From Candidatus Saccharimonadales bacterium (GTDB lineage: Bacteria > Patescibacteriota > Saccharimonadia > QS-5-54-17): a stretch of DNA of 64,000 bases. Below, piece by piece: positions 1-64,000 of the stretch. The stretch spans positions 37,330-101,329 of the forward strand of contig JBBDOS010000004.1 of assembly GCA_040876925.1 (NCBI GenBank). Reading direction: 5' to 3'. The notes under the pieces are model-generated. The model was not told the DNA's origin and did not search any database. It was given only the letters and a program-made list of their open reading frames with translations. Every line of letters begins with the position of its first letter. Positions within the stretch are counted from its first letter, which is position 1. Both the position numbers and the translations under genes were made by a program.

Positions 1-2799
1 AAATCTATTCAGCAACGCTCTGCTGATGATGCTTATGTATTCTATGATGGTCCACCGTTTATCACTGGTGAACCTCACCACGGCACGCTGCTATCATCCA
101 TTGTTAAAGACGCTATGCCTAGATACCAAACCATGAAAGGCAAGCGAGTAGAGCGTAAGTGGGGCTGGGATTGTCACGGCTTACCGGCAGAAGTTTTTAC
201 TGAGAAAAAGCTAGGCATAAAAGACAAGCGAGATATTGGCACCAAAATATCTCTAGAGGAATATATTACTACCTGTAGAGATAATATGGTGGCTACTGGT
301 GACTTATGGGAAGATACCATCGATAGGATAGGTCGCTGGGTAGACTTTAAAGGTGCCTATAAGACTATGGATAGAGACTATATGGAGTCGGTTTGGTGGG
401 CTTTTAAGCAGCTTTATGAAGATGGCAAGATTTATGAAGGTGAGAAAGTGCTGCTATATTGCACACGCGATGCTACGCCGATATCTAAAGCCGAAGTGGC
501 TATGGATAATTCTTACCAAGAAGTTACTGACCCCAGTGTATATGTGAAGTTTAAGCTAAGTGGTGAGGATAAATACCTATTAGCTTGGACAACTACACCA
601 TGGACACTACCCGCTAATACCGCCGTAGCTGTTAATGAGTCTATTGAATATAGTGAAATTATCGTAGATAGTGAACACCTGATATTAGCGAGCGAGCTAC
701 TAGATACAGTTTTAACAGACGAGAAGCATCAAGTACTTGATTATAGAATAGTTAATACTTTTAAGGGCAAAGATCTAATAGGTAAGAGCTATGTACCTAT
801 ATTTGAGGATAGAGGTACCAAAGCCCATCAGATATGGCATGCTGATTATGTTGGTGTAGACGAGGGCACTGGTATAGTTCATCTAGCCCCTGCTTATGGT
901 GAAGAGGACTTTGAGTTAGCTAAAGAAGAAGGCTTTCCGGTAGTTAGTATGGTGGATGAAAACGGCTTTTACGATAGTGGCAGATGGAAAGATCAACAGG
1001 TGTGGGATGTTAATAAAGAAATAGCCAAAACTCTACATCAAGAAGGTGTAATCTGGAAGATAGACTATATCAAACATAGCTATCCGCACTGTCATCGTTG
1101 TGGCACTAAGTTAATGTATAGAGCTCATCCCAGCTGGTTTATGGATATTGACGGTCAAAGGCAAGAGATGATTGAGCAAAACCAGGATATCTACTGGTTC
1201 CCTGAGCATATTAAGCATGGTCGTTGGCAGAAAACTATAGAGTCAGCACCGGACTGGAACCTATCTCGTGATCGTTTCTGGGCTACGGCTATGCCAGTAT
1301 GGAAAGGGGTAGATGATAAAGGCAAGGAGCATATCAAGGTTGTAGGTAGCTATGAAGAACTTAAAAGTTTAAGTGGTCAAGAGCTGGATGATTATCATCG
1401 TCCTTGGGTAGATGATATTACTTTTGAAGTTGATGGGGTTAAATATCACCGCATAGACAAGGTCTTGGATTGCTGGTTTGAATCAGGCTCAATGCCATTT
1501 GCTCAGTTCCACTATCCATTTGAGAATAAAGGTAAGTTCGAAGCTAGTTTCCCCGGAGACTTCATAGTCGAATATGTTGGACAGGTCAGAGCCTGGTTTT
1601 ACTACATGCATGCCGTATCTGTAGGGCTTTTTGGTAAAAATGCCTTCAAAAATGTCATAGTCACCGGTACTTTAGCGGGTAATGATGGCCGTAAGATGAG
1701 TAAGAGTTATAGCAACTATACTAACCCTAACGAATTAATGGATAGTTTTAGTGCGGATGCGCTGAGGTTCTTATTGCTATCATCACCAGTACTTGCCGGT
1801 GAAGACTTTTCGCTAATAGAAAAAGATGTTGGTGATGTGCAGCGTAAGTTAAATATGCTTTGGAATGTTTACGACTTCTTTACAATGTACGCCTCTGTAG
1901 ATGGCTGGGAGTGGAACGGTGACTTAGGCGATCCAACAGATTCTATGACTAACCCGCTTGATCGGTGGGTGCTAAGTAGAGTTCATCAGACTAATAAAAT
2001 AGTTGATGAGAATATGAGTCGGTATGATTTACCATCTGCTACTAAACCATTACTGGGCCTAGTTGAAGATATCAGCAACTGGTACGTACGTCGTTCTCGT
2101 AAACGGTTTTGGAAGAGTGAAGATGATCAAGATAAGGCCGATGCCTATCAAACCTTGCATTATGTCTTAACCCAAACAGCTATGATATTTGCTCCTTTTA
2201 CGCCATTTCTATCAGAGGAGCTGTATCGCAATTTAACCGGTGAGGAGTCAGTGCATCTAATAGACTGGCCTAAGGCTGGAGAAGTTGATCAAGATCTTAT
2301 CAACCAGATGGTAGTTTTGCGTAATCTAATTAAACAAGGTCTAGAATCTAGAGCTAGTAGCGGTATCAAAGTGCGTCAGCCTTTGACTAAAGTTAAAGTA
2401 TCTCTATCTCAAGAAATCAGTGAAGGGCTAATTGAGATTATTAAAGATGAGCTCAATATTAAAAAAGTAGAGTTTGATTTAACAAAAACGGATGAAGATG
2501 GTGCTGCAGGAGCTATATCGTTAGATAAAAATATTACTCCAGAATTGCAGCGAGAAGGGTATATGCGAGAGATAGTACGTCACGTGCAACAGTTTAGAAA
2601 AGAGTCAGGCTTAGAGGTAGATGATCGCATTGATTTAGTATTAAATACTGATGATAAGCAATTATCTCAAGCAATTAGTGATTATCAGAATGTAATTAAA
2701 TCTGAGACTTTAGCAAAATCGATCAATAATCAAGGTGAAACCACTAAAAATGTTGACATAGATGGTAAAGGTTTAGGGATAGGTTTAGGCAAGGTCTAG
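1..2799 (+). CDS. ileS: isoleucyl-tRNA synthetase (5' partial, continues upstream of window)
   Basis: Frame 1 is open from nt 1. The class I HIGH motif (PHHG) is encoded at 73-84, upstream of the first ATG at 115. KMSKS is at about 1693-1707. The 894-aa ORF has clear IleRS architecture (WCxRC editing/Zn region). Confidence 0.93.
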   Translation, partial: KSIQQRSADDAYVFYDGPPFITGEPHHGTLLSSIVKDAMPRYQTMKGKRVERKWGWDCHGLPAEVFTEKKLGIKDKRDIGTKISLEEYITTCRDNMVATGDLWEDTIDRIGRWVDFKGAYKTMDRDYMESVWWAFKQLYEDGKIYEGEKVLLYCTRDATPISKAEVAMDNSYQEVTDPSVYVKFKLSGEDKYLLAWTTTPWTLPANTAVAVNESIEYSEIIVDSEHLILASELLDTVLTDEKHQVLDYRIVNTFKGKDLIGKSYVPIFEDRGTKAHQIWHADYVGVDEGTGIVHLAPAYGEEDFELAKEEGFPVVSMVDENGFYDSGRWKDQQVWDVNKEIAKTLHQEGVIWKIDYIKHSYPHCHRCGTKLMYRAHPSWFMDIDGQRQEMIEQNQDIYWFPEHIKHGRWQKTIESAPDWNLSRDRFWATAMPVWKGVDDKGKEHIKVVGSYEELKSLSGQELDDYHRPWVDDITFEVDGVKYHRIDKVLDCWFESGSMPFAQFHYPFENKGKFEASFPGDFIVEYVGQVRAWFYYMHAVSVGLFGKNAFKNVIVTGTLAGNDGRKMSKSYSNYTNPNELMDSFSADALRFLLLSSPVLAGEDFSLIEKDVGDVQRKLNMLWNVYDFFTMYASVDGWEWNGDLGDPTDSMTNPLDRWVLSRVHQTNKIVDENMSRYDLPSATKPLLGLVEDISNWYVRRSRKRFWKSEDDQDKADAYQTLHYVLTQTAMIFAPFTPFLSEELYRNLTGEESVHLIDWPKAGEVDQDLINQMVVLRNLIKQGLESRASSGIKVRQPLTKVKVSLSQEISEGLIEIIKDELNIKKVEFDLTKTDEDGAAGAISLDKNITPELQREGYMREIVRHVQQFRKESGLEVDDRIDLVLNTDDKQLSQAISDYQNVIKSETLAKSINNQGETTKNVDIDGKGLGIGLGKV

Positions 2800-2835
2800 A
2801 AGTTATTATCCTGAACCTATAAACTAAAATCTATA

Positions 2836-3921
2836 ATGCCAGCTAGATTAGACTACATACTATTATTTAGTACTTTAATTCTTTGCTTGATAGGGGTTAT
2901 AGTGCTGCATTCTATCAATGTACGCGATCCCAGCCTGCTACAAGGGTTTAATCCATCATGGCAACTAATAGCCCTGTTGATAGGTTCAATAGGTCTCATA
3001 TTATTTATGAGGATGGATTATCATATATTAGCTAGAATAGCTCCTTTGTGGTATGGAGTTGGTGTTTTATTGTTAGTCTTGGTGTTATTTTTTGGTGAAG
3101 CAGTTAGTGGATCAACTAGAGCTCTAAGCTTCGGTGTAGTAGAGTTTCAGCCGGCTGAAATTGCCAAAATGGGCATGATATTATTATTGGCTAGTTACTA
3201 CAATAAAAACTCCAATAAATTACATAAATTAAATACTTTATTTATATCAATGATTATTACAGCAGCGGTGGTGATCTTAGTATTTTTACAACCAGATCTA
3301 GGTACCGCTATAGTACTGTTGATTATCTGGGCTATGATAAGTTTTATGGCTGGTATTAGACGTAGCTTTCTAGTGGGGTTGGCTTTAATTGGTTTAATAG
3401 CTCTACCAGTTGCTATTCAAGTACTAGAACCTTATCAGCAAGCCAGACTAGAAACGTTTTTTGATCCCACCGCTGATTCTCAGGGCCAGGGATATAACGT
3501 TGATCAATCAATGATAGCTATAGGCTCTGGTCAGTTATTTGGTAGAGGCTTGGGTGGAGGAACTCAGAGTACTCTCAACTTCTTACCGTCTCAACACACT
3601 GACTTCATATTTGCTGTTATAGCTGAAAAGCTAGGGTTGATAGGAGCATCTTCAGTACTAATACTCTTCGGATTATTACTGTGGCGAGGGTTTGTGATAG
3701 CTTGGAGGGCTAGAGATAGCTTCGGGGCTTTACTAGCTTCGGGTATAACCACTATGTTTTTGGTCCAAATAGTTATTACTATCGGTATGAATCTAGGTAT
3801 AGCTCCTGTAACTGGTCTGCCGTTACCTTTTTTAGCATACGGTGGCACCAACTTAATAATCAGCCTTCTAGCTGTTGGTATATTGCTAAATATATCCAAA
3901 AACTCATTATCTAATGCTTAA
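2836..3921 (+). CDS. rodA: SEDS family peptidoglycan glycosyltransferase (RodA/FtsW family)
   Basis: 361-aa polytopic membrane protein with the conserved SEDS C-terminal region (...GGTQSTLNFLP...PFLAYGGTNLII). A second SEDS gene lies in the dcw cluster (ftsW), so this copy is probably RodA. The RodA/FtsW assignment is an inference. Confidence 0.6.
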   Translation: MPARLDYILLFSTLILCLIGVIVLHSINVRDPSLLQGFNPSWQLIALLIGSIGLILFMRMDYHILARIAPLWYGVGVLLLVLVLFFGEAVSGSTRALSFGVVEFQPAEIAKMGMILLLASYYNKNSNKLHKLNTLFISMIITAAVVILVFLQPDLGTAIVLLIIWAMISFMAGIRRSFLVGLALIGLIALPVAIQVLEPYQQARLETFFDPTADSQGQGYNVDQSMIAIGSGQLFGRGLGGGTQSTLNFLPSQHTDFIFAVIAEKLGLIGASSVLILFGLLLWRGFVIAWRARDSFGALLASGITTMFLVQIVITIGMNLGIAPVTGLPLPFLAYGGTNLIISLLAVGILLNISKNSLSNA

Positions 3922-3939
3922 TGAAAAGTATCTTAGGAA

Positions 3940-4257
3940 TTAAGATTTGATATCAGTTATCTTGATAGTGCTATAGTTTTGCCTGTGACCGGTTTTCTTA
4001 GATACTCGTTTCTTAGCTTTGAACTTAAAGATAGTTATTTTATCACCCTTAACTCTTGGTTCAACAACTTTAGCTGTGACTTTCACGCCTTTAACTGTAG
4101 GGGTGCCAATTTGCACGCTTTTATCGTCCTTATCATCAAAAACCAATAGAGGGTCAAAGCTTAGTTGTTTCTTCACATCTACTAGCTCTATATTGAATTC
4201 TTGGTTTTTGGCAACCAAATATTGTTTGCCACCAGTTTCTATAACTGCTTGCTTCAT
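3940..4257 (-). CDS. rplU: 50S ribosomal protein L21 with basic C-terminal extension
   Basis: MKQAVIETGGKQYLV... matches the L21 N-terminus (AVIxTGGKQY). C-terminal KKRVSKKTGHRQNYSTIKITDI is the L21 hallmark. Confidence 0.9.
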   Translation of the reverse strand: MKQAVIETGGKQYLVAKNQEFNIELVDVKKQLSFDPLLVFDDKDDKSVQIGTPTVKGVKVTAKVVEPRVKGDKITIFKFKAKKRVSKKTGHRQNYSTIKITDIKS

Positions 4258-4464
4258 AATTTATTGATTCTCTTTCTTATAAACAATCGTATCATATCCT
4301 AACAGTATTACTTAGCGGTGTAAAGACCACACCAGTATTTTACTGCTTGCTATGATGATCTGTAGTTTGTTCCTGAGGTTTTTAACATTAACTACTAGTG
4401 CTTAGCCTATGCTAAAATATCAAAGAGCAATAACTTATAAAGAGAGGTTAGTAGAAATATAAAA

Positions 4465-5256
4465 ATGGCAACTAATATCATTGCTATAGCCAATCAAAAA
4501 GGTGGAGTAGGCAAGACCACTACCACTATTAATACTGCTCATTACTTAGCTATGGCTGGTAAGTCGGTGTTAGTAGTGGATTTGGATCCTCAAGGTAATA
4601 CTACTAGCGGTATGGGGCTAGATAAGCATAATCTAGACAAAGATTTGTATCACGCCCTACATGATTTTAGTGTGACTCATCAGATTCTAAAAACTACACC
4701 CCATAACGTATCCATCTTACCAGCCTCGCCGGTATTAGCTGCTGCAGAGGTGGAGCTAGTTAACCTTGATTCTAGAGAATACCGCTTAAAAAGCGTTCTT
4801 AACCAGTTAGATTTTGATTATGTGTTAATAGATTGTCCACCATCGCTAGGATTACTAACTATTAATGGTCTAAGTGCAGCTGAGCATGTACTAATACCTG
4901 TACAAGCAGAGTATTTTGCCCTAGAGGGCTTGGGGCAACTACTGCAGACTATAGAGATGGTTAAAAAAGGCCTTAATCCAAACCTAGATTTACTAGGTGT
5001 AGTACTGACTATGCACGCTGGTAGGACAACATTGTCAAACCAGGTACACGCAGAGGTTCACAAACATTTCCCGGGCCAGGTTTTTGACGAATTTATACCG
5101 AGAAATGTACGCTTAGCTGAAGCACCCAGCTATGGTCAGCCTATACATCTATATGATAAGCGCAGTAAGGGGGCCAAGGCGTATAAGAAGTTTTCTAAAG
5201 AGCTAATGAAACGAGTTGATAGTAAAAAAGGAGGCAAGAAGAATGGTGGCAAATAG
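4465..5256 (+). CDS. parA: chromosome partitioning ATPase ParA/Soj
   Basis: Deviant Walker A (KGGVGKTTT); ParA/MinD fold; directly upstream of parB. Confidence 0.9.
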   Translation: MATNIIAIANQKGGVGKTTTTINTAHYLAMAGKSVLVVDLDPQGNTTSGMGLDKHNLDKDLYHALHDFSVTHQILKTTPHNVSILPASPVLAAAEVELVNLDSREYRLKSVLNQLDFDYVLIDCPPSLGLLTINGLSAAEHVLIPVQAEYFALEGLGQLLQTIEMVKKGLNPNLDLLGVVLTMHAGRTTLSNQVHAEVHKHFPGQVFDEFIPRNVRLAEAPSYGQPIHLYDKRSKGAKAYKKFSKELMKRVDSKKGGKKNGGK

Positions 5257-6088
5257 AGGCTTAGGCAGGGGTTTTGACTCACTGATACCAACTACTACTG
5301 AAGAGGAGTTTGATCCGATACCAGCAGATAAATCGGCAATTGCTGAGATAGATCCTAAGCTAATAGATCCTAACCCGCACCAACCTAGGACTAATTTTGC
5401 TAAAGAAACTATAGATGCTTTAGCTAGCTCCATTAAAGAGCACGGCATCTTGCAGCCACTAGTAGCTCAGGCCAGAGGAGATAGGTATGAGTTAATAGCC
5501 GGTGAGAGGCGCCTGCGAGCGGCTAAACAGCTGAAATTAAAGTCTGTCCCAGTTATAGTGCGTAGTTTTGATGAGCAGCAGTCCTTAGAACTAGCTTTAG
5601 TAGAGAACATCCAACGAGAACAGCTAAACGCTGTAGAGACAGCAGCAGCTTACCAGAAATTAATCGACCAGTTTAATCTAACAGCTGCTGAAGTAGCCAA
5701 GAAAATAGGCCGAGATGCTAGTACTATCAAAAACACTATACGTTTATTGCGACTACCCCTGGAAGCAAAAAGAGCTCTAGCGGAAGGCTTAATCAGTGAA
5801 GGTCATGCTAGGTCAATTTTAAGTACTCCTGAGGAGCAACAACAGACTCTATTAGACTCAGTTATAAAAAATAACTGGACGGTACGTATGGCTGAGGAAT
5901 TTGCTAGAGATTCTAAAAAATCTAAAGTATCACCGTCGCAAGTTACCTCAGAAGATGTTCGGACCAAAGCTCTTAGTAAACAGCTCAAAACTACTGTGCA
6001 GATACAAAAAAGAGCTAAGGGTGGTAGGTTATTAATTCATTACAAAGACGATAAGGATTTAGATAGAATTCTTAAAAAGCTAAATTAA
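5243..6088 (+). CDS. parB: chromosome partitioning protein ParB/Spo0J
   Basis: GLGRGFDSL N-terminal box, GERRLRAA motif and HTH region. Start placed at ATG 5243 (AAAGGAGG RBS at 5227-5234) rather than the track start 5216, which overlaps parA. Confidence 0.88.
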   Translation: MVANRGLGRGFDSLIPTTTEEEFDPIPADKSAIAEIDPKLIDPNPHQPRTNFAKETIDALASSIKEHGILQPLVAQARGDRYELIAGERRLRAAKQLKLKSVPVIVRSFDEQQSLELALVENIQREQLNAVETAAAYQKLIDQFNLTAAEVAKKIGRDASTIKNTIRLLRLPLEAKRALAEGLISEGHARSILSTPEEQQQTLLDSVIKNNWTVRMAEEFARDSKKSKVSPSQVTSEDVRTKALSKQLKTTVQIQKRAKGGRLLIHYKDDKDLDRILKKLN

Positions 6089-6098
6089 GGCATTATAA

Positions 6099-6707
6099 TT
6101 AAAAAGCCTGCATATCTGAGACAGGCCAAAGCTTTAATGTCAGAGAACCAATTATATCCTCAGCTTTAACGGAGCCTAGTTGATTGCGTGAATCTAGCGA
6201 ATGGCCATTTTCGCGGTTATCTCCTATTAGGAATATTTCTCCTTCTGGTACGACAACATTAAGTTCTCCAGATATATCTACAGTAGGCAAATCTAACTCT
6301 TCGTAAGGATCAAACCCCGTTGGGTTGGAGTTATTATAGATAGTTACCTTACCCTCAGAGATATTAATATTATCATTAGGCAAGCCTATAACTCTTTTAA
6401 TTAAGCGATTATTATTGCCATTAACTACCACTATAGAGCCTCTTTCTGGTAGATACTCATTCCCCCTTAGTTCTGATAGCGAAGGACCTAGTTTAGAAAT
6501 TATTAGGTAGTCACCCTGACTTAATGTAGGCTCCATGCTAGCACCAAACACCTGATATGACTGAAACACAAACTGTTGCAAGCCGATAGCTATAGTAATA
6601 GCTACTATCCAAGAGATAACAATCTTAATGAAAGCCAGGTTGTGTTTAGTTTCGCTAGTCTTTGCCGCGTCTGTTTCGGTTTGGTAGTTTAGTTCGTTAT
6701 TATCCAT
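6099..6707 (-). CDS. lepB: signal peptidase I (S26)
   Basis: GASMEPTL catalytic Ser box and GDNRENGHSLDSR box; N-terminal TM anchor. Confidence 0.9.
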   Translation of the reverse strand: MDNNELNYQTETDAAKTSETKHNLAFIKIVISWIVAITIAIGLQQFVFQSYQVFGASMEPTLSQGDYLIISKLGPSLSELRGNEYLPERGSIVVVNGNNNRLIKRVIGLPNDNINISEGKVTIYNNSNPTGFDPYEELDLPTVDISGELNVVVPEGEIFLIGDNRENGHSLDSRNQLGSVKAEDIIGSLTLKLWPVSDMQAF

Positions 6708-6841
6708 ACTTCACATACAGTATAACAGGGTCTTTTAGTCTTAGGCGGAATAATTTCCTTGATCTAAGTAAACATAACCTAAATAACCCTAGAAAGAGAT
6801 AGACTTCGAAGGTTTAAATTCGTATAATATAACCTATTGTC

Positions 6842-8236
6842 ATGAGTAAGAAACAACCAAAAATAAGTAGCGACAGCCAAGAGGATATGCTTACATATGG
6901 ACTGCCAGATCCAGACATAGATGAACCATCTAAACGCCGGCGAAGACCGAGGAGTAAGAGGTTCTTCACTAAAAAACGCGTAGTAATAGGTATTAGCAGT
7001 TTCTCGGCTGTATTTGTAATAGTAGGGGCTATAACTGCTTGGTTTCTTTATTCAAATGTAATTTTCACTAATCTAGGGGATGATATATTTCAAGGAGAAG
7101 CTGATCCTAGCACATTGCGTGGTGAGGGGGATGGGCGAATTAATATTATGTTGCTTGGTATAGATAATGCTGCAGATCTAAGCGACAGTATTATGGTAGC
7201 CTCCTTGGACCCTATAGCTAAAGATGTAGCTTTATTGTCTATTCCCAGGGATCTATGGGTGGATATACCTGGGTTCGGGTCTGCCAAGATCAATGCAGCC
7301 CATGCTTTTGGAGAACGTTATGGTTATGAGGGCGGCGGTCCAGCTCTGACCAAGGAAGTGCTAGAAGATATTCTAGATATACCGATTCATTATTATGGCA
7401 CAGCTAATTTTGAAGGCTTTAATGAGGCCATAGACTTTATAGGTGGTATAGAAGTGGAGGTTGAAGAGGATATAGTGGATTATTCTTATCCAGCTGAAAA
7501 TAATGGCGGGTTTGATCCTTTCATAATACGTAAGGGAGTTCATCAAATGGATGGAGAAACAGCTCTAAAATATGCTCGCTCCAGATACTCTACTAGTGAT
7601 TTTGACAGAAGTAAGAGACAGCAGTATATCTTAGCAGCTCTTAAGGATAAGGTTTTATCTCTAGGAACTCTATCGAATCCTATTAAAGTAGCTAATTTGC
7701 TTCGATCTTTTAGTCGCAATACTGATACCGACCTAAAGCTAGAAGAGATCATGAGGTTGGTTGAGATTGCCAGAGAAATAGATACAGAAGATATGACCCA
7801 AGCCCGATTAGACGCCTCAGAAGATAATTTCTTAACATTTAGTAATATATACGGACAATCAGCCTTAGTTCCATCTGCAGGAGATTTCTCAAATATACAA
7901 GAATATGTCAGAGGGCTATTAATTGATAGTTATATCAAAGATGAGGCAGCCTCTCTAAGCATTCTTAATGGCACCCTTCAGGAAGGTCTAGCTACGGAGA
8001 CAGCAGCCTTACTTAGAAGTTTCGGTTATGGTGTAGATAATATTAACAATGCCTCTGCTCGTGACTATGAACAAACTGTTATCTTTGATTATAGTGGTGA
8101 TAAACCTTATACACTAAGGTACTTAGAGAAGCGTTTTGGAGTGAAGGCATTACGACGCGACCCTCCTATCGGTGATGAGCAGACATATGATATAGAGATT
8201 GTAATAGGAAGCGATTATGCCTCTACTATTAACTGA
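6842..8236 (+). CDS. LytR-CpsA-Psr (LCP) family cell-envelope phosphotransferase
   Basis: N-terminal TM anchor, then LCP domain motifs (MLLGIDN...SDSIMVASLDP...LSIPRDLWVDIPG...KINAAHAFG, YARSRY). Confidence 0.85.
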   Translation: MSKKQPKISSDSQEDMLTYGLPDPDIDEPSKRRRRPRSKRFFTKKRVVIGISSFSAVFVIVGAITAWFLYSNVIFTNLGDDIFQGEADPSTLRGEGDGRINIMLLGIDNAADLSDSIMVASLDPIAKDVALLSIPRDLWVDIPGFGSAKINAAHAFGERYGYEGGGPALTKEVLEDILDIPIHYYGTANFEGFNEAIDFIGGIEVEVEEDIVDYSYPAENNGGFDPFIIRKGVHQMDGETALKYARSRYSTSDFDRSKRQQYILAALKDKVLSLGTLSNPIKVANLLRSFSRNTDTDLKLEEIMRLVEIAREIDTEDMTQARLDASEDNFLTFSNIYGQSALVPSAGDFSNIQEYVRGLLIDSYIKDEAASLSILNGTLQEGLATETAALLRSFGYGVDNINNASARDYEQTVIFDYSGDKPYTLRYLEKRFGVKALRRDPPIGDEQTYDIEIVIGSDYASTIN

Positions 8237-8987
8237 TTTACGATCACAAATGTCATCAAAGAGACAAGCTATAAGGGGGGCTATTAGTATTGGTTTGGCT
8301 CTATCGTTACTGCTCTTAGTTAGAGCTGATCTAGTATTATTGGCCGCACTATTAGCGGTCGCTAGCAAATGGCAGTTAATATTAGGCGGTCCAAAGTTGT
8401 GGCTACTTAATATCTGGGACAACGCGGCTGATATTATAGTTCTAATCAGTTATATAGTCTTGCTAGTAATTTATAACATTGACCCTACTTTGCAGTGGAT
8501 GATCATGGCTATTTATCTGTTATGGCAAGTAGTTATTAAGCCTTTGAGTGGGATAGGCGGTAAGGGCTTACAAGCCTTATTCGCTCTAGGTATTAGTATA
8601 GGTACCATATTCTTACTTAAGTCCACGCTGGGTATAGGTGGAGTTATAATTTTATCTTGGGTAGTAGGATATATATCGGCTAGTCACTTCTTATCTAGCA
8701 GTGATGATAATGTGCGCAGATTACTACCTCTAATATGGGCGTTAATTGTTGCTCAGTTTGCCTGGATAATGTCCCATTGGCTAATATTTTATCCATTGCT
8801 TAATGGACGCTTGCTGATACCTCAAGCTATAGTGGTTTTAGTGCCGCTAGCCTATATCTTCGGCAATATATATTACGATCATTTAAACAAAAGGCTGAAA
8901 AAGAAGCGCCTATTTGGATACTTGGGTATCATGGCTTTTATACTACTAGTAGTTATTAGTGGTAGCGAATGGGTGATAGAGATATAG
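8217..8987 (+). CDS. polytopic membrane protein, unknown function
   Basis: 256 aa with 7-8 predicted hydrophobic helices; no recognisable motif. Overlaps the LCP gene end by 20 nt (possibly co-transcribed). Confidence 0.55.
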   Translation: MPLLLTDLRSQMSSKRQAIRGAISIGLALSLLLLVRADLVLLAALLAVASKWQLILGGPKLWLLNIWDNAADIIVLISYIVLLVIYNIDPTLQWMIMAIYLLWQVVIKPLSGIGGKGLQALFALGISIGTIFLLKSTLGIGGVIILSWVVGYISASHFLSSSDDNVRRLLPLIWALIVAQFAWIMSHWLIFYPLLNGRLLIPQAIVVLVPLAYIFGNIYYDHLNKRLKKKRLFGYLGIMAFILLVVISGSEWVIEI

Positions 8988-9010
8988 CTAGTAAATAGAA
9001 AATATTTAAG

Positions 9011-10168
9011 ATGGGCTTGTTGCGATATAACCCCCAAAACTGCTACGCTTATATTATGATTAAAAGTAAGATGGTCTGGCTAGGAGTATCTTTGGTTATT
9101 GTAGTGTCGTTCATCGGCGGCATTATCGGTGGTTTCTTGGGTGTGGGGGTTTTAGACGAGATACTGTTTGACACAGACCGCTCCAGGGATGTCATATTAC
9201 AAGAGAGTTCAGCTATTATTGATGTAGTTAATCAATTAGAACCTAGTGTAGTTAATATTACATCCGAAGGAGTTCCTAGGTATGATATTTTTGGGCATGA
9301 ATTTGAAGGTAGGGGTGGTGCAGGAACAGGGATTATTATATCTGAAGACGGCTTAATTATTACCAATAAACACGTTGCACCAGAGAATAGTAGCATAGCG
9401 GTAACTTTACATGATGATACTTTCTATGAAGATGTTGAAGTAGTAGCACGTGATCCATTTAATGATATAGCCTATTTGCGCATCGATAGCGACAAAGACT
9501 TAATACCAGCTGAATTAGCCGACTCTGATAAGGTTATAGTGGGCCAGAAAGCGGTGGCTATAGGTAATGTATTAGGTAGGTTTAGCAACACTGTTACTAC
9601 TGGTATTATATCGGCCATTGGTCGTCCAGTTGTAGCTGCTGGTGACGGCATAGAAGCAGAGAGTCTGGAAGGACTATTTCAGACAGATGCAGCTATTAAC
9701 CCCGGCAACTCTGGAGGTCCGTTAGTTAATGTTCAGGGGCAGGTTATCGGTATTAATACTGCCGTAGCTGGTGGAGTAGACAACATAGGGTTTGCTATAC
9801 CAATCAACCAAGCTAAAGGTGGTATTGCCAGTATTTTAGAAAATGGCAGGTTAATAAAACCTTTCTTAGGTGTTAGATATATAACCCTTAACGCTCAAAC
9901 AGCTCGCAGCCAAGGTATAGATATCGACAAGGGAGCTCTTTTAGTAGGCGATGATGAGGCCGGCGCTATTGTTGAAGATTCTCCCGCAGAAGCAGCTGGT
10001 TTGGAGGCTGGTGATGTAATAGTTAAAGTTGATGATGTTGACGTCAATAGGCAGCAACCTCTATCAGTTATATTGGGTAGATATAAGGCTGGAGATAGTT
10101 TAGAACTAGTAGTTATCAGAAATGATCAAGAGTTAAATATTGAGGTTGTTTTAGCAGAATTTAAGTAA
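9011..10168 (+). CDS. htrA: HtrA/DegP family serine protease with C-terminal PDZ domain
   Basis: TNKHV (His), D (Asp) and GNSGGPLVN (Ser) catalytic triad boxes; PDZ-like C-terminus. The true start may be the internal Met (MIKSKMVWLG...). Confidence 0.88.
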   Translation: MGLLRYNPQNCYAYIMIKSKMVWLGVSLVIVVSFIGGIIGGFLGVGVLDEILFDTDRSRDVILQESSAIIDVVNQLEPSVVNITSEGVPRYDIFGHEFEGRGGAGTGIIISEDGLIITNKHVAPENSSIAVTLHDDTFYEDVEVVARDPFNDIAYLRIDSDKDLIPAELADSDKVIVGQKAVAIGNVLGRFSNTVTTGIISAIGRPVVAAGDGIEAESLEGLFQTDAAINPGNSGGPLVNVQGQVIGINTAVAGGVDNIGFAIPINQAKGGIASILENGRLIKPFLGVRYITLNAQTARSQGIDIDKGALLVGDDEAGAIVEDSPAEAAGLEAGDVIVKVDDVDVNRQQPLSVILGRYKAGDSLELVVIRNDQELNIEVVLAEFK

Positions 10169-10186
10169 CCCCCTAAAGACTAGAGG

Positions 10187-10999
10187 TTACTCCAGTACCT
10201 TAAATACCAAGATAAAGTTATCAGAGTATACTGCCTCTAACCTTTGTTTGATAGCCACCTTGGTAATACTTTGGCGTTGCTCTGGTAAAGCCTCTAAAAG
10301 CAGTAAACCTTCAACCTTAAGATTATTTCTAACTTGGCTTAATAATCTGAATATATGATCTAATCCGTCTTGATCAGAGAAAATAGCTTCTCCAGGCTCA
10401 AAGGCTACTTCTTCTGAACAGGGGTAGTCTTTGGGTATATAGGGTAAATTAGCGATAATGTAGTCCAGCTCACTAGTAATATTATCTAATAAGTCACTAT
10501 ATATAAATGATATATCTACTTGATTATCAGCAGCATTCTTCTCCGCAATTTCCAGAGCTTTATCTGATATATCACTAGCATATACTTCTATATCTGGTCG
10601 ATTCTTTTTGATAGCTATCGCTATAGCTCCACTGCCAGTACCCACATCTAATACCCTAGCTTTTTTAGGGGCATTATCTAAAACATATTCAACCAACTTT
10701 TCTGTTTCAGGACGTGGTGTCATTACATTTTCATCAACGAAGAAGCCAAGATCATAAAACTGCTTGTGATTTAAGATATAAGCTACCGGCTCAAAACTAC
10801 TTCTTCTAGATATAAGCTGGTTAAATTCACTTATCTGATTTTTATCTAAAATATCTTCAATGTCTTTGTCTTGATCTGCGAGTAGTTGAGCGCGATTTTT
10901 ACGAGAAACCTTCTCTAGTAGTATTAGTGCGTCTAATCGGGGGGTTGAAGATTTAGGTAGATCTTCAGTAGCTTGTTTTAAGATGTCTTTAACTGTCAC
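10187..10999 (-). CDS. prmC: release-factor glutamine N5-methyltransferase PrmC/HemK
   Basis: SAM motif I VLDVGTGSGAIAI and motif IV NLPYIP (NPPY class). Overlaps prfA by 4 nt, the classic prfA-prmC operon. Confidence 0.88.
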   Translation of the reverse strand: MTVKDILKQATEDLPKSSTPRLDALILLEKVSRKNRAQLLADQDKDIEDILDKNQISEFNQLISRRSSFEPVAYILNHKQFYDLGFFVDENVMTPRPETEKLVEYVLDNAPKKARVLDVGTGSGAIAIAIKKNRPDIEVYASDISDKALEIAEKNAADNQVDISFIYSDLLDNITSELDYIIANLPYIPKDYPCSEEVAFEPGEAIFSDQDGLDHIFRLLSQVRNNLKVEGLLLLEALPEQRQSITKVAIKQRLEAVYSDNFILVFKVLE

Positions 11000-12075
11000 G
11001 ATTGCTGTTTCTTAAGTTCTAAATCAGCAGACTTTAAGGCCTGAATTATTTCATCGATATTACCTTCCATAATCTTGGCTAAATCATGAGTAGTAAAGTT
11101 AATTCGGTGGTCGGTTAATCTATCTTGAGGGAAGTTATAGGTCCGTATTTTCTCTGATCTATCGCCAGAACCTATCTGATTTTTGCGTTGGTCAGCTCTG
11201 GATTTTTCTTCCTCTTCAATTTTCATAGCCAGTAAGCGAGAACGCAAGACACCTAGGGCTTTTTCTCGGTTCTTGTGCTGGCTTTTTTGGTCCTGGCAGC
11301 TAACTACCATCCCAGTTGGTATATGGGTAATACGTACTGCAGAATCGGTAGTGTTAACTGATTGCCCGCCTGGTCCAGAGGATCGGAAAACATCAACTCG
11401 TATATCAGACTCTTGGATCTCAATATCATGCTCCTCAGCCTCAGGCAATACCGCTACAGAGGCTGTAGAAGTATGCAGACGGCCGCTAGACTCTGTAGCG
11501 GGAACTCTTTGTACTCTATGAACACCTGATTCAAATTTAAGCTCACCATAAGCACCTTTGTGATCTATAGAGAAGCTAATTTCCTTAAACCCACCAGCAT
11601 CAGAATGGCTTTCATTGATTAGTTCTATTTTCCAGTTTTTCATTTCGCAGTATTTGATATACATACGATAAAGCTCACCAGCAAATAGGGAGGCTTCATC
11701 GCCACCAGCTCCTGCTCGGATCTCTACTACAGCTGCTTTATCATCATTAGGGTCTTTGGGTATTAGAGCTGCTTCCAACTTTATTTCATACTTATCTAAT
11801 TCAGCTTCAAGCTCAGCCAGCTCAGCTTCTGCTAGTTCGGCTAACTCCTCGTCATCCCCATCAACCATAGCCCTAGTACTATCAATACTGCTATTTAACT
11901 CATCTATCTGTTTAAAAATATCTAGTACTTCTCCTATATCACTATGTTTTTTAGCCACTTGTTGTCCTTCATCAGTGGTATAGATACTAGGATCTTCTAG
12001 CCTTTTGCTAAGAAGATCGTATTCAGCTTGTAGTTTGTCTCTCTTGTCTTCCATTAGTTTATAAGTATAACGCAT
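10996..12075 (-). CDS. prfA: peptide chain release factor 1
   Basis: GGQ motif (GPGGQSVNTTDSAVRITHIPTG) and the RF1-specific PAT tripeptide (RVPATE). Confidence 0.93.
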   Translation of the reverse strand: MRYTYKLMEDKRDKLQAEYDLLSKRLEDPSIYTTDEGQQVAKKHSDIGEVLDIFKQIDELNSSIDSTRAMVDGDDEELAELAEAELAELEAELDKYEIKLEAALIPKDPNDDKAAVVEIRAGAGGDEASLFAGELYRMYIKYCEMKNWKIELINESHSDAGGFKEISFSIDHKGAYGELKFESGVHRVQRVPATESSGRLHTSTASVAVLPEAEEHDIEIQESDIRVDVFRSSGPGGQSVNTTDSAVRITHIPTGMVVSCQDQKSQHKNREKALGVLRSRLLAMKIEEEEKSRADQRKNQIGSGDRSEKIRTYNFPQDRLTDHRINFTTHDLAKIMEGNIDEIIQALKSADLELKKQQS

Positions 12076-12168
12076 AAAACCTTCTAAGAGCAGCCACTCA
12101 GATAATCAAGGAACTATCTTAATGATTAGTAGCTATAAACAATCTAAGTTTATCTTAAGGGTTTATCT

Positions 12169-12486
12169 CTAGTTTTTTAGGTCTGCTAAGCTTTTTTTAG
12201 AGTTGGACTTCTTGCCGGTTTTCTTATTAGTATTGTCGCCTTGCTTTTTCGTAGCTTGCTTACTTTTGGATTTGGCTTTTTTACCAGCAGCAGCTTGTTT
12301 AGCGCGAAACCTATCAACACGCCCAGCTACATCAACTAATTTTTGCTTACCTGTATAAAATGGGTGGCAGTTAGAGCATATCTCTACCTCTATTTTGCTG
12401 GTTGTAGCACGAGTATTAAAGCTGTTACCACAACCATTGCAGGTGATGGTGGCATCAACATATTCTGGATGTATATCTTTCTTCAT
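12169..12486 (-). CDS. rpmE: 50S ribosomal protein L31 with about 40-aa Lys-rich C-terminal extension
   Basis: MKKDIHPEY..., CxxC...CxxCHPFYTG zinc ribbon, then a [13 protein letters not shown]... tail. Confidence 0.88.
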
Positions 12487-12601
12487 GACAAACCACCATT
12501 ATATTACACAGCATGACATAGTCAATACGTAAATAAAATATCTTTGACATATTGTAATTTTTATGCTAATAATTAACAAAATATAAAAATAAGGCAAAAA
12601 C

Positions 12602-12988
12602 ATGTCGGTTGAACAAAATAATTATAATAATTCTGAAAAAAGAATAAATAAAACTAGAAATGCTCTAGCAGCAGGGGTCTTAGCGGTGGCTGCCTGGACC
12701 GGATTAGAGATTAGAAATGAACTATATGGTGATCCTCCCGAGCCGGTAAGTGTAGAAAGAGTGGAGGGTGATGATGGCGAAGTATACTATGCTGATGAAG
12801 AGGGTAATCAATATCAGAGTATTAGTACATGGCGAGCTGATCCAGATTCTCAACCGAAAACCCTAATAGGTGAAGGGGTACCTCAACGTCACGTCCAAGA
12901 CGTATTGCGGGATAACGGTCTAAAGTCAGTACCATCTGAAGCTAGGTCTTATTTAGTTAATGTTGAATATATGAATAGCAGTGACTAA
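12602..12988 (+). CDS. hypothetical protein (N-terminal TM/signal anchor, acidic)
   Basis: 128-aa ORF with an AT-rich promoter region upstream; no recognisable motif. Confidence 0.45.
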   Translation: MSVEQNNYNNSEKRINKTRNALAAGVLAVAAWTGLEIRNELYGDPPEPVSVERVEGDDGEVYYADEEGNQYQSISTWRADPDSQPKTLIGEGVPQRHVQDVLRDNGLKSVPSEARSYLVNVEYMNSSD

Positions 12989-13173
12989 GGAAGAATACTT
13001 TTTCATACTTGCGCTACAAGTAATCTATCTGTTAATCTAACTACATTACAAATTAATCAGCGTGGATTGATATCCTGACCTATTTGGCGATGGCTATAAT
13101 AGGTTAATTAGTTCGCGTGTCGCTTCAAGCTAAGCGTTAAAAGAAGCAACTTGAGGGAAAGGATAAATATAAG

Positions 13174-14037
13174 ATGAGTGATAAAGTAGATATTAAGACG
13201 TTACTAGAAGCAGGGGCTCACTTCGGCCATAAGACCAGTCGCTGGAACCCTAAGATGGAAAAGTATATACACAGTAAGAGAGGTGGTATACACATTATCA
13301 ATTTAGAGCAGACTAAGGATCAACTAGAGAAGTCTGCCAAGTTCCTAAATAGCGTAGCGGCTAGTGGCAAACAAGTGCTCTTTGTCGGCACAAAGAAGCA
13401 TATAGCACCAACAATTAAAGAAATAGCCGAAAAAGTAAACATGCCTTATGTAGTTGAACGCTGGATGGGCGGTATGTTAACTAACTTTGCTACTATGTCA
13501 GAGAGAATTAAGAGGCTAAAGCAGCTCAACGAAGAGCTTGAGTCCGGCGAGCTATCAGAGACCTATAATAAGCGTGAGATATTAGAGTTTAGCGAAGAAA
13601 GAGATAAGTTAGCTCAGGATTTTGGCGGTATTATGGAGATGGATGAAGCTCCAGCAGCTATTTTCATCAGCGATGTTATTATAGAGAAGACTGCAATTCG
13701 TGAAGCTAGGCGACTCAAGATTCCTATAGTAGCTATTGTAGATAGTAACGGTGATCCAACAGTAGTTGATTATCCTATACCAGCTAATGATGACGCCCTC
13801 AAGACTATAGAGTTAATCACATCCGTATTAGCAGATGCTATTGCTGAAGGGGTGGCAGAGTACAGCTCTAAACCACGACCCAAAGAAGCTGATAAAACAT
13901 CAAGTCTCAAGAAGGCTGATACCAAAACTGATAATAAAACAGTTAAACCTGCTACTAAGAAACCAGCCACAACTAAGGCTAGCAGCACTAAGCCAAAGAC
14001 TACAGACACTAAGTCTAGTAAAAAGGAGGATAAGTAG
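13174..14037 (+). CDS. rpsB: 30S ribosomal protein S2 with about 55-aa Lys/Thr-rich C-terminal extension
   Basis: LLEAGAHFGHKTSRWNPKM N-terminus is diagnostic for S2. Tail is KPRPKEADKTSSLKKADTK... Confidence 0.93.
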   Translation: MSDKVDIKTLLEAGAHFGHKTSRWNPKMEKYIHSKRGGIHIINLEQTKDQLEKSAKFLNSVAASGKQVLFVGTKKHIAPTIKEIAEKVNMPYVVERWMGGMLTNFATMSERIKRLKQLNEELESGELSETYNKREILEFSEERDKLAQDFGGIMEMDEAPAAIFISDVIIEKTAIREARRLKIPIVAIVDSNGDPTVVDYPIPANDDALKTIELITSVLADAIAEGVAEYSSKPRPKEADKTSSLKKADTKTDNKTVKPATKKPATTKASSTKPKTTDTKSSKKEDK

Positions 14038-14622
14038 ATGGCGATTACACCAGCAGATATCAAGAAACTCAGAGATCATACAGGAGCTGGCATGATGGAT
14101 GCCAAAGCTGCACTAGAAGAAGCTAAGGGTGATGAAACTAAAGCTATAGATGTACTTCGTAAAAAAGGTCAATCCAAGGCAGCCAAAAGGGCAGATCGCT
14201 CAGCTGATGCTGGGTTGATAGATTCCTATATACATATGGGTAGAGTAGGATCAATGGTGGAGATTAATTGTGAGACTGATTTTGTAGCTAAGACTGATGA
14301 GTTTAAAACATTTATTAAAGACGTCACCATGCAAATAGCAGCTACTAACCCTGAGTACCTAAGTAGTGATGATGTACCTAAAGAGGTTATTGACAAAGAA
14401 AAAGATATATACAGCTCAGAACTAAAAGATAAACCTAAAGATGTACAGGATAAGATTATATCTGGTAAGTTAGAGAAATTTTATGAGCAAGTATGTCTAT
14501 ATAATCAGCCATTCATTAAAGATTCTGATAAAACTATAGCTGCATATCAGACAGAATTAATTGCCAAGATGGGGGAAAATATCAAGATTAAACGCTTTGC
14601 TCGTATGGAGCTAGGTGAATAG
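14038..14622 (+). CDS. tsf: elongation factor Ts (short form)
   Basis: N-terminal UBA-like signature (ITPADIKKLRDHTGAGMMDAKAAL); directly follows rpsB. Confidence 0.9.
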   Translation: MAITPADIKKLRDHTGAGMMDAKAALEEAKGDETKAIDVLRKKGQSKAAKRADRSADAGLIDSYIHMGRVGSMVEINCETDFVAKTDEFKTFIKDVTMQIAATNPEYLSSDDVPKEVIDKEKDIYSSELKDKPKDVQDKIISGKLEKFYEQVCLYNQPFIKDSDKTIAAYQTELIAKMGENIKIKRFARMELGE

Positions 14623-14707
14623 ACGTAGTTTTTAGCACAATATATAGTATATTGGTAAAAGTAGTTTTTAATTTGAGAGGAAGCTAATTAGAGCTTAAAC
14701 TATAATT

Positions 14708-15256
14708 ATGGATAAGGATATAGCTAAAAAAATGGAAAGTGCTTTAGAGTACTTCAGCGAAGAGTTAAAGTCAGTTAGAAGCGGTAGAGCCAATGCAGCC
14801 CTAGTAGAGAATTTAGAAGTAGAGTGTTATGGCCAAAATATGGCTTTGAAGGCGGTGGCATCTATTACAACTCCCGATGGTAAAACTATCGTTATAGCTC
14901 CATGGGACATAAATAATACCCCGGCTGTAGAAAGAGCCATTAGAGATGATAAGAACCTAGACCTTAACCCTATAAGTGATGGTAAAGTAATACATATCCA
15001 ACTACCACCACCAACTGCTGAACGCAGGCAGCAGCTGGCTAAGCAGGTTAATGAGATAGCCGAAGAGGCCAATATAGCTATTAGAAATATTAGGCATGAG
15101 GCTTTGAAGAATTTGCAAAACCAACTAAAAGATAAAGAGATTAGTGAAGACGATTTCGAATCAGGCAAGAAAAACCTGGATAAGTTAATAGCTGATTTTA
15201 GTGATAAAATTGATGGTATTGCTGAGCACAAACGTAAAGAAATAGAAGAGATCTAA
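14708..15256 (+). CDS. frr: ribosome recycling factor
   Basis: 182 aa with RRF signature (LKSVRSGRANAALVENLEV...PPPTAERRQ). Confidence 0.92.
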   Translation: MDKDIAKKMESALEYFSEELKSVRSGRANAALVENLEVECYGQNMALKAVASITTPDGKTIVIAPWDINNTPAVERAIRDDKNLDLNPISDGKVIHIQLPPPTAERRQQLAKQVNEIAEEANIAIRNIRHEALKNLQNQLKDKEISEDDFESGKKNLDKLIADFSDKIDGIAEHKRKEIEEI

Positions 15257-15263
15257 GGAGGTA

Positions 15264-16046
15264 GTTATTTCAAATTTACCTAACCACGTAGTTGTTATAC
15301 CTGATGGTAATACTCGTTGGGCTAAAGCCAATAATCTAGCGGTATTTGCAGGCTATAGAGAGGGAGTGGAGCGGGGATTAGAGATTATGCAAAGATCTAG
15401 AGAAGTAGGCATTAATACTCTGACTTTTTGGGGTCTCTCTACCGAGAACTGGCGTAATCGTCCAGAAGGAGAGCTAGACTTTCTAGTTAGTCTATTTATC
15501 GAAATGATTGATAGATATGCAGAAGAAGCCAAAGAGCATCAAGTTAGAGTGCGTCATCTAGGCAATAAGAACAATTTGCCTAAGAAATTAATAGATAAGA
15601 TATATGAAGTAGTAGATCTTACTAAGGATTATCAAAAACATAACTTAAACCTGGCTCTAGATTATGGTGGGCAAGACGAAATTATTAGAGCCACTAAAGC
15701 TATTGTTAAAGATGTATCTAGCGGCAAGATAAGTGTAGACGATTTGTCCAAACCCATAGACTCTGGGGGCGACTCGCCCATACCTCAAACCATATATTCA
15801 CAGTATCTTGACAGTAAAGATCAGCCATATCCTTATCCTGATTTCATTATCCGCACTAGTGGGGAGGTGCGCACTAGTGGTTTTATGCCTTGGCAAAGCG
15901 TCTACTCAGAGTTGTTTTTTGAACCAGCTTTTTGGCCTGACTTTACAGCTGATAAGTTTGATCAAGCGCTAGAGGTGTATACTAAGAGGCAGCGTCGTTT
16001 TGGTGGTGGACACAATGAAGAAGACTCAAGTGAAGGAGCTAATTAA
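15264..16046 (+). CDS. uppS: undecaprenyl-diphosphate synthase (cis-prenyltransferase); start is non-canonical or unresolved
   Basis: Track ORF starts at ATG 15366, but the essential N-terminal motif (HVVVIPDGNTRWA, matching the UPPS P-loop) is encoded in-frame at 15285-15323. The in-frame stop is TAG at 15243-15245, and no ATG/GTG/TTG follows it before the motif; ATT at 15267 sits 5 nt after the GGAGG RBS at 15257-15261. The 5' coordinate is approximate. Confidence 0.75.
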   Translation, partial: VISNLPNHVVVIPDGNTRWAKANNLAVFAGYREGVERGLEIMQRSREVGINTLTFWGLSTENWRNRPEGELDFLVSLFIEMIDRYAEEAKEHQVRVRHLGNKNNLPKKLIDKIYEVVDLTKDYQKHNLNLALDYGGQDEIIRATKAIVKDVSSGKISVDDLSKPIDSGGDSPIPQTIYSQYLDSKDQPYPYPDFIIRTSGEVRTSGFMPWQSVYSELFFEPAFWPDFTADKFDQALEVYTKRQRRFGGGHNEEDSSEGAN

Positions 16047-16049
16047 GAA

Positions 16050-17120
16050 ATGATGATATTTTTAGGGGTTTTGTTTTTTGCGCTACTGATAATTGTTCAT
16101 GAATATGGGCATTACAAAGTTGCCAAGCGTAACGGTGTAGAGGTGGAGGAATTCGGCATAGGCTTCCCGCCTAGACTATTTTCAAAACAAGTTGGTGATA
16201 CGCTGTATTCTTTCAACCTGATTCCTTTGGGCGGATTCGTCAAACTTAAAGGCGAGTCTAATAGTTCTGAAGAACCGGGAGGATTTGGAGCTAGTTCCTT
16301 ATGGGTTAAGGCAAAAATATTGCTAGCTGGGGTCGGTATGAATGTCATATCAGCTATTGTTATTGTGGCTGTTCTGGCTTTAATTGGGTTGCCTAAGATA
16401 TTGCCAAACCAATTCTCTATAGAATCTAATGAGACTATAAGCAGCTCTTATGTAGTAGCTGCTCAAGTTGTAGAAGACTCTGCAGCTGATGAGGCCGGTA
16501 TTGTAAATGGCGACAGAATTTTGGCTATTGATGATACCGATATTACTTCTGCTGAAGAATTAAGTGACACGACAGCCTCACTTTCAGGAGAGACAGTTAA
16601 TATTAGATTATTACGCGACGAGCAAGAAACAGTAGTAAATGTTGTTCTGGGGAATGATCCAGATGAAGGTTATCTAGGAGTATTGCCGGTTGATCTAGAG
16701 TCATCTAGATATACTTGGGCAGCGCCAATTGTAGCTGTTGGATTAACTTTTCAAATGATAGGCATGGTGTTAATAGCTTTGTGGGACATTCTATCAGGTC
16801 TATTTACAGCTACAGGTGGTGAAGCTGTTGATCAATTAGTGGGGCCAGTGGGTATAGTTTTCCTACTACAGAATCTAGGAGAGTTAGGTTTGAGTTATTT
16901 GATGATTTTAATAGCTTCTATATCAGTATCTCTAGCAGTTTTTAACGCATTACCTATACCAGCCCTTGATGGCGGTAGACTTTTCTTAATTCTAGCTGCT
17001 AAATCTTTACGCAAGAATCTAACTGAGAAAGTTGAAAATGCTGTGCATGGTTTGGGGTTCATACTACTGATGGGGTTATTTATATTAATTACCTATGTGG
17101 ACGTTCAAAGGTTCTTTTAG
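16050..17120 (+). CDS. rseP: site-2 protease RseP-like (M50 zinc metalloprotease with PDZ)
   Basis: HEYGHY (HExxH) in TM1, a PDZ segment, and LDGG (ALDGGRLF) in the C-terminal TM. Confidence 0.88.
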   Translation: MMIFLGVLFFALLIIVHEYGHYKVAKRNGVEVEEFGIGFPPRLFSKQVGDTLYSFNLIPLGGFVKLKGESNSSEEPGGFGASSLWVKAKILLAGVGMNVISAIVIVAVLALIGLPKILPNQFSIESNETISSSYVVAAQVVEDSAADEAGIVNGDRILAIDDTDITSAEELSDTTASLSGETVNIRLLRDEQETVVNVVLGNDPDEGYLGVLPVDLESSRYTWAAPIVAVGLTFQMIGMVLIALWDILSGLFTATGGEAVDQLVGPVGIVFLLQNLGELGLSYLMILIASISVSLAVFNALPIPALDGGRLFLILAAKSLRKNLTEKVENAVHGLGFILLMGLFILITYVDVQRFF

Positions 17121-17162
17121 TAACCGCAGAGTTTTACAAAAGAATAAGGAGCAGCTATCAAG

Positions 17163-17933
17163 ATGCAGGATTATGACATGAAAGAGGAAGGACAGGAGAA
17201 AGAACTCATAGAAAAACCAGCCGTTAAGTGGAAGGCATTACCAGCTCTATTTATAGCAGCTCTAGCAATAATAGGCTCACAAATCGTCGGCTTATTTGGT
17301 GTAGCGGCATATATTCTTCTGGTAGATGGTGTTAGTTTCTCAACTGCCATCATCAATGCCGAAGAGCAGTTAATTTACTACTTCAGTAGCTATTTAATAG
17401 CTGAAGTATTAGCAGTAACAGCAGTCTATTTGTATGTTAGAAACAAAGGAGGATCTTGGCTAGATTTAGGCTTTAGGTCTTTTAACTGGCTTAAGGCTGT
17501 AGGCTGGATAGGAGTTTTCACAATAGGTTTTCTAGTTCTAGCTTCCGTGGCTGTTGGTATAGGGGAGGTATTACTTCCCGGTGTTGATTTTGATCAAGAA
17601 CAAGAAATTAGCTTTTTAGCAGCTAGAGATTCTCTAGAAATGATTCTAGCTTTTTTGGCACTGGTAGTAATTGCTCCTATTTCTGAAGAGACTATTTTTA
17701 GAGGTTTCCTACTACCAGCTTTTACTAAATCTATAGGGGTTATTTGGGCTGTTATTATGACATCAGCTCTATTTGGCCTATTGCATCCTCCAATAGGTGC
17801 AATGATAGTTATTAGTCTATTTGCAGTGTTTTTGGCTCTAGCTTATATTCGCTTAAACAGCATCTGGCCTGCTATAATTTTGCATAGTGGGAAAAACTTA
17901 GTAGCTTTTATGCTTATATTCGGAGTAATTTAA
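17163..17933 (+). CDS. CPBP family intramembrane metalloprotease (CAAX protease / Abi-like)
   Basis: EExxxR (EETIFRGFLL) and FxxxH (FGLLH) motifs in a polytopic membrane protein. Confidence 0.75.
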   Translation: MQDYDMKEEGQEKELIEKPAVKWKALPALFIAALAIIGSQIVGLFGVAAYILLVDGVSFSTAIINAEEQLIYYFSSYLIAEVLAVTAVYLYVRNKGGSWLDLGFRSFNWLKAVGWIGVFTIGFLVLASVAVGIGEVLLPGVDFDQEQEISFLAARDSLEMILAFLALVVIAPISEETIFRGFLLPAFTKSIGVIWAVIMTSALFGLLHPPIGAMIVISLFAVFLALAYIRLNSIWPAIILHSGKNLVAFMLIFGVI

Positions 17934-19625
17934 ATGAGATTATCGCAACTTTTCGCCAAACCATCCAAAAACGAAGGTTTGGACTATAAAATTGATTCAC
18001 ATCGCTTATTAACTCAGGCTGGCTTTATTCGTGAATCTACAGCTGGGCGCTACTATATGTTGCCTTTAGGTATTAAAGTTCATCAAAACATAGAAAAGAT
18101 TATTAGAGATCACATGAATAAGGCTGGAGCACAAGAGCTCATTATGCCTGTTTTGCACCCTATTGATTTATGGGAAGAAACTAATCGAACTACTACTACC
18201 GGGTTTGAGTTAATGAAAGTTGAAGATCGTCGTGGTGCAGAGTTTGCTTTAGGCGGTACTGCTGAGGAGATGGCAGTTGATCTGGTGCGTAAGTTTAATA
18301 TTAGTTATCGAGATTTGCCGTTTAATATCTACCAGTTTTCTATGAAGTTTAGAGACGAACTGCGAGCTAGAGGCGGACTACTTAGGGTGAGAGAATTTGT
18401 TATGAAAGATGCTTACAGTTTTAGTACCGAGGAGCAGTTCCAAGATATTTATGAGCAGATGTGGGATGCGTACATTAATATATTTGCCGACATGGATTTG
18501 AAAGTTGATGTAGCTGCTGCTGATAACGGCTATATAGGCGGTGAGTACTGCCACGAGTTTATAGTAGAATCAGAGGTTGGAGAGAGTAGGTATTTAGTTA
18601 ATAGTAAGACTGGTGAGGCTTGGCATGAAGATGTAGCTGTGCAAGAGCACGGGGATAAGAACACAAACGAAAAGGAAGCCAAACTAGAAGAAGTTGATGC
18701 TCCTAGAGGTAAAACCATGGAAGACGGAGCTAAACACCACAATTTACCAATGTGGCAGCAGATTAAAGATGTTTTGTATTTTGACGAAGCAACAGATAGA
18801 TATGTACTAGCCATAATCAGGGGTGATTTAGATGTTAATGAGGCTAAATTGACTCATGTAGCTAAGGCCTGGGATCTAAGGGCAGCTAGTGATGAGGAGA
18901 TTATTGATGACCTCAACTCTGCTCCCGGCTTTATATCTCCAGTTGGTTTTGTGAAAAAAGGTGTTAAAAGCGGTAAAGAAGCAGTAATGGTAGCAGATAA
19001 GAGCTTACGCAGTATTAGGAATGCTTATGGCGGGGCTAATAAGAAGGATAAAGATTTACTTAATATCAACATAGATAGAGACTATCAGCCAGATATTGAG
19101 GGTGATATAGCTATGGCTGAACCAAATGAAGCAATGATTGAGAAGAGGGGTATAGAGGTAGGTAATATATTCCAGCTAGGTTATCATTATTCAAATCTTA
19201 TGGATTCTGCTGAATATACTTCAAAAGAGGGCAAAAGAGAGAAGTATTACATGGGTTGTTACGGTATAGGTTTAGGGCGAACTATGGCGGCAATAGTTGA
19301 AACACATCAGGATGAAAAAGGCATCATATGGCCAGCTTCTATATCACCAGCTAGTTTACATATAGTAGCAATGCGCGGCGGAGAAGATCAGGCAGAAAAA
19401 CTATACGAGTCATTGGTTAGTAGCGGGGTTGAAGTGATTTATGATGATCGTGACTTATCTGCTGGAGCTAAATTAGCAGATGCTGATTTAATAGGTGTGC
19501 CGCTGCGGGCAATCTGTTCTGAGAAGACATCAAAGAAAGATGTTATAGAAGTTACTAGCCGCAGTGACGGCGACACTCAGATGCTAAAGGCTGATGAATT
19601 GTTAAATACCTTAAAGAATTCTTAA
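17934..19625 (+). CDS. proS: prolyl-tRNA synthetase
   Basis: 563 aa with class II aaRS motifs. N-terminal MRLSQLF..K...DSHRLL..AG and the C-terminal anticodon-binding region are typical of ProRS. Confidence 0.88.
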   Translation: MRLSQLFAKPSKNEGLDYKIDSHRLLTQAGFIRESTAGRYYMLPLGIKVHQNIEKIIRDHMNKAGAQELIMPVLHPIDLWEETNRTTTTGFELMKVEDRRGAEFALGGTAEEMAVDLVRKFNISYRDLPFNIYQFSMKFRDELRARGGLLRVREFVMKDAYSFSTEEQFQDIYEQMWDAYINIFADMDLKVDVAAADNGYIGGEYCHEFIVESEVGESRYLVNSKTGEAWHEDVAVQEHGDKNTNEKEAKLEEVDAPRGKTMEDGAKHHNLPMWQQIKDVLYFDEATDRYVLAIIRGDLDVNEAKLTHVAKAWDLRAASDEEIIDDLNSAPGFISPVGFVKKGVKSGKEAVMVADKSLRSIRNAYGGANKKDKDLLNINIDRDYQPDIEGDIAMAEPNEAMIEKRGIEVGNIFQLGYHYSNLMDSAEYTSKEGKREKYYMGCYGIGLGRTMAAIVETHQDEKGIIWPASISPASLHIVAMRGGEDQAEKLYESLVSSGVEVIYDDRDLSAGAKLADADLIGVPLRAICSEKTSKKDVIEVTSRSDGDTQMLKADELLNTLKNS

Positions 19626-19660
19626 ATAAGCTAAAAAAGTCTTGGTATTTTAGCTTATTT
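19624..19660. terminator. AT-rich hairpin after proS (13-bp perfect stems AAATAAGCTAAAA / TTTTAGCTTATTT, 11-nt loop)
   Basis: Inverted repeat seen directly, overlapping the proS stop. A flanking T-run on one strand and A-run on the other gives a possible bidirectional terminator. Confidence 0.5.
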
Positions 19661-19710
19661 AAAGCTCTCATGCTTCGTTTTAGGTCACAACTTAAGCTAC
19701 TATTAGTAGT

Positions 19711-20742
19711 ATGGTAAAAGCTAATCGACTACTAGCTCATGATATAGGGATAGATTTGGGTACCGCCAACACCTTGGTTTATGTTCGTAGCCAAGGTGTT
19801 GTTATAGATGAGCCCAGCGTAGTATCAATAAATAAAAAAACCAAAGAACTTATCGCTATAGGTCATAAAGCTAAAGATATGGTAGGCAAAACTCCCGAGC
19901 AGATAATTTCTATGAGACCTTTGATAGATGGGGTGGTTAGTGACTTTGAAATTACAGAACAAATGTTACAATATTTCATCAAAAAAGTTCATAAGGATTA
20001 TCCAGTTTTATGGCAGAGACCTAGACTGGTGATTGGTATTCCTTCTGGTGTGACTGAGGTAGAGAAACGAGCTGTAGCTGGTGCTGGTACGGGAGCTGGT
20101 GCCAGGGAGACTTACCTTATTGAGGAGCCGATGGCAGCTGCTATAGGGTGTCGCTTGCCAGTTACGTCTTCTACAGGATCTATGATAGTAGATATTGGCG
20201 GTGGCACTACTGAAGTAGCAGTTATATCGTTAGGTGGCATAGTCTTATCTAGATCACTACGTACAGCCGGAGATGAACTTAATGAAGCGGTCATGCAGTA
20301 TATGCGCGATGAATTTGGTATGAGTGTTGGTGAGCGCACAGCGGAGAATATAAAGATCAACATTGGTAGTGCTCATCCACTAAAGACTGTTCAGACTATG
20401 CCAGTACGGGGCAGAGATTTAGTCACTGGCATGCCTAAAGAAATGACGATTTCCTCTGATCAGATAAGGTTATCACTAATGAAAACCTTACGTCAGATAG
20501 TAGAGGCTGTAAGTATAACTCTAGAAGAAACACCCCCTGAGCTAGTGGGAGATATTATGGATTCAGGCATAGTGCTAACTGGCGGTGGCGCTTTGCTGCA
20601 GCATCTAGATCAATTAATCGCTCAAGAAACTAAAGTTAAAACTATAGTAGCTGACGAGCCATTATCTAGCGTAGTCCATGGCACCGGCCTAGTTTTAGAA
20701 GATATTGACGAGTACCTGCAGATACTTATTCGTGAGGAATAA
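19711..20742 (+). CDS. mreB: rod shape-determining actin homologue MreB
   Basis: DIGIDLGTANTLVYV phosphate-1 motif, IDIGGGTTEVAV phosphate-2 and GIVLTGGGALL adenosine motif. Confidence 0.93.
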   Translation: MVKANRLLAHDIGIDLGTANTLVYVRSQGVVIDEPSVVSINKKTKELIAIGHKAKDMVGKTPEQIISMRPLIDGVVSDFEITEQMLQYFIKKVHKDYPVLWQRPRLVIGIPSGVTEVEKRAVAGAGTGAGARETYLIEEPMAAAIGCRLPVTSSTGSMIVDIGGGTTEVAVISLGGIVLSRSLRTAGDELNEAVMQYMRDEFGMSVGERTAENIKINIGSAHPLKTVQTMPVRGRDLVTGMPKEMTISSDQIRLSLMKTLRQIVEAVSITLEETPPELVGDIMDSGIVLTGGGALLQHLDQLIAQETKVKTIVADEPLSSVVHGTGLVLEDIDEYLQILIREE

Positions 20743-20817
20743 AAGCTAAAATTATGACCTCTTAACATGTAGAGAGCCTGGCTTCAAGGGTGGCTAAATA
20801 GTATAATTTTAAGCTAT

Positions 20818-21585
20818 ATGAACAAGACAAAAGTGATCGTACTATCAGCAATAGCAATAATGTCGTTACTGCTGTTTATGATAGGTGCAGAATTTAAGCC
20901 ATTAGCAAACATTATTAATCCATTAGGGCAGAGGCTGCACAATATTGGTGTTCGAATTAACTCTGCTTCTAGCGAGCTTTTTCAAATAGGTACGTTAAAT
21001 AGTGAAATTAACCAGCAACAGGATCAGATAATTAAACTGCAACAACAGTTAGTAGACCAGCAATTATTAGAGCTAGAAAACAAACAACTTAGAGAAGAAC
21101 TGGGATTTATCAAGCAATCTGATTTTAGTTTCATACCAGCAGATGTTATTAATAATCACCCGGATCAATCAAGAAGGATGATACGTATTAATCTAGGTAG
21201 CGATGACGGTGTAGAGACTGATATGAGTGTTGTTTCTCGAGGGGTCTTAGTCGGAGTTATTGATGATGTTAGCAGTAGTTACTCCAGGGTAGTATTAGTT
21301 AATGATATTGATTTCAGAGCCTTGGTAGATGTCGGTGAATTAGATGGGGTATTAAGAGGCTATCCTGGTGGAGGGTTGGTGGTAGATAGGCTACTTGCCA
21401 ATAACGATATAGCTCCTGGAGACTTAGTTTATACTAACGGTAGAGATGGGATTCATCCTAGGGGGTTGTTGGTGGGAGCTATCAATAGTATTAACTCTGA
21501 ATCAGGGGATATCTTTAGTAGCGCCACTATAGAATATGCCTTGCCTAGCCAAAGATTAACATCGGTACTAGTAATACATGAGTAA
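20818..21585 (+). CDS. mreC: rod shape-determining protein MreC
   Basis: N-terminal TM, coiled-coil (QQQDQIIKLQQQL...), C-terminal beta-domain. Lies between mreB and mreD. Confidence 0.7.
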   Translation: MNKTKVIVLSAIAIMSLLLFMIGAEFKPLANIINPLGQRLHNIGVRINSASSELFQIGTLNSEINQQQDQIIKLQQQLVDQQLLELENKQLREELGFIKQSDFSFIPADVINNHPDQSRRMIRINLGSDDGVETDMSVVSRGVLVGVIDDVSSSYSRVVLVNDIDFRALVDVGELDGVLRGYPGGGLVVDRLLANNDIAPGDLVYTNGRDGIHPRGLLVGAINSINSESGDIFSSATIEYALPSQRLTSVLVIHE

Positions 21586-22117
21586 ATACAAGGATAGCGA
21601 CCAATCTATAATTTCCATTTTGCTCAGCTCACATCTTGATCGCTATAAACAAATAGCTTGGGTAATAGTTGCCTTCTTGGCAGTCATGATAGAGGGATAC
21701 TTGCTGCCGGCACTAATATTAACGCCGCCATCTTTACTAATTGTAATTATTATCCTAACTGTTTATGGGTTAAAGATTAGTTTATGGCCAAATATTTTAG
21801 TTCTAGTTTTATTCTTAGGTCTTATTCTGGACTTATCATATCTGGAGCCAGTTGGGATTAATATGATAGTAGCTTTAGTGATAGTGGGTATGGTTCATCT
21901 CTGGGATAGAGTAGGCTTTTTAGCTCCTCAGCTAGCTCGCTTGTTAGTTGTTATATTAACTATTGTATTGGTTGAGGTCCTGATTAAGGCTGCTATTTTG
22001 TATCTGGCAGGCACTTTATTCTTCGATATAAGCCAAACTATCTATACTGTCTTGATTCGTACAACTTTAACTACTCTACTGACCTGGCTATCGCTAAAAT
22101 TTGTTTTACGCAAATAA
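21578..22117 (+). CDS. mreD: MreD-like small polytopic membrane protein
   Basis: 179 aa with 4-5 TM helices; overlaps the mreC stop by 8 nt and precedes PBP2. Assigned by operon context. Confidence 0.6.
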   Translation: MSKYKDSDQSIISILLSSHLDRYKQIAWVIVAFLAVMIEGYLLPALILTPPSLLIVIIILTVYGLKISLWPNILVLVLFLGLILDLSYLEPVGINMIVALVIVGMVHLWDRVGFLAPQLARLLVVILTIVLVEVLIKAAILYLAGTLFFDISQTIYTVLIRTTLTTLLTWLSLKFVLRK

Positions 22118-22176
22118 TTTATCTTAAATGAGCTAAGTTTTTAGGCAGTGTAGAGTGGGGGTATATAATATTAAAT

Positions 22177-24114
22177 ATGAGAAAGCTTAGACTAAAACAA
22201 AACCTAAGAATAGACGGCATATCTAGTAAAGCCCATCTAGATAGTGATATTAAACGTTCTAGTATCTGGGCAGATAGTTTAGTTGTAGGTGGTTATAATT
22301 CTCAGCAAGCTACTTCAGCACCCATAATCAATAAACCAGCTATCATCTCCATATTATTAGTAGCAGCTATTTTGCTCATGGCTCTATTCTGGCAACTATT
22401 TAATTTGCAAATAGTGGAAGGGGAGAGAATGTTAGGTATAGCTGAGGGTAATCGAGTACGTCAACATGTAGACTTGAGTCCTAGGGGTAGAATCGTTGAT
22501 CGTAATGGGGTTGTTCTAGCCAGCAATACTGCTAGCTTCCAATTGTCTATACTCCCTCATCTACTACCTGATAATTCCGATGAAAGACAGCAGCTGTATC
22601 AGGACGTAACCAAGTATCTAGATATTACCGTAGATGAGATAGAAGGTATCTTAGTAGAGAAGAGCGCGGATTACACAGGCATGATATTAATAGCTGAGCG
22701 TATTGATAGAGAAACTGCTTTGATACTAGAGAGCGTATTGCCTGAACATGGTGCTTTTAGTTTAAGTGCTATGCCTATTAGAGAATATAAATCAGATGCA
22801 GCTTTGTCGCACATATTAGGTTATGTTGGACGAGTTTCCCAAGCTGATTTAGATGCTAAAGCAGATTTATACCCACTAGATTTTATTGGTAAATCTGGGA
22901 TTGAAGCTCAGTATGATGATATTTTAAGAGGCTCAAATGGAGTCATAGAAACAGAAGTAGATTCTTCTGGTAGGCCACTTAGAACTATTCAAGAAGTATC
23001 GGGTGTTACTGGAAGGGACGTGGTCTTAAGTATTGATTATGAACTACAAAAACAGTTAAAAGAATCGTTAGAAAAATACATGAAGGAAGCAGATAGCAAC
23101 CAGGCTTCTGGTGTGGTTATGGATGTTAATAGCGGAGATATTTTAGCTAGCGTATCTTTGCCGGCTTATGATAATAACTTATTCGCTAAAGGCATTGAGC
23201 CTAATGAATATCAGGACTTAGTATCTAATTCTGGTATGCCAATGTTTAATCGAGTCATATCAGCTGGCTATCCTACTGGCTCTACTATCAAACCTATTAC
23301 ATTAACGGGGGCATTAGAAAATAATGTGGTTGATGAGAATACAATTATTAACGACGTAGGTAGAATAGTTTTAACTAGCCAATATGATCCGTCTGCGACT
23401 TTTGAGTTTGCTAGCTGGAACCCCAATGGCTTAGGCCCGATGGATGCCAGGAGCGCCATAGCTATGAGTTCTAATATATATTTCTATACTGTAGCCGGTG
23501 GATACCAGTCCTTTAACGGTATGGGTATAAGCGCACTAGAGAAAACATATCGGATGTTTGGACTGGGTGCCAGAACTAATATAGATATACCAGGAGAGTC
23601 TACCGGAATGGTGCCTTCGCCAGCATGGAAGGAAGACCAAATTGGAGAAGCTTGGTTCACAGGTGACACCTATAACCTAGCTATAGGACAAGGCTTTTTA
23701 TCAGTATCACCATTACAGTTAGCTAGAGCCTACGCAGCTATTGTAAATGGCGGCAAGTTAATTCAACCAAGATTGAATACGGGTACAGATACAGTAATAA
23801 GCGATAGATTAAATGTAGATCCTAAACATTTTAAAATAGTTCAAGAGGGAATGTTGCAGGTTCTTTCTTCTCAAGGCACTGCCTCACCAGCTATATTTGC
23901 TAATGTTAACGCTACAGTAGCTGGTAAAAGCGGTACAGCTGAGACTAATCCCGAAGAAGAGGATAGTAGGCCGCATGCTTGGTTTGGCGCTTACGCACCA
24001 TATGAGAATCCAGAGATTGTCTCAGTAGTTATGTTAGAAGAAGGAGAAAACGGTACTCTATATGCTGCACCAGTAATATCTGAAGTATTTGCCAAACATT
24101 TTGGCAGTTCTTAA
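22177..24114 (+). CDS. mrdA: penicillin-binding protein 2 (class B transpeptidase, elongasome)
   Basis: N-terminal TM plus dimerisation domain. Transpeptidase motifs STIKP (SxxK), SSN and KSGTAE (KTG-like). Context mreBCD-PBP2. Confidence 0.88.
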   Translation: MRKLRLKQNLRIDGISSKAHLDSDIKRSSIWADSLVVGGYNSQQATSAPIINKPAIISILLVAAILLMALFWQLFNLQIVEGERMLGIAEGNRVRQHVDLSPRGRIVDRNGVVLASNTASFQLSILPHLLPDNSDERQQLYQDVTKYLDITVDEIEGILVEKSADYTGMILIAERIDRETALILESVLPEHGAFSLSAMPIREYKSDAALSHILGYVGRVSQADLDAKADLYPLDFIGKSGIEAQYDDILRGSNGVIETEVDSSGRPLRTIQEVSGVTGRDVVLSIDYELQKQLKESLEKYMKEADSNQASGVVMDVNSGDILASVSLPAYDNNLFAKGIEPNEYQDLVSNSGMPMFNRVISAGYPTGSTIKPITLTGALENNVVDENTIINDVGRIVLTSQYDPSATFEFASWNPNGLGPMDARSAIAMSSNIYFYTVAGGYQSFNGMGISALEKTYRMFGLGARTNIDIPGESTGMVPSPAWKEDQIGEAWFTGDTYNLAIGQGFLSVSPLQLARAYAAIVNGGKLIQPRLNTGTDTVISDRLNVDPKHFKIVQEGMLQVLSSQGTASPAIFANVNATVAGKSGTAETNPEEEDSRPHAWFGAYAPYENPEIVSVVMLEEGENGTLYAAPVISEVFAKHFGSS

Positions 24115-24177
24115 GTAGACTCCAGCCTAGTAATAGTGGTTGCTCAGGTAGGGTTAACACTATAAATAATGTAGGGC

Positions 24178-24205
24178 TTGCTAAATGGTTTCTATGTGCT
24201 AGAAT
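24178..24205 (+). promoter_or_regulatory. sigma70-like promoter for greA (-35 TTGCTA, 16-nt spacer, extended -10 TGcTAGAAT)
   Basis: Motifs seen at 24178-24183 and 24197-24205, about 50 nt upstream of the greA ATG. Confidence 0.5.
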
Positions 24206-24255
24206 TTATCAACCAGTAATATTATGTAAGAGTTTAGATAAGGCAGGAGTTTGCC

Positions 24256-24714
24256 ATGGGAAGAGCACACCATTTAACTAGTATCGGTTTAGAAAAACTA
24301 GAAGAAGAGCTATCAAAGCTTAAAGCTAGACGTTCTCAAGTAGCTGCTAAGATTAAAGAAGCTAAAGCAGAAGGTGATTTAAGCGAAAACGCTGACTATA
24401 CTAGTGCTAGAGGAGAACAGGACTATGTTCTTAGTAGAATTGCTGAAATAGAGTCCATCTTACAAAACGCAATCATCATATCTGATCCTAAGAATAATAG
24501 CGCGGTAGAGCTAGGTAATAAAGTAGAACTAACTTGTGATGGCAAGAAGGTAATATACACAGTGGTTGGTTCTCTAGAGTCTGATCCAACTGCCGGTAAG
24601 ATATCGCATGAATCTCCGATAGGTAAGGCGCTATTAGGATCTAAGGTTGGCGATGCAGTAGAGATTGTAATACCTAGCGGCAAAAGAACTTGTAAAGTTA
24701 CCAAAATCAGTTAA
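24256..24714 (+). CDS. greA: transcription elongation factor GreA
   Basis: N-terminal coiled-coil (LTSIGLEKLEEELSKLK), acidic tip (GDLSENADY) and C-terminal FKBP-like domain. Confidence 0.92.
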   Translation: MGRAHHLTSIGLEKLEEELSKLKARRSQVAAKIKEAKAEGDLSENADYTSARGEQDYVLSRIAEIESILQNAIIISDPKNNSAVELGNKVELTCDGKKVIYTVVGSLESDPTAGKISHESPIGKALLGSKVGDAVEIVIPSGKRTCKVTKIS

Positions 24715-24752
24715 TATATACCACTTAAGTCCTGTATAATAGATATTTAAGT

Positions 24753-26012
24753 ATGTTAGATATTAACTTCATTAGAGAAAATAAAGAAGCAGTCGAGGAA
24801 AGCGCTAAAAGTAGAAATGTATCAGTAGATATCAATGAGCTTTTAGATCTTGATGAGCAGCGTAGGGATTTACATAGGCAAGTTGAAGATTTAAGATCTC
24901 AGCGCAATCAACTTTCATCGCATAATTCGTCTAAACCAACCAAAGAAGATATTAAATTAGCCTCAGATATTAAAACTAAGCTAGCCAAATTAGAACCTGA
25001 ACTCAAAAACGTAGAAGATAGTTACCTAGAACTTCTACTTCAAGTACCCAATATTAATGATAAGAGCGTGCCTATTGCTGATACTGAGGATGGCAATGAA
25101 GTTATTAGTAGTTGGGGTGAGGTAACGGAGTTTGATTTTGAACCCAAAAATCATTTAGAGTTAGGCGAATCACTTGATTTAATTGATACGAAAACAGCTA
25201 GTTTCACTAGCGGCTCAAGATTTTATTATCTTAAGAATGAGGCAGTGTTATTGGAGTTTGCTCTAGTTCAGTGGTTACTAGGTAAGTATGTAGATAAAGG
25301 GTTTATACCAGTTACAACGCCACAGCTAGTTAAAGAGCATATGATGGTAGCTACTGGGTTTTTCCCAGCTGAGGAGAACGAGATTTACCATGTCAATCCA
25401 GAAGACGACGACCTGTATCTGGTAGGCACTTCAGAAGTTCCTCTGGCTGGTCTCCATATGAAAGAGCCTATCATGGCAGCGGATTTACCCAAGAGATACG
25501 TCGGTTTTTCCACCTGTTTTCGTAGAGAAGCCGGTAGTTACGGCAAAGACACCCAAGGGATACTTAGAGTACACCAGTTTGATAAAATGGAGATGTACTC
25601 TTTCACTCATCCAGACAATTCTAAAGAAGAACACGATTTCTTGCTTAGCCTAGAAGAAGAGATTCTTCAAGAGCTTAAATTGCCATATCAAGTAGTTAAT
25701 ATCTGCAGTGGCGATCTTGGCTCTCCAGCCGCTAAGAAGTATGACTGCGAGGTATGGATTCCATCCCAGGGCAAATACAGAGAGCTAACTAGCTGCTCTA
25801 ACACTACAGACTATCAGTCACGTCGAGGCGGCATTAAATATCGCAATCAAGACGGCAAGCTAGAGCATGCACATACCCTAAATGGGACTGCTATGGCTTC
25901 AACCAGAACTATAATAGCTATTCTAGAGAATTATCAAACCAAAGATGGCAGCGTTAGGGTGCCAGAGGTGCTGCAGCCATATATAAATAAGAAGGAGATA
26001 AGTATAAAATGA
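24753..26012 (+). CDS. serS: seryl-tRNA synthetase
   Basis: N-terminal coiled-coil arm; class II motifs (FRRE..., GSxxRxxxAxLE-like). Confidence 0.9.
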   Translation: MLDINFIRENKEAVEESAKSRNVSVDINELLDLDEQRRDLHRQVEDLRSQRNQLSSHNSSKPTKEDIKLASDIKTKLAKLEPELKNVEDSYLELLLQVPNINDKSVPIADTEDGNEVISSWGEVTEFDFEPKNHLELGESLDLIDTKTASFTSGSRFYYLKNEAVLLEFALVQWLLGKYVDKGFIPVTTPQLVKEHMMVATGFFPAEENEIYHVNPEDDDLYLVGTSEVPLAGLHMKEPIMAADLPKRYVGFSTCFRREAGSYGKDTQGILRVHQFDKMEMYSFTHPDNSKEEHDFLLSLEEEILQELKLPYQVVNICSGDLGSPAAKKYDCEVWIPSQGKYRELTSCSNTTDYQSRRGGIKYRNQDGKLEHAHTLNGTAMASTRTIIAILENYQTKDGSVRVPEVLQPYINKKEISIK

Positions 26013-26374
26013 TTAATTTAGATATAGCCGGCGTACATATTGAAGTAACCGATCAAATGGAGAAATACGTGGGCAAAAAGATTGGTAAATTAGATAAGTA
26101 CATGCCCAAAAATTCTCGCATCCCAACTAATGGTAAAGTTATTCTAAGTTCTGAGCAGGGTAAGGCCAGTGATAAGTATAGCGCTGAAGTAATTATTACC
26201 TACCCAGGCGGCGAGGCAACTTCTAAAGAATCTACTGTCAGTATCTATGCGGCTATCGATATAGTCGAAGAGAAGCTAAAGGCTCAGATATTAAAACACA
26301 AAGATAAAGTTCAAGATAAGTCTAGAGCCCATAAGACCTTGCGTCGATTGAAGAACTTTAGACCAAGTAGGTAA
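26009..26374 (+). CDS. hpf: ribosome hibernation promoting factor (short HPF/RaiA family)
   Basis: MINLDIAGVHIEVTDQMEKYVGKKIGKLDKY is the RaiA/HPF signature. Overlaps serS by 4 nt. Confidence 0.85.
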   Translation: MINLDIAGVHIEVTDQMEKYVGKKIGKLDKYMPKNSRIPTNGKVILSSEQGKASDKYSAEVIITYPGGEATSKESTVSIYAAIDIVEEKLKAQILKHKDKVQDKSRAHKTLRRLKNFRPSR

Positions 26375-26432
26375 TTTCTAGGGTGTTTAACCCTATAAAC
26401 TAACCCTTAATTCCTATATAGTATACGATGTA

Positions 26433-29048
26433 ATGAAGAAGATATTGACGAAGATTTTTGACCCTGGCAGTAAACAGCTGAGGCAAATTCAACCACTAGT
26501 AGATCAGACTAATGACCTAGAAGCTGGAATCAAAAGCTTAAACGATAAAGACTTAGCGGCCAAGACAACTGAATTTAAAAATCGCTTAGAAAAAGATGAG
26601 ACTCTAGATGATATTTTGCCTGAAGCTTTTGCGGTAGTTAGAGAAGTAGCTAGACGTAAACTAGAACAAAGACATTTTGACGTACAGTTACTCGGCGGCA
26701 TAGTTTTGCATAAAGGTGATATTGCCGAGATGCGTACCGGTGAGGGTAAAACTTTAGTGGCTACATTACCAATTTATCTAAACGCTCTTAGTGGTAAAGG
26801 AGTGCATCTAGTCACCGTTAATGATTATCTAGCTCGTCGTGATGCTGGTTGGATGGCAGATATTTATGCTTTCCTAGGACTTAGCGTCGGTGTCCTTACT
26901 GGTGGTAATAAGGGTTTTATATATGATCCAGAGACAGTAGATGAATCTCATAGCGATCCTAGATTGCAACCATTTCGCGAAGTCCCCAAAAAAGAAACCT
27001 ATGCTTGCGATATTGTTTATGGTACCAATAACGAATTTGGTTTCGATTATCTGAGAGACAACATGGCGCCAAATAAAGACGCTATGGTGCAACGGGAATT
27101 AAGTTTTGCCATAGTTGATGAAGTTGACTCTATCTTAATCGATGAGGCTAGGACGCCTTTAATTATATCTGCCCCGGCTGATAAGAGCACCGATACCTAC
27201 CAGCAGTTTGCTACTATTGCCAAACAGCTAAAAGAGGGTGATCACTACAGTGTGGATGAGAAACAGCGGGCAGTTAGTTTAACTGATGATGGAGTCAGTA
27301 AAGTTGAACAGATATTAGGGGTTGATAATCTTTATGATCCAGAATTTGTCCAATCTATATTCCACTTAGAACAAGCTCTCAAAGCAAAGGTTTTATTTAA
27401 GAAGGATAAAAACTATGTAGTTAGAGACGGCGAAGTGATTATAGTCGATGAGTTTACCGGCAGACTAATGGCCGGTAGACGCTATAGCGAAGGGTTGCAT
27501 CAAGCTATTGAAGCTAAAGAAGGAGTTAGGGTATTACAGGAATCTGTCACCCTAGCTACTGTCAGTTTCCAGAACTACTTTCGTTTGTATGACAAATTAG
27601 CTGGTATGACCGGTACGGCTAAAACTGAGGAAGAAGAGTTTCAAAACATCTACAATCTAGATGTAGCAGAGGTGCCCACCAACCAACCAGCCATCAGAAC
27701 TGATTTATCAGATAGAATTTACAAAACTGAAGATGCTAAATTCAATGCTATCGTCAAAGACGTGACTGAGAGGCAGGCAAGAGGTCAGCCAGTCTTAATC
27801 GGTACAGTTTCAATCGAGAGAAACGAGATTATTTCCGAAAAGCTTAGCAAAGCTGGTATAAACCATGAAGTATTAAATGCTAAGAATAACGAACAAGAAG
27901 CCGATATTATTGAGCAGGCTGGCCAGCCAGGAGTTGTCACGTTAGCTACCAACATAGCTGGTCGTGGTACAGATATAGTCTTAGGCGAAGGGGTTGTAGA
28001 ACAGGGAGGTCTGCATGTTCTAGGTTCTGAAAGACATGAATCGAGAAGAATTGACAACCAGTTGAGAGGTCGTACCGGACGTCAAGGCAATCCTGGCAGT
28101 ACCCAGTTCTATGTCAGTTTGGAAGATGAAATTATGCGGATTTTTGGCGGTGAGAGAATATCTAATTTGATGGGTTCCTTAGGTGTAGATGAGGATACCC
28201 CTATAGAAAACAATATGGTTTCTAAAGCTATAGAAAATGCTCAAAAAAGAGTAGAATCACACAACTACGACATCAGAAAAAACGTGCTGCAGTATGACGA
28301 TGTTATGAATCGTCACCGTGAAGCTATTTATGCCAGGCGCCGCAACATACTAGAGGAAAAGCCACTTAAAGAAGATATATTAGCTATGGTTGATGGTGAG
28401 ATTCGTCACGCCATAGAAGTCCATAGTGACGTAGAGGATGAGGAGATTAAGCGACCAGATTTATTTAAATATCTAGGTGGTTTTATCCAAGTTAAGGAAT
28501 CAGAATTTAAGGACGTTGATGATAATGATCTAGTCGATAAGCTAACAGAAAAGGCCAGGAAACTATATGAAGCCAGAGAGAAAGAGTTTGACGAAGAAAT
28601 AATGCGCACTATTGAAAGGCATACCTACTTACAAGCTCTTGATAGATTATGGATGGATCATCTAGAAGCTATGGATCACTTGCGCCAAGGTATCCATTTA
28701 CGCAGTGTCGGTCAGCGCGACCCACTAGTAGAATACAAGAAAGAATCTCATATCATGTTTAACAATCTAGAAGCTAATATTGAGCGAGAAGTAGCTACTA
28801 CCATATACCGCATGGTGCCCAGGCAACAAACAGCAGAAGAGGCTCAGGAAACGGAGCTAACTAGAGCCGCTGAAAATGCTCAGATATTTAGGAGTAATAA
28901 TGGTGGTCAAGGCTCTTCACGAGGCAGCGGCACTGTCGCTACAGTTCGTAAGGGCGATAAGGTAGGGCGTAACGATCCTTGTCCGTGCGGTTCGGGGTTG
29001 AAATATAAGAAATGCGCTCTAATTAATGCGCCGGAACATAAAGGGTAA
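26433..29048 (+). CDS. secA: preprotein translocase ATPase SecA
   Basis: 871 aa with DEAD-like motor motifs (MRTGEGKTLV, DEVDSILIDEART, TNIAGRGTDIVLG) and a C-terminal zinc finger (CPCGSGLKYKKC). Confidence 0.95.
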   Translation: MKKILTKIFDPGSKQLRQIQPLVDQTNDLEAGIKSLNDKDLAAKTTEFKNRLEKDETLDDILPEAFAVVREVARRKLEQRHFDVQLLGGIVLHKGDIAEMRTGEGKTLVATLPIYLNALSGKGVHLVTVNDYLARRDAGWMADIYAFLGLSVGVLTGGNKGFIYDPETVDESHSDPRLQPFREVPKKETYACDIVYGTNNEFGFDYLRDNMAPNKDAMVQRELSFAIVDEVDSILIDEARTPLIISAPADKSTDTYQQFATIAKQLKEGDHYSVDEKQRAVSLTDDGVSKVEQILGVDNLYDPEFVQSIFHLEQALKAKVLFKKDKNYVVRDGEVIIVDEFTGRLMAGRRYSEGLHQAIEAKEGVRVLQESVTLATVSFQNYFRLYDKLAGMTGTAKTEEEEFQNIYNLDVAEVPTNQPAIRTDLSDRIYKTEDAKFNAIVKDVTERQARGQPVLIGTVSIERNEIISEKLSKAGINHEVLNAKNNEQEADIIEQAGQPGVVTLATNIAGRGTDIVLGEGVVEQGGLHVLGSERHESRRIDNQLRGRTGRQGNPGSTQFYVSLEDEIMRIFGGERISNLMGSLGVDEDTPIENNMVSKAIENAQKRVESHNYDIRKNVLQYDDVMNRHREAIYARRRNILEEKPLKEDILAMVDGEIRHAIEVHSDVEDEEIKRPDLFKYLGGFIQVKESEFKDVDDNDLVDKLTEKARKLYEAREKEFDEEIMRTIERHTYLQALDRLWMDHLEAMDHLRQGIHLRSVGQRDPLVEYKKESHIMFNNLEANIEREVATTIYRMVPRQQTAEEAQETELTRAAENAQIFRSNNGGQGSSRGSGTVATVRKGDKVGRNDPCPCGSGLKYKKCALINAPEHKG

Positions 29049-29060
29049 TTTTTAAATACT

Positions 29061-30386
29061 ATGAGCAAGGTAGCAATCCTAGGATTTGGCATAGAAGGTA
29101 AGTCTGCTTATCTCTATTTTAAGTCTTTAGATCATGAGATTACTATCTGTGATAACAATGAGGATTTAGAGTTGCCTGCAGGGGTCAACTCTCAATTAGG
29201 AGCTAACTATTTAGATAACTTAGACAAATTTGATTTAATCATCAGATCTCCAGGAGTGTTGCCATATAGTTTTGAGACTAAAACCGAAGTCACTACTGTT
29301 ATGAATGAGTTTTTAGCTAGAGCTAGAGCCAAAAAGATAATAGGTGTGACTGGCAGTAAGGGTAAAGGCACTACGACAGCTCTTATTGATGAGATACTAA
29401 AAACTGCTGATTTAAGCACTTTTCTTGGTGGCAATATCGGCACTCCACCACTAGATTTTATCAATCAAGTTACAGTAGATGATTATGTTGTCTTAGAGAT
29501 GAGTAATTTACAGCTTTGGGATATTAAACACAGTCCAGATATTGCAGTGCTATTAATGATAACTGCTGATCATATGGATTGGCACAGAGGCAATATGGAT
29601 GAGTACGTGGCTATTAAAGGTAATATTACTAAATTTCAAGATAGTAATGGCTTACTTATCCATCACCCCAGCAATGAATATGTTTTAAATATAGCTAGAA
29701 GTAGTAAAGCTAGAGCCAGGAAGTTTCTGGATGTTCAGTCTGCCTGGGTTGATAAGGGCATGATTATGTATCAGACTAAAGCGATTTGTAGCAGAGATGA
29801 AATTAACTTAATCGGTGATCACAATTTAGAGAATGTCTGTGCAGCTATAGCTGCTAGTTGGGATATATTAATGGATGAACTGGGAGATGAGACTAAGACG
29901 ATAGCAGTGCTAAAAGAAGCTCTCAAAAGCTATCAAGGATTACCTCATAGACTAGAGTTAATAACCCAAAAAGGCGAGATTAGATTCTATGATGATTCTA
30001 TCGGCACTACTCCCGAAGCTACCATAGCAGCAATTAGAGCTTTTAATGAAGATAAAGCTTTGATTATGGGTGGGTCAGATAAAGGAACAGACTTTGATGA
30101 ACTAGCTAAAGTTATCGCAGCTGATAAACAGATTAAATCAATATCACTAATTGGCAGTACGACTACTAAGATTAAAAAGTCTTTATTAGCAGCCAGTTAT
30201 AGTGGTGAGCTTCACGAGGTTGCCGGCAACGCTAATGAGGTGATGCTGAAGGCTGTATATCTAGCCAATTCATCCTTAGCAGGTAAGGGGGTAGTGCTAT
30301 TAGCGCCAGCCTGTGCTAGCTTTGATTTATTCAAGGACTATCAGGCAAGAGGCGAAGAATTTAAAAACGCTGTAGCCAGTATTTAG
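29061..30386 (+). CDS. murD: UDP-N-acetylmuramoyl-L-alanine--D-glutamate ligase
   Basis: MurD N-terminal Rossmann (VAILGFGIEGKS), Mur ligase P-loop (GVTGSKGKGTT) and C-terminal domain. Located outside the dcw cluster. Confidence 0.85.
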   Translation: MSKVAILGFGIEGKSAYLYFKSLDHEITICDNNEDLELPAGVNSQLGANYLDNLDKFDLIIRSPGVLPYSFETKTEVTTVMNEFLARARAKKIIGVTGSKGKGTTTALIDEILKTADLSTFLGGNIGTPPLDFINQVTVDDYVVLEMSNLQLWDIKHSPDIAVLLMITADHMDWHRGNMDEYVAIKGNITKFQDSNGLLIHHPSNEYVLNIARSSKARARKFLDVQSAWVDKGMIMYQTKAICSRDEINLIGDHNLENVCAAIAASWDILMDELGDETKTIAVLKEALKSYQGLPHRLELITQKGEIRFYDDSIGTTPEATIAAIRAFNEDKALIMGGSDKGTDFDELAKVIAADKQIKSISLIGSTTTKIKKSLLAASYSGELHEVAGNANEVMLKAVYLANSSLAGKGVVLLAPACASFDLFKDYQARGEEFKNAVASI

Positions 30387-30463
30387 ACGATGCTTTAGAA
30401 TGTATAAAACAGCTTAAAAATACCCCCTAGTATTTAATTAGGGGCAGGAGAGGTATTCTTTTC

Positions 30464-31723
30464 ATGAAACACAATATTAAAGAAATAACGCTCAAGAATG
30501 GAGCTAAGGGACTACTTATTAATGTGCCAGGAGCTTCGGTAGTGAGAATGTTAGTCGAGTTTCGGGCGGGATTTGATCTAGGCAGTCAAGATAAGTATGA
30601 GTTACCTCACGTTACAGAGCATATGATGTTTACTAATAAGGCTTATCCAAAGCCTAGAGCTTTTTCTAGAGAGATTGAAAAGAACGGCGCTATTAATAAC
30701 GCTTCCACAAGTTCTACTAGCCTAAAGTATTTTTATGAATGTGCTAACTTTGAAGCAGAAAGGATAGCAGATTTGCTATCTATTCAAATAGCTCAACCAC
30801 TTTTTGACGAGAAAGAACTAAAAACTGAACTAGGTAACGTAGCCGAAGAATTAAGTTCTTATATATCCAACCCAGCTTACGCTAGCGGCTATAACTTAAG
30901 GGTTGCTGCTGAAGGGGAGCCCACTTTAGAAACTAGAATAGAGCAACTATCTAGCGTTAAAGCTGAGGATCTATATAGCTATTATGATAAAACTCACTCA
31001 GCCGATAATATGCGCTTTATTATTGCAGGTGATCAAGGGTTAGAATCTATATCAAATCAGCTTGCTGAATCCGGCCTAAAATCAGGCAAGAGATTAGATC
31101 TGCCAGAGATTCCTACCAAGCATGTAGATAAACCAGTAGTTGAAATTAGGGATATACCGCAAATTTATTACCAGCTCTTTAGCGCTCACAACAAACCTTT
31201 GAGTTACAGGCAGTTAGTAGCTGCTAGGATACTATCAGGATTGTTATCCGATGGTTTCAGTTCTACTTTACTAGGTTTAGCTAGAGAGAAGGGTTTGGTG
31301 TATGGTATGTACACCGATATAGAGTCAAGTAACTATAACTCTGGATTTATGATGGGTGGCTCCGTATCGCCTAGTAATATCGATGAATATATTGATTTAG
31401 TTGTTGATGAGATAAGCAAGGTTCTAAGAGGCGAGGTAGATGCCGACCACTTTGAATCTACTAAGAAGCTATTACTAGGCCAGCGAGCTTTGCAGTATCA
31501 GAAACTAAGTAATTTAGTTAGTTATTACGATTCTTACTTTACTATAGGGTATCAGCCATTTAATGAATTTAATAAGCTTATAGAAGAAGTTAGTTTAGAG
31601 GAGGCGATCCAGGAGTTTAACAAACTGTTTGCTCAAAAAACCTGGGGGGTTAGCTTCTTAGGTAATATAGATGATAAGCAGGCTGCCAAACACTACAAGA
31701 AACTAGCTAGTATCTGGAGATAG
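30464..31723 (+). CDS. M16 family (pitrilysin/insulinase-like) zinc peptidase
   Basis: Inverted zinc motif HxxEH (HVTEHMMF) near the N-terminus; two-lobed M16 architecture. Confidence 0.75.
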   Translation: MKHNIKEITLKNGAKGLLINVPGASVVRMLVEFRAGFDLGSQDKYELPHVTEHMMFTNKAYPKPRAFSREIEKNGAINNASTSSTSLKYFYECANFEAERIADLLSIQIAQPLFDEKELKTELGNVAEELSSYISNPAYASGYNLRVAAEGEPTLETRIEQLSSVKAEDLYSYYDKTHSADNMRFIIAGDQGLESISNQLAESGLKSGKRLDLPEIPTKHVDKPVVEIRDIPQIYYQLFSAHNKPLSYRQLVAARILSGLLSDGFSSTLLGLAREKGLVYGMYTDIESSNYNSGFMMGGSVSPSNIDEYIDLVVDEISKVLRGEVDADHFESTKKLLLGQRALQYQKLSNLVSYYDSYFTIGYQPFNEFNKLIEEVSLEEAIQEFNKLFAQKTWGVSFLGNIDDKQAAKHYKKLASIWR

Positions 31724-31993
31724 AACACAATTTAATTAGCGTAATAAACCCCAGTGATTTATAAAAGTATTCAAATTATTATTTAGGGATAAAATACTTT
31801 ACTCAAATTATATATTATCCATACTTAGTTTACTTGACAGTATGGTATAAAAATGTTAATGTTTTAATATCTATTCGTAAAGTGTGAGGTGGAGACCAAA
31901 GCATTTACGACCCTAGAGGTCTTTGACAAGCTACATATTTGTAAATTATATCTGTTATATTAAGATATTGTTCGCTATTTAGTATATGTAGTT

Positions 31994-32046
31994 CAAAAGC
32001 AGAACACTGTAGGCTATTTAAGGTTGTCTTTAGTGTTCTGCTTTTG
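31994..32046. other. long hairpin in the 560-bp noncoding region (15-bp perfect stems CAAAAGCAGAACACT / AGTGTTCTGCTTTTG, 23-nt loop)
   Basis: Inverted repeat seen directly. Could be a terminator for the M16 gene or a structured RNA element. Confidence 0.4.
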
Positions 32047-32151
32047 GCTTATATGCTAAGAGCAATATTTAAGTGACCGATATGTATTTTTGTATTTTTC
32101 CATAACTTTAAATGTTTCTTCTTCTATAGAGGCAAGGAGCAGCACTGTATT

Positions 32152-32172
32152 GCAAACTATTAATTAGTTTGC
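32152..32172. promoter_or_regulatory. palindrome GCAAACTA-ttaat-TAGTTTGC (8-bp arms) at the left edge of the island
   Basis: Perfect inverted repeat seen directly; candidate operator or protein-binding site. Confidence 0.35.
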
Positions 32173-32238
32173 GGTATGTTGCTGTTCCTTACCCTGTGGG
32201 GGTCCGAGGAAAGGTAGTTAGAAAGCCTAACTACCCTT

Positions 32239-32258
32239 GATGCATTAACATGCATCAC
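32239..32258. promoter_or_regulatory. palindrome TGATGCAT-taac-ATGCATCA (8-bp perfect arms) 27 nt upstream of island ORF1
   Basis: Perfect inverted repeat immediately upstream of the GGGGGAG RBS and ATG at 32285; candidate operator. Confidence 0.4.
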
Positions 32259-32284
32259 AGCAGACTCCCAGAAGGGGGAGAGAC

Positions 32285-32731
32285 ATGACTGTCGAGAACA
32301 ACACCAGGCCAATCACCAACGCCGAGATGCGTGAGCGGTTCGATCACTTCGAGCAGATTCTTGAGCGCAGGAGTCGGTGGTATCGTTTGCGTAGCTGGTT
32401 CAGTACTCGTAATGAGGGTCGAGCCAGGCTCAACAAAACCAGTCTCCGTGAGAGACTGGCAAACAGAGATTCCGTTCAGCTGAACGGCAAGCTGCTTCCA
32501 TTGGCTGTTAGCGCAGTCCTTGGTTTGCTAGCTGGTTGGATCGCTGTCCGGATCGGTCTGAGTCTTTCCGACCGAGTTGCTGAAATTGCTGGTACCAGCC
32601 TTGGCTGGCTGGCTCTTCAGCAGATCGTCATCACGATTTTGGCGATACTCATCGGTATCTACACGTTTCGATGGGTGCTGAACTACTTCAAGGAAGACCA
32701 ACTCGAGGAATCTAACAACGATTCCTCCTGA
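32285..32731 (+). CDS. hypothetical 2-TM membrane protein encoded in the GC-rich island
   Basis: 148 aa with a basic N-terminal region (RRSRWYRLRSWFSTRNEGRARL) and two hydrophobic helices. Strong RBS. Confidence 0.6.
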   Translation: MTVENNTRPITNAEMRERFDHFEQILERRSRWYRLRSWFSTRNEGRARLNKTSLRERLANRDSVQLNGKLLPLAVSAVLGLLAGWIAVRIGLSLSDRVAEIAGTSLGWLALQQIVITILAILIGIYTFRWVLNYFKEDQLEESNNDSS

Positions 32732-32753
32732 AGATCACCAAGGAGGTGACAGC

Positions 32754-33845
32754 ATGAAGCGCATATTGGCGCTAGTCGGGGTGCTGCTGCTAGTTGCAGC
32801 CATCCCGCTCGTCACCATCTTTGGTGGTGACGATGAACCCGTCATTGATCAGGCTGAATCCGAAGTGGAGTCAGAGCCTGATCCCGAATCAGAACCCGAA
32901 CCAGAACCCGAACCAGCATCCGAATCAGGGTGTCTGACGTGGGAATCGGTTGAGGGTAACCACGACAACAACAGGTGGTTTGGTGATGGCATTGCAAGCA
33001 TTCTAGAAGCACAAACGCGTGAGGATGCTCGTAATGCAGCCGATGAATTCTTGGGGCTGGTTAAGCACCATCCCAACCTACTCGTGGCAACGACTCGTTA
33101 TTTCCTTGACCGTGAGGTTGAGGCAGTTGAGTTGTTCGATCGAGACGACTGTGCTACAAATGAGGCTGAAGTTCTCGTAGCTGAACTAGAGATAGTTCTG
33201 GCCGCGAGTGATATCTCAGTTGATGAAGCACCGTCTGATGGGTACAACTCTGGTGTAGATGAGCATGGAACGGCTGGTGTATCAACTCACCCCGGAATTA
33301 CTGGTAACCGTCAGGCTATCAAGATTGTGAAGCCTGATGGTACGGTGATTTGGATTATGGGTAGGTGCGGTAACATCGTCGTTACTGAGCCTCCGCCAGA
33401 TCTACCCGAGGTTCCAACAGATGAACCGCCTCCGAAGGAGGTCAAGGACCCAAGCGAGGATGTTTTGTTGAATCCAGACGTCCCAGATAGGGTTCGAGGT
33501 CCATCTGGAGGAAGTGGGTGCGGTGATAAGCCCTGTGAGGTTGATGCTCCTGAAGCTGATCCTGACAGGACGCCGCCGTCAACCGACTCTCCTGAACCAC
33601 CACCTCCAGAACCTGGCGGCTATGAGCAGCCAGACTCTTCTGATGGTGGAGGTTCTCCTGGCGGTGGAGACGATTCAGTCGTTTCTGAGCCAGATGATGA
33701 TGCAGATGACAACCCCGAGCAGGATGACTCTAAGGAGCCATCTCCAGGTACGTCATCTGACACTTCCAACGATGCTGATTCAGACGACGCAAAGACGCCT
33801 GAGTCAGACGAAACCAATCAGTCAGGAGATCCTGGAATGCCCTAG
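32754..33845 (+). CDS. secreted/anchored acidic Pro-Glu-Ser-Asp-rich protein encoded in the GC-rich island
   Basis: N-terminal signal/anchor (MKRILALVGVLLLVAAIPLV), then an (EPEP)n linker, a globular segment with Cys residues, and a long acidic/proline low-complexity tail. No LPxTG. Confidence 0.6.
   Translation: MKRILALVGVLLLVAAIPLVTIFGGDDEPVIDQAESEVESEPDPESEPEPEPEPASESGCLTWESVEGNHDNNRWFGDGIASILEAQTREDARNAADEFLGLVKHHPNLLVATTRYFLDREVEAVELFDRDDCATNEAEVLVAELEIVLAASDISVDEAPSDGYNSGVDEHGTAGVSTHPGITGNRQAIKIVKPDGTVIWIMGRCGNIVVTEPPPDLPEVPTDEPPPKEVKDPSEDVLLNPDVPDRVRGPSGGSGCGDKPCEVDAPEADPDRTPPSTDSPEPPPPEPGGYEQPDSSDGGGSPGGGDDSVVSEPDDDADDNPEQDDSKEPSPGTSSDTSNDADSDDAKTPESDETNQSGDPGMP
32852..32927 (+). repeat. 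tandem hexanucleotide-type repeats encoding the (S/E-P-E/D)n linker
   Basis: GAGTCAGAGCCTGATCCCGAATCAGAACCCGAACCAGAACCCGAACCAGCATCCGAATCA seen directly. Confidence 0.6.
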
Positions 33846-34131
33846 CGGCTCACCAGCGGTTTCCTATGAGTAATGGAGATACATGGATCATATCGGGTCA
33901 CTGCGTGCTACTGGGGCAATCTTTTGTTTTAAAGGGCTAACACCTCTTTGATAAAAAACAAAAGACCCCCAGTAGCCGCATTACCCTAAATAGTTTTCAA
34001 ATATGTAGTTTGTTGAAGTGTAAATCCTAGAGGGAAAGAGCACATTAATAAGCCAAACCTAGAGAAGAGATACATTAAACAATTAGAAACTTTTAGTATT
34101 TTAAGTAAATTCCCTATGAAAGGAGAATGAT

Positions 34132-35439
34132 ATGAATATAAGAAATATATTAAACTATATCAGCTATGTTCCTAAGTCATTTACAGCTATAGCCGCAGCA
34201 CTTGTGGTTACTGTAATGCCTATAGCAACTATGGCTGGTTTTGGTCCGGATAGACCAACTTTTAGCATTAACGATCCAGCAGATTACGTAACTTTCAACT
34301 CTATTACCGATAATCCAAATTATGGTGATGAGAGATACTTCTTTGATGGTAAGCCTGCTAGTGACACTAGTACAGGCGGCTTCTCTGACCCTATAGAAAT
34401 AGGTGATTTAGACGATGGTGATGAGCTATTGCTACGTGTATACGTACACAACAACGCCAAAGAAAGTCTAAACGATAGCGGTGAAGGTATTGCCAAGAAC
34501 ACTCATGTTAGAGTAGATCTACCTAACAATACCGATAGATCACTACGTGCTACTGCTAGCATTTCAGCTGATAATGCTAACCCAGGTACGGTATATGACA
34601 CATTAGACTTTACTAGTGCTAATAGACCATTCAACCTAGATTACGTTGCTGATTCAGCTGTGATTCATACTAATGCTGTGCCAAGCGGTATGAATCTAAG
34701 TGATGACATCATCACTTCTAACGGAGCTAAGATAGGATACGATAAACTTAATGGTGAAGTGCCTGGATGCTTTGAATTTACAGGTATAGTAACCTTAAAG
34801 GTTAAAGTTAACAAAGCGGACGTAGAAGTCGATAAGTTTGTTCGTAAGCTAGGTGAAACTGAGTGGAAAACTGAAAATAATGCTAAGCCTGGAGACACGC
34901 TTGAGTATTTGATACGCATGAAAAACTCAGGTAGCACTACTCTTAAAGATGTCATGGTAGGCGATAATCTACCTAAGTACACTTCATATGTAGAAGGCAC
35001 CACTATGTTGAAAAACATGAACAACCCTAACGGTATTAGTATCGACAACGATAATATTACCAAGGGAGGTATCAATATAGGTCACTATGAACCTGGATCT
35101 GTAGCGTATGTATGGTTCCAGGCCAAAGTCGATCCTGTAGGAGTATTCGATAAGTGTGGAGACTATACTATCCGCAATGTTGGCGTAGTACGTCCTGAGG
35201 ATATGAATGAGTTCTTCAACACTGCAGATACCAATGTCACTATTAAGTGTGAAGTGACTCCGACAGGTGCACCTCCTGAAGATGTTCCTGAAGATGTTCC
35301 AGAAGGCGTTCCAGAAGAATTGCCACAAACTGGTATAGGTGGCATCTTCGGTGGATTGATAGGTAGTGGAGCTCTAGGTATCGGCTTAAGAAGCTGGATA
35401 GGTTCCAGAAGGAAGTTTATCGACTCTTTAATGAGTTAA
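34132..35439 (+). CDS. cell-surface protein with DUF11-like repeat domain and C-terminal LPQTG sorting signal
   Basis: N-terminal signal region. A DUF11-like segment (KPGDTLEYLIRMKNSGSTTLKDVMVGDNLPKYTSYVEGTT) lies at about 34837-35122. A PEDVPEDVPEGVPEE linker precedes LPQTG (35320-35334), followed by the hydrophobic IGGIFGGLIGSGALGIGL and a basic RSWIGSRRKF tail. Confidence 0.8.
   Translation: MNIRNILNYISYVPKSFTAIAAALVVTVMPIATMAGFGPDRPTFSINDPADYVTFNSITDNPNYGDERYFFDGKPASDTSTGGFSDPIEIGDLDDGDELLLRVYVHNNAKESLNDSGEGIAKNTHVRVDLPNNTDRSLRATASISADNANPGTVYDTLDFTSANRPFNLDYVADSAVIHTNAVPSGMNLSDDIITSNGAKIGYDKLNGEVPGCFEFTGIVTLKVKVNKADVEVDKFVRKLGETEWKTENNAKPGDTLEYLIRMKNSGSTTLKDVMVGDNLPKYTSYVEGTTMLKNMNNPNGISIDNDNITKGGINIGHYEPGSVAYVWFQAKVDPVGVFDKCGDYTIRNVGVVRPEDMNEFFNTADTNVTIKCEVTPTGAPPEDVPEDVPEGVPEELPQTGIGGIFGGLIGSGALGIGLRSWIGSRRKFIDSLMS
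35275..35316 (+). repeat. tandem 12-mer repeats (CCTGAAGATGTT x2, CCAGAAGGCGTT, CCAGAAGAA) encoding the PEDV linker
   Basis: Seen directly in the coding sequence just before the LPQTG motif. Confidence 0.55.
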
Positions 35440-35460
35440 TAGATAAAGACTTCTAAAAGA

Positions 35461-35512
35461 CCTAGATCGGCTCTAGGTAAGCACCCCTGTTTTGCAGGGG
35501 TGCTTTTAATTT
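35461..35512 (+). terminator. rho-independent terminator (tandem hairpins: CCTAGA-tcggc-TCTAGG, then AAGCACCCCTG-ttttg-CAGGGGTGCTT followed by TTTTAATTT)
   Basis: GC-rich 11-bp stem with a T-tract 22 nt after the stop of the LPQTG protein. Confidence 0.8.
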
Positions 35513-35588
35513 AACTACATCTAGTTAAATATTTAGCAAGAATAGCCCAATAACAGGGTTAGAGATGATATACATGGAATGCATATAT

Positions 35589-35617
35589 TTGACAAAAGCA
35601 TAAGTAGATAGTATAAT
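35589..35617 (+). promoter_or_regulatory. consensus sigma70 promoter (-35 TTGACA, 17-nt spacer, -10 TATAAT) for the PKD/LAQTG surface-protein gene
   Basis: TTGACA at 35589-35594 and TATAAT at 35612-35617. The leader contains a small hairpin (GGTGT-gaaggagttt-ACACC) holding an SD-like AAGGAG in its loop, then the true AAGGAGG RBS. Confidence 0.7.
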
Positions 35618-35671
35618 ATAGAACATTAACCAAGGTGTGAAGGAGTTTACACCACAAGGAGGTTTTAAGAG

Positions 35672-36742
35672 ATGTTAAAGAATCTAAGAATTAAGAACTA
35701 CATTTTAGTTATAGCTTTGTTTCTAGCTGGTATATTAGGAGTTGTTAGTATAGGTAGCTCTTTTGCAGCTAGTGATAATGATATTGTTTATGGTGGTGTT
35801 TCTAATCAAACTGATCTACGCAACAAGTTTAATAATGGCGATGGACACAACTCAGCTGCTAATATCCAAGCCATCTATCGTGAAGCTATTGGCGTAAAGA
35901 AATCTACTGAAATGAGCGGTATGAGCTGGGGCTATGTTTACCGTGACGGTAGGGTGGTAGTTGATGGTAAGACGGTAGCCACTAATGCTAAAAGCTCAGG
36001 TAGATTAAACTTCCGCAACTCTAAACCATTGGGTGATACCGGTGCTTTCTACCATGATACCGATATTCGCTTCAGTTCAGGCACTAATAAGCTACGTGCA
36101 CTAATAAAGCTCGATAGTAATGGTAAGTATAAGTTTGCTGTTATAGCTAATTGTGGTAACCCAGTTATTGCTAAACCAGTTCCAGTTCCTGAGCCAGACC
36201 CAGAACCTGAGCCAGACCCTGAACCAGAACCAGAACCAGAACCTAAGCCTGAACCTAAGCCACAACCACAAGCTAGCTTCGTGTGCGATAGCTTAAGTAT
36301 TAATAAGCAACAGGTTAATCCTGGTGATAGAGTTGTCTTTACAGCTAGTTCTAGCAGGAATAACACTAGCCTAGAGGACTACAGCTACCATTTCGGTGAC
36401 GGTGAGGTTCTAACTACTAGACGTAATATGATTTCATATAGTTACAGCGAGCCAGGTACTTACACAGCTTATGTCATAGTTAATACTGATGCCGGCAGTA
36501 CTCAGCCAACCAGTATTTGTGAAGTAACCGTGCAGGTATTAGCTGAGGAAATACCAGAAACACCAGAAGAGTCTACATCTGAGCCAAAAGCACCAGAGAA
36601 GCTAGAAGAAGCTCCTGAAGAGCTAGCGCAAACAGGTGTTGGTAGTGGTTTACTAGGTCTAATGGGTAGCGGTATTCTAGGTGCTACTGTCCAAGGCTTT
36701 AGGATGACCCGCAAAAAGTTTCTAGACACTATATTGGGCTAG
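35672..36742 (+). CDS. cell-surface protein with PKD-like domain and C-terminal LAQTG sorting signal
   Basis: Signal peptide (ends ...SSFAASDN). A PVPVPEPDPEPEPDPEPEPEPEPKPEPKPQPQ linker is followed by a PKD-like segment (YHFGDGEV...EPGTYTAYVIVNTDAGS, about 36278-36542). The tail carries PEEL-AQTG (36623-36637), the hydrophobic VGSGLLGLMGSGILGATV and the basic RMTRKKF. Confidence 0.8.
   Translation: MLKNLRIKNYILVIALFLAGILGVVSIGSSFAASDNDIVYGGVSNQTDLRNKFNNGDGHNSAANIQAIYREAIGVKKSTEMSGMSWGYVYRDGRVVVDGKTVATNAKSSGRLNFRNSKPLGDTGAFYHDTDIRFSSGTNKLRALIKLDSNGKYKFAVIANCGNPVIAKPVPVPEPDPEPEPDPEPEPEPEPKPEPKPQPQASFVCDSLSINKQQVNPGDRVVFTASSSRNNTSLEDYSYHFGDGEVLTTRRNMISYSYSEPGTYTAYVIVNTDAGSTQPTSICEVTVQVLAEEIPETPEESTSEPKAPEKLEEAPEELAQTGVGSGLLGLMGSGILGATVQGFRMTRKKFLDTILG
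36170..36270 (+). repeat. tandem hexanucleotide repeats encoding the (PE/PD/PK)n linker
   Basis: GAGCCAGACCCAGAACCTGAGCCAGACCCTGAACCAGAACCAGAACCAGAACCTAAGCCTGAACCTAAGCCACAACCACAA seen directly. The opposite strand gives the spurious (GS)n ORF 36049-36366. Confidence 0.65.
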
Positions 36743-36762
36743 TTTAACTTAGCCCAATATAG
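36729..36762 (+). terminator. hairpin overlapping the stop codon (13-bp perfect stems CTATATTGGGCTA / TAGCCCAATATAG, 8-nt loop)
   Basis: Seen directly. No clear U-tract follows, so this may be a terminator or an mRNA-stabilising hairpin. Confidence 0.5.
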
Positions 36763-36818
36763 CTAGGGGCTACCTAAATTGTAGGTATCTAATATATACT
36801 GATATCTTAAGTAGTCTT

Positions 36819-37904
36819 ATGCATGAATTAAGTAAAGAACTAGAGATATTATTAGATCGGACTGATCAAGCTATGGATCAGTTGGATATTGCTGCTAAAA
36901 AACAAACAGTTGTTGATTTGGAAACAGAAATGGCTAGTCCTGATTTCTGGAATGATTCTGATCTAGCTGCTACAAAGTCCAAAGAACATGCCGATCTCAA
37001 AGACCAAGTCAATCAATGGCAAGATCTAAGAGATGATATAGCTGGTGCTATAGAGATGGCTGAACTGGAAGATCATTCATTACTCAAAGATTTAGAGGCG
37101 CAACATGAACAGCTTAAAGAGCGCTTCGAGAAGAAGGAGTTTGAAGTTAAGTTATCTGGTAAATATGATAAGAATGACGCTATCATTCATATTCATAGTG
37201 GTACTGGCGGTACCGATGCTCAGGACTGGGCGCAGATGTTAGAGAGAATGTATTTAAAGTACGGCGAAAAAACCAATCTTGAATCTGAAGTTATTAGTGA
37301 ATCAGTTGGAGACGAGGCCGGAATCAAAAGTGCTATCCTGCGTCTAAGCGGTCTATATGCCTATGGGCGTCTGCAGTCCGAGCACGGAGTCCATAGACTA
37401 GTCCGCTTATCTCCATTCAATGCTGATAACTTGCGTCAGACTAGCTTTGCTTTGGTGGAAGTTACTCCTGATATATCAGAGCCTAAAGACATAGAGATTG
37501 ACGAAAAGGACTTACGAGTTGATGTCTACCGTGCCGGTGGTAAAGGTGGCCAGTCAGTCAATACCACTGATTCTGCAGTACGTATTACCCATATACCTAC
37601 CAATATTACAGTAGCTATTCAGAACGAAAGATCTCAGCTTCAAAACAAAGAAGCTGCCATGAAAGTTTTACGAGCTAGATTAGCTCAGCTGCAGCATGAA
37701 CAGCACGAAGAGGCAATCAGTAAACTCAAAGGTCCTAGCCATACTCAGCAGTGGGGTCAGCAGATAAGGAACTATGTCTTACACCCCTATACATTAGTGA
37801 AAGACACTCGGACAAATTTTGAGACTAACAATGTCGATAGGGTGCTTGATGGTGACTTGGACGATTTTATAGACGCCTACTTAACTTATAATATATCGTC
37901 TTAA
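36819..37904 (+). CDS. prfB: peptide chain release factor 2 (single uninterrupted ORF, no programmed +1 frameshift)
   Basis: RF2-specific SPF tripeptide (RLSPFNADN) and GGQ (GKGGQSVNTTDSAVRITHIPT). The full-length 361-aa ORF starts at ATG 36819. Confidence 0.92.
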   Translation: MHELSKELEILLDRTDQAMDQLDIAAKKQTVVDLETEMASPDFWNDSDLAATKSKEHADLKDQVNQWQDLRDDIAGAIEMAELEDHSLLKDLEAQHEQLKERFEKKEFEVKLSGKYDKNDAIIHIHSGTGGTDAQDWAQMLERMYLKYGEKTNLESEVISESVGDEAGIKSAILRLSGLYAYGRLQSEHGVHRLVRLSPFNADNLRQTSFALVEVTPDISEPKDIEIDEKDLRVDVYRAGGKGGQSVNTTDSAVRITHIPTNITVAIQNERSQLQNKEAAMKVLRARLAQLQHEQHEEAISKLKGPSHTQQWGQQIRNYVLHPYTLVKDTRTNFETNNVDRVLDGDLDDFIDAYLTYNISS

Positions 37905-37938
37905 GGACACTTACTTATACCGCCCCGCCTATGCTAAT

Positions 37939-38625
37939 ATGATAGGCGTGATATTACTTGATAGATTATCAAAATCATATGGAAAATCCGTGGCTCTAGA
38001 ACGGGTAGATTTACATATCCATCCCAAAGAGTTTGTTACGGTAGTAGGCCGTAGTGGAGCTGGCAAATCGACCCTTATAAAGTTACTTATACAAGAAGAA
38101 AAACACAGCTCCGGCAAGATTATAGTTGGCGGGGTAGATTACGATAATTTGAAGCGTCGTGATATACCAAAATTGAGGCGTAAAATAGGGGTAGTATTTC
38201 AGGACTTTAAGCTACTTAACAATCGCAATATCTATGAAAATGTAGCTTTTGCATTAGAGATTACCGGTACTAGACCTAGTGTCATTAAACATACTGTACC
38301 AAAAGTAATTAAACTGGTCGGGCTAGAAGGTAAAGAGAGGAACTTTCCTCATGAGATATCTGGCGGAGAGAAACAGAGGGTAGCTATAGCTAGGGCGATT
38401 GTACGCCAACCCAATATATTAATAGCCGATGAACCAACCGGCAACTTAGACCCCAAGCATTCCTGGGATATTATAGAGCTGCTACTAAAGATTAATCGTT
38501 ATGGTACGACTGTAATTCTAACCACTCACAATCGTGATATTGTTAACGCTCTGCAGAGAAGGGTGGTAACTTTGCGTGACGGTAAAGTAGCTAACGATGA
38601 AGAAAGAGGTAGTTATGAAGTATAG
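37939..38625 (+). CDS. ftsE: cell-division ABC transporter ATP-binding protein FtsE
   Basis: Walker A GRSGAGKST, ABC signature ISGGEKQRVAIARA and Walker B ILIADEPT. Paired with ftsX. Confidence 0.9.
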   Translation: MIGVILLDRLSKSYGKSVALERVDLHIHPKEFVTVVGRSGAGKSTLIKLLIQEEKHSSGKIIVGGVDYDNLKRRDIPKLRRKIGVVFQDFKLLNNRNIYENVAFALEITGTRPSVIKHTVPKVIKLVGLEGKERNFPHEISGGEKQRVAIARAIVRQPNILIADEPTGNLDPKHSWDIIELLLKINRYGTTVILTTHNRDIVNALQRRVVTLRDGKVANDEERGSYEV

Positions 38626-38640
38626 GGGAGAGATTAAGCT

Positions 38641-39573
38641 ATGCTAAAGACCCTGCTTAGAAAATTACTAATGCTCTGGAGGGTGATTACCTCAGGTACA
38701 CGTAACTTCTTTCGTAACGCCTGGTTAAGCGTAGCGGCTACTACTGTCATGGTGATCACTCTCACTATTATATTAGGGGCCGTAGTTTTGAACATGGCTT
38801 TAGGAGATACTCTGGATAAGATTACTGAGTCGATCGATATAGCCATATTTTTTAATGACGATGCGCCGATGAGTATGGTTAATCAACTACAAAACGACTT
38901 AGAAGAGTTAGATAATGTTACCGGAACAGAGTATATATCTAAAGATGACGCTCTAAGACAGTATCGACTAGACAATATTGACAACCAAGATGTATTAGAT
39001 GCTGTCACTGAAGGGGACAATCCACTGCCTACCAGTTTAGAGGTGCAGGTTCAAGACTTACAGCTGATCGATGAAATTATCATGCTCACTCAGGAGGATC
39101 AATACTTAACTATTATTGAAGATACTTCATTAGGAGAAGATAGACGCAGAACTATAGAGAGGATAGCTGATACTAGGCAGTTCTTAATTACTGCCGGCAT
39201 AGCTGCCAGTCTGATATTTGCTAGCGTATCAGTATTAATTATCTTCAACACTATTCGTATGGCTATATTCGCTAGAGGGGATGAGATTAGTATTATGCGT
39301 TTAGTCGGTGCCACTAATGGATTTATTAGAGGGCCGTTCTTATTCGAAGCCATACTAGATGGATTAATCGCTGCTAGTATTAGTTTGGGGCTGGTTTACT
39401 TACTATTATTTAGGGGAGCTACCAGAATAGTTAATGACTTTATTAGTTTTGATGCTACCATTGCGTTCTTTAGCGATCAGTGGCTGCTAGTAGTGCTAGC
39501 TACCTTAGCAGCTGGAGCATTGATAGGTGTTATCTCCTCGATGATGGCCATGGTTAGGTATCTAAAGCTATAG
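38641..39573 (+). CDS. ftsX: cell-division permease-like protein FtsX
   Basis: 4-TM FtsX topology with a large extracellular loop between TM1 and TM2; directly follows ftsE. Confidence 0.85.
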   Translation: MLKTLLRKLLMLWRVITSGTRNFFRNAWLSVAATTVMVITLTIILGAVVLNMALGDTLDKITESIDIAIFFNDDAPMSMVNQLQNDLEELDNVTGTEYISKDDALRQYRLDNIDNQDVLDAVTEGDNPLPTSLEVQVQDLQLIDEIIMLTQEDQYLTIIEDTSLGEDRRRTIERIADTRQFLITAGIAASLIFASVSVLIIFNTIRMAIFARGDEISIMRLVGATNGFIRGPFLFEAILDGLIAASISLGLVYLLLFRGATRIVNDFISFDATIAFFSDQWLLVVLATLAAGALIGVISSMMAMVRYLKL

Positions 39574-39714
39574 CTTTAAGGGGCTTATAAAAAGCATACA
39601 AAGTTAGGCAGTTGTTTGTATTAGTGCTTATGCTATAATCTATGGCCTAGCCTTTACTAATTTGAATAAGTTTTTTAAACATAACCTAAGCTGGTTTATT
39701 TAGCGTAACAACTA

Positions 39715-39743
39715 TTGATTTGTTAGCAATAATTTGGTAATAT
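39715..39743 (+). promoter_or_regulatory. sigma70-like promoter (-35 TTGATT, 17-nt spacer, -10 TAATAT) for the CHAP hydrolase gene
   Basis: Motifs seen at 39715-39720 and 39738-39743. This implies that the TTG start at 39734 in the ORF track is upstream of the transcript start. Confidence 0.5.
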
Positions 39744-39760
39744 CTTGGAGTAATGTACTA

Positions 39761-40933
39761 ATGTTAATTAGTAAATATATGAAAACAAAAACTATCAAAC
39801 TCAAAAGTATTATTTCTATTGTGGCAATTTTCGCCCTACTTATAGGGTTTTATTCTGATGTGTTTGCGCAGAATCTGAGTAATATACATAGGCAAATAGA
39901 ATCTGTTAATAGAGAAATTAGCCAATCAGAGAGTCGCATAGAAGAATTAAGGCGGAGAGAGAATACGCTACAAAATCGGTTAGCTGTATTAGATGCCGAA
40001 GCCAGACAATTAGAGCAAGAGATAAGTCGTACCAAAACAGAAATAACTAAAACTCGAGCAGAGATTACAGAAAAAGAAAAGGAACTAGCTCGCACCAAAG
40101 AAATGATTCAAGAGAGTGCCAAGACTCTATACAAGCAGGGCGACCCATCGACAATAGAGATATTATTCTCTAGCGAAAACTTTACCGACTTTATTAATAA
40201 GCGAGAATATCTGGATAGGGTTAAAACTAGCTTGAATGAGGCAGCTAAGGAGGCAGTATTGCTTAAAGGAGAGTTGGAAGAAAAAGAGACAGAACTTAAC
40301 TTTAAGTCTCGTGAGCTCAGTGGACAACGAGTACAATTAACTAGTCGACAAGAAGAACAAAAACGACTAATAGAAGAAACACAAGGAGAAGAATCTCGCT
40401 ATCAAGAGATTGTAGAGAATCAACGCGGAGAGCTGCAAAGACTTGAAGAGGAGCAAAGGCGAGCATATGATCGGTTCTTAAATAATTTCAATCCAGAGAC
40501 TCGCCCTGGAGATCCCAGTAGGGGTAGCTATCCAGACAAATGGCACAATGCACCTATAAATTCTATGGCGGATGATTGGGGTATGTTTAACAGACAATGT
40601 ACAAGCTATGCTGCTTGGAGAGTAGCTAACGATGGCAAATTTATGCCTAGGTGGGGTAATATACACCCATTTCCGAGAGGTAATGCTCGTTACTGGCCAA
40701 CACATGCCATTAGCGACGATATACCAGTAAATAATACTCCAAAGATTGGAGCAATAGCAGTTTGGGGACCAAATCAGTTTGGTATGAGTAGTATGGGTCA
40801 CCTAGCTTATGTAGAACAAGTTAATGGTGACGGCTCCATCTGGGTGAGTCAGTATAATGTTATAGCTGGTCAATATAATGAAATGAGAGTTCCTAGTTCG
40901 CAGGCACCTAATCTAAGATATATTCATTTTTAG
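39761..40933 (+). CDS. PcsB-like secreted peptidoglycan hydrolase (N-terminal coiled-coil plus C-terminal CHAP domain)
   Basis: Signal peptide (MKTKTIKLKSIISIVAIFALLIGFYSDVFAQN). About 200 aa of coiled-coil follow (EELRRRENTLQNRLAVLDAEARQLEQEI...). The CHAP domain has catalytic Cys (NRQCTSYAAWRV) and His (GHLAYVEQV). Start placed at ATG 39761; ATG 39779 is an alternative. Confidence 0.8.
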   Translation: MLISKYMKTKTIKLKSIISIVAIFALLIGFYSDVFAQNLSNIHRQIESVNREISQSESRIEELRRRENTLQNRLAVLDAEARQLEQEISRTKTEITKTRAEITEKEKELARTKEMIQESAKTLYKQGDPSTIEILFSSENFTDFINKREYLDRVKTSLNEAAKEAVLLKGELEEKETELNFKSRELSGQRVQLTSRQEEQKRLIEETQGEESRYQEIVENQRGELQRLEEEQRRAYDRFLNNFNPETRPGDPSRGSYPDKWHNAPINSMADDWGMFNRQCTSYAAWRVANDGKFMPRWGNIHPFPRGNARYWPTHAISDDIPVNNTPKIGAIAVWGPNQFGMSSMGHLAYVEQVNGDGSIWVSQYNVIAGQYNEMRVPSSQAPNLRYIHF

Positions 40934-40988
40934 GTTGTTGGCCTAATTATATTTAAGCAACACATCCATAACGCTCATGCTACAATAG

Positions 40989-42224
40989 TTGCTAGTGGAA
41001 GAGAGATTAAACCAACTAGACGATAGAGATTCAAATAGAGGCAAGAAGCCAGGCTTTGGTTTAGCCTCAGTTATCGCTATAGCAGTACTTGTAGGGTCTT
41101 TAGGCTTTGTACTGGGTACGAATGTTGATCAGCTTGGTATAAGCAGGCAATACGAAACTCAGAATGAGGATTTACCAGAGAGCCTAGACTATAGCTCTAT
41201 AGATAGACTATATGACTTGTTGCGTGAAAACTATGCTGGTGACTTAAGTCTAGAAGATCTAATGCTAGGACTGAAGCAGGGCTTAATTAATGCTACTGGC
41301 GATCCTTTTACGGAATATTTAACGGCCGAAGAAGCTAAGGAGTTTCATAATAGCTTGAACGGTGAATTTAGTGGTGTAGGCATAGAGATAGGCATTAGAG
41401 ATGACCGTTTAGTAGTAATTGCTCCTATAGCAGACACACCGGCTGATAAGGCGGGTCTAAGAGCAGGAGACGCTATAGTAGCTATTGGTGAGGAAGATGC
41501 TACTGATATGGGCTTACAAACAGCCGTAAGTAAAATTAGGGGTGAAGATGGTACTGAGGTGACTTTAACTATCAGTCGAGAAGGTGAAGAGCTGCAAGAT
41601 ATAACAATAACCAGGGGTTTGATAGAGGTTCCTAGTGTAGATTCAGAGGTGTTAGCCAGTAATATCGGCTATATTAAGCTAAGTAGGTTTGGTAGCGATA
41701 CTGCCAGTGACTTCCGTAAGGCGGCTCAAGAGCTAGTAGATCAAGGAGCTAGCAGTATAGTTCTAGATATGCGCAATAACCCAGGGGGATACTTTGATGC
41801 AGCTATCGGTGTAGCTAGTGAGTTCCTTGAGACCGGTGAGGCAGTAGTAGAGGAGCGTCGCGGCGATGAAGTCATAGCTACTGAAAGAGCCAGAAATAGC
41901 GGTAGCCTCATAGGATTACCGGTAATAGTGCTAGTCAATGGTGGTTCAGCTAGCTCTAGTGAGATTGTCTCTGGAGCTCTGGGCGATCATGAAGTAGCAA
42001 CTATTGTTGGTGAGCAAACTTTTGGTAAGGGTAGTGTCCAGCAACTTATAGAGGTTGGGGATGGTAGTAGTCTAAGAGTTACTATAGCTAACTGGTATAC
42101 TCCCTCAGGTCTTAATATTAGCGATTCTGGTGTTACACCAGATGAGGTAGTAGAGATGAGCCAAGAAGATTTTGAATCTGGATTAGACCCCCAGCTTGAT
42201 AGAGCTATAGAAATACTTGAGTAA
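40989..42224 (+). CDS. ctpA: C-terminal processing (tail-specific) protease, S41 family, with PDZ domain
   Basis: PDZ segment (GVGIEIG...DTPADKAGLRAGDAIVAI), S41 catalytic Ser box (GGSASSSEIVSGAL) and Lys box (TFGKGSVQ). Confidence 0.85.
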   Translation: MLVEERLNQLDDRDSNRGKKPGFGLASVIAIAVLVGSLGFVLGTNVDQLGISRQYETQNEDLPESLDYSSIDRLYDLLRENYAGDLSLEDLMLGLKQGLINATGDPFTEYLTAEEAKEFHNSLNGEFSGVGIEIGIRDDRLVVIAPIADTPADKAGLRAGDAIVAIGEEDATDMGLQTAVSKIRGEDGTEVTLTISREGEELQDITITRGLIEVPSVDSEVLASNIGYIKLSRFGSDTASDFRKAAQELVDQGASSIVLDMRNNPGGYFDAAIGVASEFLETGEAVVEERRGDEVIATERARNSGSLIGLPVIVLVNGGSASSSEIVSGALGDHEVATIVGEQTFGKGSVQQLIEVGDGSSLRVTIANWYTPSGLNISDSGVTPDEVVEMSQEDFESGLDPQLDRAIEILE

Positions 42225-42299
42225 TTAATATTTAACTAGTTTTATGACAAACTTATTGTTAATATAGGGGCATAGAAATACAAGGAGTGGTGTTAAGTT

Positions 42300-43904
42300 T
42301 TGGCTAACAAAGATACGAAATACATATTCGTAACAGGTGGAGTGTTGTCTGGAGTAGGCAAAGGTATTACGGCTGCGTCTTTAGGTAAGATACTAAAGAG
42401 TCGGGGCTTGAGTGTTAATATCCAAAAATGTGATCCATATTTAAATACCGATGCTGGTACTCTAAACCCCGCTGAGCACGGTGAGGTATTTGTAACAGGT
42501 GATGGTGCGGAGACAGATCTAGACCTAGGTCACTACGAGAGATTTCTCGATCAAGAGTTAAATAAATATAGCTCACTAATGAGCGGTAGAATTTTAAGCA
42601 GAGTCATTAAAGCCGAGAGAGCTGGTGAGTATTTAGGCAAGACGGTTCAGATTATCCCCCATATTACTGATGCTATACAAGATGAGATAGCTAGATCAGC
42701 TAGTGGATATGATGTTCACATAGTAGAGATTGGCGGTACGGTAGGAGATTATGAGAGTTTAAGTTTCCTAGAAGCTATTCGTGAATTCAAACAACGTGCA
42801 GGGGTAGATAATGTAGCTTATGTACATGTGGTCTATATGCCTTACCTAGAAGCTAGCAAGGAAGTTAAGACTAAGCCAGCTCAAAGTGCTGTTAGGACTC
42901 TACGTGGGTATGGTATTAGCCCCGATATATTAGTAGCCAGAACAGAAAGGGAAGTTAACAGCAATATCTTAGATAAGCTCAGCATGTTTGCTGATGTGCC
43001 TAAAGAAGGTATATGCATAGCTCCAACTGTAGATAGTGTTTATGAAGTTCCTCTCATAATGAGCGATATAGCTAATTATGCTATAGACAAACTATCCCTG
43101 AAGGTAGGAAAAGAAGATCTCAAATCCTGGGAAAAGCTAGTTGCCACTGCTAAGAATCAAGATTTACCTAAAGTAAAAGTCGGCGTAGTGGCTAAGTATA
43201 TGGATCATGAAGACACCTATATGAGCGTCTTTGAGGCTATTAAGGCAGCAGCTTGGCATTATGACCTGCAACCAGAAATTATCTGGATTGATGCCGAAAA
43301 AGCCGCCGAGAAACTACCAGTTGAAGAACTAGAAGAGTTAGATGGTCTTATAGTACCCGGTGGTTTTGGTAGTCGTGGGGTAGAGGGAAAAATTAAAGTT
43401 GCTGCTTGGGCCAAAGAGAATAACAAGCCATACTTGGGTCTTTGTTTGGGTATGCAGGTAGCTGCTATCGTGATAGCTCGTGAGGCTATAGATCAATCAG
43501 CTAACTCTACAGAATTTGATAACAATACATCCTGTCCGGTTATTAGTCTAATGGCTGATCAGGAAGAAGTAGTAGATTTCGGTGGTACCATGAGACTAGG
43601 TAATTGGGAGTGTAGTTTGCAGAAAGGGTCTCTAGCTAGATCTCTGTATGGTCAAGATACCATCTTTGAGCGTCATAGGCATCGTTATGAATTTAATAAC
43701 ACCTATAGAGACCAGCTAGCAGAGGCTGGGGTAGTCTTTTCCGGCTTATCACCAGATGGCAAATTAGTCGAAGTTATGGAGCTCAAAAACCACCCATTCT
43801 TTATAGCTAGTCAATTCCACCCAGAATTCTCATCAAGACCCGGTAATCCCAATCCGCTATTTAAGGGCTTTATTCAGGCAGCCAGTAAACAGGCCAATAA
43901 CTGA
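42300..43904 (+). CDS. pyrG: CTP synthase (TTG start)
   Basis: N-terminal synthetase domain (KYIFVTGGVLSGVGKGITAASLG, GGTVGDYESLSFLEAIRE). C-terminal glutamine amidotransferase has catalytic Cys (LGLCLGMQ) and His (HRHRYEFN). TTG at 42300 follows an AAGGAG RBS. Confidence 0.93.
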   Translation: MANKDTKYIFVTGGVLSGVGKGITAASLGKILKSRGLSVNIQKCDPYLNTDAGTLNPAEHGEVFVTGDGAETDLDLGHYERFLDQELNKYSSLMSGRILSRVIKAERAGEYLGKTVQIIPHITDAIQDEIARSASGYDVHIVEIGGTVGDYESLSFLEAIREFKQRAGVDNVAYVHVVYMPYLEASKEVKTKPAQSAVRTLRGYGISPDILVARTEREVNSNILDKLSMFADVPKEGICIAPTVDSVYEVPLIMSDIANYAIDKLSLKVGKEDLKSWEKLVATAKNQDLPKVKVGVVAKYMDHEDTYMSVFEAIKAAAWHYDLQPEIIWIDAEKAAEKLPVEELEELDGLIVPGGFGSRGVEGKIKVAAWAKENNKPYLGLCLGMQVAAIVIAREAIDQSANSTEFDNNTSCPVISLMADQEEVVDFGGTMRLGNWECSLQKGSLARSLYGQDTIFERHRHRYEFNNTYRDQLAEAGVVFSGLSPDGKLVEVMELKNHPFFIASQFHPEFSSRPGNPNPLFKGFIQAASKQANN

Positions 43905-43942
43905 AGCCTCTTGCGCTAAAGAGTTTTAAGCGCTAGGATTAA

Positions 43943-44347
43943 ATGAAGATGGATATAGCAGGACCCCAAAAAACCAAAAAGAAGATTCTACTAGTAGAAG
44001 ACGATACTGGCCTGGCTTCTGTATATCAGGCTAGATTAGAGGCTGAAGGCTTTGAAGTTTATCATTGTGATAATGGTGAATCAGCTTTGAGTGACGCTAT
44101 TAAATACCAGCCAGATTTAATATTGCTAGATGTTATGATGCCTAAAATCAGCGGCTTTGATGTGTTAGATATACTGCACAATACCCCAGAGACTAGTGGC
44201 ATCAAGATAGTTATGTTAACGGCTCTTTCTCAGGATAGTGATAAAGAGCGCGCTGAGGAACTAGGGGCTGATGATTACCTAGTTAAGTCTCAGGTAGTTA
44301 TAGCTGATGTCATATCGCGTATTAAACACCATTTAGGGATGAGTTAA
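43943..44347 (+). CDS. single-domain response regulator (receiver only, CheY-like)
   Basis: ILLVEDD...LILLDVMMP...phospho-acceptor Asp and conserved Thr/Lys; no output domain. No cognate kinase adjacent. Confidence 0.8.
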   Translation: MKMDIAGPQKTKKKILLVEDDTGLASVYQARLEAEGFEVYHCDNGESALSDAIKYQPDLILLDVMMPKISGFDVLDILHNTPETSGIKIVMLTALSQDSDKERAEELGADDYLVKSQVVIADVISRIKHHLGMS

Positions 44348-44465
44348 GCAAAAACTTTCTATAGTTAGTCCAAAGCAATATTTACTTGACATTATGTAAA
44401 GCTTATGCTAATGTTATATCTATAAATAAGCTACAAAAACAAAAAATAAATAAGGATAATAAAAA

Positions 44466-44846
44466 ATGACAGAATTCAAACCAAAAGGCACAGAGTTAAG
44501 CGATACAGAGCAAGCAGCCATGGATCAACTCAAGAGTTTAGCTGAGGGTGCAGGCTCTAGTTTCGAAGGTGATGAATCTGTTATCAATGAAGCCATACAG
44601 GATGCTCAAGGGGAAGACCACACTGCTAATTTATGGGAACTAGCTGAGTCTAAACAAAGACCAGTCTCTACTGAGCAAGATAGAAAAATAGCAGAGCTAG
44701 ATGCCCGTTCAGAGTTAATAGATAAAACGGATGAGGAACTAGGTAAACTAGCAGCTAGAGTTAGAGCAGTCACTGAAGAAGGCGGCAGTATGATTCAAGC
44801 AGCTGCAGAAGCTGAACAAAGCGCTAAGCCGAGAACGAAGCGCTAA
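44466..44846 (+). CDS. hypothetical acidic protein (possibly truncated by a 19-bp tandem duplication)
   Basis: 126-aa ORF ending ...EQSAKPRTKR*. See the repeat at 44820-44857. Confidence 0.5.
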   Translation: MTEFKPKGTELSDTEQAAMDQLKSLAEGAGSSFEGDESVINEAIQDAQGEDHTANLWELAESKQRPVSTEQDRKIAELDARSELIDKTDEELGKLAARVRAVTEEGGSMIQAAAEAEQSAKPRTKR

Positions 44847-44857
44847 GCCGACCGAAA
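44820..44857 (+). repeat. imperfect 19-bp tandem duplication (AGCGCTAAGCCGAgaacga / AGCGCTAAGCCGAccgaaa)
   Basis: 13/13 identical core repeated with period 19 (a +1 frame shift) at the 3' end of the ORF. The frame entered after the second copy stays open to TAA at 44914-44916. Confidence 0.7.
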
Positions 44858-44962
44858 TCATTTCAGATCAGTCAGAGAGCGATCAACTGGTTACAGCTGA
44901 TGACGTATCTAAATAAAAAGCTGAATAAATACAGGCCAACAAGCTAGCCTAAAAAGAGCTTA

Positions 44963-45235
44963 CTAAACTATCTTAACCATAGTACGTGGTACTTTTTGTC
45001 CGCTGAAACGTATTTTTCTAGTTTTGACGAAATCTACTTTACCGTCCTGAGTAGCGTAGATAGTGTGATCTCGTCCATAAGCTGTGCCTGGTCCGGCTAT
45101 TTTACTGCTGCCTCTTTGGCGCACTAAAACAGCGCCAGATTTTACTTCTTGACCAGCAAATAACTTAACCCCCAGCCGTTGACCGGGAGAATCCTTTAGA
45201 TTAGAGGCTGAACCGCCTGATTTAGTCTTACTCAT
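44963..45235 (-). CDS. rpmA: 50S ribosomal protein L27
   Basis: SKTKSGGSASNLKDSPGQRLGVKLFAGQ... matches the L27 signature (KKGGGS.RNGRDS...RLGVK). Confidence 0.9.
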   Translation of the reverse strand: MSKTKSGGSASNLKDSPGQRLGVKLFAGQEVKSGAVLVRQRGSSKIAGPGTAYGRDHTIYATQDGKVDFVKTRKIRFSGQKVPRTMVKIV

Positions 45236-45236
45236 T

Positions 45237-46385
45237 TTACCTTGTCTCCAAAAGTATTATATATCTACCGACGAACTGATTGTCTCTACGATAAAGCAAG
45301 CCAGTGTCGGAATTGTTTAACAGTAGCCGATTATAGCCAAGCTCCTCTATATTGTCAATTATGTCTGGCAATATAGTATTGTCGTTGTTTTTCCAGGCCG
45401 GTAAGGCTAGACAAGCTCGAGAGCCTTTAGGTAGTTGAGGTTGTAAGTTTTTAAGAGTGGATTTCATGAGTTCTGATGATTGACTAGCTAGTTCTAATAA
45501 CTTATTTTTATCAGTTTCCTTATTGATTATAGGGCCCAAGTAGCCTTCACTGACAATAGTGTCTACTCCTTCTGGTAGCTGCAAATTTCTAGCATCAGCT
45601 ACTTCTAAATATTTAGGTTGCGATGTATTAAATTCCTTACTTAACCAACCAAGGTTTTCTCTAGAGCAATTAACCATCTTATCTGATATATCCGAGCCCC
45701 CCACGTCTTTATTCATTAGCAGTGCTTCTTGCAAGATAACTCCGCTGCCGCAGAATGGATCAAATATAAAATTATTATCATTACCGGTGATATTGATCAT
45801 GATTTGAGCTAATTTAGGCGGCAACATGCCGGTTTGCATATCTCTACAAGGCCTGCCGATGTCTCTATGTGTGTATTTATCAATATCTTGCACCCAAGTA
45901 GTTTTAGCAACTACAGTGCTTGAGTCGCCGATACTTATTAAGAGCTCATAACCACTGCCAATTAAATTATTATGTATGACTTGAGCTGAGGATAGTTCCT
46001 GATTTTTAGCTAGTATAATCCGAGGTTTCAAGCCGTTATTTCTAAGATGTTTTTTGAAAGTTAATGATATTTGCTGATAGTTATCTATGCTTTTGCCATA
46101 GAAACTAAGTCCAATATTGAACTTAGTTGCCTTTAGGTTAAGATCCTCTGCTGCTTTTTGATATAGATAATCTGCAATTGCATTGATATCTGCAGTGTTT
46201 AAAGTGGTGATTATTTCACCAATCTTACTAGTTCCTCCTAGATGGGGGTATATAGAGCCAGTAAATACAGCACTTTGAGTAGAATGTCTGCTGGTATCAG
46301 GATAGATAGCGCCAAGCTCGGCTAGTGATAATTTAGGATTAACTCCTAATGTAGCTAGATATTTCATCAAGCTTAATACTAGCAC
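45237..46385 (-). CDS. class I SAM-dependent (putative RNA) methyltransferase, RlmL/Trm11-like
   Basis: Motif I DPFCGSG preceded by a THUMP-like N-terminal region. The position expected for NPPY reads VSEGYLG (divergent). Confidence 0.5.
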   Translation of the reverse strand: MLVLSLMKYLATLGVNPKLSLAELGAIYPDTSRHSTQSAVFTGSIYPHLGGTSKIGEIITTLNTADINAIADYLYQKAAEDLNLKATKFNIGLSFYGKSIDNYQQISLTFKKHLRNNGLKPRIILAKNQELSSAQVIHNNLIGSGYELLISIGDSSTVVAKTTWVQDIDKYTHRDIGRPCRDMQTGMLPPKLAQIMINITGNDNNFIFDPFCGSGVILQEALLMNKDVGGSDISDKMVNCSRENLGWLSKEFNTSQPKYLEVADARNLQLPEGVDTIVSEGYLGPIINKETDKNKLLELASQSSELMKSTLKNLQPQLPKGSRACLALPAWKNNDNTILPDIIDNIEELGYNRLLLNNSDTGLLYRRDNQFVGRYIILLETR

Positions 46386-46471
46386 ATGAGTTTATCTAGG
46401 TTAGGTTTGAATTATCTGTCTTTAAATCTAACCTAGATTAACTTAACCTATAACCCAAAACGTCTGCATCT

Positions 46472-47503
46472 TTGTTGTATAATGAAGAGCAAGCTATGAA
46501 CACGAGAAGGGTTTTAGTATTAGTAGGAGTGGTGGGCATTAGCCTTTTTGTCTATCTATTTTGGACGGATTTAGTAGAGGCAACCCGCATAATAAGAGGC
46601 GTGCAGTGGCAGTATATCCTAGTGGCAGTACCGATTATATTCTTAGTCTACCTGCTGTATTCAGCCTTTTATCTATCCATCCTAAAGACATTAGATGCCT
46701 CGTTGGTTTCTATTTGGCGACTTTATGGGTTATCGCTAGCTTCGGCATTTGTTAATGCGATACTGCCTTCAGCTGGAGCATCTGGAGTTTCTTTTCTAGC
46801 AGCGGCACTCAAGAGAGATGGAGTTAGTAGTGGTCAAACTAGCTTTATGCAAATTGCTAGATATATGGCTATTTATACGTCTTACACACTGCTTTTAGTA
46901 GTAGCTATTATTAGCTTATATATGGGTGATATTGGTAGATTAGCTACTATTATAGCTATAGCTATAGCTATCAATATTATTATAGTTACTATCTTAGGTA
47001 TATATATTTTATATAACAAGCGAGCCTTCAACTGGTTCTTTAGGAAGCTAAGTAAATTAATTGACTCTATAGCTAGACGTCTTAGAAAGGGCAAAGATTT
47101 AATTGGTATCGATAGAATGGAAAGACTTTTAAACAGTTTTCATGACAGTGCCAGTGAGGCTATCAATCAAAAAATCTACCTTAAACAACCATTCTGGCTA
47201 GCTTTTGGTGTCAACCTTATAGAAGTCAGTCTCTTGTATTTAGTTTTTGTAGCTCTAGGCAGTCCGGTCAGCTTCGGAGTAGTTATCATCGCCTTTGCTG
47301 TAGCTAATGGCGCCGGCATAGTTACTGTTATACCAGGGGATGTAGGAATTTATGAGATAGCCATGGTGACTATATTGAGTATTTCCGGAGTTCCTCTAGC
47401 AGTCGGTATATCTGCTACCCTAGTGTATAGGGTATTACATAAAGGATTAGTATTACCGTTTGGATTCTATTTCTACAACAGATACTTAAGAGAGATTACT
47501 TAA
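46472..47503 (+). CDS. UPF0104 / flippase-like (MprF TM-region-like) membrane protein
   Basis: 343 aa, polytopic, with the Gly/Ala-rich helix pattern typical of the lysylphosphatidylglycerol-synthase TM region family. Inference from architecture. Confidence 0.45.
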   Translation: MLYNEEQAMNTRRVLVLVGVVGISLFVYLFWTDLVEATRIIRGVQWQYILVAVPIIFLVYLLYSAFYLSILKTLDASLVSIWRLYGLSLASAFVNAILPSAGASGVSFLAAALKRDGVSSGQTSFMQIARYMAIYTSYTLLLVVAIISLYMGDIGRLATIIAIAIAINIIIVTILGIYILYNKRAFNWFFRKLSKLIDSIARRLRKGKDLIGIDRMERLLNSFHDSASEAINQKIYLKQPFWLAFGVNLIEVSLLYLVFVALGSPVSFGVVIIAFAVANGAGIVTVIPGDVGIYEIAMVTILSISGVPLAVGISATLVYRVLHKGLVLPFGFYFYNRYLREIT

Positions 47504-47529
47504 ATAAGGAGATTGATAACAGAAATTTT

Positions 47530-48645
47530 ATGCAGCCAGTACTTAGCGTATCCGAACTAGTTGAAGTTATTAATAACACCCTAGAGGCGACGTTGCCTCA
47601 GGTGGTTGTAGAAGGGGAGGTGGCTGGGTATAAGGAGTGGAATTCTCGTTTGGCATTTTTTGATCTTAAAGACGAAGACTCAGTCATTAACTGTATGATC
47701 CCGCTAGGGCGTATATCTTCACCTATAGAAGATGGTATGAGAATTAAAGTCTATGCCGATCTTAAGTTAACTAAAAAAGGTCGCTTTAGTCTTAACGTGG
47801 TGCGTTTAGAACCGGTCGGTAAAGGAGCTATCAAGAAAGCTTTTGAGTTATTAAAGAGCAAGCTAGAAAAAGAAGGCTTACTAGCTGATGAGCGCAAAAG
47901 ACCTACTCCAGAGTACCCAGGTAGAGTAGGAGTGATTACTTCATTGGAATCAGCAGCTTATCAAGATTTTTTGAAAATCATTAATGCTCGTTGGGTTGGT
48001 ATGGAAGTACTTAGTTATCACGTCCAGGTTCAGGGTGATGTGGCTGAGGATCAGATTATTAAAGCTATAGATTACTTCAACCAAATGGCCAGCCCGGTTG
48101 ATATATTAGTATTAATTAGGGGTGGTGGTAGCCAAGAAGACCTCTTAGTTTTTAATAGCGAACTAGTGGCTAGGGCAGTGGCTGGTAGTCGCTCGGCGAC
48201 AGTTGTAGGTATAGGGCATGAAGTGGACATATCTTTAGCGGAGTTGGTAGCTGATATCAGGGCCGCTACTCCAACTGATGCAGCTAGATTAATTACTCCT
48301 GATAAAGATCATTTAGTAGCTAAGCTAGAGGAAATCGATAAAACTCTAGCTAAGTCTAGTCTTAATCTTATCGCTAGCCTAAAAGACCAACTTGATAACT
48401 ACCTAGAAATATTAGAGTCTAAACAACAAAGATTGCTTGGTGATTTATTGGATAAATTAGAATCTATGGCTAAGAGACTTATGAGCATGAATCCTGAAGT
48501 TATTCTGCGTCGTGGGTACGCTATATTGCGTAAGGAGGATATGATTATTCGCTCAATTGGTGAGATATCAGTAGGGGATAAGCTCATGCTACAATTGAGT
48601 GCAGGTAGCGTAGAAACAGAGGTATTAAATGTCAAAAAGCACTAA
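47530..48645 (+). CDS. xseA: exodeoxyribonuclease VII large subunit
   Basis: N-terminal OB-fold signature (VSELVEVINNTLEA...VVEGEVAG) and catalytic core. Overlaps xseB by 17 nt. Confidence 0.85.
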   Translation: MQPVLSVSELVEVINNTLEATLPQVVVEGEVAGYKEWNSRLAFFDLKDEDSVINCMIPLGRISSPIEDGMRIKVYADLKLTKKGRFSLNVVRLEPVGKGAIKKAFELLKSKLEKEGLLADERKRPTPEYPGRVGVITSLESAAYQDFLKIINARWVGMEVLSYHVQVQGDVAEDQIIKAIDYFNQMASPVDILVLIRGGGSQEDLLVFNSELVARAVAGSRSATVVGIGHEVDISLAELVADIRAATPTDAARLITPDKDHLVAKLEEIDKTLAKSSLNLIASLKDQLDNYLEILESKQQRLLGDLLDKLESMAKRLMSMNPEVILRRGYAILRKEDMIIRSIGEISVGDKLMLQLSAGSVETEVLNVKKH

Positions 48646-48838
48646 AACATTTCAGCAACAACTAGAGGAGTTAGAAGCTATCATAGAGTGGTTTGACTCT
48701 GAAGATGTCGATATAGATGAGGCAGTAACTAAGTTTGAACAAGGCACCAAACTCATAAATGACCTAAAAAAGCACTTAAGCGAGGTAGAGAATAAGGTGA
48801 CAGAAGTTAAGAATAAGAGCACTACATCAAAAGATTAA
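48629..48838 (+). CDS. xseB: exodeoxyribonuclease VII small subunit
   Basis: 69 aa with FQQQLEELEAIIEWFDSEDVDIDEAVTKFEQGTKLI, the XseB helical signature. Confidence 0.85.
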   Translation: MSKSTKTFQQQLEELEAIIEWFDSEDVDIDEAVTKFEQGTKLINDLKKHLSEVENKVTEVKNKSTTSKD

Positions 48839-48883
48839 CTACTGAGGTCAATCTTGCTAATTCGTTGCAGCTAATTTAATATA

Positions 48884-49537
48884 ATGCTTATGGCATTAGA
48901 AGAATCACACAACACTTCCGCTATTGTTATAGGAGTGCTTACTTTTACGACAGTTGCTTTCCTAGGCCTATCTATATGGGCAATATATAACTATCATCAA
49001 GAGCGAACTACCATTAATGAGCAGATAGATGAAGCGGTAGCTGAGGCTAGGGCTGATCAGACAGAGATAGAAAGAGCTCAGTTTGAAGAAGAGTTGCAGA
49101 ATCCATATAGAACCTATTCGGCTCCTAGTGTGTTTGGCGATATCAACTTAGAAGTTCCTAAGAACTGGAATATATATTCTGAAGATGATACATCTGGTAG
49201 TGTCCAAATAGACCTCTACATACACCCTGATATGGTTAGAAATAATAGTCGTGACACTAATGACCCTTATGCATTTAGGATGGAGCTTAGAGATGAACTA
49301 TACAACACCTCAATTAGAGGCTTCCAAAGAGATGTAGATAGAGGAGATTTACGTTCTAATACTGTAGAAGTTTCAGGAGTTGAAGGCTTAAGGTTTGAGG
49401 GCCAGATCACTAGAGACCAGACCGGTCATTTAGTGGCTTTACCATTTAGAGACAAAACTATCTGGATGTGGACTGAAGGGTCTAAGTATATGGATCAGTT
49501 TGACAAGATTTTAGAGCTAGCCGAGCTAGGTAGATAG
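48884..49537 (+). CDS. hypothetical membrane-anchored protein
   Basis: 217 aa with an N-terminal TM (VIGVLTFTTVAFLGLSIWAIY); no recognisable motif. Confidence 0.45.
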   Translation: MLMALEESHNTSAIVIGVLTFTTVAFLGLSIWAIYNYHQERTTINEQIDEAVAEARADQTEIERAQFEEELQNPYRTYSAPSVFGDINLEVPKNWNIYSEDDTSGSVQIDLYIHPDMVRNNSRDTNDPYAFRMELRDELYNTSIRGFQRDVDRGDLRSNTVEVSGVEGLRFEGQITRDQTGHLVALPFRDKTIWMWTEGSKYMDQFDKILELAELGR

Positions 49538-49657
49538 CAACTGTATTAACCCTCCAAAATATACTAGAGAGTCTCAAAGAGAAAGAGGGTGTAATGTCAC
49601 CATCCTTAATAGCTTAAGCTTTGGCTTTGTCTGCTTAGGCTATAGAATATATATAGG

Positions 49658-50395
49658 ATGGTGAAACAAAAGATTAAGCAAGTAATAAAGCAGCATAAAG
49701 ACGATAATGACTTAGAACTCATTGCAGCTACTGTCCATGAATTAAAAAGCCCTTTAACTCTGATACATGGTATGAGTTCGATGTTGGAAACTGAAAGCTA
49801 TGGTGAGCTCAATATTAAACAAAAAGAGCAAGTACGTCATATATCCAAAGCCTCTAAGAGGCTAGGTTTTTTGATAGAAAGCTTAATTCATATAGAAAAG
49901 CTACCTAGCTCACAGCGACTGCAGCCAGTGCAGCTGCAAAGTGAATTGCAATCAGTTATAGAGACTCACGAGGATAAGATAGGTGAGAAAGATTTAACTA
50001 TTAAATACACCCCCAAGAAGCTGCCTCCAGTGCTAGCTGATCCCAGCAGTGTCTACCAGCTTTTAATGCACATTGTTAGTTCATCAATTAAATATGCTCC
50101 AGTAGGTAGTAGTATAGATATATCAACAAAACTTACCGGTGAATTTGTAGCTATGCGGGTGAAAGATAGCGGAGGAGCAATCCTACCCAAAGAGGCCAGT
50201 AGTATCAGATCAAGGTTCGGCAAACATAGACAGCCGATTAGGTCCAGATCTGACTCGTCGGGCCTTAGTCTATACATTATTCAATCAATTGTAGAATTTT
50301 ATGGAGGGCTTTTAAGTGTATCTAGCTTATCCGGTGGCTCTTCAATAACCGTTAAATTACCTATTAGCAACCAATTAGACCTATTTGAAGAATAG
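49658..50395 (+). CDS. cytoplasmic histidine kinase (HisKA + HATPase_c, no sensor/TM domain)
   Basis: H-box ATVHELKSPLTLIHGMSSMLE, N/G boxes in the C-terminal half (GGLLSVSSLSGGSSITVKLP). Confidence 0.8.
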   Translation: MVKQKIKQVIKQHKDDNDLELIAATVHELKSPLTLIHGMSSMLETESYGELNIKQKEQVRHISKASKRLGFLIESLIHIEKLPSSQRLQPVQLQSELQSVIETHEDKIGEKDLTIKYTPKKLPPVLADPSSVYQLLMHIVSSSIKYAPVGSSIDISTKLTGEFVAMRVKDSGGAILPKEASSIRSRFGKHRQPIRSRSDSSGLSLYIIQSIVEFYGGLLSVSSLSGGSSITVKLPISNQLDLFEE

Positions 50396-50436
50396 ATGCT
50401 ATATTTAGTTAAGAAATAAGGAGAATCAAAAGCAAC

Positions 50437-50805
50437 ATGAGAATATTATTTGTAGAAGATGATGTAGAGATAGGTACTATGTATGCTACTCAGTTAGTTA
50501 TGGAAGAGAACGATGTCGTGCATGCTCGCAGTGCTCAGGAAGCCCTGGATATTCTAGATGAGTATGAGTTTGATCTAATAGTCTTAGATATACTGCTTCC
50601 TGGCAGTAACGGTATAGCGGTCTTACAAGAGCTTAGGAGTTACCGCGACTGGAGGCAGATACCGGTTATAGTCTTAAGTAACGTTAACCCCGAAGACTTA
50701 GAGGTGAGTGAGCAGCACTTGAAAGATTTAGGTATTAGAGAGTATTTAGTTAAGATGGATACTACGCCGCAGAATCTAGCCGCCGCAGTAGCTGCCTTTG
50801 CTTAA
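50437..50805 (+). CDS. single-domain response regulator (receiver only)
   Basis: MRILFVEDD...DLIVLDILLP... receiver motifs; 122 aa with no output domain. Adjacent to the kinase. Confidence 0.8.
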   Translation: MRILFVEDDVEIGTMYATQLVMEENDVVHARSAQEALDILDEYEFDLIVLDILLPGSNGIAVLQELRSYRDWRQIPVIVLSNVNPEDLEVSEQHLKDLGIREYLVKMDTTPQNLAAAVAAFA

Positions 50806-50843
50806 ATAGTGGCTTAAAGAGAAGAAAGAAGATATATCAAGCA

Positions 50844-51536
50844 ATGAGCTCAAGCTATAAAACTAATGGTATTATCCTAAGTAGACGCGATTACTTAGAA
50901 GCTGATCGAATCTATACCATTATCACTCCTGGGCAGAAAGTGTCTGCAATTGCTAAAGGCATTAGAAAAAGTAACGCCAAATTAGCTTCTCATTTAGATC
51001 TATTTGCTGAAATAGAGTTGATGTTTGTCAGGGGTAAAAGCCTAGATATTATAACTTCTGCTAGAACCATTACTCATGTAGATATATCTGATGATTACGA
51101 TAAGTTACAGGTGGGATTTTTGTTTTTAGAGATGGTCAATAAGCTAACTGATACTGAAGATATTGGCGGAGTCTATGACTTATTAGCCTCCCATATTCAA
51201 TTGTTAGAAGAACTGCCTTTATCGGTATGTGAACTAGGCTTTAAGCTCAAGCTACTAGCTGAGCTTGGGCATAAACCAGATATGATGACTCCCGAGGGTA
51301 TTTTAGGAGGTAATTTAGGGTTAGATATCGAGCATGGTAAGTTAGTTGATGTTAATTCACCTCTGGCTAATAGGCTAGACTCTGATCATATAAAGTTGTG
51401 GCGTTTATTACTAGATAAGCCAACTAGGCAAGTTGCTAGGGTCGGTGGAGCTATCACAGCAGCTGAAAAAAGCATGGCAGTTTGTGATCAGTTCATCAAA
51501 CAACAATTCGGAGTGAATTTTAGGGCCAAGAATTAG
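50844..51536 (+). CDS. recO: DNA repair protein RecO
   Basis: N-terminal OB-fold signature (GIILSRRDYLEADRIYTIIT...GKSLDIITSAR) and C-terminal helical domain. Confidence 0.8.
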   Translation: MSSSYKTNGIILSRRDYLEADRIYTIITPGQKVSAIAKGIRKSNAKLASHLDLFAEIELMFVRGKSLDIITSARTITHVDISDDYDKLQVGFLFLEMVNKLTDTEDIGGVYDLLASHIQLLEELPLSVCELGFKLKLLAELGHKPDMMTPEGILGGNLGLDIEHGKLVDVNSPLANRLDSDHIKLWRLLLDKPTRQVARVGGAITAAEKSMAVCDQFIKQQFGVNFRAKN

Positions 51537-51565
51537 AACGCATGAATCTGTTATACTAACTATTA

Positions 51566-52942
51566 ATGACCAAGAAGAAAACTGATGCTAGTTTAGAAAC
51601 CTTAACGTCTTTAGCTAAAAGACGCGGCTTTATATATCAAGGTAGTGATATATATGGTGGTTTAGCCGGTACCTGGGATTATGGGCCATTGGGTGTACAA
51701 CTCAAGCGTAATATGGCTAATTTATGGTGGCAGATGTTTGTTGAGAGTAGGGAAGATGTTTACGGTCTAGATTCGGCAGTATTAATGAGTCAGAAGGTTT
51801 GGGAAGCTAGTGGTCATACTGGAGCGGGGTTTGCTGATTTATTAGTTGAAGACGTAGTTACTAAACAGCGCTACAGAGCTGATCATTTACTAGAGGATAA
51901 CGGCATAGAAGACGCCGAATCTATGAGCCTAGAAGAGGTCAATAAGGCGATAAAAGATCAGGGGATTAAGAGCCCCGATGGTAATGACTTAAGTGAAGCT
52001 AGACAGTTTAATCTGATGTTTGAGACATCAATAGGTGCTACTTCTGATGACGTGAATAAGATCTACTTGCGTCCCGAGACTGCCCAGGGTATGTTTGTGA
52101 ATTTCAAGAATGTTGTTGATAGTATTTATCCGGACTTGCCATTTGGTCTAGCTCAAATTGGCAAGGCTTTTCGTAATGAAATTAGCCCCCGGGAGTTTAT
52201 ATTTAGAACCCGCGAATTTGAAATTATGGAGCTGGAATACTTTATATTGGAGAAGGACTGGGAGAAATATTTCGAAAACTGGCGCCTGGATTTCTATAAC
52301 TGGTGTGAGGCTATAGGCCTAGATAAGCAGCGTATTCATGAAGTTGAAGTGCCAGAAGCTGATAGAGCTCACTACTCAAAGCGGACTATAGATTTTGAAT
52401 ATGAGTTTGATTTTGGAGTTAAAGAGATAGCAGCTGTAGCTTATAGAACTGACTTTGATTTAAGTAATCATATGAGTCAATCAGGAGCTAACCTGCACTA
52501 CCCGATTAAGGGAACTAATGAAAAGGTTACACCGCACGTGATTGAGCCTACCTGGGGACTTGATCGTAACTTGCTAGCTGTACTAGCTGCTAGTTACTGT
52601 GAGGATGAGCAGGGTGGAGACAAGCGCTCTTTTCTTAAATTACCTAGCAATCTAGCTCCTATTAAAGTAGCTGTATTCCCATTACTCAAGAACAAGTCGG
52701 AACTAGTTGACAAAGCCAAACAAGTACATGAGCTGCTCCATAATCACTTTGGCTCAGTAGTTATAGATGATAACGGTAATATCGGTAAGCGGTATCGTCG
52801 CCAGGATGAGATAGGCACACCTTATTGTGTAACTATTGATTTCGACACCCTAGAGGATGGCACAGTTACTCTAAGGGATAGAGATAGTACAGAGCAGGTG
52901 CGAGTAAATGTCGATAAATTAATAGAAAAAATTGATATCTAG
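51566..52942 (+). CDS. glyQS: glycyl-tRNA synthetase (homodimeric alpha2 type)
   Basis: LAKRRGFIYQGSDIYGGLAGTWDYGPLG N-terminus is diagnostic for alpha2 GlyRS; class II motifs; C-terminal anticodon-binding domain. Confidence 0.9.
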   Translation: MTKKKTDASLETLTSLAKRRGFIYQGSDIYGGLAGTWDYGPLGVQLKRNMANLWWQMFVESREDVYGLDSAVLMSQKVWEASGHTGAGFADLLVEDVVTKQRYRADHLLEDNGIEDAESMSLEEVNKAIKDQGIKSPDGNDLSEARQFNLMFETSIGATSDDVNKIYLRPETAQGMFVNFKNVVDSIYPDLPFGLAQIGKAFRNEISPREFIFRTREFEIMELEYFILEKDWEKYFENWRLDFYNWCEAIGLDKQRIHEVEVPEADRAHYSKRTIDFEYEFDFGVKEIAAVAYRTDFDLSNHMSQSGANLHYPIKGTNEKVTPHVIEPTWGLDRNLLAVLAASYCEDEQGGDKRSFLKLPSNLAPIKVAVFPLLKNKSELVDKAKQVHELLHNHFGSVVIDDNGNIGKRYRRQDEIGTPYCVTIDFDTLEDGTVTLRDRDSTEQVRVNVDKLIEKIDI

Positions 52943-52963
52943 ATTTTAAAAGAGAGGATAAAT

Positions 52964-53545
52964 ATGCCCAAACTAAACCAACAAAACCAACAAAATAATC
53001 AAAAAACACCAGCTAATAACTATGCCTTCATAGATGGTCAAAATCTTAATATGGGAGTGCAATCTCTAGGCTGGAAACTAGACTACAAGAAGTTTCGAGA
53101 CTACTTGCAAAACAAGCTTGGCGTCTCAAGAGCCTATATGTTTATAGGGTTCTTAGAGGAGCAGCAAGCTCTATACAATGCTTTGCAAGAAGCAGGCTTT
53201 ATCCTGGTATTTAAACCATTAATTCGCCACGGAGGCGATAGTGAGATCAAGGGCAATGTCGATGCCGAGTTAGTATTGCAAACCATGATAGATATAGACA
53301 GATATGATCAGGCGGTAATCGTTACTGGAGACGGTGATTTCGCTGGGCTGATTAGGCATTTAATGAGCATTAATAAGCTTAGTCAGATTATTATCCCCAA
53401 TAAAGACAAATACTCTTCACTGTTTGATAGATTAGAAGAGTTTGATAATAAACACGCTACCTATATGAGTGATATACGCAAATCAGTAGAGTATCCAAGT
53501 AGGAGAAGAAACTACAAAAAATCTCAAAAATCTTCTAGCAATTGA
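52964..53545 (+). CDS. NYN-domain (LabA-like, PIN-related) protein with basic C-terminal tail
   Basis: AFIDGQNL, DAEL and VTGDGDF acidic boxes typical of NYN/LabA nucleases. Confidence 0.7.
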   Translation: MPKLNQQNQQNNQKTPANNYAFIDGQNLNMGVQSLGWKLDYKKFRDYLQNKLGVSRAYMFIGFLEEQQALYNALQEAGFILVFKPLIRHGGDSEIKGNVDAELVLQTMIDIDRYDQAVIVTGDGDFAGLIRHLMSINKLSQIIIPNKDKYSSLFDRLEEFDNKHATYMSDIRKSVEYPSRRRNYKKSQKSSSN

Positions 53546-53577
53546 TATACTAAAAAAGCCTAAGGAGAAAAAATATT

Positions 53578-54054
53578 ATGACAGACACTCAAAAACTATA
53601 TAGGATTCCTGAAGAGGGCGTTATAGCTGGTGTTTGTGCGGGTCTAGCTGATTATTTTGATATAGATGTTACTCTCATCAGAGTAATCTTTGTGGTGCTG
53701 ACTTTCGCTGGTGCCGGTTTCGGAGTCTTACTCTATATATTACTAGCCATACTAACACCAACTAAAGGGTCAAAGGGTGCAGCCGAATTCGCAAGTAGTG
53801 AGGATTTTCAAGATGGCAAGGATTCCTTACGTGAGACAGGTGAGAACCTGCAAAAAACAGCAGCCGATATTAAGGAAAATCTATCTGGTAGCAAAATTAA
53901 ACTACGCAACTACCTAGGTATTGGGTTAGTGCTATTTGGTATATGGTTACTATTAGAACAGTTCATGCCAGATCTATTTATTGTCGACTGGAATTATGTC
54001 TGGCCAGTGTTTTTAGTATTGCTAGGACTAATGATACTATCGAAGCGTAAGTAA
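53578..54054 (+). CDS. PspC-domain membrane protein
   Basis: LYRIPEEGVIAGVCAGLADYFDIDVTLIRVIFVV is the PspC domain signature, followed by TM helices. Confidence 0.8.
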   Translation: MTDTQKLYRIPEEGVIAGVCAGLADYFDIDVTLIRVIFVVLTFAGAGFGVLLYILLAILTPTKGSKGAAEFASSEDFQDGKDSLRETGENLQKTAADIKENLSGSKIKLRNYLGIGLVLFGIWLLLEQFMPDLFIVDWNYVWPVFLVLLGLMILSKRK

Positions 54055-54103
54055 CTTAGGAATAAGAGTAAGTAAACAGAAGGAAAGTAGAGTAGGTAAA
54101 TAT

Positions 54104-55057
54104 ATGGATGAACAAAATCAAAATCAGAAACCACAAGCAAGCTTTATGGCTAAAGTAGCTGGTTTCATACTAAATATAAGAGTAGGTAAGTTGTTTTGGG
54201 GTGGATTGCTGCTAATCATTGGATTATTAGCCTTGCTCAATAATTTCGGTATAGTAGAGGCTCGTTTCGGTAACTTATGGCGTTTATGGCCGCTAATTAT
54301 AGTGGCAGTAGGATTATCGGTACTATCTCTGAAAGGATTAGTTAGTCGGCTAATTACAATCCTATTCGTACTAGCCGCGTTAGCTGGCGTACTGATTATG
54401 AGTATTAGTGATGCCCAGACTAGAGAAGATAAGTTGACTTATGCATCAGTTGAAGTATTTGAGGACGTTACAAACGCTACAGTGTCTTTTAGCGGTGGGG
54501 CTGGCCCGATAAATATTACTAGCCAGCCCCAAGGCAATTTGGTAGAAGCTAGCTTAGATAGTAATTTTGCTGAGCTAGAATATGCTGCTTCTCGAGACAA
54601 CACAATTCAATTAGTAGATCTTAAAGCTAGAGGATCTGAGCGTTGGTGGCTAGGGGACTTTAGTAGTGAGTTTGATATGCGCCTACTAGAAGGTATGCCG
54701 ATTAACTTAACCCTAGATGTCGGGGCTACTAATATATCAGCAGATTTTAGTGAACTAGTATTGGAGGATCTAAGGATTAACGCCGGGGCTAGTTCTTTGG
54801 ATTTACGGTTTAGTGATATTGTAGACCTACTTAATGTCAGTCTAAATGTCGGCGCTAGCTCTATGGATATTTATGTACCAGAGGAGGCGGGTCTAAGGGT
54901 ATCTATTTCTAGTAGTTTAAGCGAGTTTAAATTACCAGATAGTTTAGTAGAGGTAAGCGATGGGGTATATGAGAGCCGTGGATATACTAATGCAGTAAAA
55001 AAGATTAATATTTCTGGCAGTACAGGGGTTTCGAGTCTAAATATTGAGTATTATTAA
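54104..55057 (+). CDS. LiaF-like membrane protein with C-terminal 'toastrack' (DUF4097/DUF2154-like) beta-repeat domain
   Basis: N-terminal TM helices, then repetitive beta-strand modules (LTLDVGATNISADF..., LDLRFSDIV..., LNVSLNVGASSMDIYVP...). Partnering with PspC is the classic context. Confidence 0.6.
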   Translation: MDEQNQNQKPQASFMAKVAGFILNIRVGKLFWGGLLLIIGLLALLNNFGIVEARFGNLWRLWPLIIVAVGLSVLSLKGLVSRLITILFVLAALAGVLIMSISDAQTREDKLTYASVEVFEDVTNATVSFSGGAGPINITSQPQGNLVEASLDSNFAELEYAASRDNTIQLVDLKARGSERWWLGDFSSEFDMRLLEGMPINLTLDVGATNISADFSELVLEDLRINAGASSLDLRFSDIVDLLNVSLNVGASSMDIYVPEEAGLRVSISSSLSEFKLPDSLVEVSDGVYESRGYTNAVKKINISGSTGVSSLNIEYY

Positions 55058-55149
55058 CCCATGCAATCAGGCTCTACATAATATATGATTTGCAATTTAA
55101 TAGCCCTTGTTGCTAATATAAACGTAAGTTAAAAATTTAAGGATAAACA

Positions 55150-55425
55150 ATGTCAGTTATAAAAGTAGTCGGTCTACAACACCCAAATGCTAGTGAACCA
55201 CAGATTACTATGGGTGCTGATGGCAGTGTTAATATTGAGGGTTTAGATAGTGTAGGTGGTGTTCATGCTACCTTTACTGACTGGTCAAAATATTATGATG
55301 ATAACAAACCAGCAATTGATTTTGGCACCCTAAGTCAAAACGTAGATTTTTCTAGTGAATACTTTCCTGCCAACAAGATAGATTTCGCCATAGGAACTGC
55401 TCAAACAGACTTCGGCGTATTTTAG
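55150..55425 (+). CDS. hypothetical small protein (91 aa)
   Basis: ORF with upstream AAGGAT RBS; no recognisable motif. Confidence 0.4.
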   Translation: MSVIKVVGLQHPNASEPQITMGADGSVNIEGLDSVGGVHATFTDWSKYYDDNKPAIDFGTLSQNVDFSSEYFPANKIDFAIGTAQTDFGVF

Positions 55426-55624
55426 AGACTTAAAAGTTCTCTTCTCAAATAGTTTTTAGTAGTTCTTAAGAAAATATTTAGCATCTTTGTGTTAATTAGT
55501 TGCTTTAGTGCGCGTAGTTTTTAATACGCAAGAATCCACATATAGCGTGAGTGATATATAAGCCTACTCCATATAATCAATACTTGCTCGTGTTCGGTAA
55601 AAATTCGCCTACATCTGTGTAGAC

Positions 55625-55672
55625 GTGGGTAATATATAGATGTATATTGAGTTTAGTGGGTAGCAGTGGGTA
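55625..55672 (+). promoter_or_regulatory. three direct GTGGGTA repeats (MraZ-box-like) in the dcw promoter region
   Basis: GTGGGTA at 55625, 55656 and 55666. Spacings of 31 nt and 10 nt keep all three on the same helical face; the 3'-most repeat is 36 nt upstream of the mraZ ATG. Confidence 0.6.
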
Positions 55673-55708
55673 AACCCCATAATAGCAACTCAAGGGAAAT
55701 TAAAATCT

Positions 55709-56071
55709 ATGACACGACTCGATTACTTCCAACGCAAGCTCGATGAGAAGAACCGGTTAACCATACCGGCTGAAGCTCGTAGTGAGTTTGAAGATGGGGA
55801 AGTGGTCATAACCCGAGGCTTTGGTAAGTACCTGCACCTTTATAGTAAAAGTGTATGGGAGGACTCCATGGAATCAGCCTTAGCAGGTGACATATTAGAT
55901 GAGCGTATAGCTGATTTAAATGTAAAATTCCGCACCGGGAAACAAAACACCAAGCTAGATTCTAAGCAAGGTCGCATAACTATCGACCAGGAGCTTCTAG
56001 ATTATGCAGGTATGGATAAGACCATAGTTGCGGTAAGAGTCGGTAAATACTGGAGATTAACGAGACCCTAA
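55709..56071 (+). CDS. mraZ: division/cell-wall cluster transcriptional regulator MraZ (short form)
   Basis: Two DxxxR boxes (DEKNRLTIP and DSKQGRITI). Position at the head of the dcw cluster. Confidence 0.8.
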   Translation: MTRLDYFQRKLDEKNRLTIPAEARSEFEDGEVVITRGFGKYLHLYSKSVWEDSMESALAGDILDERIADLNVKFRTGKQNTKLDSKQGRITIDQELLDYAGMDKTIVAVRVGKYWRLTRP

Positions 56072-56419
56072 ATAAATACCTTAATTTCACCAAATCGTAT
56101 TAGTAATCAAACTTTGATTGGTACCTTTAAAAACAAAAACAAAAACAAGCACGAGATCATCTATGTGGCAGTCAGCGGGTGATTTTAGGGTTATTATCAC
56201 CCTTATCAATAAACCCTCGCACTTCAAATCTCCAAAAACAACAACTCCACCTCACACGTCTCTCTTTTTGAAGGAATTATTCTAATTCCTTACTATTACG
56301 ACCCTCCCCTAATTTTTTAGGAGACGGGGCTTAGTTCTTTAGCATTTCTTGCTAAAAAACATCTAAAACAAAAACAACGAGAAAAACAAAAAGCTGGCTG
56401 CTACTTAGGTGATCTTGAT

Positions 56420-57295
56420 ATGCAAAACAAAAACACAACAAACCAATCTATATACCATCAACCAGTACTGCTACACTCAGTACTGGAGCTTACTAGACCT
56501 CAACAGGGCGATACCTACCTAGATTTAACAGCTGGGTACGGTGGTCACGCTGAAAAGGTTATAGAGGCAATAGGTGGTGAGGCTCAGGCGACATTAGTTG
56601 ACCGTGATCCTTACGCTATAGAGTTCTTACAAAGTAAGTTCGGCTTAGCGAAAGTCATTCATAGTGATTTTCTATCAGCTCTAGACTCTATAGAGTCAGT
56701 GGATTTGGTTTTAGTGGATTTGGGTGTATCGTCACCGCAATTTGACAACGCCAATCGTGGTTTTAGCTTTAAGGAAGAAGCACCACTGGATATGCGGATG
56801 GATCCAGGTCAGTCTTTAACCGCTGCAGAGATAGTTAATAGCTACTCTAAAGAAGATTTAGCTGATTTGATCTACGCTTACGGGGAAGAACATCGTTCTA
56901 GGCAAATAGCTACAGCTATTATCGAATCTAGACCGATTACTACTACTAAGCATCTAGCAGATATAGTAGCTAGATCCTCCAGAGGCAAAAGCCGTATTCA
57001 TCCAGCTACGCTAACTTTTCAAGCTCTGCGTATAGCTGTTAACGATGAGTTAAATCAGCTTAAATCAGCCTTACCACAGATTGAGCAAGTGCTTAATCCC
57101 GGCGGTAGAGTAGCTATCATATCCTTCCATAGTCTGGAAGATAGAATAGTTAAGAACTACTTCCGAGATAGTGACTATCTTGAACCAATTAATAAGAAAG
57201 TGGTACAAGGTAGGGTAGAAGATGTATCAAACCCCAGAGCTCGTAGCGCCAAACTGCGAGTAGCTGTTAAAAATAAAAACAAAAAGGAGGTCTAA
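56420..57295 (+). CDS. rsmH: 16S rRNA (cytosine1402-N4)-methyltransferase RsmH/MraW
   Basis: LDLTAGYGGHAEKV SAM motif, DLGVSSPQFD and FHSLEDRIVK signatures. Confidence 0.92.
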   Translation: MQNKNTTNQSIYHQPVLLHSVLELTRPQQGDTYLDLTAGYGGHAEKVIEAIGGEAQATLVDRDPYAIEFLQSKFGLAKVIHSDFLSALDSIESVDLVLVDLGVSSPQFDNANRGFSFKEEAPLDMRMDPGQSLTAAEIVNSYSKEDLADLIYAYGEEHRSRQIATAIIESRPITTTKHLADIVARSSRGKSRIHPATLTFQALRIAVNDELNQLKSALPQIEQVLNPGGRVAIISFHSLEDRIVKNYFRDSDYLEPINKKVVQGRVEDVSNPRARSAKLRVAVKNKNKKEV

Positions 57296-57296
57296 A

Positions 57297-57380
57297 ATGG
57301 CTATTAAAGTAAAAGCATACGGCAGTAATGTACGTGCCCAGAAGATAGAAGTTAAGGTTCGTCAATTAGTGGCAGCCTAG
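57297..57380 (+). CDS. unannotated 27-aa basic peptide ORF (MAIKVKAYGSNVRAQKIEVKVRQLVAA) with a consensus Shine-Dalgarno
   Basis: AGGAGG at 57285-57290 (inside the last codons of rsmH), 6 nt before ATG 57297. The ORF ends at TAG 57378-57380 and is absent from the supplied track because of its size. Confidence 0.45.
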   Translation: MAIKVKAYGSNVRAQKIEVKVRQLVAA

Positions 57381-57459
57381 ATTTACTATTCTAGATCAGG
57401 GTGGGGGTTTAACAATAAGTATAAGCAAAAACAAAAATTTTAAGGAAATAAAAACAAAG

Positions 57460-57819
57460 ATGTATTACCAACAAACCATGGCTCAAAGCCGCACCAGCAG
57501 AAAGCGATCAGGGAGCGTTCATCGTAACCGCGAACTTAGAAGCTGGAAAGCTACTGCCAATATGGGTCCAGTAACTTCTACGCTATTTCTAGTGGTCATA
57601 GCTTCTGTTTTAGCTCTTTTATACCTAACACAGATAACCAAAACTAGTGTTTATGGTTATCAAATCAACGAGCTCAATACAGAACAAGCTGCTCTGATTG
57701 AAGAACAGCAAGAACTACGTGTAGAAGCCGCCCGGTTGCAGTCAGTTGCACGTATTGAAGGTTCAGAGGTTACTGCTGGGCTAGAGCCAGAGACGAGTGT
57801 CTCTTATGATAGCCGCTAG
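57460..57819 (+). CDS. ftsL: FtsL-like cell-division protein
   Basis: Basic N-terminus, single TM (VTSTLFLVVIASVLALLYL) and a periplasmic coiled-coil. Sits between rsmH and ftsI and overlaps ftsI by 23 nt. Confidence 0.6.
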   Translation: MYYQQTMAQSRTSRKRSGSVHRNRELRSWKATANMGPVTSTLFLVVIASVLALLYLTQITKTSVYGYQINELNTEQAALIEEQQELRVEAARLQSVARIEGSEVTAGLEPETSVSYDSR

Positions 57820-59530
57820 ATTTACTAGAATTAGTATATTAGCCATAGCTTTTGTTGCTATGGCTGCTCTAGTTTTGGGTAGATTAGTCTATTTACAGAT
57901 CATTCAACATGATTATTTCAGTGTTTTAGCGGCGCAGACTCATAGCCGTAAGTTTGAGATAGAACCACAAAGAGGTCAGATATATATACATGATCGTGGT
58001 GAATTAGTACCTATTGCTATGAATCGTAATCTCAATCTGCTTTATGCTGATACTCGCTATATTTATGATACAGAAGCCGCAGTAGACGGCCTCAAACAAG
58101 TGCTAGGAGAGGACTATAGCGACAAATTAGCTACTGCAGATGGTTACGTAGTTTTAGAAGACGAGATTGATTACAATACTGCCCAGGAAATATTATCTCT
58201 AGAAGTTTCGGGTATAGGTCTAAGCGACCAATATAGAAGAGTTTATCCAGAAGGATCATTAGCGGCTCAGGTATTAGGCTTTGTTAACCATGATGGCCAG
58301 GGTCAGTATGGTATAGAAGGAGAGTTTGATGAGCTACTTAAAGGCTCTCCTGGTATGTATGATATTGAGACAGATGCTAACGGCGTACCGATAGCAACTA
58401 GTGATAATATTCAGCTAGAACCTACACATGGTGATGATATTGTCTTAACGATTGATCGCAATATCCAAGCTAAAGTAGAGTCTGTCTTAGAGAGTAGTGT
58501 AGATGATATGGATGCTCGCTCAGGTCATGCAGTAATTATGGATCCAAACAGTGGTCGGATACTAGCTATGGCCAACTATCCAACTTATGACCCCAACAAC
58601 TACACCGAAGTGGATGATTACCACCGCTTTATTAACGTAACTTCCTCGGATCTATTTGAGCCAGGTTCTGGTTTTAAGGTATTCACTATGGCAGCCGGAC
58701 TAGAGGCTGGTGTCGTTGATAAAGATGAGACATTTGATGATAGTAGCGGATTAGTTAGGGTAGCTGATGCTGTAATACGCAATGTCGGCATACCACATAG
58801 TAGCAGTAGGTCTATGACCGATATTATTACCAACTCAGTTAACACTGGAGCTGTTTATGTACTAGAGAAGTTTGGTGGGGGAGAGATTAATGTAGAAGCT
58901 AGAAGAGGGCTGTATAACTACTTTGCGAATAGATTTAGGTTGACAGAAGCTACTGGTATAGAGCAGCCGGCAGAGCCCAATATGTCTATGGTAGATCCAG
59001 ACAGTGTAGGACCGGTTAATTATGCCAATATTGCCTTTGGTCAAGGTATAGCTACTACTATGGTACGCATGGTGGCTTCTATGGCCGGCATTATTAATGG
59101 CGGCGATATCTACAAGCCTTATCTAGTTGATTACCGCTTAGGCAATAATGGGGAGGTTGCAGCTACTGAGCCGGAAATGATGGCAGAGAATATAGTCTCT
59201 CAAGAGACGTCTGAGACCATCAAGGAAATGATGGCCACTGTAGTTACCGATGGGGGAGGTTATACTATCAACTGGGCACTGCCCAATCACACTGTAGCTG
59301 GCAAGACCGGTACGGCAGAAATACCTAGTGCTGATGGCGGGTATTTATCAGGACAATATATCGGCTCATTTATAGGGTTTGCACCGGTAGAGGAGCCCAA
59401 ATATCTAATGATGGTGCGAGTAGATGATCCTAGGACTCCAGGCTATGCTGGTTCGGCAGCAGCAGCACCAATCTTTGCTGAAATTATGGAGTGGTTAGTG
59501 CGTTATGGCGGGGTAGAGCGTGATAGGTAG
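57797..59530 (+). CDS. ftsI: penicillin-binding protein 3 / FtsI (class B transpeptidase, divisome)
   Basis: N-terminal TM. Transpeptidase motifs SGFK (SxxK), SxN region and KTGTAE (KTG). dcw context. Confidence 0.88.
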   Translation: MSLMIAARFTRISILAIAFVAMAALVLGRLVYLQIIQHDYFSVLAAQTHSRKFEIEPQRGQIYIHDRGELVPIAMNRNLNLLYADTRYIYDTEAAVDGLKQVLGEDYSDKLATADGYVVLEDEIDYNTAQEILSLEVSGIGLSDQYRRVYPEGSLAAQVLGFVNHDGQGQYGIEGEFDELLKGSPGMYDIETDANGVPIATSDNIQLEPTHGDDIVLTIDRNIQAKVESVLESSVDDMDARSGHAVIMDPNSGRILAMANYPTYDPNNYTEVDDYHRFINVTSSDLFEPGSGFKVFTMAAGLEAGVVDKDETFDDSSGLVRVADAVIRNVGIPHSSSRSMTDIITNSVNTGAVYVLEKFGGGEINVEARRGLYNYFANRFRLTEATGIEQPAEPNMSMVDPDSVGPVNYANIAFGQGIATTMVRMVASMAGIINGGDIYKPYLVDYRLGNNGEVAATEPEMMAENIVSQETSETIKEMMATVVTDGGGYTINWALPNHTVAGKTGTAEIPSADGGYLSGQYIGSFIGFAPVEEPKYLMMVRVDDPRTPGYAGSAAAAPIFAEIMEWLVRYGGVERDR

Positions 59531-59557
59531 AAGTAAGAGTATTTGCTATTCTTACTT
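59531..59557 (+). terminator. hairpin immediately after the ftsI stop (8-bp stems AAGTAAGA / TCTTACTT, 11-nt loop), then TCAAAATT
   Basis: Inverted repeat seen directly; a weak, AT-rich candidate terminator. Confidence 0.4.
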
Positions 59558-59659
59558 TCAAAATTCGACACACATTAATAGAGGGTAGCATAAGAGTAAC
59601 TAGATATAGTAAGATAGTGATTATAGAGTAAGTATTTATTTAAAAAGAGTAACAAAACT

Positions 59660-60628
59660 ATGGCTGATGAAGTACAACTACGCGGTGGATCAGAATCAGA
59701 GAATGATGCTTTCACTGGCTTAGATCGTGAAGTTACAGTCGATACTACTAATAAGACACTTAGAATACATGATGGTACAACAGCTGGAGGGTCTAAACTA
59801 CCTGCCTATGATGAATGGGGTAGGTTACAAGTAGCTGATCCGGTAAATGATACTGATGCTGCAAGTAAAGGGTATATAGATGATAATACTGCTTCTTTCA
59901 ATACAGGTACTGAAGCAGAGCGTGACGCCGCCGACCCTAAACCTGAATACTGGTGGAATACAGATACTTCAAAGCTAGAGCGATGGAACGGTTCGACGTG
60001 GGACGTGATTGGACCCGCTGGCGGCGTAGACGTGCAGACGTTCGCCGCGTCCGGCACCTGGACCAAGCCCGAAGGTGCGACCGACGCAAGCCTGGTAGTG
60101 GTCGAGCTAGTTGCGGGCGGTGCAGGCGGCAGCACCGACGGAGGAGGCAGCTATTCAGGCGGTGACGGTGGTTCCGCTATTCACGGAACTTTTCGCGCAG
60201 GTGAACTATCGGCTACCGAAAGCGTTACCATTGGAAGCGGCGGAAACGGCGCGGTGACCGGAATAGGTGCGGCCGGTGGGGACACAACGTTTTCCAACCT
60301 GCTACGCGCCTTCGGCGGACTAGGAAACGCTAGCAACGGCGGCGGCGCTGGCGGTGCTGGAGACGGAAGCAAGGGCGGAAATAACTGGCCGAAAGTCAGC
60401 GACGGCGGCGCTGGAAGTTCTATTGGCGGCGGCGGCGGCGGCCGAAATGGCGGCGGCGCGGGCGGCACATCCTACAGCGCAGGTAACGGCGGCGCAGGCA
60501 ACAACGCCGGAAGCGGTGCAGACGACGGATCGATCCCTGGTGGCGGCGGCGGTGGCTCTGACGCAGCTGGCGGCGGTAACGGCGGCGACGGCGCACGCGG
60601 CGAGGTCCGCGTCATCACCTACCTCTAG
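59660..60628 (+). CDS. phage tail-fibre-like protein with glycine-rich C-terminal domain (compositionally chimeric ORF)
   Basis: 322-aa ORF. The N-terminal motif (VQLRGG...FTGLDREVTVDTTNKTLRIHDGTTAGGSKLP, at 59672-59795) resembles the conserved N-terminal box of phage tail fibre / hyaluronidase-like proteins. GC switches from about 40% to 65-70% near 59990. The C-terminal 210 aa are Gly/Ala/Ser/Asn/Asp-rich (GGAGGSTDGGGSYSGGDGGS...GGGGGGRNGGGAGG) and end GEVRVITYL. Confidence 0.65.
   Translation: MADEVQLRGGSESENDAFTGLDREVTVDTTNKTLRIHDGTTAGGSKLPAYDEWGRLQVADPVNDTDAASKGYIDDNTASFNTGTEAERDAADPKPEYWWNTDTSKLERWNGSTWDVIGPAGGVDVQTFAASGTWTKPEGATDASLVVVELVAGGAGGSTDGGGSYSGGDGGSAIHGTFRAGELSATESVTIGSGGNGAVTGIGAAGGDTTFSNLLRAFGGLGNASNGGGAGGAGDGSKGGNNWPKVSDGGAGSSIGGGGGGRNGGGAGGTSYSAGNGGAGNNAGSGADDGSIPGGGGGGSDAAGGGNGGDGARGEVRVITYL
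60425..60442 (+). repeat. (GGC)6 trinucleotide microsatellite within the Gly-rich coding region
   Basis: GGCGGCGGCGGCGGCGGC seen directly; further imperfect GGC/GGT runs lie at 60536-60560. Confidence 0.7.
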
Positions 60629-60794
60629 GAGGCTGACTATAGCACGCGCAGCACTACTGATTAGTAAGTAGCTCGTATTAGTTATATCCTACTTATTTTC
60701 TACCAGTGTACTCAGATGAAACTATAATACTTTAAAACTAATAGGAACTTGATAGATTTTAGATTATTTTAGCTGTTTAAAATAGTTACTTTTA

Positions 60795-60803
60795 TGGTAT
60801 AAT
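60795..60803 (+). promoter_or_regulatory. extended -10 promoter element TGgTATAAT upstream of mraY
   Basis: TG at 60795-60796 and TATAAT at 60798-60803, about 37 nt before the mraY ATG. A weak -35 lies in the A/T-rich region upstream. Confidence 0.5.
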
Positions 60804-60839
60804 TTCACCTGTAACGATATATCTTATAAAATAAAAAAT

Positions 60840-61883
60840 ATGAATAATTTAGAACTTACTCAACTGGAACCGATAATGCTAGATATTACTCTAGCAGCAG
60901 CTATGGCTTTTGCGGTATCTATCTTAATTACACCTATATATACTCATCTAGCCTATAAGTATCAAGCTTGGAAGCGAGTTAAAGATACGGCTATTACCGG
61001 AGAAAAGGCTAAGATATTCCATAAACTACACGCCGAGAAGCATAAACGTAATATTCCTACTATGGCTGGTGTTATTATGATAGCGGCTATTACTTTTGTG
61101 ACCGTATTATTCAACTTTTCTACCGCACAAACCCTACTACCTTTAGCAGCGCTGATTGCTGCTGGCGGAGTGGGCTTAATTGATGACTTTATTAATATCC
61201 GGGCACCTTCTCAAGGGATAGCCGGTATGAGGTCACAGATTAAGTTTACTTTGATATTAATCATTGCTTTATCTATTAGTTGGTGGGCTTATTCTAAGCT
61301 AGGGTATACATCCCTATCGGTACCTTTCTTTGAATCTCTACCTCTAGGCTTGTTTATCATACCCCTATTTACCTTTGTAATAGTGGCTATTGCTAATGCT
61401 GTTAATATCACTGATGGTTTAGATGGTTTGGCTGGTGGATTACTATCAATAGTCTTTGGTGTTTATACTGTTATAGCTTTAATGCAAGGTAACTTCGGTA
61501 TAGCTATTTACTGTGGTACGGTGGTTGGTTCCATGCTAGCTTATACCTGGTTTAATATCTTTCCAGCTAGGTTCTTTATGGGCGATACTGGCTCTTTTGC
61601 TTTGGGTGCATCTTTAGGTGTAGTGGCACTTCTAACAGATACAGTATTATTGCTACCTATTATTGCTGGAATGTTTGTTATAGAGGTCAGTTCATCAAGT
61701 ATTCAAATACTATCCAAGAAATATTTAGGCCGTAAAATATTCATATCAGCCCCTTTACATCACCATTTTGAAGCTAAGGGTTGGCCTGAGACTAAAGTAA
61801 CCATGAGATTTTGGATATTAGGCGCCATGATGGCTATATCGGGCCTAATCATAGCGGTACTAGGTGGTCAACTTCAGTTTTAG
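60840..61883 (+). CDS. mraY: phospho-N-acetylmuramoyl-pentapeptide transferase MraY
   Basis: PTMAGVIMI (PTMGG-like) and NAVNITDGLDGLA aspartate-rich boxes in a 10-TM protein. dcw context. Confidence 0.9.
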   Translation: MNNLELTQLEPIMLDITLAAAMAFAVSILITPIYTHLAYKYQAWKRVKDTAITGEKAKIFHKLHAEKHKRNIPTMAGVIMIAAITFVTVLFNFSTAQTLLPLAALIAAGGVGLIDDFINIRAPSQGIAGMRSQIKFTLILIIALSISWWAYSKLGYTSLSVPFFESLPLGLFIIPLFTFVIVAIANAVNITDGLDGLAGGLLSIVFGVYTVIALMQGNFGIAIYCGTVVGSMLAYTWFNIFPARFFMGDTGSFALGASLGVVALLTDTVLLLPIIAGMFVIEVSSSSIQILSKKYLGRKIFISAPLHHHFEAKGWPETKVTMRFWILGAMMAISGLIIAVLGGQLQF

Positions 61884-61926
61884 ATAGAAGCCATTTTTAT
61901 ACAAGTCCATAAACAAAAACAAATAT

Positions 61927-63159
61927 ATGAGTACAAATAAAAACAAAAGCACCAGGAGATTTACAGAATCTAATAAAGTTCGTCGTCATCGCAGTGACGT
62001 TAGTATTATCCTAATCACTATGGCCCTAGTAGCTTTTGGGTTAATTGTTATATATGCAATTAGTCCAATATTAAGCCATAGAATATCGGGGGATGTAGAT
62101 CGTAACTATTTTGTTTATGGTCAACTTAGGAATATCGGAGTTGCCCTAGTAGCTTTTATATTTGCTAGTAAGATACATTGGCGGAATTGGCAGTATAAGT
62201 TTCTATCTCTGTTAATTATAGCTTCTTCTATATCACTGGCTATGACTTTCGTACCGGGACTAGCTATCACCCAGGGTGGAGCTACTAGATGGGTTGGTAT
62301 AGGCGGGCTTAGCTTTCAGCCGGCAGAGTTAGTCAAGCTGACAGTTCTAGTCGGTTTAGCGGCTTGGTTCGCTAAACTCCAGGCAGCTGATTTTAAAAAC
62401 TACAAGATGACCTTATTGCCGGTAATCATCATCAGTGTTTTGGTAGCTGGCTTTATACTAATTCACCAGCGAGATATGGGTACCATGGTAGTAATTGTCG
62501 GTATTATTATGTCTATATTCTATGCTAGCGGAGTTAGCTTGTATCAATTCGGTGTTTTAATGGCTGCGGGTATAGCCTTCTTCGTGGCTAATATTGTCTT
62601 ATTCCCTCACCGTATGGAAAGGGTTAGAACTTTTTTTGATCCATCATCAAACTTAGCTGAAAGCGGTTATCATTTGCACCAGTCCTTAATAGCGGTAGGA
62701 TCAGGCGGTATGCTTGGCCTTGGTCTGGGTAAAAGTATCCAAGTTTATGGCTATCTACCAGAGGCAGTCAACGACTCTATATTTGCCATCATTGCTGAAA
62801 TGTTTGGCTTCGTCGGGGCTTTGTTTGTCGTTATATTGTTTGGATTGCTAGTATATAGAGTCTTAATTGTGGCCAGAGACGCACCAGATAGCTTCTCACA
62901 GCTTTTTGTGGTAGGAGTAGCAGCCTGGATAGGTATTCAAGCTAGCGTTAATATGATGGCTATGATAGGCATCATTCCTTTAACTGGCATTCCTTTGCCG
63001 TTTGTTAGCTATGGAGGTAGTAGCTTAGTGTTTATGATGATAGCATTAGGTATAGTAGTAAATATATCTCGTTATACTGAAAGGAGTATGGTTAATGCGA
63101 ATAGTACTAGCCGGCGGCGGCAGCGGCGGCCATCTAACACCCGTAGTAGCCGTAGCTAA
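61927..63159 (+). CDS. ftsW: SEDS family cell-division protein FtsW (Arg/Ser-rich C-terminal tail overlapping murG)
   Basis: Polytopic SEDS protein with the conserved C-terminal region (PLPFVSYGGSSLV). Located between mraY and murG. Its last 65 nt overlap the murG start in another frame. Confidence 0.85.
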   Translation: MSTNKNKSTRRFTESNKVRRHRSDVSIILITMALVAFGLIVIYAISPILSHRISGDVDRNYFVYGQLRNIGVALVAFIFASKIHWRNWQYKFLSLLIIASSISLAMTFVPGLAITQGGATRWVGIGGLSFQPAELVKLTVLVGLAAWFAKLQAADFKNYKMTLLPVIIISVLVAGFILIHQRDMGTMVVIVGIIMSIFYASGVSLYQFGVLMAAGIAFFVANIVLFPHRMERVRTFFDPSSNLAESGYHLHQSLIAVGSGGMLGLGLGKSIQVYGYLPEAVNDSIFAIIAEMFGFVGALFVVILFGLLVYRVLIVARDAPDSFSQLFVVGVAAWIGIQASVNMMAMIGIIPLTGIPLPFVSYGGSSLVFMMIALGIVVNISRYTERSMVNANSTSRRRQRRPSNTRSSRS

Positions 63160-64000
63160 AGCACTCGTTAAGTCCAATCCTGATATTAACCTGCACTTTG
63201 TAGGTTTAGGTCATCAGATGGAAAAAGATTTAATAGGGCCACTAGATATCAAGATGCATAAAATAGTATCTGGTAAGATGCGTCGTTACAGTGGTAGACC
63301 TTTCTGGGAGAACTTACTTGATCTGAAGGTAAAACTGCTTAATATTTGGGACTTTTTCAAGCTAATAGTCGGTATTATATTAAGCATTTGGCTATTACTT
63401 AAGCTGAGACCTGATAGAGTCTTTTGTAAGGGTGGTTATGCTTCATTGCCAGTCGGTATAGCTGCTTGGTTGCTCAGGAAACCACTTATTATACATGAAT
63501 CGGATGCTCATATAGGTTTGAGTAACCGTATATTAGCTAGACTTACCCCATATCGGATTAGCGGCTTTGATGTTAGTGGTTTTTTAAATCTAGGCAATCC
63601 GATCAGAGAAGATATTACTCATCCTAGCTCTTTAGGTAAGAGTGACTTTGGCATAACTACTGATAAACCGGTAGTTATAGTAGTTGGTGGCAGCCTTGGC
63701 TCTAGTAGTATTAATAGCGTTGTAAGTCATTTAGCTGAGGAAACAGATGGTTTTGAGATTATTCATGTAGCTGGAGAGGGTAAAGAGGAAAAAAATCACC
63801 TTAACCACTACCATAGCTACAGCTTCTTAGGTCCAGAATTAGCCGGAGCATTGCAGCTAGCAGATGTAGTTGTAGCTAGAGCTGGGGCAAATACCCTGCT
63901 AGAGCTAGCTGCTTTAGGTAAAGCAGCCATTATCGTACCTCATCCTAGATTAAGCGGTAATCACCAGTATGAAAATGCTAAGATTATGGCTGATAAGCAG
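63095..64000 (+). CDS. murG: UDP-GlcNAc:lipid I N-acetylglucosaminyltransferase MurG (3' partial, runs off window)
   Basis: Not in the supplied track (no stop in window). ATG 63095 follows an AAGGAG RBS at 63081-63086. Translation gives MRIVLAGGGSGGHLTPVVAVAKAL... (the MurG G-loop). Later segments read ...GGSLGSSSIN... and ...GANTLLELAALGKAAIIVPHP. Confidence 0.88.
   Translation, partial: MRIVLAGGGSGGHLTPVVAVAKALVKSNPDINLHFVGLGHQMEKDLIGPLDIKMHKIVSGKMRRYSGRPFWENLLDLKVKLLNIWDFFKLIVGIILSIWLLLKLRPDRVFCKGGYASLPVGIAAWLLRKPLIIHESDAHIGLSNRILARLTPYRISGFDVSGFLNLGNPIREDITHPSSLGKSDFGITTDKPVVIVVGGSLGSSSINSVVSHLAEETDGFEIIHVAGEGKEEKNHLNHYHSYSFLGPELAGALQLADVVVARAGANTLLELAALGKAAIIVPHPRLSGNHQYENAKIMADKQ

Follow-up and report, generated by a model that had tools for sequence, protein, structure and literature searches.

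A GC-rich gene pair for predicted envelope proteins in Saccharibacteria, bracketed by covarying inverted repeats

Two co-directional genes for predicted envelope proteins, here called P1 and P2, form a GC-rich unit within a 64,000-nt stretch of DNA from a Candidatus Saccharimonadales bacterium (the window), and this unit is very probably a conserved, vertically inherited operon rather than a recent island. We lean towards a fuller statement, in which the unit is an envelope operon specific to Saccharibacteria whose GC-rich, structured mRNA is closed at its ends and is under selection at the level of RNA. An RNA-level interpretation, for the arms and for the composition alike, is offered tentatively. 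Orphan surface genes in a sharp GC island of an epibiont genome make horizontal transfer a tempting explanation, and here that explanation is corrected to one of a conserved, apparently maintained feature of the lineage. All features of the unit are given by their window positions on the plus strand.

The gene pair, its protein family and its neighbours

P1 (32285-32731) encodes a 148-aa protein with a charged, Arg-rich N-terminal region, two TM helices and an acidic tail, and P2 (32754-33845) encodes a 363-aa protein that is N-terminally anchored and predicted to be extracytoplasmic. Both genes exist as the first-pass annotation had described them. P2 is laid out as an N-terminal hydrophobic anchor, an EPEP linker, an alpha/beta domain at approximately residues 55-215, and a Pro-rich, acidic and disordered tail. 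Neither protein has a significant match in Pfam, PHROG or NCBIfam, the PHROG matches that do occur being insignificant, and therefore the unit has no mobility gene, in agreement with the earlier account. The only sequence match to P1 is P1 itself. Genes of the P2 family usually have a P1-like, two-TM partner upstream, which P1 matches in architecture and position. P1 shows no similarity to a profile of the partner subfamily, and neither BLASTP nor hhalign detected homology to the partner genes of other loci, such that P1 is to be regarded as an architectural analogue only.

A profile search assigns 420 representative clusters to the P2 family, with 119 reaching E <= 1e-30. Pfam matches were absent from all 88 members searched, the family has no match in viral contigs, and the closest relative of P2 outside its own species, among 15 billion proteins, is less than 50% identical. 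The AF2 model of P2 is confident and its fold is supported by coevolution in the family alignment, and no structural relative of the model was found in the PDB. As modelled, the alpha/beta domain is previously undescribed. A literature search found no description of this module, and a Tn-seq study (PMC10633639) mentions neither sortase nor LPXTG nor GC content. Full-domain homology of P2 to a PKD neighbour was considered and rejected, given that only a 25-residue C-terminal CGNPV motif aligns (hhalign probability 85%); an hmmsearch match of the family to this neighbour overstated the relationship. The outcome is a large, uncharacterised envelope family in which all named members come from Saccharibacteria or Saccharimonadales. 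Linked as it is to a sortase-anchored, adhesin-like gene, the family is a concrete candidate for a part of the poorly understood epibiont surface.

The two genes downstream of P2 (34132-35439 and 35672-36742) bear LPQTG and LAQTG sorting signals, respectively, so that the sortase-substrate neighbours reported earlier are confirmed. The first encodes a DUF11/CLIPPER surface protein (Pfam PF01345) of host-like composition and is the conserved neighbour of the unit: a DUF11 homologue with 35-51% identity lies directly downstream of a P2-family gene in approximately 30 loci, and the two genes are co-oriented in all of the approximately 30 loci that hold both. The unit resembles the sortase-dependent surface loci of monoderm bacteria, with their LPXTG, DUF11/CLIPPER and PKD proteins, in that it sits in one and is tightly linked to it. 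P2 differs from the LPXTG sortase substrates, given that it is anchored at its N-terminus and ends in ...NQSGDPGMP, with no C-terminal sorting signal.

The surroundings of the unit also speak to its descent. In locus L011, the gene order SecA-M16-[island]-DUF11-prfB is the same as in the window, the flanking proteins are 41-67% identical, and the island is likewise GC-rich. Distances among P2-family genes correlate with those among their DUF11 neighbours (Mantel r = 0.52, p <= 0.0005), and in close pairs the nearest neighbours agree between the two genes; the P2-family gene evolves approximately 2.5 times faster than DUF11. The window and locus L001 diverge by approximately 1% over an aligned 10 kb, with no excess of differences in the island. 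No empty site was found, where a genome scan anchored on M16 yielded just two loci, both distant and differing in gene order. Some related pairs do differ greatly in the family gene. In L017 and L022, the DUF11 proteins are 73% identical, the family domains only approximately 32%, and GC3 differs, and occasional replacement is therefore possible.

The first-pass annotation had read the unit as a laterally acquired and regulated surface-protein cassette. Membrane or surface proteins beside sortase substrates, an unusual composition and structured upstream DNA all stand, but lateral acquisition does not, given that the module occupies the same locus, also GC-rich, in L011, lies beside DUF11 in approximately 30 loci, co-diverges with that neighbour, and shows balanced synonymous changes. 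A comparison of related genomes for presence or absence of the island had been proposed in that annotation, and it finds the same anomaly at the same locus, which counts against lateral acquisition by the annotation's own reasoning. This is also at odds with the sporadic distribution that marks a genomic island. As a separate observation, a tRNA-Glu gene lies 240-1300 nt away in many other loci, with its 5' end towards the unit, and Rfam searches of seven related loci returned tRNA-Glu only.

Base composition and folding of the transcript body

Windowed GC bears out the GC-rich island of approximately 1.8 kb. Positions 32151-33950 have a GC content of 0.522, as compared to a background of 0.394 ± 0.032 in 300-nt windows across the 64-kb window, and the highest background value, in 300-nt windows outside of the listed GC-rich runs, is 0.477. 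At 0.52 versus 0.39, the unit shows the deviation from its host genome that is used to recognise genomic islands. GC3 is 0.61 in P1 and 0.44 in P2, versus 0.327 ± 0.024 with a maximum of 0.384 in the 41 other genes of the window, which places the pair 5-12 SD over background; the shift is more than an amino-acid effect. Non-coding DNA within the unit has a GC content of 0.48 (32129-32284) and 0.46 (33846-33985), versus 0.27-0.29 in adjacent non-coding DNA. The boundaries are sharp, with onset at a leader hairpin (32131-32193) and an end at a 3' stem-loop (33907-33976). A second GC-rich island, missing from the first-pass annotation, lies elsewhere in the window at 59660-60628 and has a GC content of 0.58.

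The excess recurs in the loci of most lineages, at +0.1 to +0.35 in GC3, and in L011 the module has a GC3 of 0.61-0.68 versus 0.34-0.43. Loci L002 and L007, which have no bracket of the kind described below, have neither GC excess nor structure excess. Across five sister pairs, synonymous changes polarised by parsimony number 57 from AT to GC and 60 from GC to AT, in what are small samples. The GC3 excess appears stationary, and the GC-rich composition is apparently maintained and not a relic. The incongruent phylogeny and decaying composition of a genomic island are not seen, given the correlation with DUF11 (r = 0.52) and the balance of these changes (57 versus 60).

The transcript body also folds beyond the expectation from composition or codon usage. 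In 12 of 14 loci, the MFE z within the unit is -1.4 to -3.1, versus -0.2 to -0.7 in the flanks. With synonymous-codon permutation as the control, the mean gene z is -5.1 for the family gene and -3.3 for the partner, versus -1.3 for flanking genes, and folding is stronger on the sense than on the antisense strand in 11 of 12 loci (p = 2e-8). Part of this excess may come from low-complexity coding for Pro, Gly, Ser and Asp, and part from GC heterogeneity within genes, which is lost on codon permutation.

Promoter, leader and bracketing arms

Conserved non-coding elements accompany this locus-specific compositional regime, namely a promoter, a leader hairpin and a covarying 5'-3' bracket. The promoter is of the extended -10 type (31834-31862), with a -35 element TTGACA at 31834-31839, TG at 31854-31855 and a -10 element TAATGT at 31857-31862. 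All 16 aligned loci, the window among them, share the pattern TTGACA-N14-TGnTAnnnT without variation; a simple scan for promoters had not picked it up, as the -10 hexamer agrees at only three of six positions. Between the promoter and the left arm of the bracket, the leader block AAGTGTGAGGTGGAGACC (31880-31897) aligns with AAGGTGTGAGGACC of other loci, and further copies occur in the window only at chance level. An AT-rich part of the leader then forms a perfect 15-bp stem-loop (31994-32046), where the surrounding windows have fold z values of -7.8 and -5.3.

No local inverted repeat in the 64 kb is longer than the one that makes up the long leader hairpin at 32131-32193 (-39 kcal/mol). This hairpin occurs at the equivalent place in 13 other loci (14 in all); its base is conserved as GRAGCAGCRC...GYGCTGCTCC and its apex varies. 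Its pairing holds across loci, at three pairs via changes from A-U to G-U; a consensus fold from RNAalifold, computed on a MAFFT alignment, contained no more than six base pairs, at the foot of the hairpin. Three further hairpins are present in both the MFE and the centroid structure of 32120-32290 (fold z = -8.07), at 32213-32235, 32238-32257 and 32265-32280, and in the predicted fold the last of these pairs the purines of the Shine-Dalgarno sequence. An Rfam search of 31700-34150 gave nothing at the gathering threshold and only microRNA noise at E ~1.

Two palindromes upstream of P1 had been taken for repressor operators. Both are present: palindrome 1, GCAAACTA-n5-TAGTTTGC, at 32152-32172 as reported, and palindrome 2, TGATGCAT-n4-ATGCATCA, at 32238-32257, one base away from its reported position. 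With the promoter conserved in 16 loci approximately 290-400 nt upstream of them, they fall within the transcribed leader. Palindrome 1 is the variable apex of the hairpin with the conserved base, and palindrome 2 is one of the further leader hairpins. An operator would be a dyad at the promoter with a sequence conserved in orthologous loci, which describes neither palindrome, and the operator assignment is not supported. No regulator gene is encoded in the P1-P2 unit; one could act in trans. Perfect 8-bp hairpins number 23 in the window versus 6.9 ± 2.9 in shuffles, six of the 23 being within 32152-32820, and a single perfect 8-bp hairpin is unremarkable.

The bracket consists of two complementary arms. 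The left arm (31921-31949), placed in the leader by the conserved promoter approximately 60 nt upstream, is 29 nt in length, is 83% complementary to the right arm (33990-34018), and is equivalent by position to the conserved arm TTAACAAGTCAGATCATTACAGTGCATGTC. The right arm lies approximately 115 nt before the DUF11 start codon, with its 24-nt core (33990-34013) at 119 nt, and its equivalent in 24 other loci is mostly 83-121 nt ahead of the DUF11 ATG. The duplex of the window arms has a predicted energy of -30.8 kcal/mol, versus -10.1 ± 2.8 for shuffles, and among 54 intergenic pairs in the window the arms rank first. In approximately 25 of 33 loci, the family gene is preceded by one plus-strand copy of the arm and followed by one on the minus strand, and further copies are almost absent from these loci. 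The arms are 26-30 nt in length and enclose 1.5-2.9 kb. Across loci, the 26-pair helix is 94.8% paired, with compensatory changes at seven pairs; none of 500 shuffles reaches this value, and slid controls stay at or below 40%. The window arms are diverged from the consensus yet have co-varied. The bracket thus has both the flanking complementary segments and the covariation by which 5'-3' UTR pairing is recognised, and the arms are likely to be a real paired or co-evolving element.

Counts of G-U and A-C in the helix favour neither strand clearly, and two inherited positions dominate them. The arm sequence is near-invariant across very divergent loci, which pairing alone does not require, and inverted repeats may also fit roles at the level of DNA, such as inversion or protein-bridged looping. 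Between the P2 stop codon and the right arm there is no canonical terminator with a U-tract; the 3' stem-loop at 33907-33976, which follows the stop codon and has 25-nt arms (z = -5.0), has no U-tract after it. In a check for a phage or mobile origin, exact matches to the arm sequence were either none or a handful, judged likely to be due to chance. An uptake sequence was rejected, as just two occurrences of the arm core are present in 64 kb, and dif/Xer or integron attC sites were rejected by eye because the arms are inverted rather than dyad-symmetric.

Explanations for the unit

In the explanation that we favour, P1 would be a small protein with a predicted cytoplasmic N-terminal region and a two-TM hairpin, P2 would be an N-terminally anchored extracytoplasmic protein, and both may function at the cell surface alongside the adhesin-like neighbour. 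The transcript is assumed to read through from the P2 stop codon to the right arm, such that the arms could pair and close the mRNA in the manner of rRNA processing stalks or of known 5'-3' UTR pairings. Selection at the level of RNA would then keep both the hairpin-rich, GC-rich body and the closed ends, and the most likely benefit would be an unusually stable, or RNase III-processed, message for envelope proteins. Against this explanation, loci of the L047 type carry two additional GC-rich genes beyond the bracket. If such selection does hold the unit 15-30 GC3 points above its genome, it would be an unusual case of base composition shaped by mRNA structure. A role for the unit in host interaction, as suggested in the first-pass annotation for the case of an epibiont, is plausible.

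Pairing of the 5' and 3' UTRs within one mRNA is known for icaR of Staphylococcus aureus, where it is RNase III-dependent, and for hbs of Bacillus subtilis. As in those mRNAs, a segment of the 5' leader of the unit is complementary to a segment past the stop codon in what would be the same transcription unit, and RNase III could accept a duplex of this length as a substrate. Unlike in those mRNAs, the predicted helix has 26-30 bp, is remote from the Shine-Dalgarno sequence, brackets 1.5-2.9 kb with two genes, and is conserved with covariation across the class, along with a GC-rich and over-folded body. PMC6582327 describes the processing stalks of rRNA operons, which are cleaved by RNase III, and the unit resembles the stalks as described there in that long-range inverted repeats flank 1.5-3 kb of GC-rich, structured RNA in an AT-rich genome. 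It differs from them in that the enclosed RNA encodes two proteins, one with a confident predicted fold, and has no Rfam match.

A stronger form of the favoured explanation, which we consider doubtful, is that Saccharibacteria have a class of "armoured" mRNA, in which the whole P1-P2 transcript is rRNA-like, closed by a long-range helix, and excised or capped by RNase III. High GC and dense folding would in that case result from selection, either for extreme stability or for an additional function as non-coding RNA, messages for host-contact envelope proteins could persist in cells that are unable to make nucleotides, and the GC-rich gene at 59660-60628, which is flanked by inverted repeats, would be another instance.

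Exchange of cassettes is unlikely, if still the best of the other explanations. The conserved promoter, leader and arms would serve as homology anchors, across which competent Saccharibacteria swap the enclosed genes between lineages that differ in GC, comparable to the minimal mobile elements of Neisseria or to switching at capsule loci. Composition is indeed uncoupled from the host in both directions, with a GC3 of 0.56 versus 0.25 in L017 and of 0.31-0.35 versus 0.46 in L002 and L007. High-GC genomes with the order SecA-MurD-family gene exist (L061), partner genes are non-homologous across lineages, and the disparity between L017 and L022 in family domains and GC3, set against their similar DUF11 proteins, would fit a swap. 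However, family distance exceeds DUF11 distance by a broadly similar factor (~2-3) in every close pair, as would result from fast vertical divergence, and distant hosts share no near-identical cassette, all relatives of P2 from beyond its species being below 50% identity. Exchange also leaves the excess RNA folding and the complementarity of the arms unexplained.

An origin of the GC excess as a by-product of GC-biased gene conversion, at a hotspot of recombination within a surface locus that diversifies quickly and with no selection on RNA, is decidedly unlikely. It would agree with the approximately 2.5-fold faster evolution of the family gene, with the break of several contigs within the tail of that gene, with the GC-richness of the non-coding DNA of the unit, with a stationary GC3, and with the natural competence of Saccharibacteria (PMC10633639). 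On the other hand, the boundaries match the ends of the transcript body and the adjoining surface gene is unaffected, L022 and L026 have the folding excess with little GC excess, and folding exceeds composition- and codon-matched controls with a bias to the sense strand. The size of the shift, 20-35 GC3 points, is a further difficulty, as it is far above the bacterial cases of biased gene conversion known to us; we know of no report of one near it.

Improbable, too, is an invertible segment, in which the repeats would be recombination sites and inversion would switch P1 and P2 off as a form of phase variation. As in the invertons hin, the Mu G segment and the cwpV-type switches, 20-30-nt inverted repeats flank the unit (1.5-2.9 kb) with a promoter just outside the left one, the arms are as strongly conserved as a protein recognition site would be, and surface proteins are typical targets of phase variation. 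Unlike in the invertons, a single orientation is found across approximately 30 assemblies, with the family gene and DUF11 co-oriented in every locus that has both, and there is no linked recombinase, the one exception being an integrated element in L013 that is unrelated. The individual arms lack dyad symmetry, and inversion would not account for the GC-rich, over-folded body or for its sense-strand bias.

A recent, laterally acquired island of higher GC, with repressors bound to both palindromes, is very improbable, given that the excess of 13 GC points and 5-12 SD in GC3, the sharp boundaries, the surface-protein cargo, the ORFan status of P1 apart from its self-match and the nearby tRNA-Glu of many loci are set against a position, content and anomaly that are conserved in divergent relatives, co-divergence with the neighbour, balanced synonymous changes, the location of the palindromes in the transcribed leader with the first at a variable apex, the lack of the P2 family from viral contigs, and a window with no tRNA, no match to an integrase or transposase, and direct repeats at chance level only.

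The envelope operon and its protein family

Together the two genes make up an envelope operon that is conserved, is inherited mostly by vertical descent and has a conserved promoter to itself; its leader is structured, its 5' and 3' arms covary, and its body exceeds its surroundings in both GC content and folding. Both reading frames named in the first-pass annotation, at 32285-32731 (P1, 148 aa, two TM helices) and 32754-33845 (P2, 363 aa), were found with the features described. Its further statements that the unit holds no mobility genes and is followed by sortase-substrate genes were also borne out, the two downstream genes carrying DUF11 and PKD domains and ending in LPQTG and LAQTG sorting signals. 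No tRNA or Rfam family was found at the unit.

A sequence search with P1 matched P1 itself only, and a word-indexed search with P2 returned just P2 itself, at 99% identity in a Ca. Saccharimonadales MAG, plus a single protein at 40%. The P2-domain profile reached 420 representative clusters, of which 119 had E <= 1e-30. All named members are Saccharibacteria or Saccharimonadales, and this new envelope family has so far been seen only in Saccharibacteria, wherever the source is named. Members begin with a TM anchor at the N-terminus, followed by a low-complexity linker, a domain of ~160 aa ending in W.M.RCGNPV...P.GPTD.PP and a tail that is disordered; in some it is acidic, as in P2. Pfam matched none of 88 members, and the P2 domain is modelled as a confident fold without a solved relative.

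The same locus is present at 99.1% identity in a same-species MAG (L001, about 99% nucleotide identity), and the differences are not clustered in the island. A far more distant relative (L011; SecA 67%, prfB 56% and M16 41% identical) shows the arrangement SecA-M16-[93/127 aa][159 aa, two TM][family gene]-DUF11-PaaX-prfB. Another 51 loci came from a metagenome scan. In nearly every locus of sufficient length, the next gene downstream of the family gene is a DUF11 homologue (35-51% identical to that of the window). The family gene itself is usually preceded by a co-directional partner, whose product has two TM helices between a charged N-terminal region and an acidic tail; no sequence homology was detectable between P1 and these partners. 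Judged only by topology and linkage, P1 and P2 probably function at the cell surface, together with the adhesin-like DUF11 protein to which they are linked.

The PKD/LAQTG protein (35672-36742) has an N-terminal domain that ends in a P2-family motif, ...F.V.A.CGNPV...P (hhalign probability 85% over 25 residues), which is also present in a 245-aa protein upstream of the family gene in the related locus L002. Several metagenome contigs (L046, L052, L054, L057, L058, L059 and L061) start or stop inside the family gene, mostly in the low-complexity tail, which suggests strain-level hypervariability that disrupts assemblies.

Promoter, leader and bracketing arms

A promoter, TTGACA-N14-TGnTAnnnT, is common to 16 of 16 aligned loci, including the window (31834-31862). 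It lies upstream of the left arm of an inverted repeat enclosing the unit, and therefore places that arm in the transcribed leader. The leader also forms a 63-nt hairpin at 32131-32193. A long hairpin occupies the equivalent place in 13 other loci, with a conserved base (GRAGCAGCRC/GYGCTGCTCC) and a different apex. The first-pass annotation had read two palindromes here as repressor operators. Both are present, the second at 32238-32257, one base away from where it had been placed. The first is the apex of the leader hairpin, so the palindromes are leader structure rather than promoter operators.

The arms of the bracket, at 31921-31949 and 33990-34018 (29 nt, 83% complementary), have a predicted duplex energy of -30.8 kcal/mol, against -10.1 ± 2.8 in shuffles, and rank best among the window's 54 intergenic pairs within 5 kb. 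An arm consensus (left TTAACAAGTCAGATCATTACAGTGCATGTC, right GACATGCACATTGTAAYGATCTGATTTGTTA) is followed in about 25 of 33 usable loci, with one copy on each side of the unit and almost none elsewhere in those loci; the right arm is mostly 83-121 nt upstream of the DUF11 ATG. In an alignment of 18 loci, pairing in the 26-pair helix amounts to 94.8%, with compensatory changes at 7 pairs, a level reached by 0 of 500 shuffles, and slid controls are at most 40% paired. The arm sequences of the window, L011, L020 and L039 have diverged yet are still complementary. Pairings between 5' and 3' UTRs are known in other bacteria and are comparable. From the covariation, the arms would pair in the mRNA. 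Such pairing would also be comparable to that of rRNA processing stalks, as these are outlined in PMC6582327.

The alignment of loci shows an upstream GTGCGTGTC (e.g. L047 6880-6915) that resembles the 3' part of the left arm; the right arm's 5' portion (GACATGCAC) can also pair with it locally, which suggests alternative pairings. Conserved blocks are present in the 5' region of DUF11 as well, namely TTTAACAA..GGCAACAATG and, immediately 5' of the Shine-Dalgarno sequence, a hairpin, TTTGATTTTATCTGCGAGATAAATCAA (e.g. L045 about 7380-7410); the window's version of these is diverged. In 9 of the 10 loci checked (L014, L017, L022, L026, L037, L045, L047, L056 and L013; e.g. L047 3406-3480), the opposite strand carries a tRNA-Glu(TTC) gene 240-1300 nt to the left of the left arm; this gene is absent from the window and L011. 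Between this tRNA and the promoter, outside the bracket and divergent from the unit, L047 has two more GC-rich minus-strand genes (3742-4490; 127 and 121 aa, without a TM helix), with similar ORFs in L048, L052, L054 and L057. A large serine recombinase ORF adjoins tRNA-Glu just upstream of the unit in L013 (about 2290-4002). In L009 a GIY-YIG gene (9366-9620) separates the family gene from DUF11, and an IS200/IS605 Y1 transposase (11807-12436) follows 2.8 kb downstream.

Composition and folding of the unit

The sharp GC rise noted at first pass holds in 300-nt windows, with 0.522 over 32151-33950 against 0.394 ± 0.032 elsewhere. GC3 is 0.61 in P1 and 0.44 in P2, against 0.327 ± 0.024 (maximum 0.384) in 41 other genes, and thus the rise is not an amino-acid effect alone. 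The non-coding DNA of the unit has a GC of 0.48 and 0.46, against 0.27-0.29 in adjoining non-coding DNA. Related loci with the bracket have 0.50-0.60 inside it and 0.35-0.42 outside. In most related loci the family gene and its partner lie 0.1-0.35 above the flanks in GC3; their GC3 equals the host's in a few and is below it in L002 and L007. The three genes before DUF11 in L011 also form a GC island (GC3 0.61-0.68 against 0.34-0.43). A high-GC contig (L061, GC3 about 0.7 throughout) preserves the order SecA-x-MurD-547 aa-family gene; high-GC relatives therefore exist, in which the family gene has the host's own composition.

In predicted folding, the window's unit has a mean z of -2.25, against -0.87 outside (dinucleotide shuffles, 120-nt windows), and 12 of 14 loci give -1.4 to -3.1 against -0.2 to -0.7 in flanks. 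The exceptions are L002 and L007, where bracket, GC excess and folding excess are all missing together. When synonymous codons are permuted within genes, the mean gene z is -5.1 in the family gene and -3.3 in the partner, compared with -1.3 in flanking genes; the folding scores are perhaps partly inflated by low-complexity coding and within-gene GC heterogeneity. In 11 of 12 loci the antisense strand is the less structured of the two (paired Wilcoxon p = 2e-8). The composition may be held high by selection at the RNA level, in favour of a message that is stable or processed.

Descent of the unit

Pairwise distances for the family domain and the DUF11 N-terminus correlate across 26 loci (Mantel r = 0.52, p <= 0.0005), and among close pairs the nearest neighbours agree throughout, with the family gene evolving about 2-3 times faster than DUF11. 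Over five independent sister pairs, synonymous changes in the family gene run about equally in the two directions once polarised (57 AT-to-GC, 60 GC-to-AT; small numbers, polarisation by parsimony), so that its raised GC3 looks stationary rather than decaying.

Occasional replacement of the cassette, or exchange through the conserved flanks, is a rival account that draws on L017 compared with L022 and on L002 and L007. GC-biased gene conversion is a rival to RNA-level selection as the source of the composition. DNA inversion at the arms, a further rival, is made less likely by the single orientation in about 30 loci. Recent transfer into the locus, the lateral acquisition first proposed, is least likely, given a GC-rich module at the same position in L011, the co-divergence with DUF11, the apparently stationary GC3 and a P2 family for which no carriers were found in viral contigs; by the first-pass annotation's own standard, these findings refute it.

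No description of the module was found in the literature. Each single ingredient has precedents, and the combination of a new envelope family, a covarying bracket round a protein-coding unit and a locus-specific, apparently maintained composition appears undescribed.

The window has a second GC-rich island at 59660-60628 (GC 0.58), between an FtsI-like PBP and mraY. Its 322-aa, tail-fibre-like product has Mtd_N and Gly_rich_2 domains, and the gene changes composition part-way along, near 59920. Over the AT-rich N-terminus (~75 aa), identity is 72-78% with at least 6 paralogues that share one 264-kb contig and with a further gene from this genome; the GC-rich C-terminus is similar to glycine-rich proteins from Rhodobacterales. 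A 17-nt inverted repeat (59586-59602 and 60783-60799), the second-best intergenic one of the window, flanks the gene.

Follow-up and report, generated by a model that had tools for sequence, protein, structure and literature searches.

A predicted cell-envelope protein cassette of Saccharibacteria with two putative sortase substrates and a membrane-tethered partner

Three consecutive genes in a 64-kb stretch of DNA (the window) from a Candidatus Saccharimonadales MAG raise the question of whether they encode a set of wall-anchored adhesins for host attachment, as a preliminary description proposed, and how their products would be held at the cell surface. The three ORFs are located on the + strand at 32754-33845 (g1, 363 aa), 34132-35439 (g2, 435 aa) and 35672-36742 (g3, 356 aa), and all of them are annotated genes in GCA_040904145.1. 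By inspection, the products of all three start with hydrophobic N-termini, and each contains one of the Pro/Glu linkers reported before (SEPDPESEPEPEPEP, PEDVPEDVPEGVPEE and PVPVPEPDPEPEPDPEPEPEPEPKPEPKPQPQ), which at the DNA level are 12-nt tandem repeats. The interpretation as a surface-protein locus is supported by our analysis. Judging from sequence, g2 and g3 are predicted to be wall-fixed proteins that, with g1 as a membrane-tethered partner, constitute a gene cassette of Saccharibacteria, and a role of this cassette as a cell-surface contact module is plausible.

g2, the first predicted sortase substrate, consists of a presumed signal peptide (aa 1-35), a conserved but unannotated beta-sandwich N-domain (aa 37-228) with an invariant Cys213, an Ig-like CLIPPER/DUF11 domain (aa 229-373), an acidic Pro spacer and a C-terminal end composed of LPQTG, a TM segment and an RRKF tail. 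Its N-terminus has n-, h- and c-regions with a putative cleavage site (..PIATMA|GFGP, by inspection) and looks like a cleavable Sec signal; an alignment of the g2 family shows conservation around this cleavage site (AxA|WGPxRPT). The DUF11 assignment made earlier was confirmed with both PF01345 (28.5 bits, cut-off 24.6) and TIGR01451 (38.5 bits, cut-off 24). The N-domain matched no Pfam family or PDB sequence. In the AF2 model of g2 (overall pLDDT 84), the two beta domains are predicted at pLDDT > 90, and Foldseek searches with this model retrieved adhesins and surface proteins of Gram-positive bacteria, namely Cna, ACE, AgI/II SspB/BspA and SSA1632/1633.

The DUF11 domain of g2 resembles the CLIPPER domains (PF01345; 9IFR), whose isopeptide chemistry has been described (PMC12617251). 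As in these CnaA-like domains, Lys, Asp and Asn are found at equivalent positions of g2, and the HMM score is above the cut-off. Among 190 members of the g2 family, K235 and D278 are conserved without exception and N349 in 188; K235 is the sole invariant Lys. In alignments with solved structures, D278 falls on the catalytic Asp748 of the CLIPPER domain 9IFR and K235 on the Lys in the first strand of the Streptococcus sanguinis surface protein 9uvr/SSA1632. The triad is probably of the isopeptide type, and an accompanying disulfide is likely in g2 too, between the invariant Cys342 and Cys373. Co-occurrence with PKD_4, noted in the CLIPPER survey (PMC12617251), was likewise seen in relatives of g2. 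Unlike the CLIPPER domains that build long tandem stalks, that of g2 is a single copy beside the anchor, and its bond is predicted from sequence.

Both g2 and g3 had been said to end in LPxTG-type sorting signals. This holds for g2 in the strict sense: LPQTG (nt 35320-35334) is followed by 18 largely hydrophobic, Gly-rich residues and then RSWIGSRRKF..., with a score against TIGR01167 (LPXTG anchor) of 13.4 bits, below the 15.9 cut-off. In the g2 family, an LPxTG-type motif (Leu, Pro/Ala/Val/Ser, any residue, Thr/Ala, Gly/Ala) precedes the C-terminus by 26-39 residues in 150 of 190 members; 132 of these have LPxTG itself and 18 a close variant. The signal of g3 is a variant, LAQTG (nt 36623-36637), rather than a strict LPxTG; it precedes 20 largely hydrophobic, Gly-rich residues and RMTRKKF..., and TIGR01167 did not match g3.

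g3, the second predicted sortase substrate, starts with a presumed signal peptide (aa 1-32) with n-, h- and c-regions and a putative cleavage site (..SSFA|ASDN, by inspection), which also looks like a cleavable Sec signal. An unannotated N-domain ending in CGNPV (aa 33-168), a Pro/Glu spacer (aa 169-200), a PKD domain (aa 205-290), an acidic spacer, LAQTG, a TM segment and an RKKF tail complete the protein. The PKD-like fold noticed before proved to be a genuine PKD domain: aa 211-287 matched PKD_4 (PF18911) at 51.4 bits (cut-off 27, E = 1.2e-13), PKD (PF00801) scored 35.4 bits (cut-off 23.5), and the domain matched PKD domains in PDB. For the N-domain of g3, no Pfam family or PDB sequence match was found, and relatives were present in 6 loci with a common layout of CGNPV domain, PKD (plus DUF11 in some) and anchor; a 245-aa protein of one locus is 29% identical to g3.

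g1 does not belong to the wall-anchored set in which it had been included, because it is anchored to the membrane at its N-terminus and lacks an LPxTG motif. Since its N-terminus has a 20-residue hydrophobic stretch without a cleavage site (by inspection), it looks like a signal anchor (aa 1-24); it is followed by an acidic Pro/Glu spacer (aa 25-59), a conserved alpha/beta domain (about aa 60-215) with the invariant RCGN motif (Cys205) at its end, and a disordered, Pro/Asp/Ser-rich tail of roughly 150 aa. The family of g1 is uncharacterised and comprises 368 cluster representatives. An N-terminal anchor or a lipobox was found in 131 of 151 family members, LPxTG in none of the 151. The AF2 model of g1 reached a pLDDT of 95.6 and a pTM of 0.89, and comparisons of g1 by fold, with Pfam and with PDB sequences found no match; its fold is predicted to be unlike any solved structure.

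The concentration of adhesins turned out not to be peculiar to one genome: g1 and g2 form a conserved cassette that occupies syntenic positions beside housekeeping genes across Saccharibacteria. We found 354 homologues of g2; the species-representative genomes with relatives number at least 476, and almost all of them are titled Saccharibacteria. Of 73 loci, 22-23 have, by HMM, a g1-like gene as the immediate upstream neighbour on the same strand; the shared NTG...CxNP motif added 7 further loci, and in 39 of the 73 the same-strand upstream gene has no recognisable likeness to g1. Conversely, when loci were sampled via g1 relatives, a g2-like gene came next in all five that had downstream DNA. 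The housekeeping neighbours of the g2 family are prfB-ftsEX and pyk-pgk-tpi. One locus (L088) has a g1-g2-g3 trio in identical order; g3 is near the g1-g2 pair in a minority of loci, and g3-type genes are missing from most. The conservation of the g2 N-domain is unusually high for a host-specific adhesin and, together with the housekeeping neighbours, agrees with a core function in the envelope no less well than with host-specific adhesion.

We consider it likely that the locus is a Saccharibacterium cell-envelope protein module composed of sortase-anchored g2 and g3 and the membrane partner g1. The wall of Saccharibacteria is of the Gram-positive type. g2 and g3 would be exported via Sec; a sortase encoded elsewhere would cleave LPQTG or LAQTG behind the Thr and join both proteins covalently to peptidoglycan, and their acidic Pro-rich stretches may serve as extended spacers that take the folded domains through or past the wall. 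The CLIPPER stalk of g2 would probably be locked by a Lys235-Asn349 isopeptide bond, with Asp278 as the catalyst, and probably also by a Cys342-Cys373 disulfide; the highly conserved N-terminal beta domain would be the displayed, functional end. In g3, a PKD stalk would carry an N-domain of another kind. g1 would be held in the membrane by its N-terminal anchor (a lipid anchor in relatives) and, as the conserved genetic partner of g2, may work together with g2, or on it, where membrane and wall meet: as a factor for assembly or retention, or as a co-displayed subunit. The most likely role of the module would be contact with another surface, either that of a host cell or polymers of its own envelope; host attachment, as first suggested, is plausible.

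This architecture resembles that of LPXTG surface proteins of the MSCRAMM/fibrillar-adhesin type (Cna, ACE, AgI/II SspB/BspA). These have a Sec signal peptide, presumed also for g2 and g3, and share with them the predicted arrangement of a distal binding domain on an Ig-like stalk, the Pro-rich wall-spanning spacer, and the pentapeptide followed by a hydrophobic segment and a basic tail; the Foldseek matches point to the same group. In contrast to these proteins, g2 and g3 have a single stalk domain without tandem repeats and N-domains without a Pfam or PDB sequence match, g3 has LAQTG, the tails past the TM segment are longer, and a conserved gene for a membrane-tethered protein, g1, lies upstream. 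Whereas such surface proteins vary among strains, the g2 family is a syntenic core family of a phylum-level clade.

The window codes for signal peptidase I and an LCP-family protein. A sortase gene was found neither there nor in 80 related loci. This, together with the sub-threshold TIGR01167 score of g2 and the longer tails, would also fit g2 and g3 being held in the membrane solely by their hydrophobic segment and basic tail at the C-terminus, with no action of a sortase. A sortase family has been reported from more than half of CPR genomes, with patchy detection outside Microgenomates (PMC6744442). We regard anchoring in the membrane only as unlikely: a plain TM anchor does not explain why the pentapeptide is strongly conserved and keeps a fixed distance to the C-terminus, and a complete TM7 genome has been documented to encode sortases as well as sorted proteins (PMC3812714). 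g2 and g3 are taken here as putative sortase substrates. If sortases do act on them, the products could instead be a Gram-positive pilus, with g2 as the shaft pilin and g3 as a minor or basal pilin, polymerised through Thr-Lys bonds by a pilin-specific sortase before anchoring to the wall. The adjacency of two LPxTG-type proteins, the CnaA-like isopeptide-type domain and the likeness in sequence and fold to SSA1632/SSA1633 of S. sanguinis (PDB 9uvr, 8wxd, 9vqn), which are subunits of the sortase-dependent pilus, and to the pilus protein CppB of Clostridium perfringens are in keeping with such an assembly. SSA1632/SSA1633 gave the best PDB sequence matches, which fall on the Lys-bearing first strand of the CLIPPER domain, and have a similar multi-Ig fold, but identity is about 12% and TM-scores are about 0.25. 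The genes of pilus sortases usually sit in one cluster with those of the pilins, whereas no sortase of any class, class C included, adjoins these genes in the window or the 80 loci. K235 is already assigned to the intramolecular triad, and among the 190 family members there is no second conserved Lys that could serve as the pilin-motif nucleophile; g3-type genes, moreover, are lacking in most loci. A sortase-assembled pilus is accordingly improbable.

Pam pili, a CPR-specific type assembled by donor-strand exchange and described in 2026 for Ca. Mycosynbacter amalyticus, have been proposed to mediate host contact (bioRxiv 10.64898/2026.03.03.709456). g2 and g3 as Pam pilins and g1 as their assembly chaperone would agree with the identical clade (Saccharimonadia), the Saccharibacteria-wide distribution, the two-domain, Ig-like proteins with presumed Sec export and the membrane-anchored accessory proteins encoded alongside. 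However, Pam pilins have neither sorting signals nor meaningful annotation, while g2 and g3 bear LPxTG-type signals; the Pam paper does not mention LPXTG or isopeptide bonds and refers to sortases as background only. Pam chaperones are PapD/FimC-like with a C-terminal TM anchor, whereas g1 is anchored at its N-terminus and has no PapD-like fold match. Operon content and neighbourhood also differ: the Pam neighbours (ATP synthase, CorB, MFS) are missing from the annotated parts of the window, and no ATP synthase or chaperone was found among the Pfam-examined window genes, a set that leaves out about 15 ORFs at 9-24 kb. An origin of the locus as a Pam system is very improbable.

The module appears to be transcribed as the units g0-g1, g2 and g3. 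The consensus promoter claimed for g3 was verified: TTGACA-17-TATAAT at 35589-35617 on the + strand is a 12/12 match to the sigma-70-type consensus, with 54 nt between the end of the -10 hexamer and the ATG. Only one other site in the 64 kb matches perfectly, and 0.96 matches with up to 1 mismatch would be expected by chance. g3 would thereby be transcribed from a very strong promoter. Strong terminators had been placed after both g2 and g3. The one after g2 (35479-35505, + strand) is canonical, with a 12-bp stem, 7 GC pairs and a U-tract (-21.5 kcal/mol, z = -4.23). After g3, a 14-bp hairpin (36729-36762, + strand) overlaps the stop codon and has no U-tract, which makes it no canonical intrinsic terminator, and its terminator function is uncertain; the 66-nt stretch 36725-36790, which includes a second, smaller hairpin, folds at -25.8 kcal/mol (z = -3.89).

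Upstream of g1, separated from it by 22 nt, lies g0 (32285-32731, + strand), a 148-aa ORF with two predicted TM helices, for which we obtained no Pfam or NCBIfam match above cut-off and no relatives in the 80 related loci. The segment containing g0 and g1 has a GC content of 0.52-0.53 versus about 0.39, and a GC3 of 0.44-0.60 versus 0.30-0.39 (0.60 in g0); this GC-rich composition suggests replacement of the segment by a foreign copy. At its 3' edge, after g1, there is a long imperfect hairpin (33907-33976, + strand; inverted repeat I2) without a U-tract, which is possibly the terminator of g0-g1; the 145-nt stretch 33846-33990 has a folding energy of -55.3 kcal/mol (z = -6.05). Whether g0 is part of the module is uncertain; small genes of a like 2-TM layout are found upstream of g1-like genes in some loci.

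Three consecutive ORFs on the forward strand, gene 1 (32754-33845, 363 aa), gene 2 (34132-35439, 435 aa) and gene 3 (35672-36742, 356 aa), had been described as a surface-protein locus, and all three were present as described, with Pro/Glu linkers that are visible as 12-nt tandem repeats in the DNA. The DUF11-like repeat attributed to gene 2 scored above the cut-offs of DUF11 (28.5 bits vs 24.6) and TIGR01451 (38.5 bits vs 24), and the PKD-like fold attributed to gene 3 above that of PKD_4 (51.4 bits vs 27). The sorting signals of genes 2 and 3 are LPQTG (nt 35320) and LAQTG (nt 36623), with a hydrophobic segment and a basic tail after each. The interpretation of the three products as a secreted, wall-anchored set was supported as a prediction for these two proteins, whereas gene 1 is not a sortase substrate: it starts with a hydrophobic anchor, and its acidic spacer leads into a conserved domain and ~150 residues of disordered tail.

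Gene 2 belongs to a large family that is essentially restricted to Saccharibacteria. A word-indexed protein search returned 354 homologues, and relatives were confirmed in at least 476 stretches of species-representative genomes. Of the 80 relative-carrying genomes listed, nearly all have Saccharibacteria titles. Members already bear the database labels DUF11-, PKD- or LPXTG-containing protein, and our literature search found no study of the family in Saccharibacteria. Conservation was read from alignments of 24 and 190 sequences. These showed a conserved signal-peptide cleavage region (AxA|WGPxRPT), then an N-domain of ~190 residues with many invariant residues (FNS, GDER, YVHNNA, ADNA, PGCF), followed by DUF11, often PKD, and the anchor. 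The N-domain had no sequence match in Pfam, NCBIfam or PDB. Its invariant residues (34132-34815 of the window) include D66, E67, H106, N107, N148, D156 and C213, a pattern that would be more in keeping with metal binding or catalysis than with a structural role alone.

DUF11 is now named CLIPPER; its crystal structure is CnaA-like, and an Asp catalyses formation of the isopeptide bond between Lys and Asn seen there (PMC12617251). The corresponding triad is almost invariant in the gene 2 family (K235 and D278 each in 190/190 sequences, N349 in 188/190). D278 aligns with the catalytic Asp of the solved CLIPPER structure 9IFR, and K235 with the first-strand Lys of the Streptococcus sanguinis surface protein SSA1632. 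The AF2 model of gene 2 (pLDDT 84 overall, >90 over residues 40-370) contains two beta domains. Its Foldseek matches, all with low whole-chain TM-scores, were integrin leg domains and the Gram-positive adhesins Cna, ACE, SspB and BspA, together with S. sanguinis SSA1632/1633. Three cysteines are conserved in the family: C213 (188/190), C342 and C373. To judge from the strand layout, C342 and C373 lie at opposite ends of one beta hairpin and probably pair, which would leave C213 unpaired.

Gene 1 had appeared, owing to the word index, to be a near-orphan with two matches; an exhaustive HMMER search gave 368 cluster representatives (E up to 1e-3). An N-terminal anchor was found in 131 of 151 family members, 30 of them with a lipobox, and LPxTG in 0/151. 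The tails average 123 residues and are 20% Pro. The gene 1 domain was modelled with very high confidence (pLDDT 95.6, pTM 0.89). It has no Pfam family and no sequence match in PDB, and comparison of its fold gave nothing significant in either PDB (best E = 0.1) or BFVD (E = 0.075 at best). The top Foldseek matches, Josephin-type deubiquitinases, had E = 0.1 and TM = 0.19.

Only four polar residues of the gene 1 domain are conserved at ≥95%, namely N165, R204, C205 and N207. C205, within an RCGN motif, is present in 171 of 172 sequences and is the sole cysteine of the domain in 37 of those. An enzyme resembling a cysteine protease, a sortase or an L,D-transpeptidase was rejected as unsupported: conservation of His, Asp, Glu, Ser and Lys nowhere reaches 85% in the family, and the Josephin-type matches are weak. 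An invariant, possibly unpaired and extracytoplasmic cysteine therefore calls for explanation.

The N-domain of gene 3 (aa 33-168, ending CGNPV) gave no match as a single query in the word-indexed protein search; its relatives were found by a local HMM search within related loci. It recurs in six loci selected via gene 2 homologues, fused to PKD and once also to DUF11, beside or near the gene 1-gene 2 pair. Where an anchor was seen on such proteins it was of the LPxTG type (MPVTG in locus L002, a Gram_pos_anchor match in L022). Those of the closest gene 2 relatives (56-60% identity) that match PKD carry it themselves; the PKD-plus-anchor module thus shuffles between these proteins. Employing hhalign, we aligned the gene 1 domain with the gene 3 N-domain at 71% probability over the last 27 columns only, a hairpin ending CGN(I/P)V. 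This is suggestive of homology between the two, which we regard as unproven.

The genes are linked across loci. HMM searches placed a gene 1-like gene immediately upstream, in the same orientation, in 22-23 of the 73 gene 2 loci with enough upstream DNA. Seven further upstream proteins share NTG...CxNP as a C-terminal motif, with a Pro-rich stretch behind it. Among the remaining upstream genes, 39 are on the same strand, without detectable similarity to gene 1; on inspection, most of those listed begin with a membrane anchor or a long charged region and have a Pro/Thr/acidic-rich C-terminal end. Sampling from the gene 1 side, we found a gene 2-like gene next in all five loci with downstream DNA (L002, L084, L085, L088, L090), and L088 shows the same order of genes 1, 2 and 3 as the window. 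Typical sites of the cassette are beside prfB-ftsE-ftsX, as in the window, or between pyk-pgk-tpi and a histidine kinase. Upstream partners unlike gene 1 in 12 loci (L015, L016, L018, L025, L027, L031, L038, L039, L042, L046, L051, L053) end, after long Pro/Thr-rich tails, in similar short motifs (...GRVE, ...NPFG(N), ...PGGDFG, ...PGGF, ...NPWG), which hint at a common C-terminal recognition element.

Base composition sets gene 1 apart together with the ORF upstream of it (32285-32731, +, 148 aa). GC of 32180-33960 is 0.51-0.57, and that of the part with the two ORFs 0.52-0.53, vs ~0.39 elsewhere, and GC3 is 0.60 in the upstream ORF and 0.44 in gene 1 vs 0.30-0.39 in the neighbours; genes 2 and 3 (0.31) look native. 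Because gene 1-like genes are the normal syntenic partner of gene 2, we read this compositionally foreign segment as a resident copy replaced from a higher-GC relative, not as an insertion of unrelated genes. A 29-nt inverted repeat, 83% complementary (arms 31921-31949 and 33990-34018), flanks the segment. It is only marginally unusual, with an equal score in 13 of 200 block shuffles, so it may be due to chance, and a mobile-cassette origin was rejected on the same count. The upstream ORF was likewise rejected as a conserved member of the module, having no sequence relatives and a loose likeness of layout in a few loci only.

In the best-supported model, genes 2 and 3 would be exported by Sec, cleaved by a sortase and coupled to the wall, with the Pro/Glu spacers keeping them away from it and the isopeptide bond stabilising the stalk of gene 2; gene 1 would stay membrane-tethered and act together with gene 2. 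A sortase was not found in the window or in any of 80 related loci by a TLxTC motif scan or by phmmer with S. aureus SrtA as query. The sorting pentapeptide is kept at a fixed distance from the C-terminus, which argues for its use. Sortases and sorted proteins have been reported in a complete TM7 genome (PMC3812714), and over half of CPR genomes are reported to have a sortase family (PMC6744442).

It is plausible that the cassette serves an epibiont in host adhesion. A core envelope or conserved-ligand role fits equally well, because the N-domain of gene 2 is highly conserved and the context is one of housekeeping genes. Assembly of the products into a pilus by a sortase is unlikely, as there is neither a spare conserved Lys nor a clustered sortase. 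Pam pili, the donor-strand pili of Saccharibacteria, differ in assembly logic and neighbourhood, to judge from their published description.

A further reading, to which we give a low probability, starts from conserved cysteines with no apparent partner in the domain that carries them: genes 1 and 2, with a gene 3-type protein where present, would be joined covalently into a surface complex peculiar to Saccharibacteria. The candidates are Cys205 of gene 1 (RCGN), the Cys of CGNPV in gene 3 and Cys213 of gene 2, the odd one among three, through which intermolecular disulfides could form. If so, a protein anchored to the wall and locked by an isopeptide bond would be coupled through disulfides to one that is tethered to the membrane and has a fold not seen before, a new route to an envelope-spanning contact structure in bacteria living on other bacteria.

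New here are the conserved cassette, whose membrane-tethered partner protein is uncharacterised, two N-domains that lack annotation and, from the alignments, an arrangement of conserved, possibly unpaired cysteines. The cassette is widespread and keeps its gene order, and it holds two domains and one whole protein family without annotation, one of these having a confident fold prediction but no neighbour among known structures. Of the structures with which ultrasmall Saccharibacteria equip their surface and cling to host bacteria, only type IV pili and, more recently, Pam pili have to our knowledge been characterised. The cassette may bear on envelope organisation, host contact and possibly a new, partner-dependent display of sortase substrates, and offers concrete, genetically tractable candidates in the cultured relatives N. 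lyticus, S. epibionticum and M. amalyticus. Even a merely structural wall protein would be a useful clade marker and surface antigen.

The 435-aa gene 2 product is residue-for-residue identical on contig JBBDUB010000028.1 (GCA_040904145.1), and near-identical copies are the hypothetical proteins WDZ32_01030/01035 of a Candidatus Saccharimonadales bacterium MAG. That contig stops at ~39872 of the window, which runs on to 64000; the window appears contiguous across this point, because the order ftsX, CHAP hydrolase, S41 protease, pyrG recurs in three related loci (L009, L045, L054), and it probably stems from a different assembly of the same organism. The neighbours are housekeeping and cell-envelope genes: greA, serS, secA, murD and an M16 peptidase upstream of the cassette; prfB, ftsE, ftsX, a CHAP/PcsB-like hydrolase, an S41 protease and pyrG downstream; mraZ, mraW, ftsI, mraY and ftsW further along; and signal peptidase I and an LCP-family protein elsewhere. 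No tRNA and no Rfam match was found in the window. Within the division/cell-wall cluster, ftsI and mraY are separated by a gene (59660-60628, +; GC 0.59, GC3 0.50) for a 322-aa protein that combines a glycine-rich domain with Mtd_N (major tropism determinant N-terminal, E = 6.5e-11). This gene appears to be an insertion, similar in kind to phage tail-fibre genes or DGR targets.

The cassette is probably highly expressed. The consensus promoter reported for gene 3 (35589-35617) matches at 12/12 positions; such perfect matches occur twice in the 64 kb, the chance expectation being 0.96 for at most one mismatch. Terminators had been described after both gene 2 and gene 3. The former is canonical, but the hairpin after gene 3 (36729-36762), stable as it is (z = -3.9), lacks a U-tract and overlaps the stop codon. 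Between the M16 peptidase gene and the 148-aa ORF there is a 561-bp AT-rich intergenic region (31724-32284, GC 0.33) with a 14-bp hairpin (32146-32178) and no Rfam match. The second perfect TTGACA-17-TATAAT (45330-45358, -) falls within the 3'-terminal part of a methyltransferase gene (45237-46385, -) and faces a 90-aa ORF (44963-45235, -) that recurs in related loci (protein cluster 38).

Follow-up and report, generated by a model that had tools for sequence, protein, structure and literature searches.

A C-terminal tail of Saccharibacteria surface proteins is probably a lineage-specific variant of the LPXTG-type cell-wall sorting signal

The protein tails analysed here have several close counterparts among described C-terminal signals. 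As in the canonical LPXTG signal of Gram-positive bacteria (TIGR01167/PF00746, the sortase A paradigm), an LPxTG-like pentapeptide at the C-terminus follows a disordered linker and precedes a membrane segment and a basic cluster, and as in canonical LPXTG proteins, the signal is combined with an N-terminal signal peptide and Ig-like adhesin passengers. Class E sortases, such as SrtE1 and SrtE2 of S. coelicolor, use LAXTG signals, which are carried by chaplins, and SrtE1 cleaves both LAETG and LPETG (PMC5148588). In the Actinomyces oris tip pilins CafA and FimB, a conserved motif (FLIAG) lies beyond the pentapeptide, as in the tails described here, and still within the cell-wall sorting signal (CWSS); such a motif inside the CWSS decides the sortase pathway (PMC11389406). 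Domains of the Haft type (PEP-CTERM/exosortase, GlyGly-CTERM/rhombosortase, PGF-CTERM/archaeosortase and MYXO-CTERM/myxosortase) resemble our tails in being short, HMM-detectable, lineage-restricted C-terminal domains of many unrelated secreted proteins, and in having a membrane helix and an Arg-rich cluster alongside a signature motif. Finally, the cleaved LPXTG C-peptide is sensed in Streptococcus gordonii (work summarised in PMC11326707), so that, purely by analogy, a membrane remnant left by a sortase can be functional in itself.

The tails were found on two adjacent genes of the same strand, ORF A and ORF B, in a 64-kb window (the whole stretch of DNA that was analysed) of a Saccharibacteria (TM7) genome. 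The features of this locus are as follows.

34132..35439, plus strand: ORF A, 435 aa, predicted secreted surface protein (ORF list and translation)
34132..34236, plus strand: N-terminal signal peptide or anchor of ORF A, MNIRNILNYISYVPKSFTAIAAALVVTVMPIATMA (sequence; AF2 helix at residues 15-32)
35245..35319, plus strand: Pro/Glu-rich linker of ORF A, ending in PEE right before the pentapeptide (sequence; pLDDT ~50, AF2 coil)
35311-35319, plus strand: PEE of ORF A (sequence)
35320..35334, plus strand: LPQTG pentapeptide of ORF A, with a putative sortase cleavage site at T/G (sequence; TIGR01167 alignment from residue 396)
35335..35403, plus strand: 23-residue Gly/Ala/Ser-rich membrane segment of ORF A, IGGIFGGLIGSGALGIGLRSWIG (sequence; AF2 single helix)
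35404..35436, plus strand: basic cluster and conserved, predicted cytoplasmic extension of ORF A, SRR-KFIDSLMS (sequence; AF2 helix to the last residue)
35437-35439, plus strand: stop of ORF A (sequence)
35479..35505, plus strand: terminator-like hairpin 3' of ORF A, 12-bp stem with 7 GC pairs and a T-rich tail (consensus scan only)
35589..35617, plus strand: perfect sigma-70 consensus TTGACA-17-TATAAT upstream of ORF B (consensus scan only)
35672..36742, plus strand: ORF B, 356 aa, predicted secreted surface protein (ORF list and translation)
36614-36622, plus strand: PEE of ORF B (sequence)
36623..36637, plus strand: LAQTG pentapeptide of ORF B, with Ala at P3 (sequence)
36638..36706, plus strand: 23-residue Gly-rich membrane segment of ORF B, VGSGLLGLMGSGILGATVQGFRM (sequence)
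36707..36739, plus strand: basic cluster and conserved extension of ORF B, TRK-KFLDTILG (sequence)
36740-36742, plus strand: stop of ORF B (sequence)

ORF A is composed of a signal peptide, two Ig-like beta-sandwich regions, of which the second is a DUF11/CLIPPER domain (matches to PF01345 and TIGR01451), a Pro/Glu linker and the extended sorting tail. The full-length AF2 model of ORF A (pLDDT 87.9) contains beta domains at residues 40-371, a disordered region at 372-402 and a helix at 403-434, and the folds that match its passenger, at low TM-scores, are Ig-like domains from adhesins and pilins that are sortase-anchored in Gram-positive bacteria. In ORF B, residues ~36-167, behind the signal peptide, form an unnamed N-domain that is common to many other tail-bearing proteins; a linker of PEP repeats then leads to the PKD domain, after which comes the extended sorting tail. 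Both N-termini, as read from the sequence, consist of a basic n-region and then a hydrophobic h-region. The sigma-70 consensus that precedes ORF B suggests that the two genes may be separate transcription units.

The conserved sorting tail is 42 residues long and follows a pattern common to both proteins, namely, PEE-L[P/A]QTG, a 23-residue Gly/Ala/Ser-rich segment, [S/T]R[R/K] and K-F-[IL]-D-[ST]-[LI]-[ML]-[SG]. An earlier, sequence-only reading of this DNA had proposed such a shared, extended tail, and the proposal was confirmed, with the positions correct to within a few codons. It had also held that conserved residues continue past the basic patch at which canonical signals end. The basic cluster is indeed present (SRRK/TRKK) and is followed by 7-8 more conserved residues, and TIGR01167 aligns with ORF A only from residue 396 to 428 of 435 (model positions 1-31 of 34).

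The similarity between ORF A and ORF B is confined to the last ~80 residues (BLASTP E = 1e-10). The adjacency of the two genes on the same strand would fit recent paralogy or gene conversion, in which case the shared tail would have no wider meaning. However, the 126-nt tail DNA is only 56% identical between the two genes, falling to 40% at third codon positions, and different codons are used at 9 of 19 identical residues. The passengers are unrelated, with DUF11 in ORF A and the unnamed N-domain plus PKD in ORF B. Because the tail DNA has diverged in this way and the same tail is carried by 565 protein clusters, as described below, this explanation was ruled out, and we assign it practically no weight.

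To define the family, an exhaustive profile search was used for the 42-residue query; a word-index search with the same tail profile returned three short fragments only. Among 1.84 billion representatives, the profile search identified 565 protein clusters (50% identity) at E <= 1e-3, and 63 clusters at the stricter E <= 1e-10. All 145 newly retrieved matches lay at the extreme C-terminus, at most 11 residues from the end, and all 145 kept xTG. A gap-free alignment at fixed spacing was obtained for 136 of the 145 tails. In these aligned tails, P4 of the pentapeptide was L or I in 96% and P3 was P or A in 99% (Pro in 109/136 and Ala in 25/136), and the distance from TG to S-[RK]-[RK] was constant at 23 residues. 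An HMM built from the 136 tails, from which both window proteins were excluded, recovered ORF A with 59.9 bits and ORF B with 34.0 bits, and matched nothing else in the window. The named homologues, together with six out of six genome loci, belonged to Candidatus Saccharibacteria/Saccharimonadales. Scans of genomes and metagenomes with narrower tail alignments, which do not amount to a census, located 6 genome loci and 13 metagenome loci; an equivalent scan of viral contigs found none. The motif occurs on hundreds of Saccharibacteria proteins, always C-terminal, at fixed spacing and behind varied passengers. The outcome that the sequence-only reading had named as its refutation, a tail confined to ORF A and ORF B and not conserved among relatives, is clearly contradicted.

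Among the passengers, Pfam assigned PKD domains to 51 of 109 proteins and DUF11 to 44 of 109, in addition to other Ig-like domains. These per-family counts were used in place of single-linkage clustering of passengers, which was uninformative; it is no test of whether passengers are unrelated, because PKD and DUF11 modules link nearly all of them. With a simple heuristic, a signal-peptide-like N-terminus was detected in 115 of the 145 family members.

The consensus of the membrane core is rich in small residues (G-[LVI]-[FAL]-G-[TS]-[SG]-A-L-G-[YL]-[GAS]) and is accompanied by R/H/Y at tail position 27 and an aromatic residue at position 29; the segment of ORF A contains both the conserved R/H at 27 and the aromatic residue at 29. 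The basic cluster and the extension follow the consensus S-[RK]-[RK]-x-L-x-x-x-L-x-x. In the selected set, the information content was ~46 bits for the membrane segment, ~21 bits for the extension and ~15 bits for the pentapeptide. AF2 predicted the isolated tail as coil at residues 1-9 and as one continuous helix from 10 to 41. Two details of the sequence-only reading were upheld in part. It had described the hydrophobic segments as glycine-rich and GxxxG-like: positions 14, 15, 18, 20, 21, 23 and 25 are Gly, Ala or Ser in 84-99% of the 136 tails, but a specific packing of the GxxxG type along one face was not demonstrated. A one-face glycine zipper was not supported, since the helical moment of conservation of the membrane segment (0.04) was no better than that of shuffles, and the best period over positions 12-41, 100 degrees, was reached by ~10% of shuffles. 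Likewise, of the conserved PEEL that it had placed right before [LP/LA]QTG, the L/I is a family-wide feature (96%), whereas P is present in 63% and E in 40% of tails, so that PEEL is only partly conserved.

The tail was compared with known sorting-signal models. TIGR01167 (cut-off 15.9) scored the isolated tail of ORF A at 17.5-18.9 bits and full-length ORF A at 13.4 bits, and gave no match with ORF B. At E <= 1, it matched 5 of 28 tails, and PF00746 (cut-off 20 bits) matched 8 of 28; at E <= 1e-3, PF00746 matched 1 of 109 proteins. The only other NCBIfam models to match any of the 28 tails at E <= 1 were three stray single matches, leaving TIGR01167 as the sole sorting-signal model matched in that collection. 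PEP-CTERM, GlyGly-CTERM, PGF-CTERM, MYXO-CTERM, JDVT-CTERM, Synerg-CTERM and other non-sortase signal models matched none of the 28 tails at this threshold. The tail differs from Haft-type domains in that their models do not match, its signature is the sortase motif itself, it has no invariant Cys, and no cognate enzyme family exceeded its threshold in the window. Compared with the canonical LPXTG signal, the Saccharibacteria tail has a membrane segment of conserved sequence and of fixed length (23 residues), a conserved S-R-R, and an added, conserved extension of 8-10 residues (x-L-x-x-x-L-x-x).

Since the tail recurs on hundreds of Saccharibacteria surface proteins and is mostly missed by standard models, we regard it as a lineage-specific variant of a known signal, and not as a new kind of system. 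Specifically, the tails are probably (at a rough probability of 0.7) a Saccharibacteria-specific subclass of the sortase-type CWSS, in which the helix continues into a conserved cytoplasmic S-R-R-x-L-x-x-x-L extension. This agrees with the sequence-only reading, which had supposed a lineage-specific LPXTG-type variant: the 565 clusters carry different passengers, and every named source is Saccharibacteria.

The high information content of the helix and extension, which exceeds that of the pentapeptide, also bears on another explanation, in which the tail is a permanent, uncleaved C-terminal membrane anchor. The Gly-rich helix and the extension would then mediate helix-helix contacts, either mutual or with a membrane partner, and the LPxTG-like motif would be left over as a relic or act as a hinge. 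In line with this, the rest of the tail is retained where the pentapeptide has degenerated, to IAKGG (L015/L017) or LPNTS (L023-L026); the single long AF2 helix could cross the membrane and reach into the cytoplasm; and no sortase was detected in the DNA examined (the 64-kb window and ~390 kb of loci). Such degenerate variants are rare, however, forming two groups among ~25 distinct tail-bearing ORFs in the loci, and the motif is placed where a sortase substrate has it, just outside the membrane segment and after a disordered linker. Moreover, a relic would not be so conserved among proteins at <50% identity, with xTG in 145/145, and with P4 being L/I in 96% and P3 being P/A in 99% of the 136 aligned tails. 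We therefore consider an uncleaved anchor unlikely.

A processing enzyme was searched for in the window and in the ~390 kb of Saccharibacteria DNA around tail-bearing genes, by applying a TLxTC regular expression and a looser His...Cys...Arg pattern to all ORFs and by inspecting Pfam tables, with an additional Pfam run for every window ORF that had lacked annotation. Neither set yielded a sortase, and none lay within 10 kb of tail-bearing genes in the window or in the related loci around them, whereas a pilin-type CWSS handled by a pilus-specific (class C) sortase would call for an adjacent sortase gene. This differs from A. oris, in which the motif has another sequence, serves pilus tip assembly and depends on a pilus-specific sortase encoded beside its substrates, whereas no sortase is linked to the Saccharibacteria substrates in the window and related loci. 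Sortases and predicted sorted proteins have been reported for a TM7 genome (PMC3812714), and more than half of CPR genomes have a sortase family, which is detected only patchily outside Microgenomates (PMC6744442). Because none was found in the DNA searched, the presence of a sortase in this genome is presumed from the literature on other TM7 genomes. The window also encodes MurD, MraY, FtsW/RodA, PBPs and an LCP enzyme, a cell-wall context that fits a sortase-type signal.

We also considered a non-sortase enzyme, either a CPBP intramembrane glutamic protease of the myxosortase type or an enzyme of the rhomboid or exosortase type. Gly-rich, helix-destabilised membrane segments are typical of intramembrane-protease substrates, and the membrane segment of the tail would fit this description. 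The sole CPBP protease in the window, a CPBP/Rce1-like protein (17163..17933), directly follows an RseP-type M50 protease, and its best NCBIfam matches include the sorting proteases MrtS and MrtJ. Its scores, however, were far below the cut-offs (MrtS, 39.8 against 130; MrtJ, 37.3 against 75; Mrt_core, 21.8 against 100), and CPBP proteins are common housekeeping membrane proteases. An invariant Cys, described as the hallmark of the known CPBP-processed signals (PMC11980579), is absent from the aligned tails. Neither exosortase nor rhomboid families appeared in the Pfam tables of the window or loci, and, as noted, no PEP-CTERM, GlyGly-CTERM, PGF-CTERM or similar model matched the tails. The suggestion that another C-terminal processing system reads this signal thus found no support, and a non-sortase enzyme appears very improbable. 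An S41-family Ctp (40989..42224) was likewise rejected as a reader of the tail on grounds of topology, because the end of the tail should be cytoplasmic and Ctp acts outside the membrane.

Returning to the sortase-type signal, we propose the following sequence of events. Each protein would be exported by Sec via its N-terminal signal peptide, as read from the sequence. Export would stop once the helix at the C-terminus has entered the membrane, with the S-R-R cluster and the extension remaining cytoplasmic, as expected from the positive-inside rule and the AF2 helix; the x-L-x-x-x-L-x-x that follows the basic cluster would carry the helix some two and a half turns further, on the cytoplasmic side. 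On the model of LPXTG systems, a membrane sortase would then cut [LI]-[PA]-x-T|G and join the Ig-domain passenger to lipid II/peptidoglycan. The membrane would retain a C-peptide of 34-35 residues. Unlike in a textbook signal, all of the sequence that would form this remnant is under constraint.

The nature of the enzyme may be glimpsed from the pentapeptide. Since LPxTG and [LI]AxTG forms are mixed within one genome, the data suggest an enzyme that, like class E sortases, accepts either Pro or Ala at P3. The Ala at P3 in ORF B and in 25/136 tails resembles class E LAXTG signals, and the co-occurrence of Pro and Ala forms in one Saccharibacteria genome recalls SrtE1, which cleaves both; in contrast to these signals, Pro occupies P3 in ORF A and in 109/136 tails. 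Actinobacterial LAXTG signals are not known to carry a membrane segment and extension conserved in this way.

As for the conserved part beyond the pentapeptide, it is most likely a second recognition determinant for a cognate membrane-embedded sortase, comparable to FLIAG in Actinomyces oris; among precedents for a conserved membrane segment that is functional, this is the best. Alternatively, it could serve in handling the cleaved C-peptide, that is, in clearance by the RseP-type site-2 protease or in sensing like that of Streptococcus gordonii. A remnant with a function of its own would explain the sequence constraint on the remnant; no sensor kinase or other partner is linked to the tails here.

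A more tentative reading, which we hold to be possible, is that the helix and the S-R-R-x-L-x-x-x-L extension define a separate Saccharibacteria sorting route, in which a dedicated partner reads them and sends a defined set of Ig-domain adhesins to one specific site, such as the zone of contact with the host bacterium. This partner could be a lineage-specific sortase clade that reads the tail with a membrane or cytoplasmic portion of its own, or else some other membrane protein. Tails of a sister type, from other Saccharibacteria, have the same frame of TG, 23 residues and SRR but end 2-3 residues past SRR; on the separate-route reading, the extension would determine which of two routes is taken. 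In a related scenario, the C-peptide, once released, would serve as a signal of surface-protein load.

Saccharibacteria are obligate epibionts that attach to Actinobacteria, and the proteins on their surface are prime candidates for recognising the host, yet the annotation of most of these proteins reads hypothetical, DUF11 or PKD. A tail-specific profile would mark hundreds of clusters that are missed by generic LPXTG models as probable wall-anchored proteins, and would yield a computable, per-genome list of candidate adhesins. It is unusual for the membrane and cytoplasmic parts of a sorting signal to be as conserved as its cleavage motif, and the tail offers a natural system in which to ask what sortases or downstream factors read past the pentapeptide. 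Some Saccharibacteria can now be genetically manipulated, which makes this question experimentally accessible.

Two genes of the window, which comes from a Candidatus Saccharimonadales genome (Saccharibacteria/TM7, Patescibacteria), encode proteins ending in the same kind of LPxTG-like tail, ORF A and ORF B, and consensus scans picked out two elements between them:

34132..35439, + strand: ORF A, 435 aa
35479-35505: terminator-like hairpin after ORF A (consensus scan only)
35589-35617: perfect TTGACA-17-TATAAT consensus upstream of ORF B (consensus scan only)
35672..36742, + strand: ORF B, 356 aa

With a hairpin after ORF A and a promoter consensus before ORF B, the genes appear to be transcribed separately. 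The C-termini read PEE-LPQTG-IGGIFGGLIGSGALGIGLRSWIG-SRRKFIDSLMS in ORF A and PEE-LAQTG-VGSGLLGLMGSGILGATVQGFRM-TRKKFLDTILG in ORF B, confirming that both proteins carry a conserved tail extending beyond the basic cluster. Identical sequences of both proteins are also present on contig JBBDUB010000028.1 (assembly GCA_040904145.1), and the closest named homologue is a protein from a Saccharimonadales MAG. ORF A contains a DUF11/CLIPPER repeat, and ORF B an unnamed N-domain and a PKD domain. Likeness between the two proteins is confined to the last ~80 residues (BLASTP E = 1e-10); the 42-codon tails share 56% DNA identity, with 40% at third positions, and 9 of their 19 identical residues are encoded by different codons. 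With codons so diverged, the similarity is held at the protein level and does not stem from a recent copy. Recent paralogy is thus refuted, also by the wide conservation of the tail described below. The ORF B N-domain (35672..36172, residues ~36-167, ~130 residues) belongs to no Pfam family; it recurs N-terminally on many tail-bearing proteins (P0128, P0130, P0134, L009 3619..4389), and in relatives the domain carries the motif D-C-D-x-N-A-[IV]-[IV]-x-C-G.

Approximately one-third of 120 ORF A homologues carry this kind of tail at the C-terminus. Twenty-eight tails could be aligned without any gap. Run against 1.84 billion representative proteins, the resulting profile matched 565 clusters at E <= 1e-3, or 63 at the stricter limit of E <= 1e-10. 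The tail is therefore not restricted to the two proteins of the window. All 145 newly retrieved matches ended <=11 residues from the C-terminus and contained xTG. The family motif, derived from 136 tails sharing exact spacing, is P-x-E-[LI]-[PA]-x-T-G-[PA]-x5-G-[LVI]-[FAL]-G-[TS]-[SG]-A-L-G, directly continued by -[YL]-[GAS]-x-[RHY]-x-[YWF]-x-x-S-[RK]-[RK]-x-L-x-x-x-L-x-x; in these tails, selected for that spacing, TG and S-[RK]-[RK] are invariably separated by 23 residues. The sequence-only reading had taken PEEL as conserved; across the tails this holds only in part, with L/I in 96%, P in 63% and E in 40%. An HMM trained on the 136 tails, with ORF A and ORF B left out, scored 59.9 bits for ORF A and 34.0 bits for ORF B and matched nothing else in the window. 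All organism-named matches, and six of six tail loci in species-representative genomes, belong to Candidatus Saccharibacteria, supporting the proposal of a lineage-specific sorting-signal variant. A scan of viral contigs gave no match.

Tail-bearing proteins vary in length between 63 and 951 aa. Pfam analysis of 109 of them detected PKD in 51 and DUF11 in 44, others carrying further Ig-like families; a simple heuristic found a signal-peptide-like N-terminus in 115 of 145. The passengers are not independent of one another, being shuffled combinations from a small set of modules, and the tail also occurs on architectures without any common module, such as ORF A versus ORF B. Modelled by AF2 at pLDDT 87.9, ORF A starts with a signal-peptide helix, continues in two beta-sandwich regions (residues 40-371) and a Pro/Glu linker that is disordered, and closes with one helix (residues 403 to 434). 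Foldseek grouped the passenger with Ig-like modules, both from integrins and from Gram-positive adhesins and pilins that are sortase-anchored (E 1e-7 to 1e-4); at TM-scores of only 0.2-0.28, the resemblance is one of fold class and no more.

The genes lie in a conserved slot, found in the window and in three related loci (L012, L013, L034), in the order SerS-HPF-SecA-MurD-(M16 peptidase)-Pro/Glu-rich secreted proteins-tail protein(s)-PrfB-FtsE-FtsX-CHAP hydrolase-Ctp-PyrG. In the window this stretch covers 24256..43904; its gene order is kept across distant Saccharibacteria, with the tail genes in a fixed slot between SecA/MurD and PrfB, and its CHAP hydrolase is PcsB-like. It is unusual for surface adhesin genes to lie within a core locus of division and wall genes. 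Elsewhere (L006, L009, L022, L030), two to four tail-bearing genes stand side by side. Just 5' of ORF A, 32754..33845 (+) encodes a 363-aa secreted protein without an anchor, its long C-terminal half rich in Pro/Glu/Asp/Ser (local G+C 0.50, against ~0.39 elsewhere); similar Pro-rich proteins precede a tail-bearing gene in L009, L012, L013 and L035. Two further window genes were noted. One (59660..60628, +; 322 aa; noted together with L028 14063-15103, -) sits within the dcw cluster, with the PBP on one side and MraY on the other, and matches Gly_rich_2 and Mtd_N (major tropism determinant N-terminal). Another protein of this kind lies ~3 kb past the window end, adjoining a TrwB/VirD4-like coupling ATPase. 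The other (8217..8987, +) encodes a 256-aa polytopic membrane protein without a Pfam or NCBIfam match, directly 3' of a LytR-CpsA-Psr gene and overlapping it.

AF2 modelling of the 28-tail alignment gave coil up to and including TG (residues 1-9), then one helix over residues 10-41, with best confidence over residues 21-40. The extension would most simply prolong the membrane helix into the cytoplasm by two and a half turns. Positions 14, 15, 18, 20, 21, 23 and 25 are mostly occupied by small residues. The helical moment of conservation over the membrane segment was 0.04, and the best period over positions 12-41 (100 degrees) was equalled by ~10% of shuffles; neither test showed conservation confined to one helical face. 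The helix is clearly Gly-rich, as had been observed from the sequence, but GxxxG packing is unsupported.

Many ORF A homologues carry a short form, LPxTG-P-x-D-x-I-G-I-F-A-A-V-x-V-A-G-x-x-A-H-[RK]-x-V-x-S-R-R, followed by just 2-3 residues (carriers include P0004-P0006, P0019 and L035 10001-11545). Where S-R-R is present (e.g. P0019, P0026, P0035), the short form keeps the frame of TG, 23 residues and SRR, and five positions ahead of SRR it has His or a basic residue as in the extended form; it lacks x-L-x-x-x-L-x-x. The extension is thus what sets one subclass apart within a broader Saccharibacteria sorting-signal skeleton. Since some short-form carriers are 56-58% identical to ORF A, tail classes have been exchanged between orthologues. 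A third form, ...A-Y-Y-x-x-S-R-R-x-L, holds an intermediate place and scores 25-40 bits with the tail HMM. The extended-form loci showed no tail of the short form, in a sample too small to judge mutual exclusion by genome.

Among the NCBIfam sorting-signal models, TIGR01167 (LPXTG_anchor) alone responded to the tails; PEP-CTERM, GlyGly-CTERM, PGF-CTERM, MYXO-CTERM-type and other non-sortase models gave no match. TIGR01167 scored 13.4 bits on whole ORF A, under its 15.9 cut-off, and 17.5-18.9 bits on the isolated tail, and did not match ORF B. At E <= 1, it matched 5 of the 28 tails and PF00746 (Gram_pos_anchor) 8; PF00746 recognised 1 of the 109 proteins. This weak response is consistent with the public names of tail-bearing proteins: hypothetical, DUF11 or PKD domain-containing. 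None of the papers found describes the tail; sortases and predicted sorted proteins were noted in a TM7 genome (Kantor et al. 2013, PMC3812714), and a sortase family occurs in over half of CPR genomes, patchily outside Microgenomates (Meheust et al. 2019, PMC6744442).

No window ORF contains a sortase-like TLxTC motif, no window protein matches Pfam Sortase, and neither a regex search nor precomputed Pfam tables revealed a sortase in related loci totalling ~390 kb. Within this range, therefore, the putative processing enzyme is not gene-linked to its tail-bearing substrates. Housekeeping sortases are usually unlinked to substrate genes. The window does encode wall-building proteins (MurD, MraY, FtsW/RodA, two PBPs and an LCP enzyme), signal peptidase I, HtrA and two further Pfam-assigned proteases, the pair being flanked by uppS (15366..16046) and proS (17934..19625):

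16050..17120, + strand: RseP-type M50/PDZ site-2 protease
17163..17933, + strand: CPBP/Rce1-like intramembrane protease, immediately after the RseP-type gene

The best NCBIfam matches of the CPBP protein include the sorting proteases MrtS and MrtJ, far under cut-offs, a resemblance confined to the shared domain. Processing of the tail by a non-sortase enzyme such as this protease seems to us very improbable.

We consider a sortase-type signal the best reading, at a probability of roughly 70%. A rightly placed LPxTG-type motif, membrane helix, basic cluster, signal peptides, Ig-like passengers and lineage-wide modular conservation are all present. The protein would be exported via Sec and retained by its membrane helix and S-R-R cluster; a putative membrane sortase would cut between T and G and transfer the passenger to peptidoglycan, leaving a 34-35 residue remnant in the membrane. 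LPQTG beside LAQTG in adjacent genes, and the mixture of Pro (109) and Ala (25) at P3 across the 136 tails, fit a class-E-like tolerance at P3, a feature of SrtE1 (PMC5148588). The constraint on the remnant most plausibly means that the sortase recognises it as a second determinant; in SrtE1, the cytoplasmic part of the enzyme matters for in vivo function (PMC5148588). Alternatively, the C-peptide may be handled or sensed once it has been cleaved off, as cited for S. gordonii in PMC11326707. In some relatives, the pentapeptide is degenerate while the membrane segment and S-R-R-x-L extension are kept: E-I-A-K-G-G (L015/L017 8978..10132) and L-P-N-T-S (L023-L026). Such proteins may be recognised with an altered specificity, or may serve as anchors that are not cleaved. 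That the tail in general is a permanent, uncleaved anchor, as such rare variants might imply, is unlikely given the near-universal L/I-P/A-x-T-G.

On present evidence, the tail is a variant of a known sorting signal and not a new type of system. A dedicated tail profile is worth building, and the tail matters for predicting the surface adhesins of Saccharibacteria.
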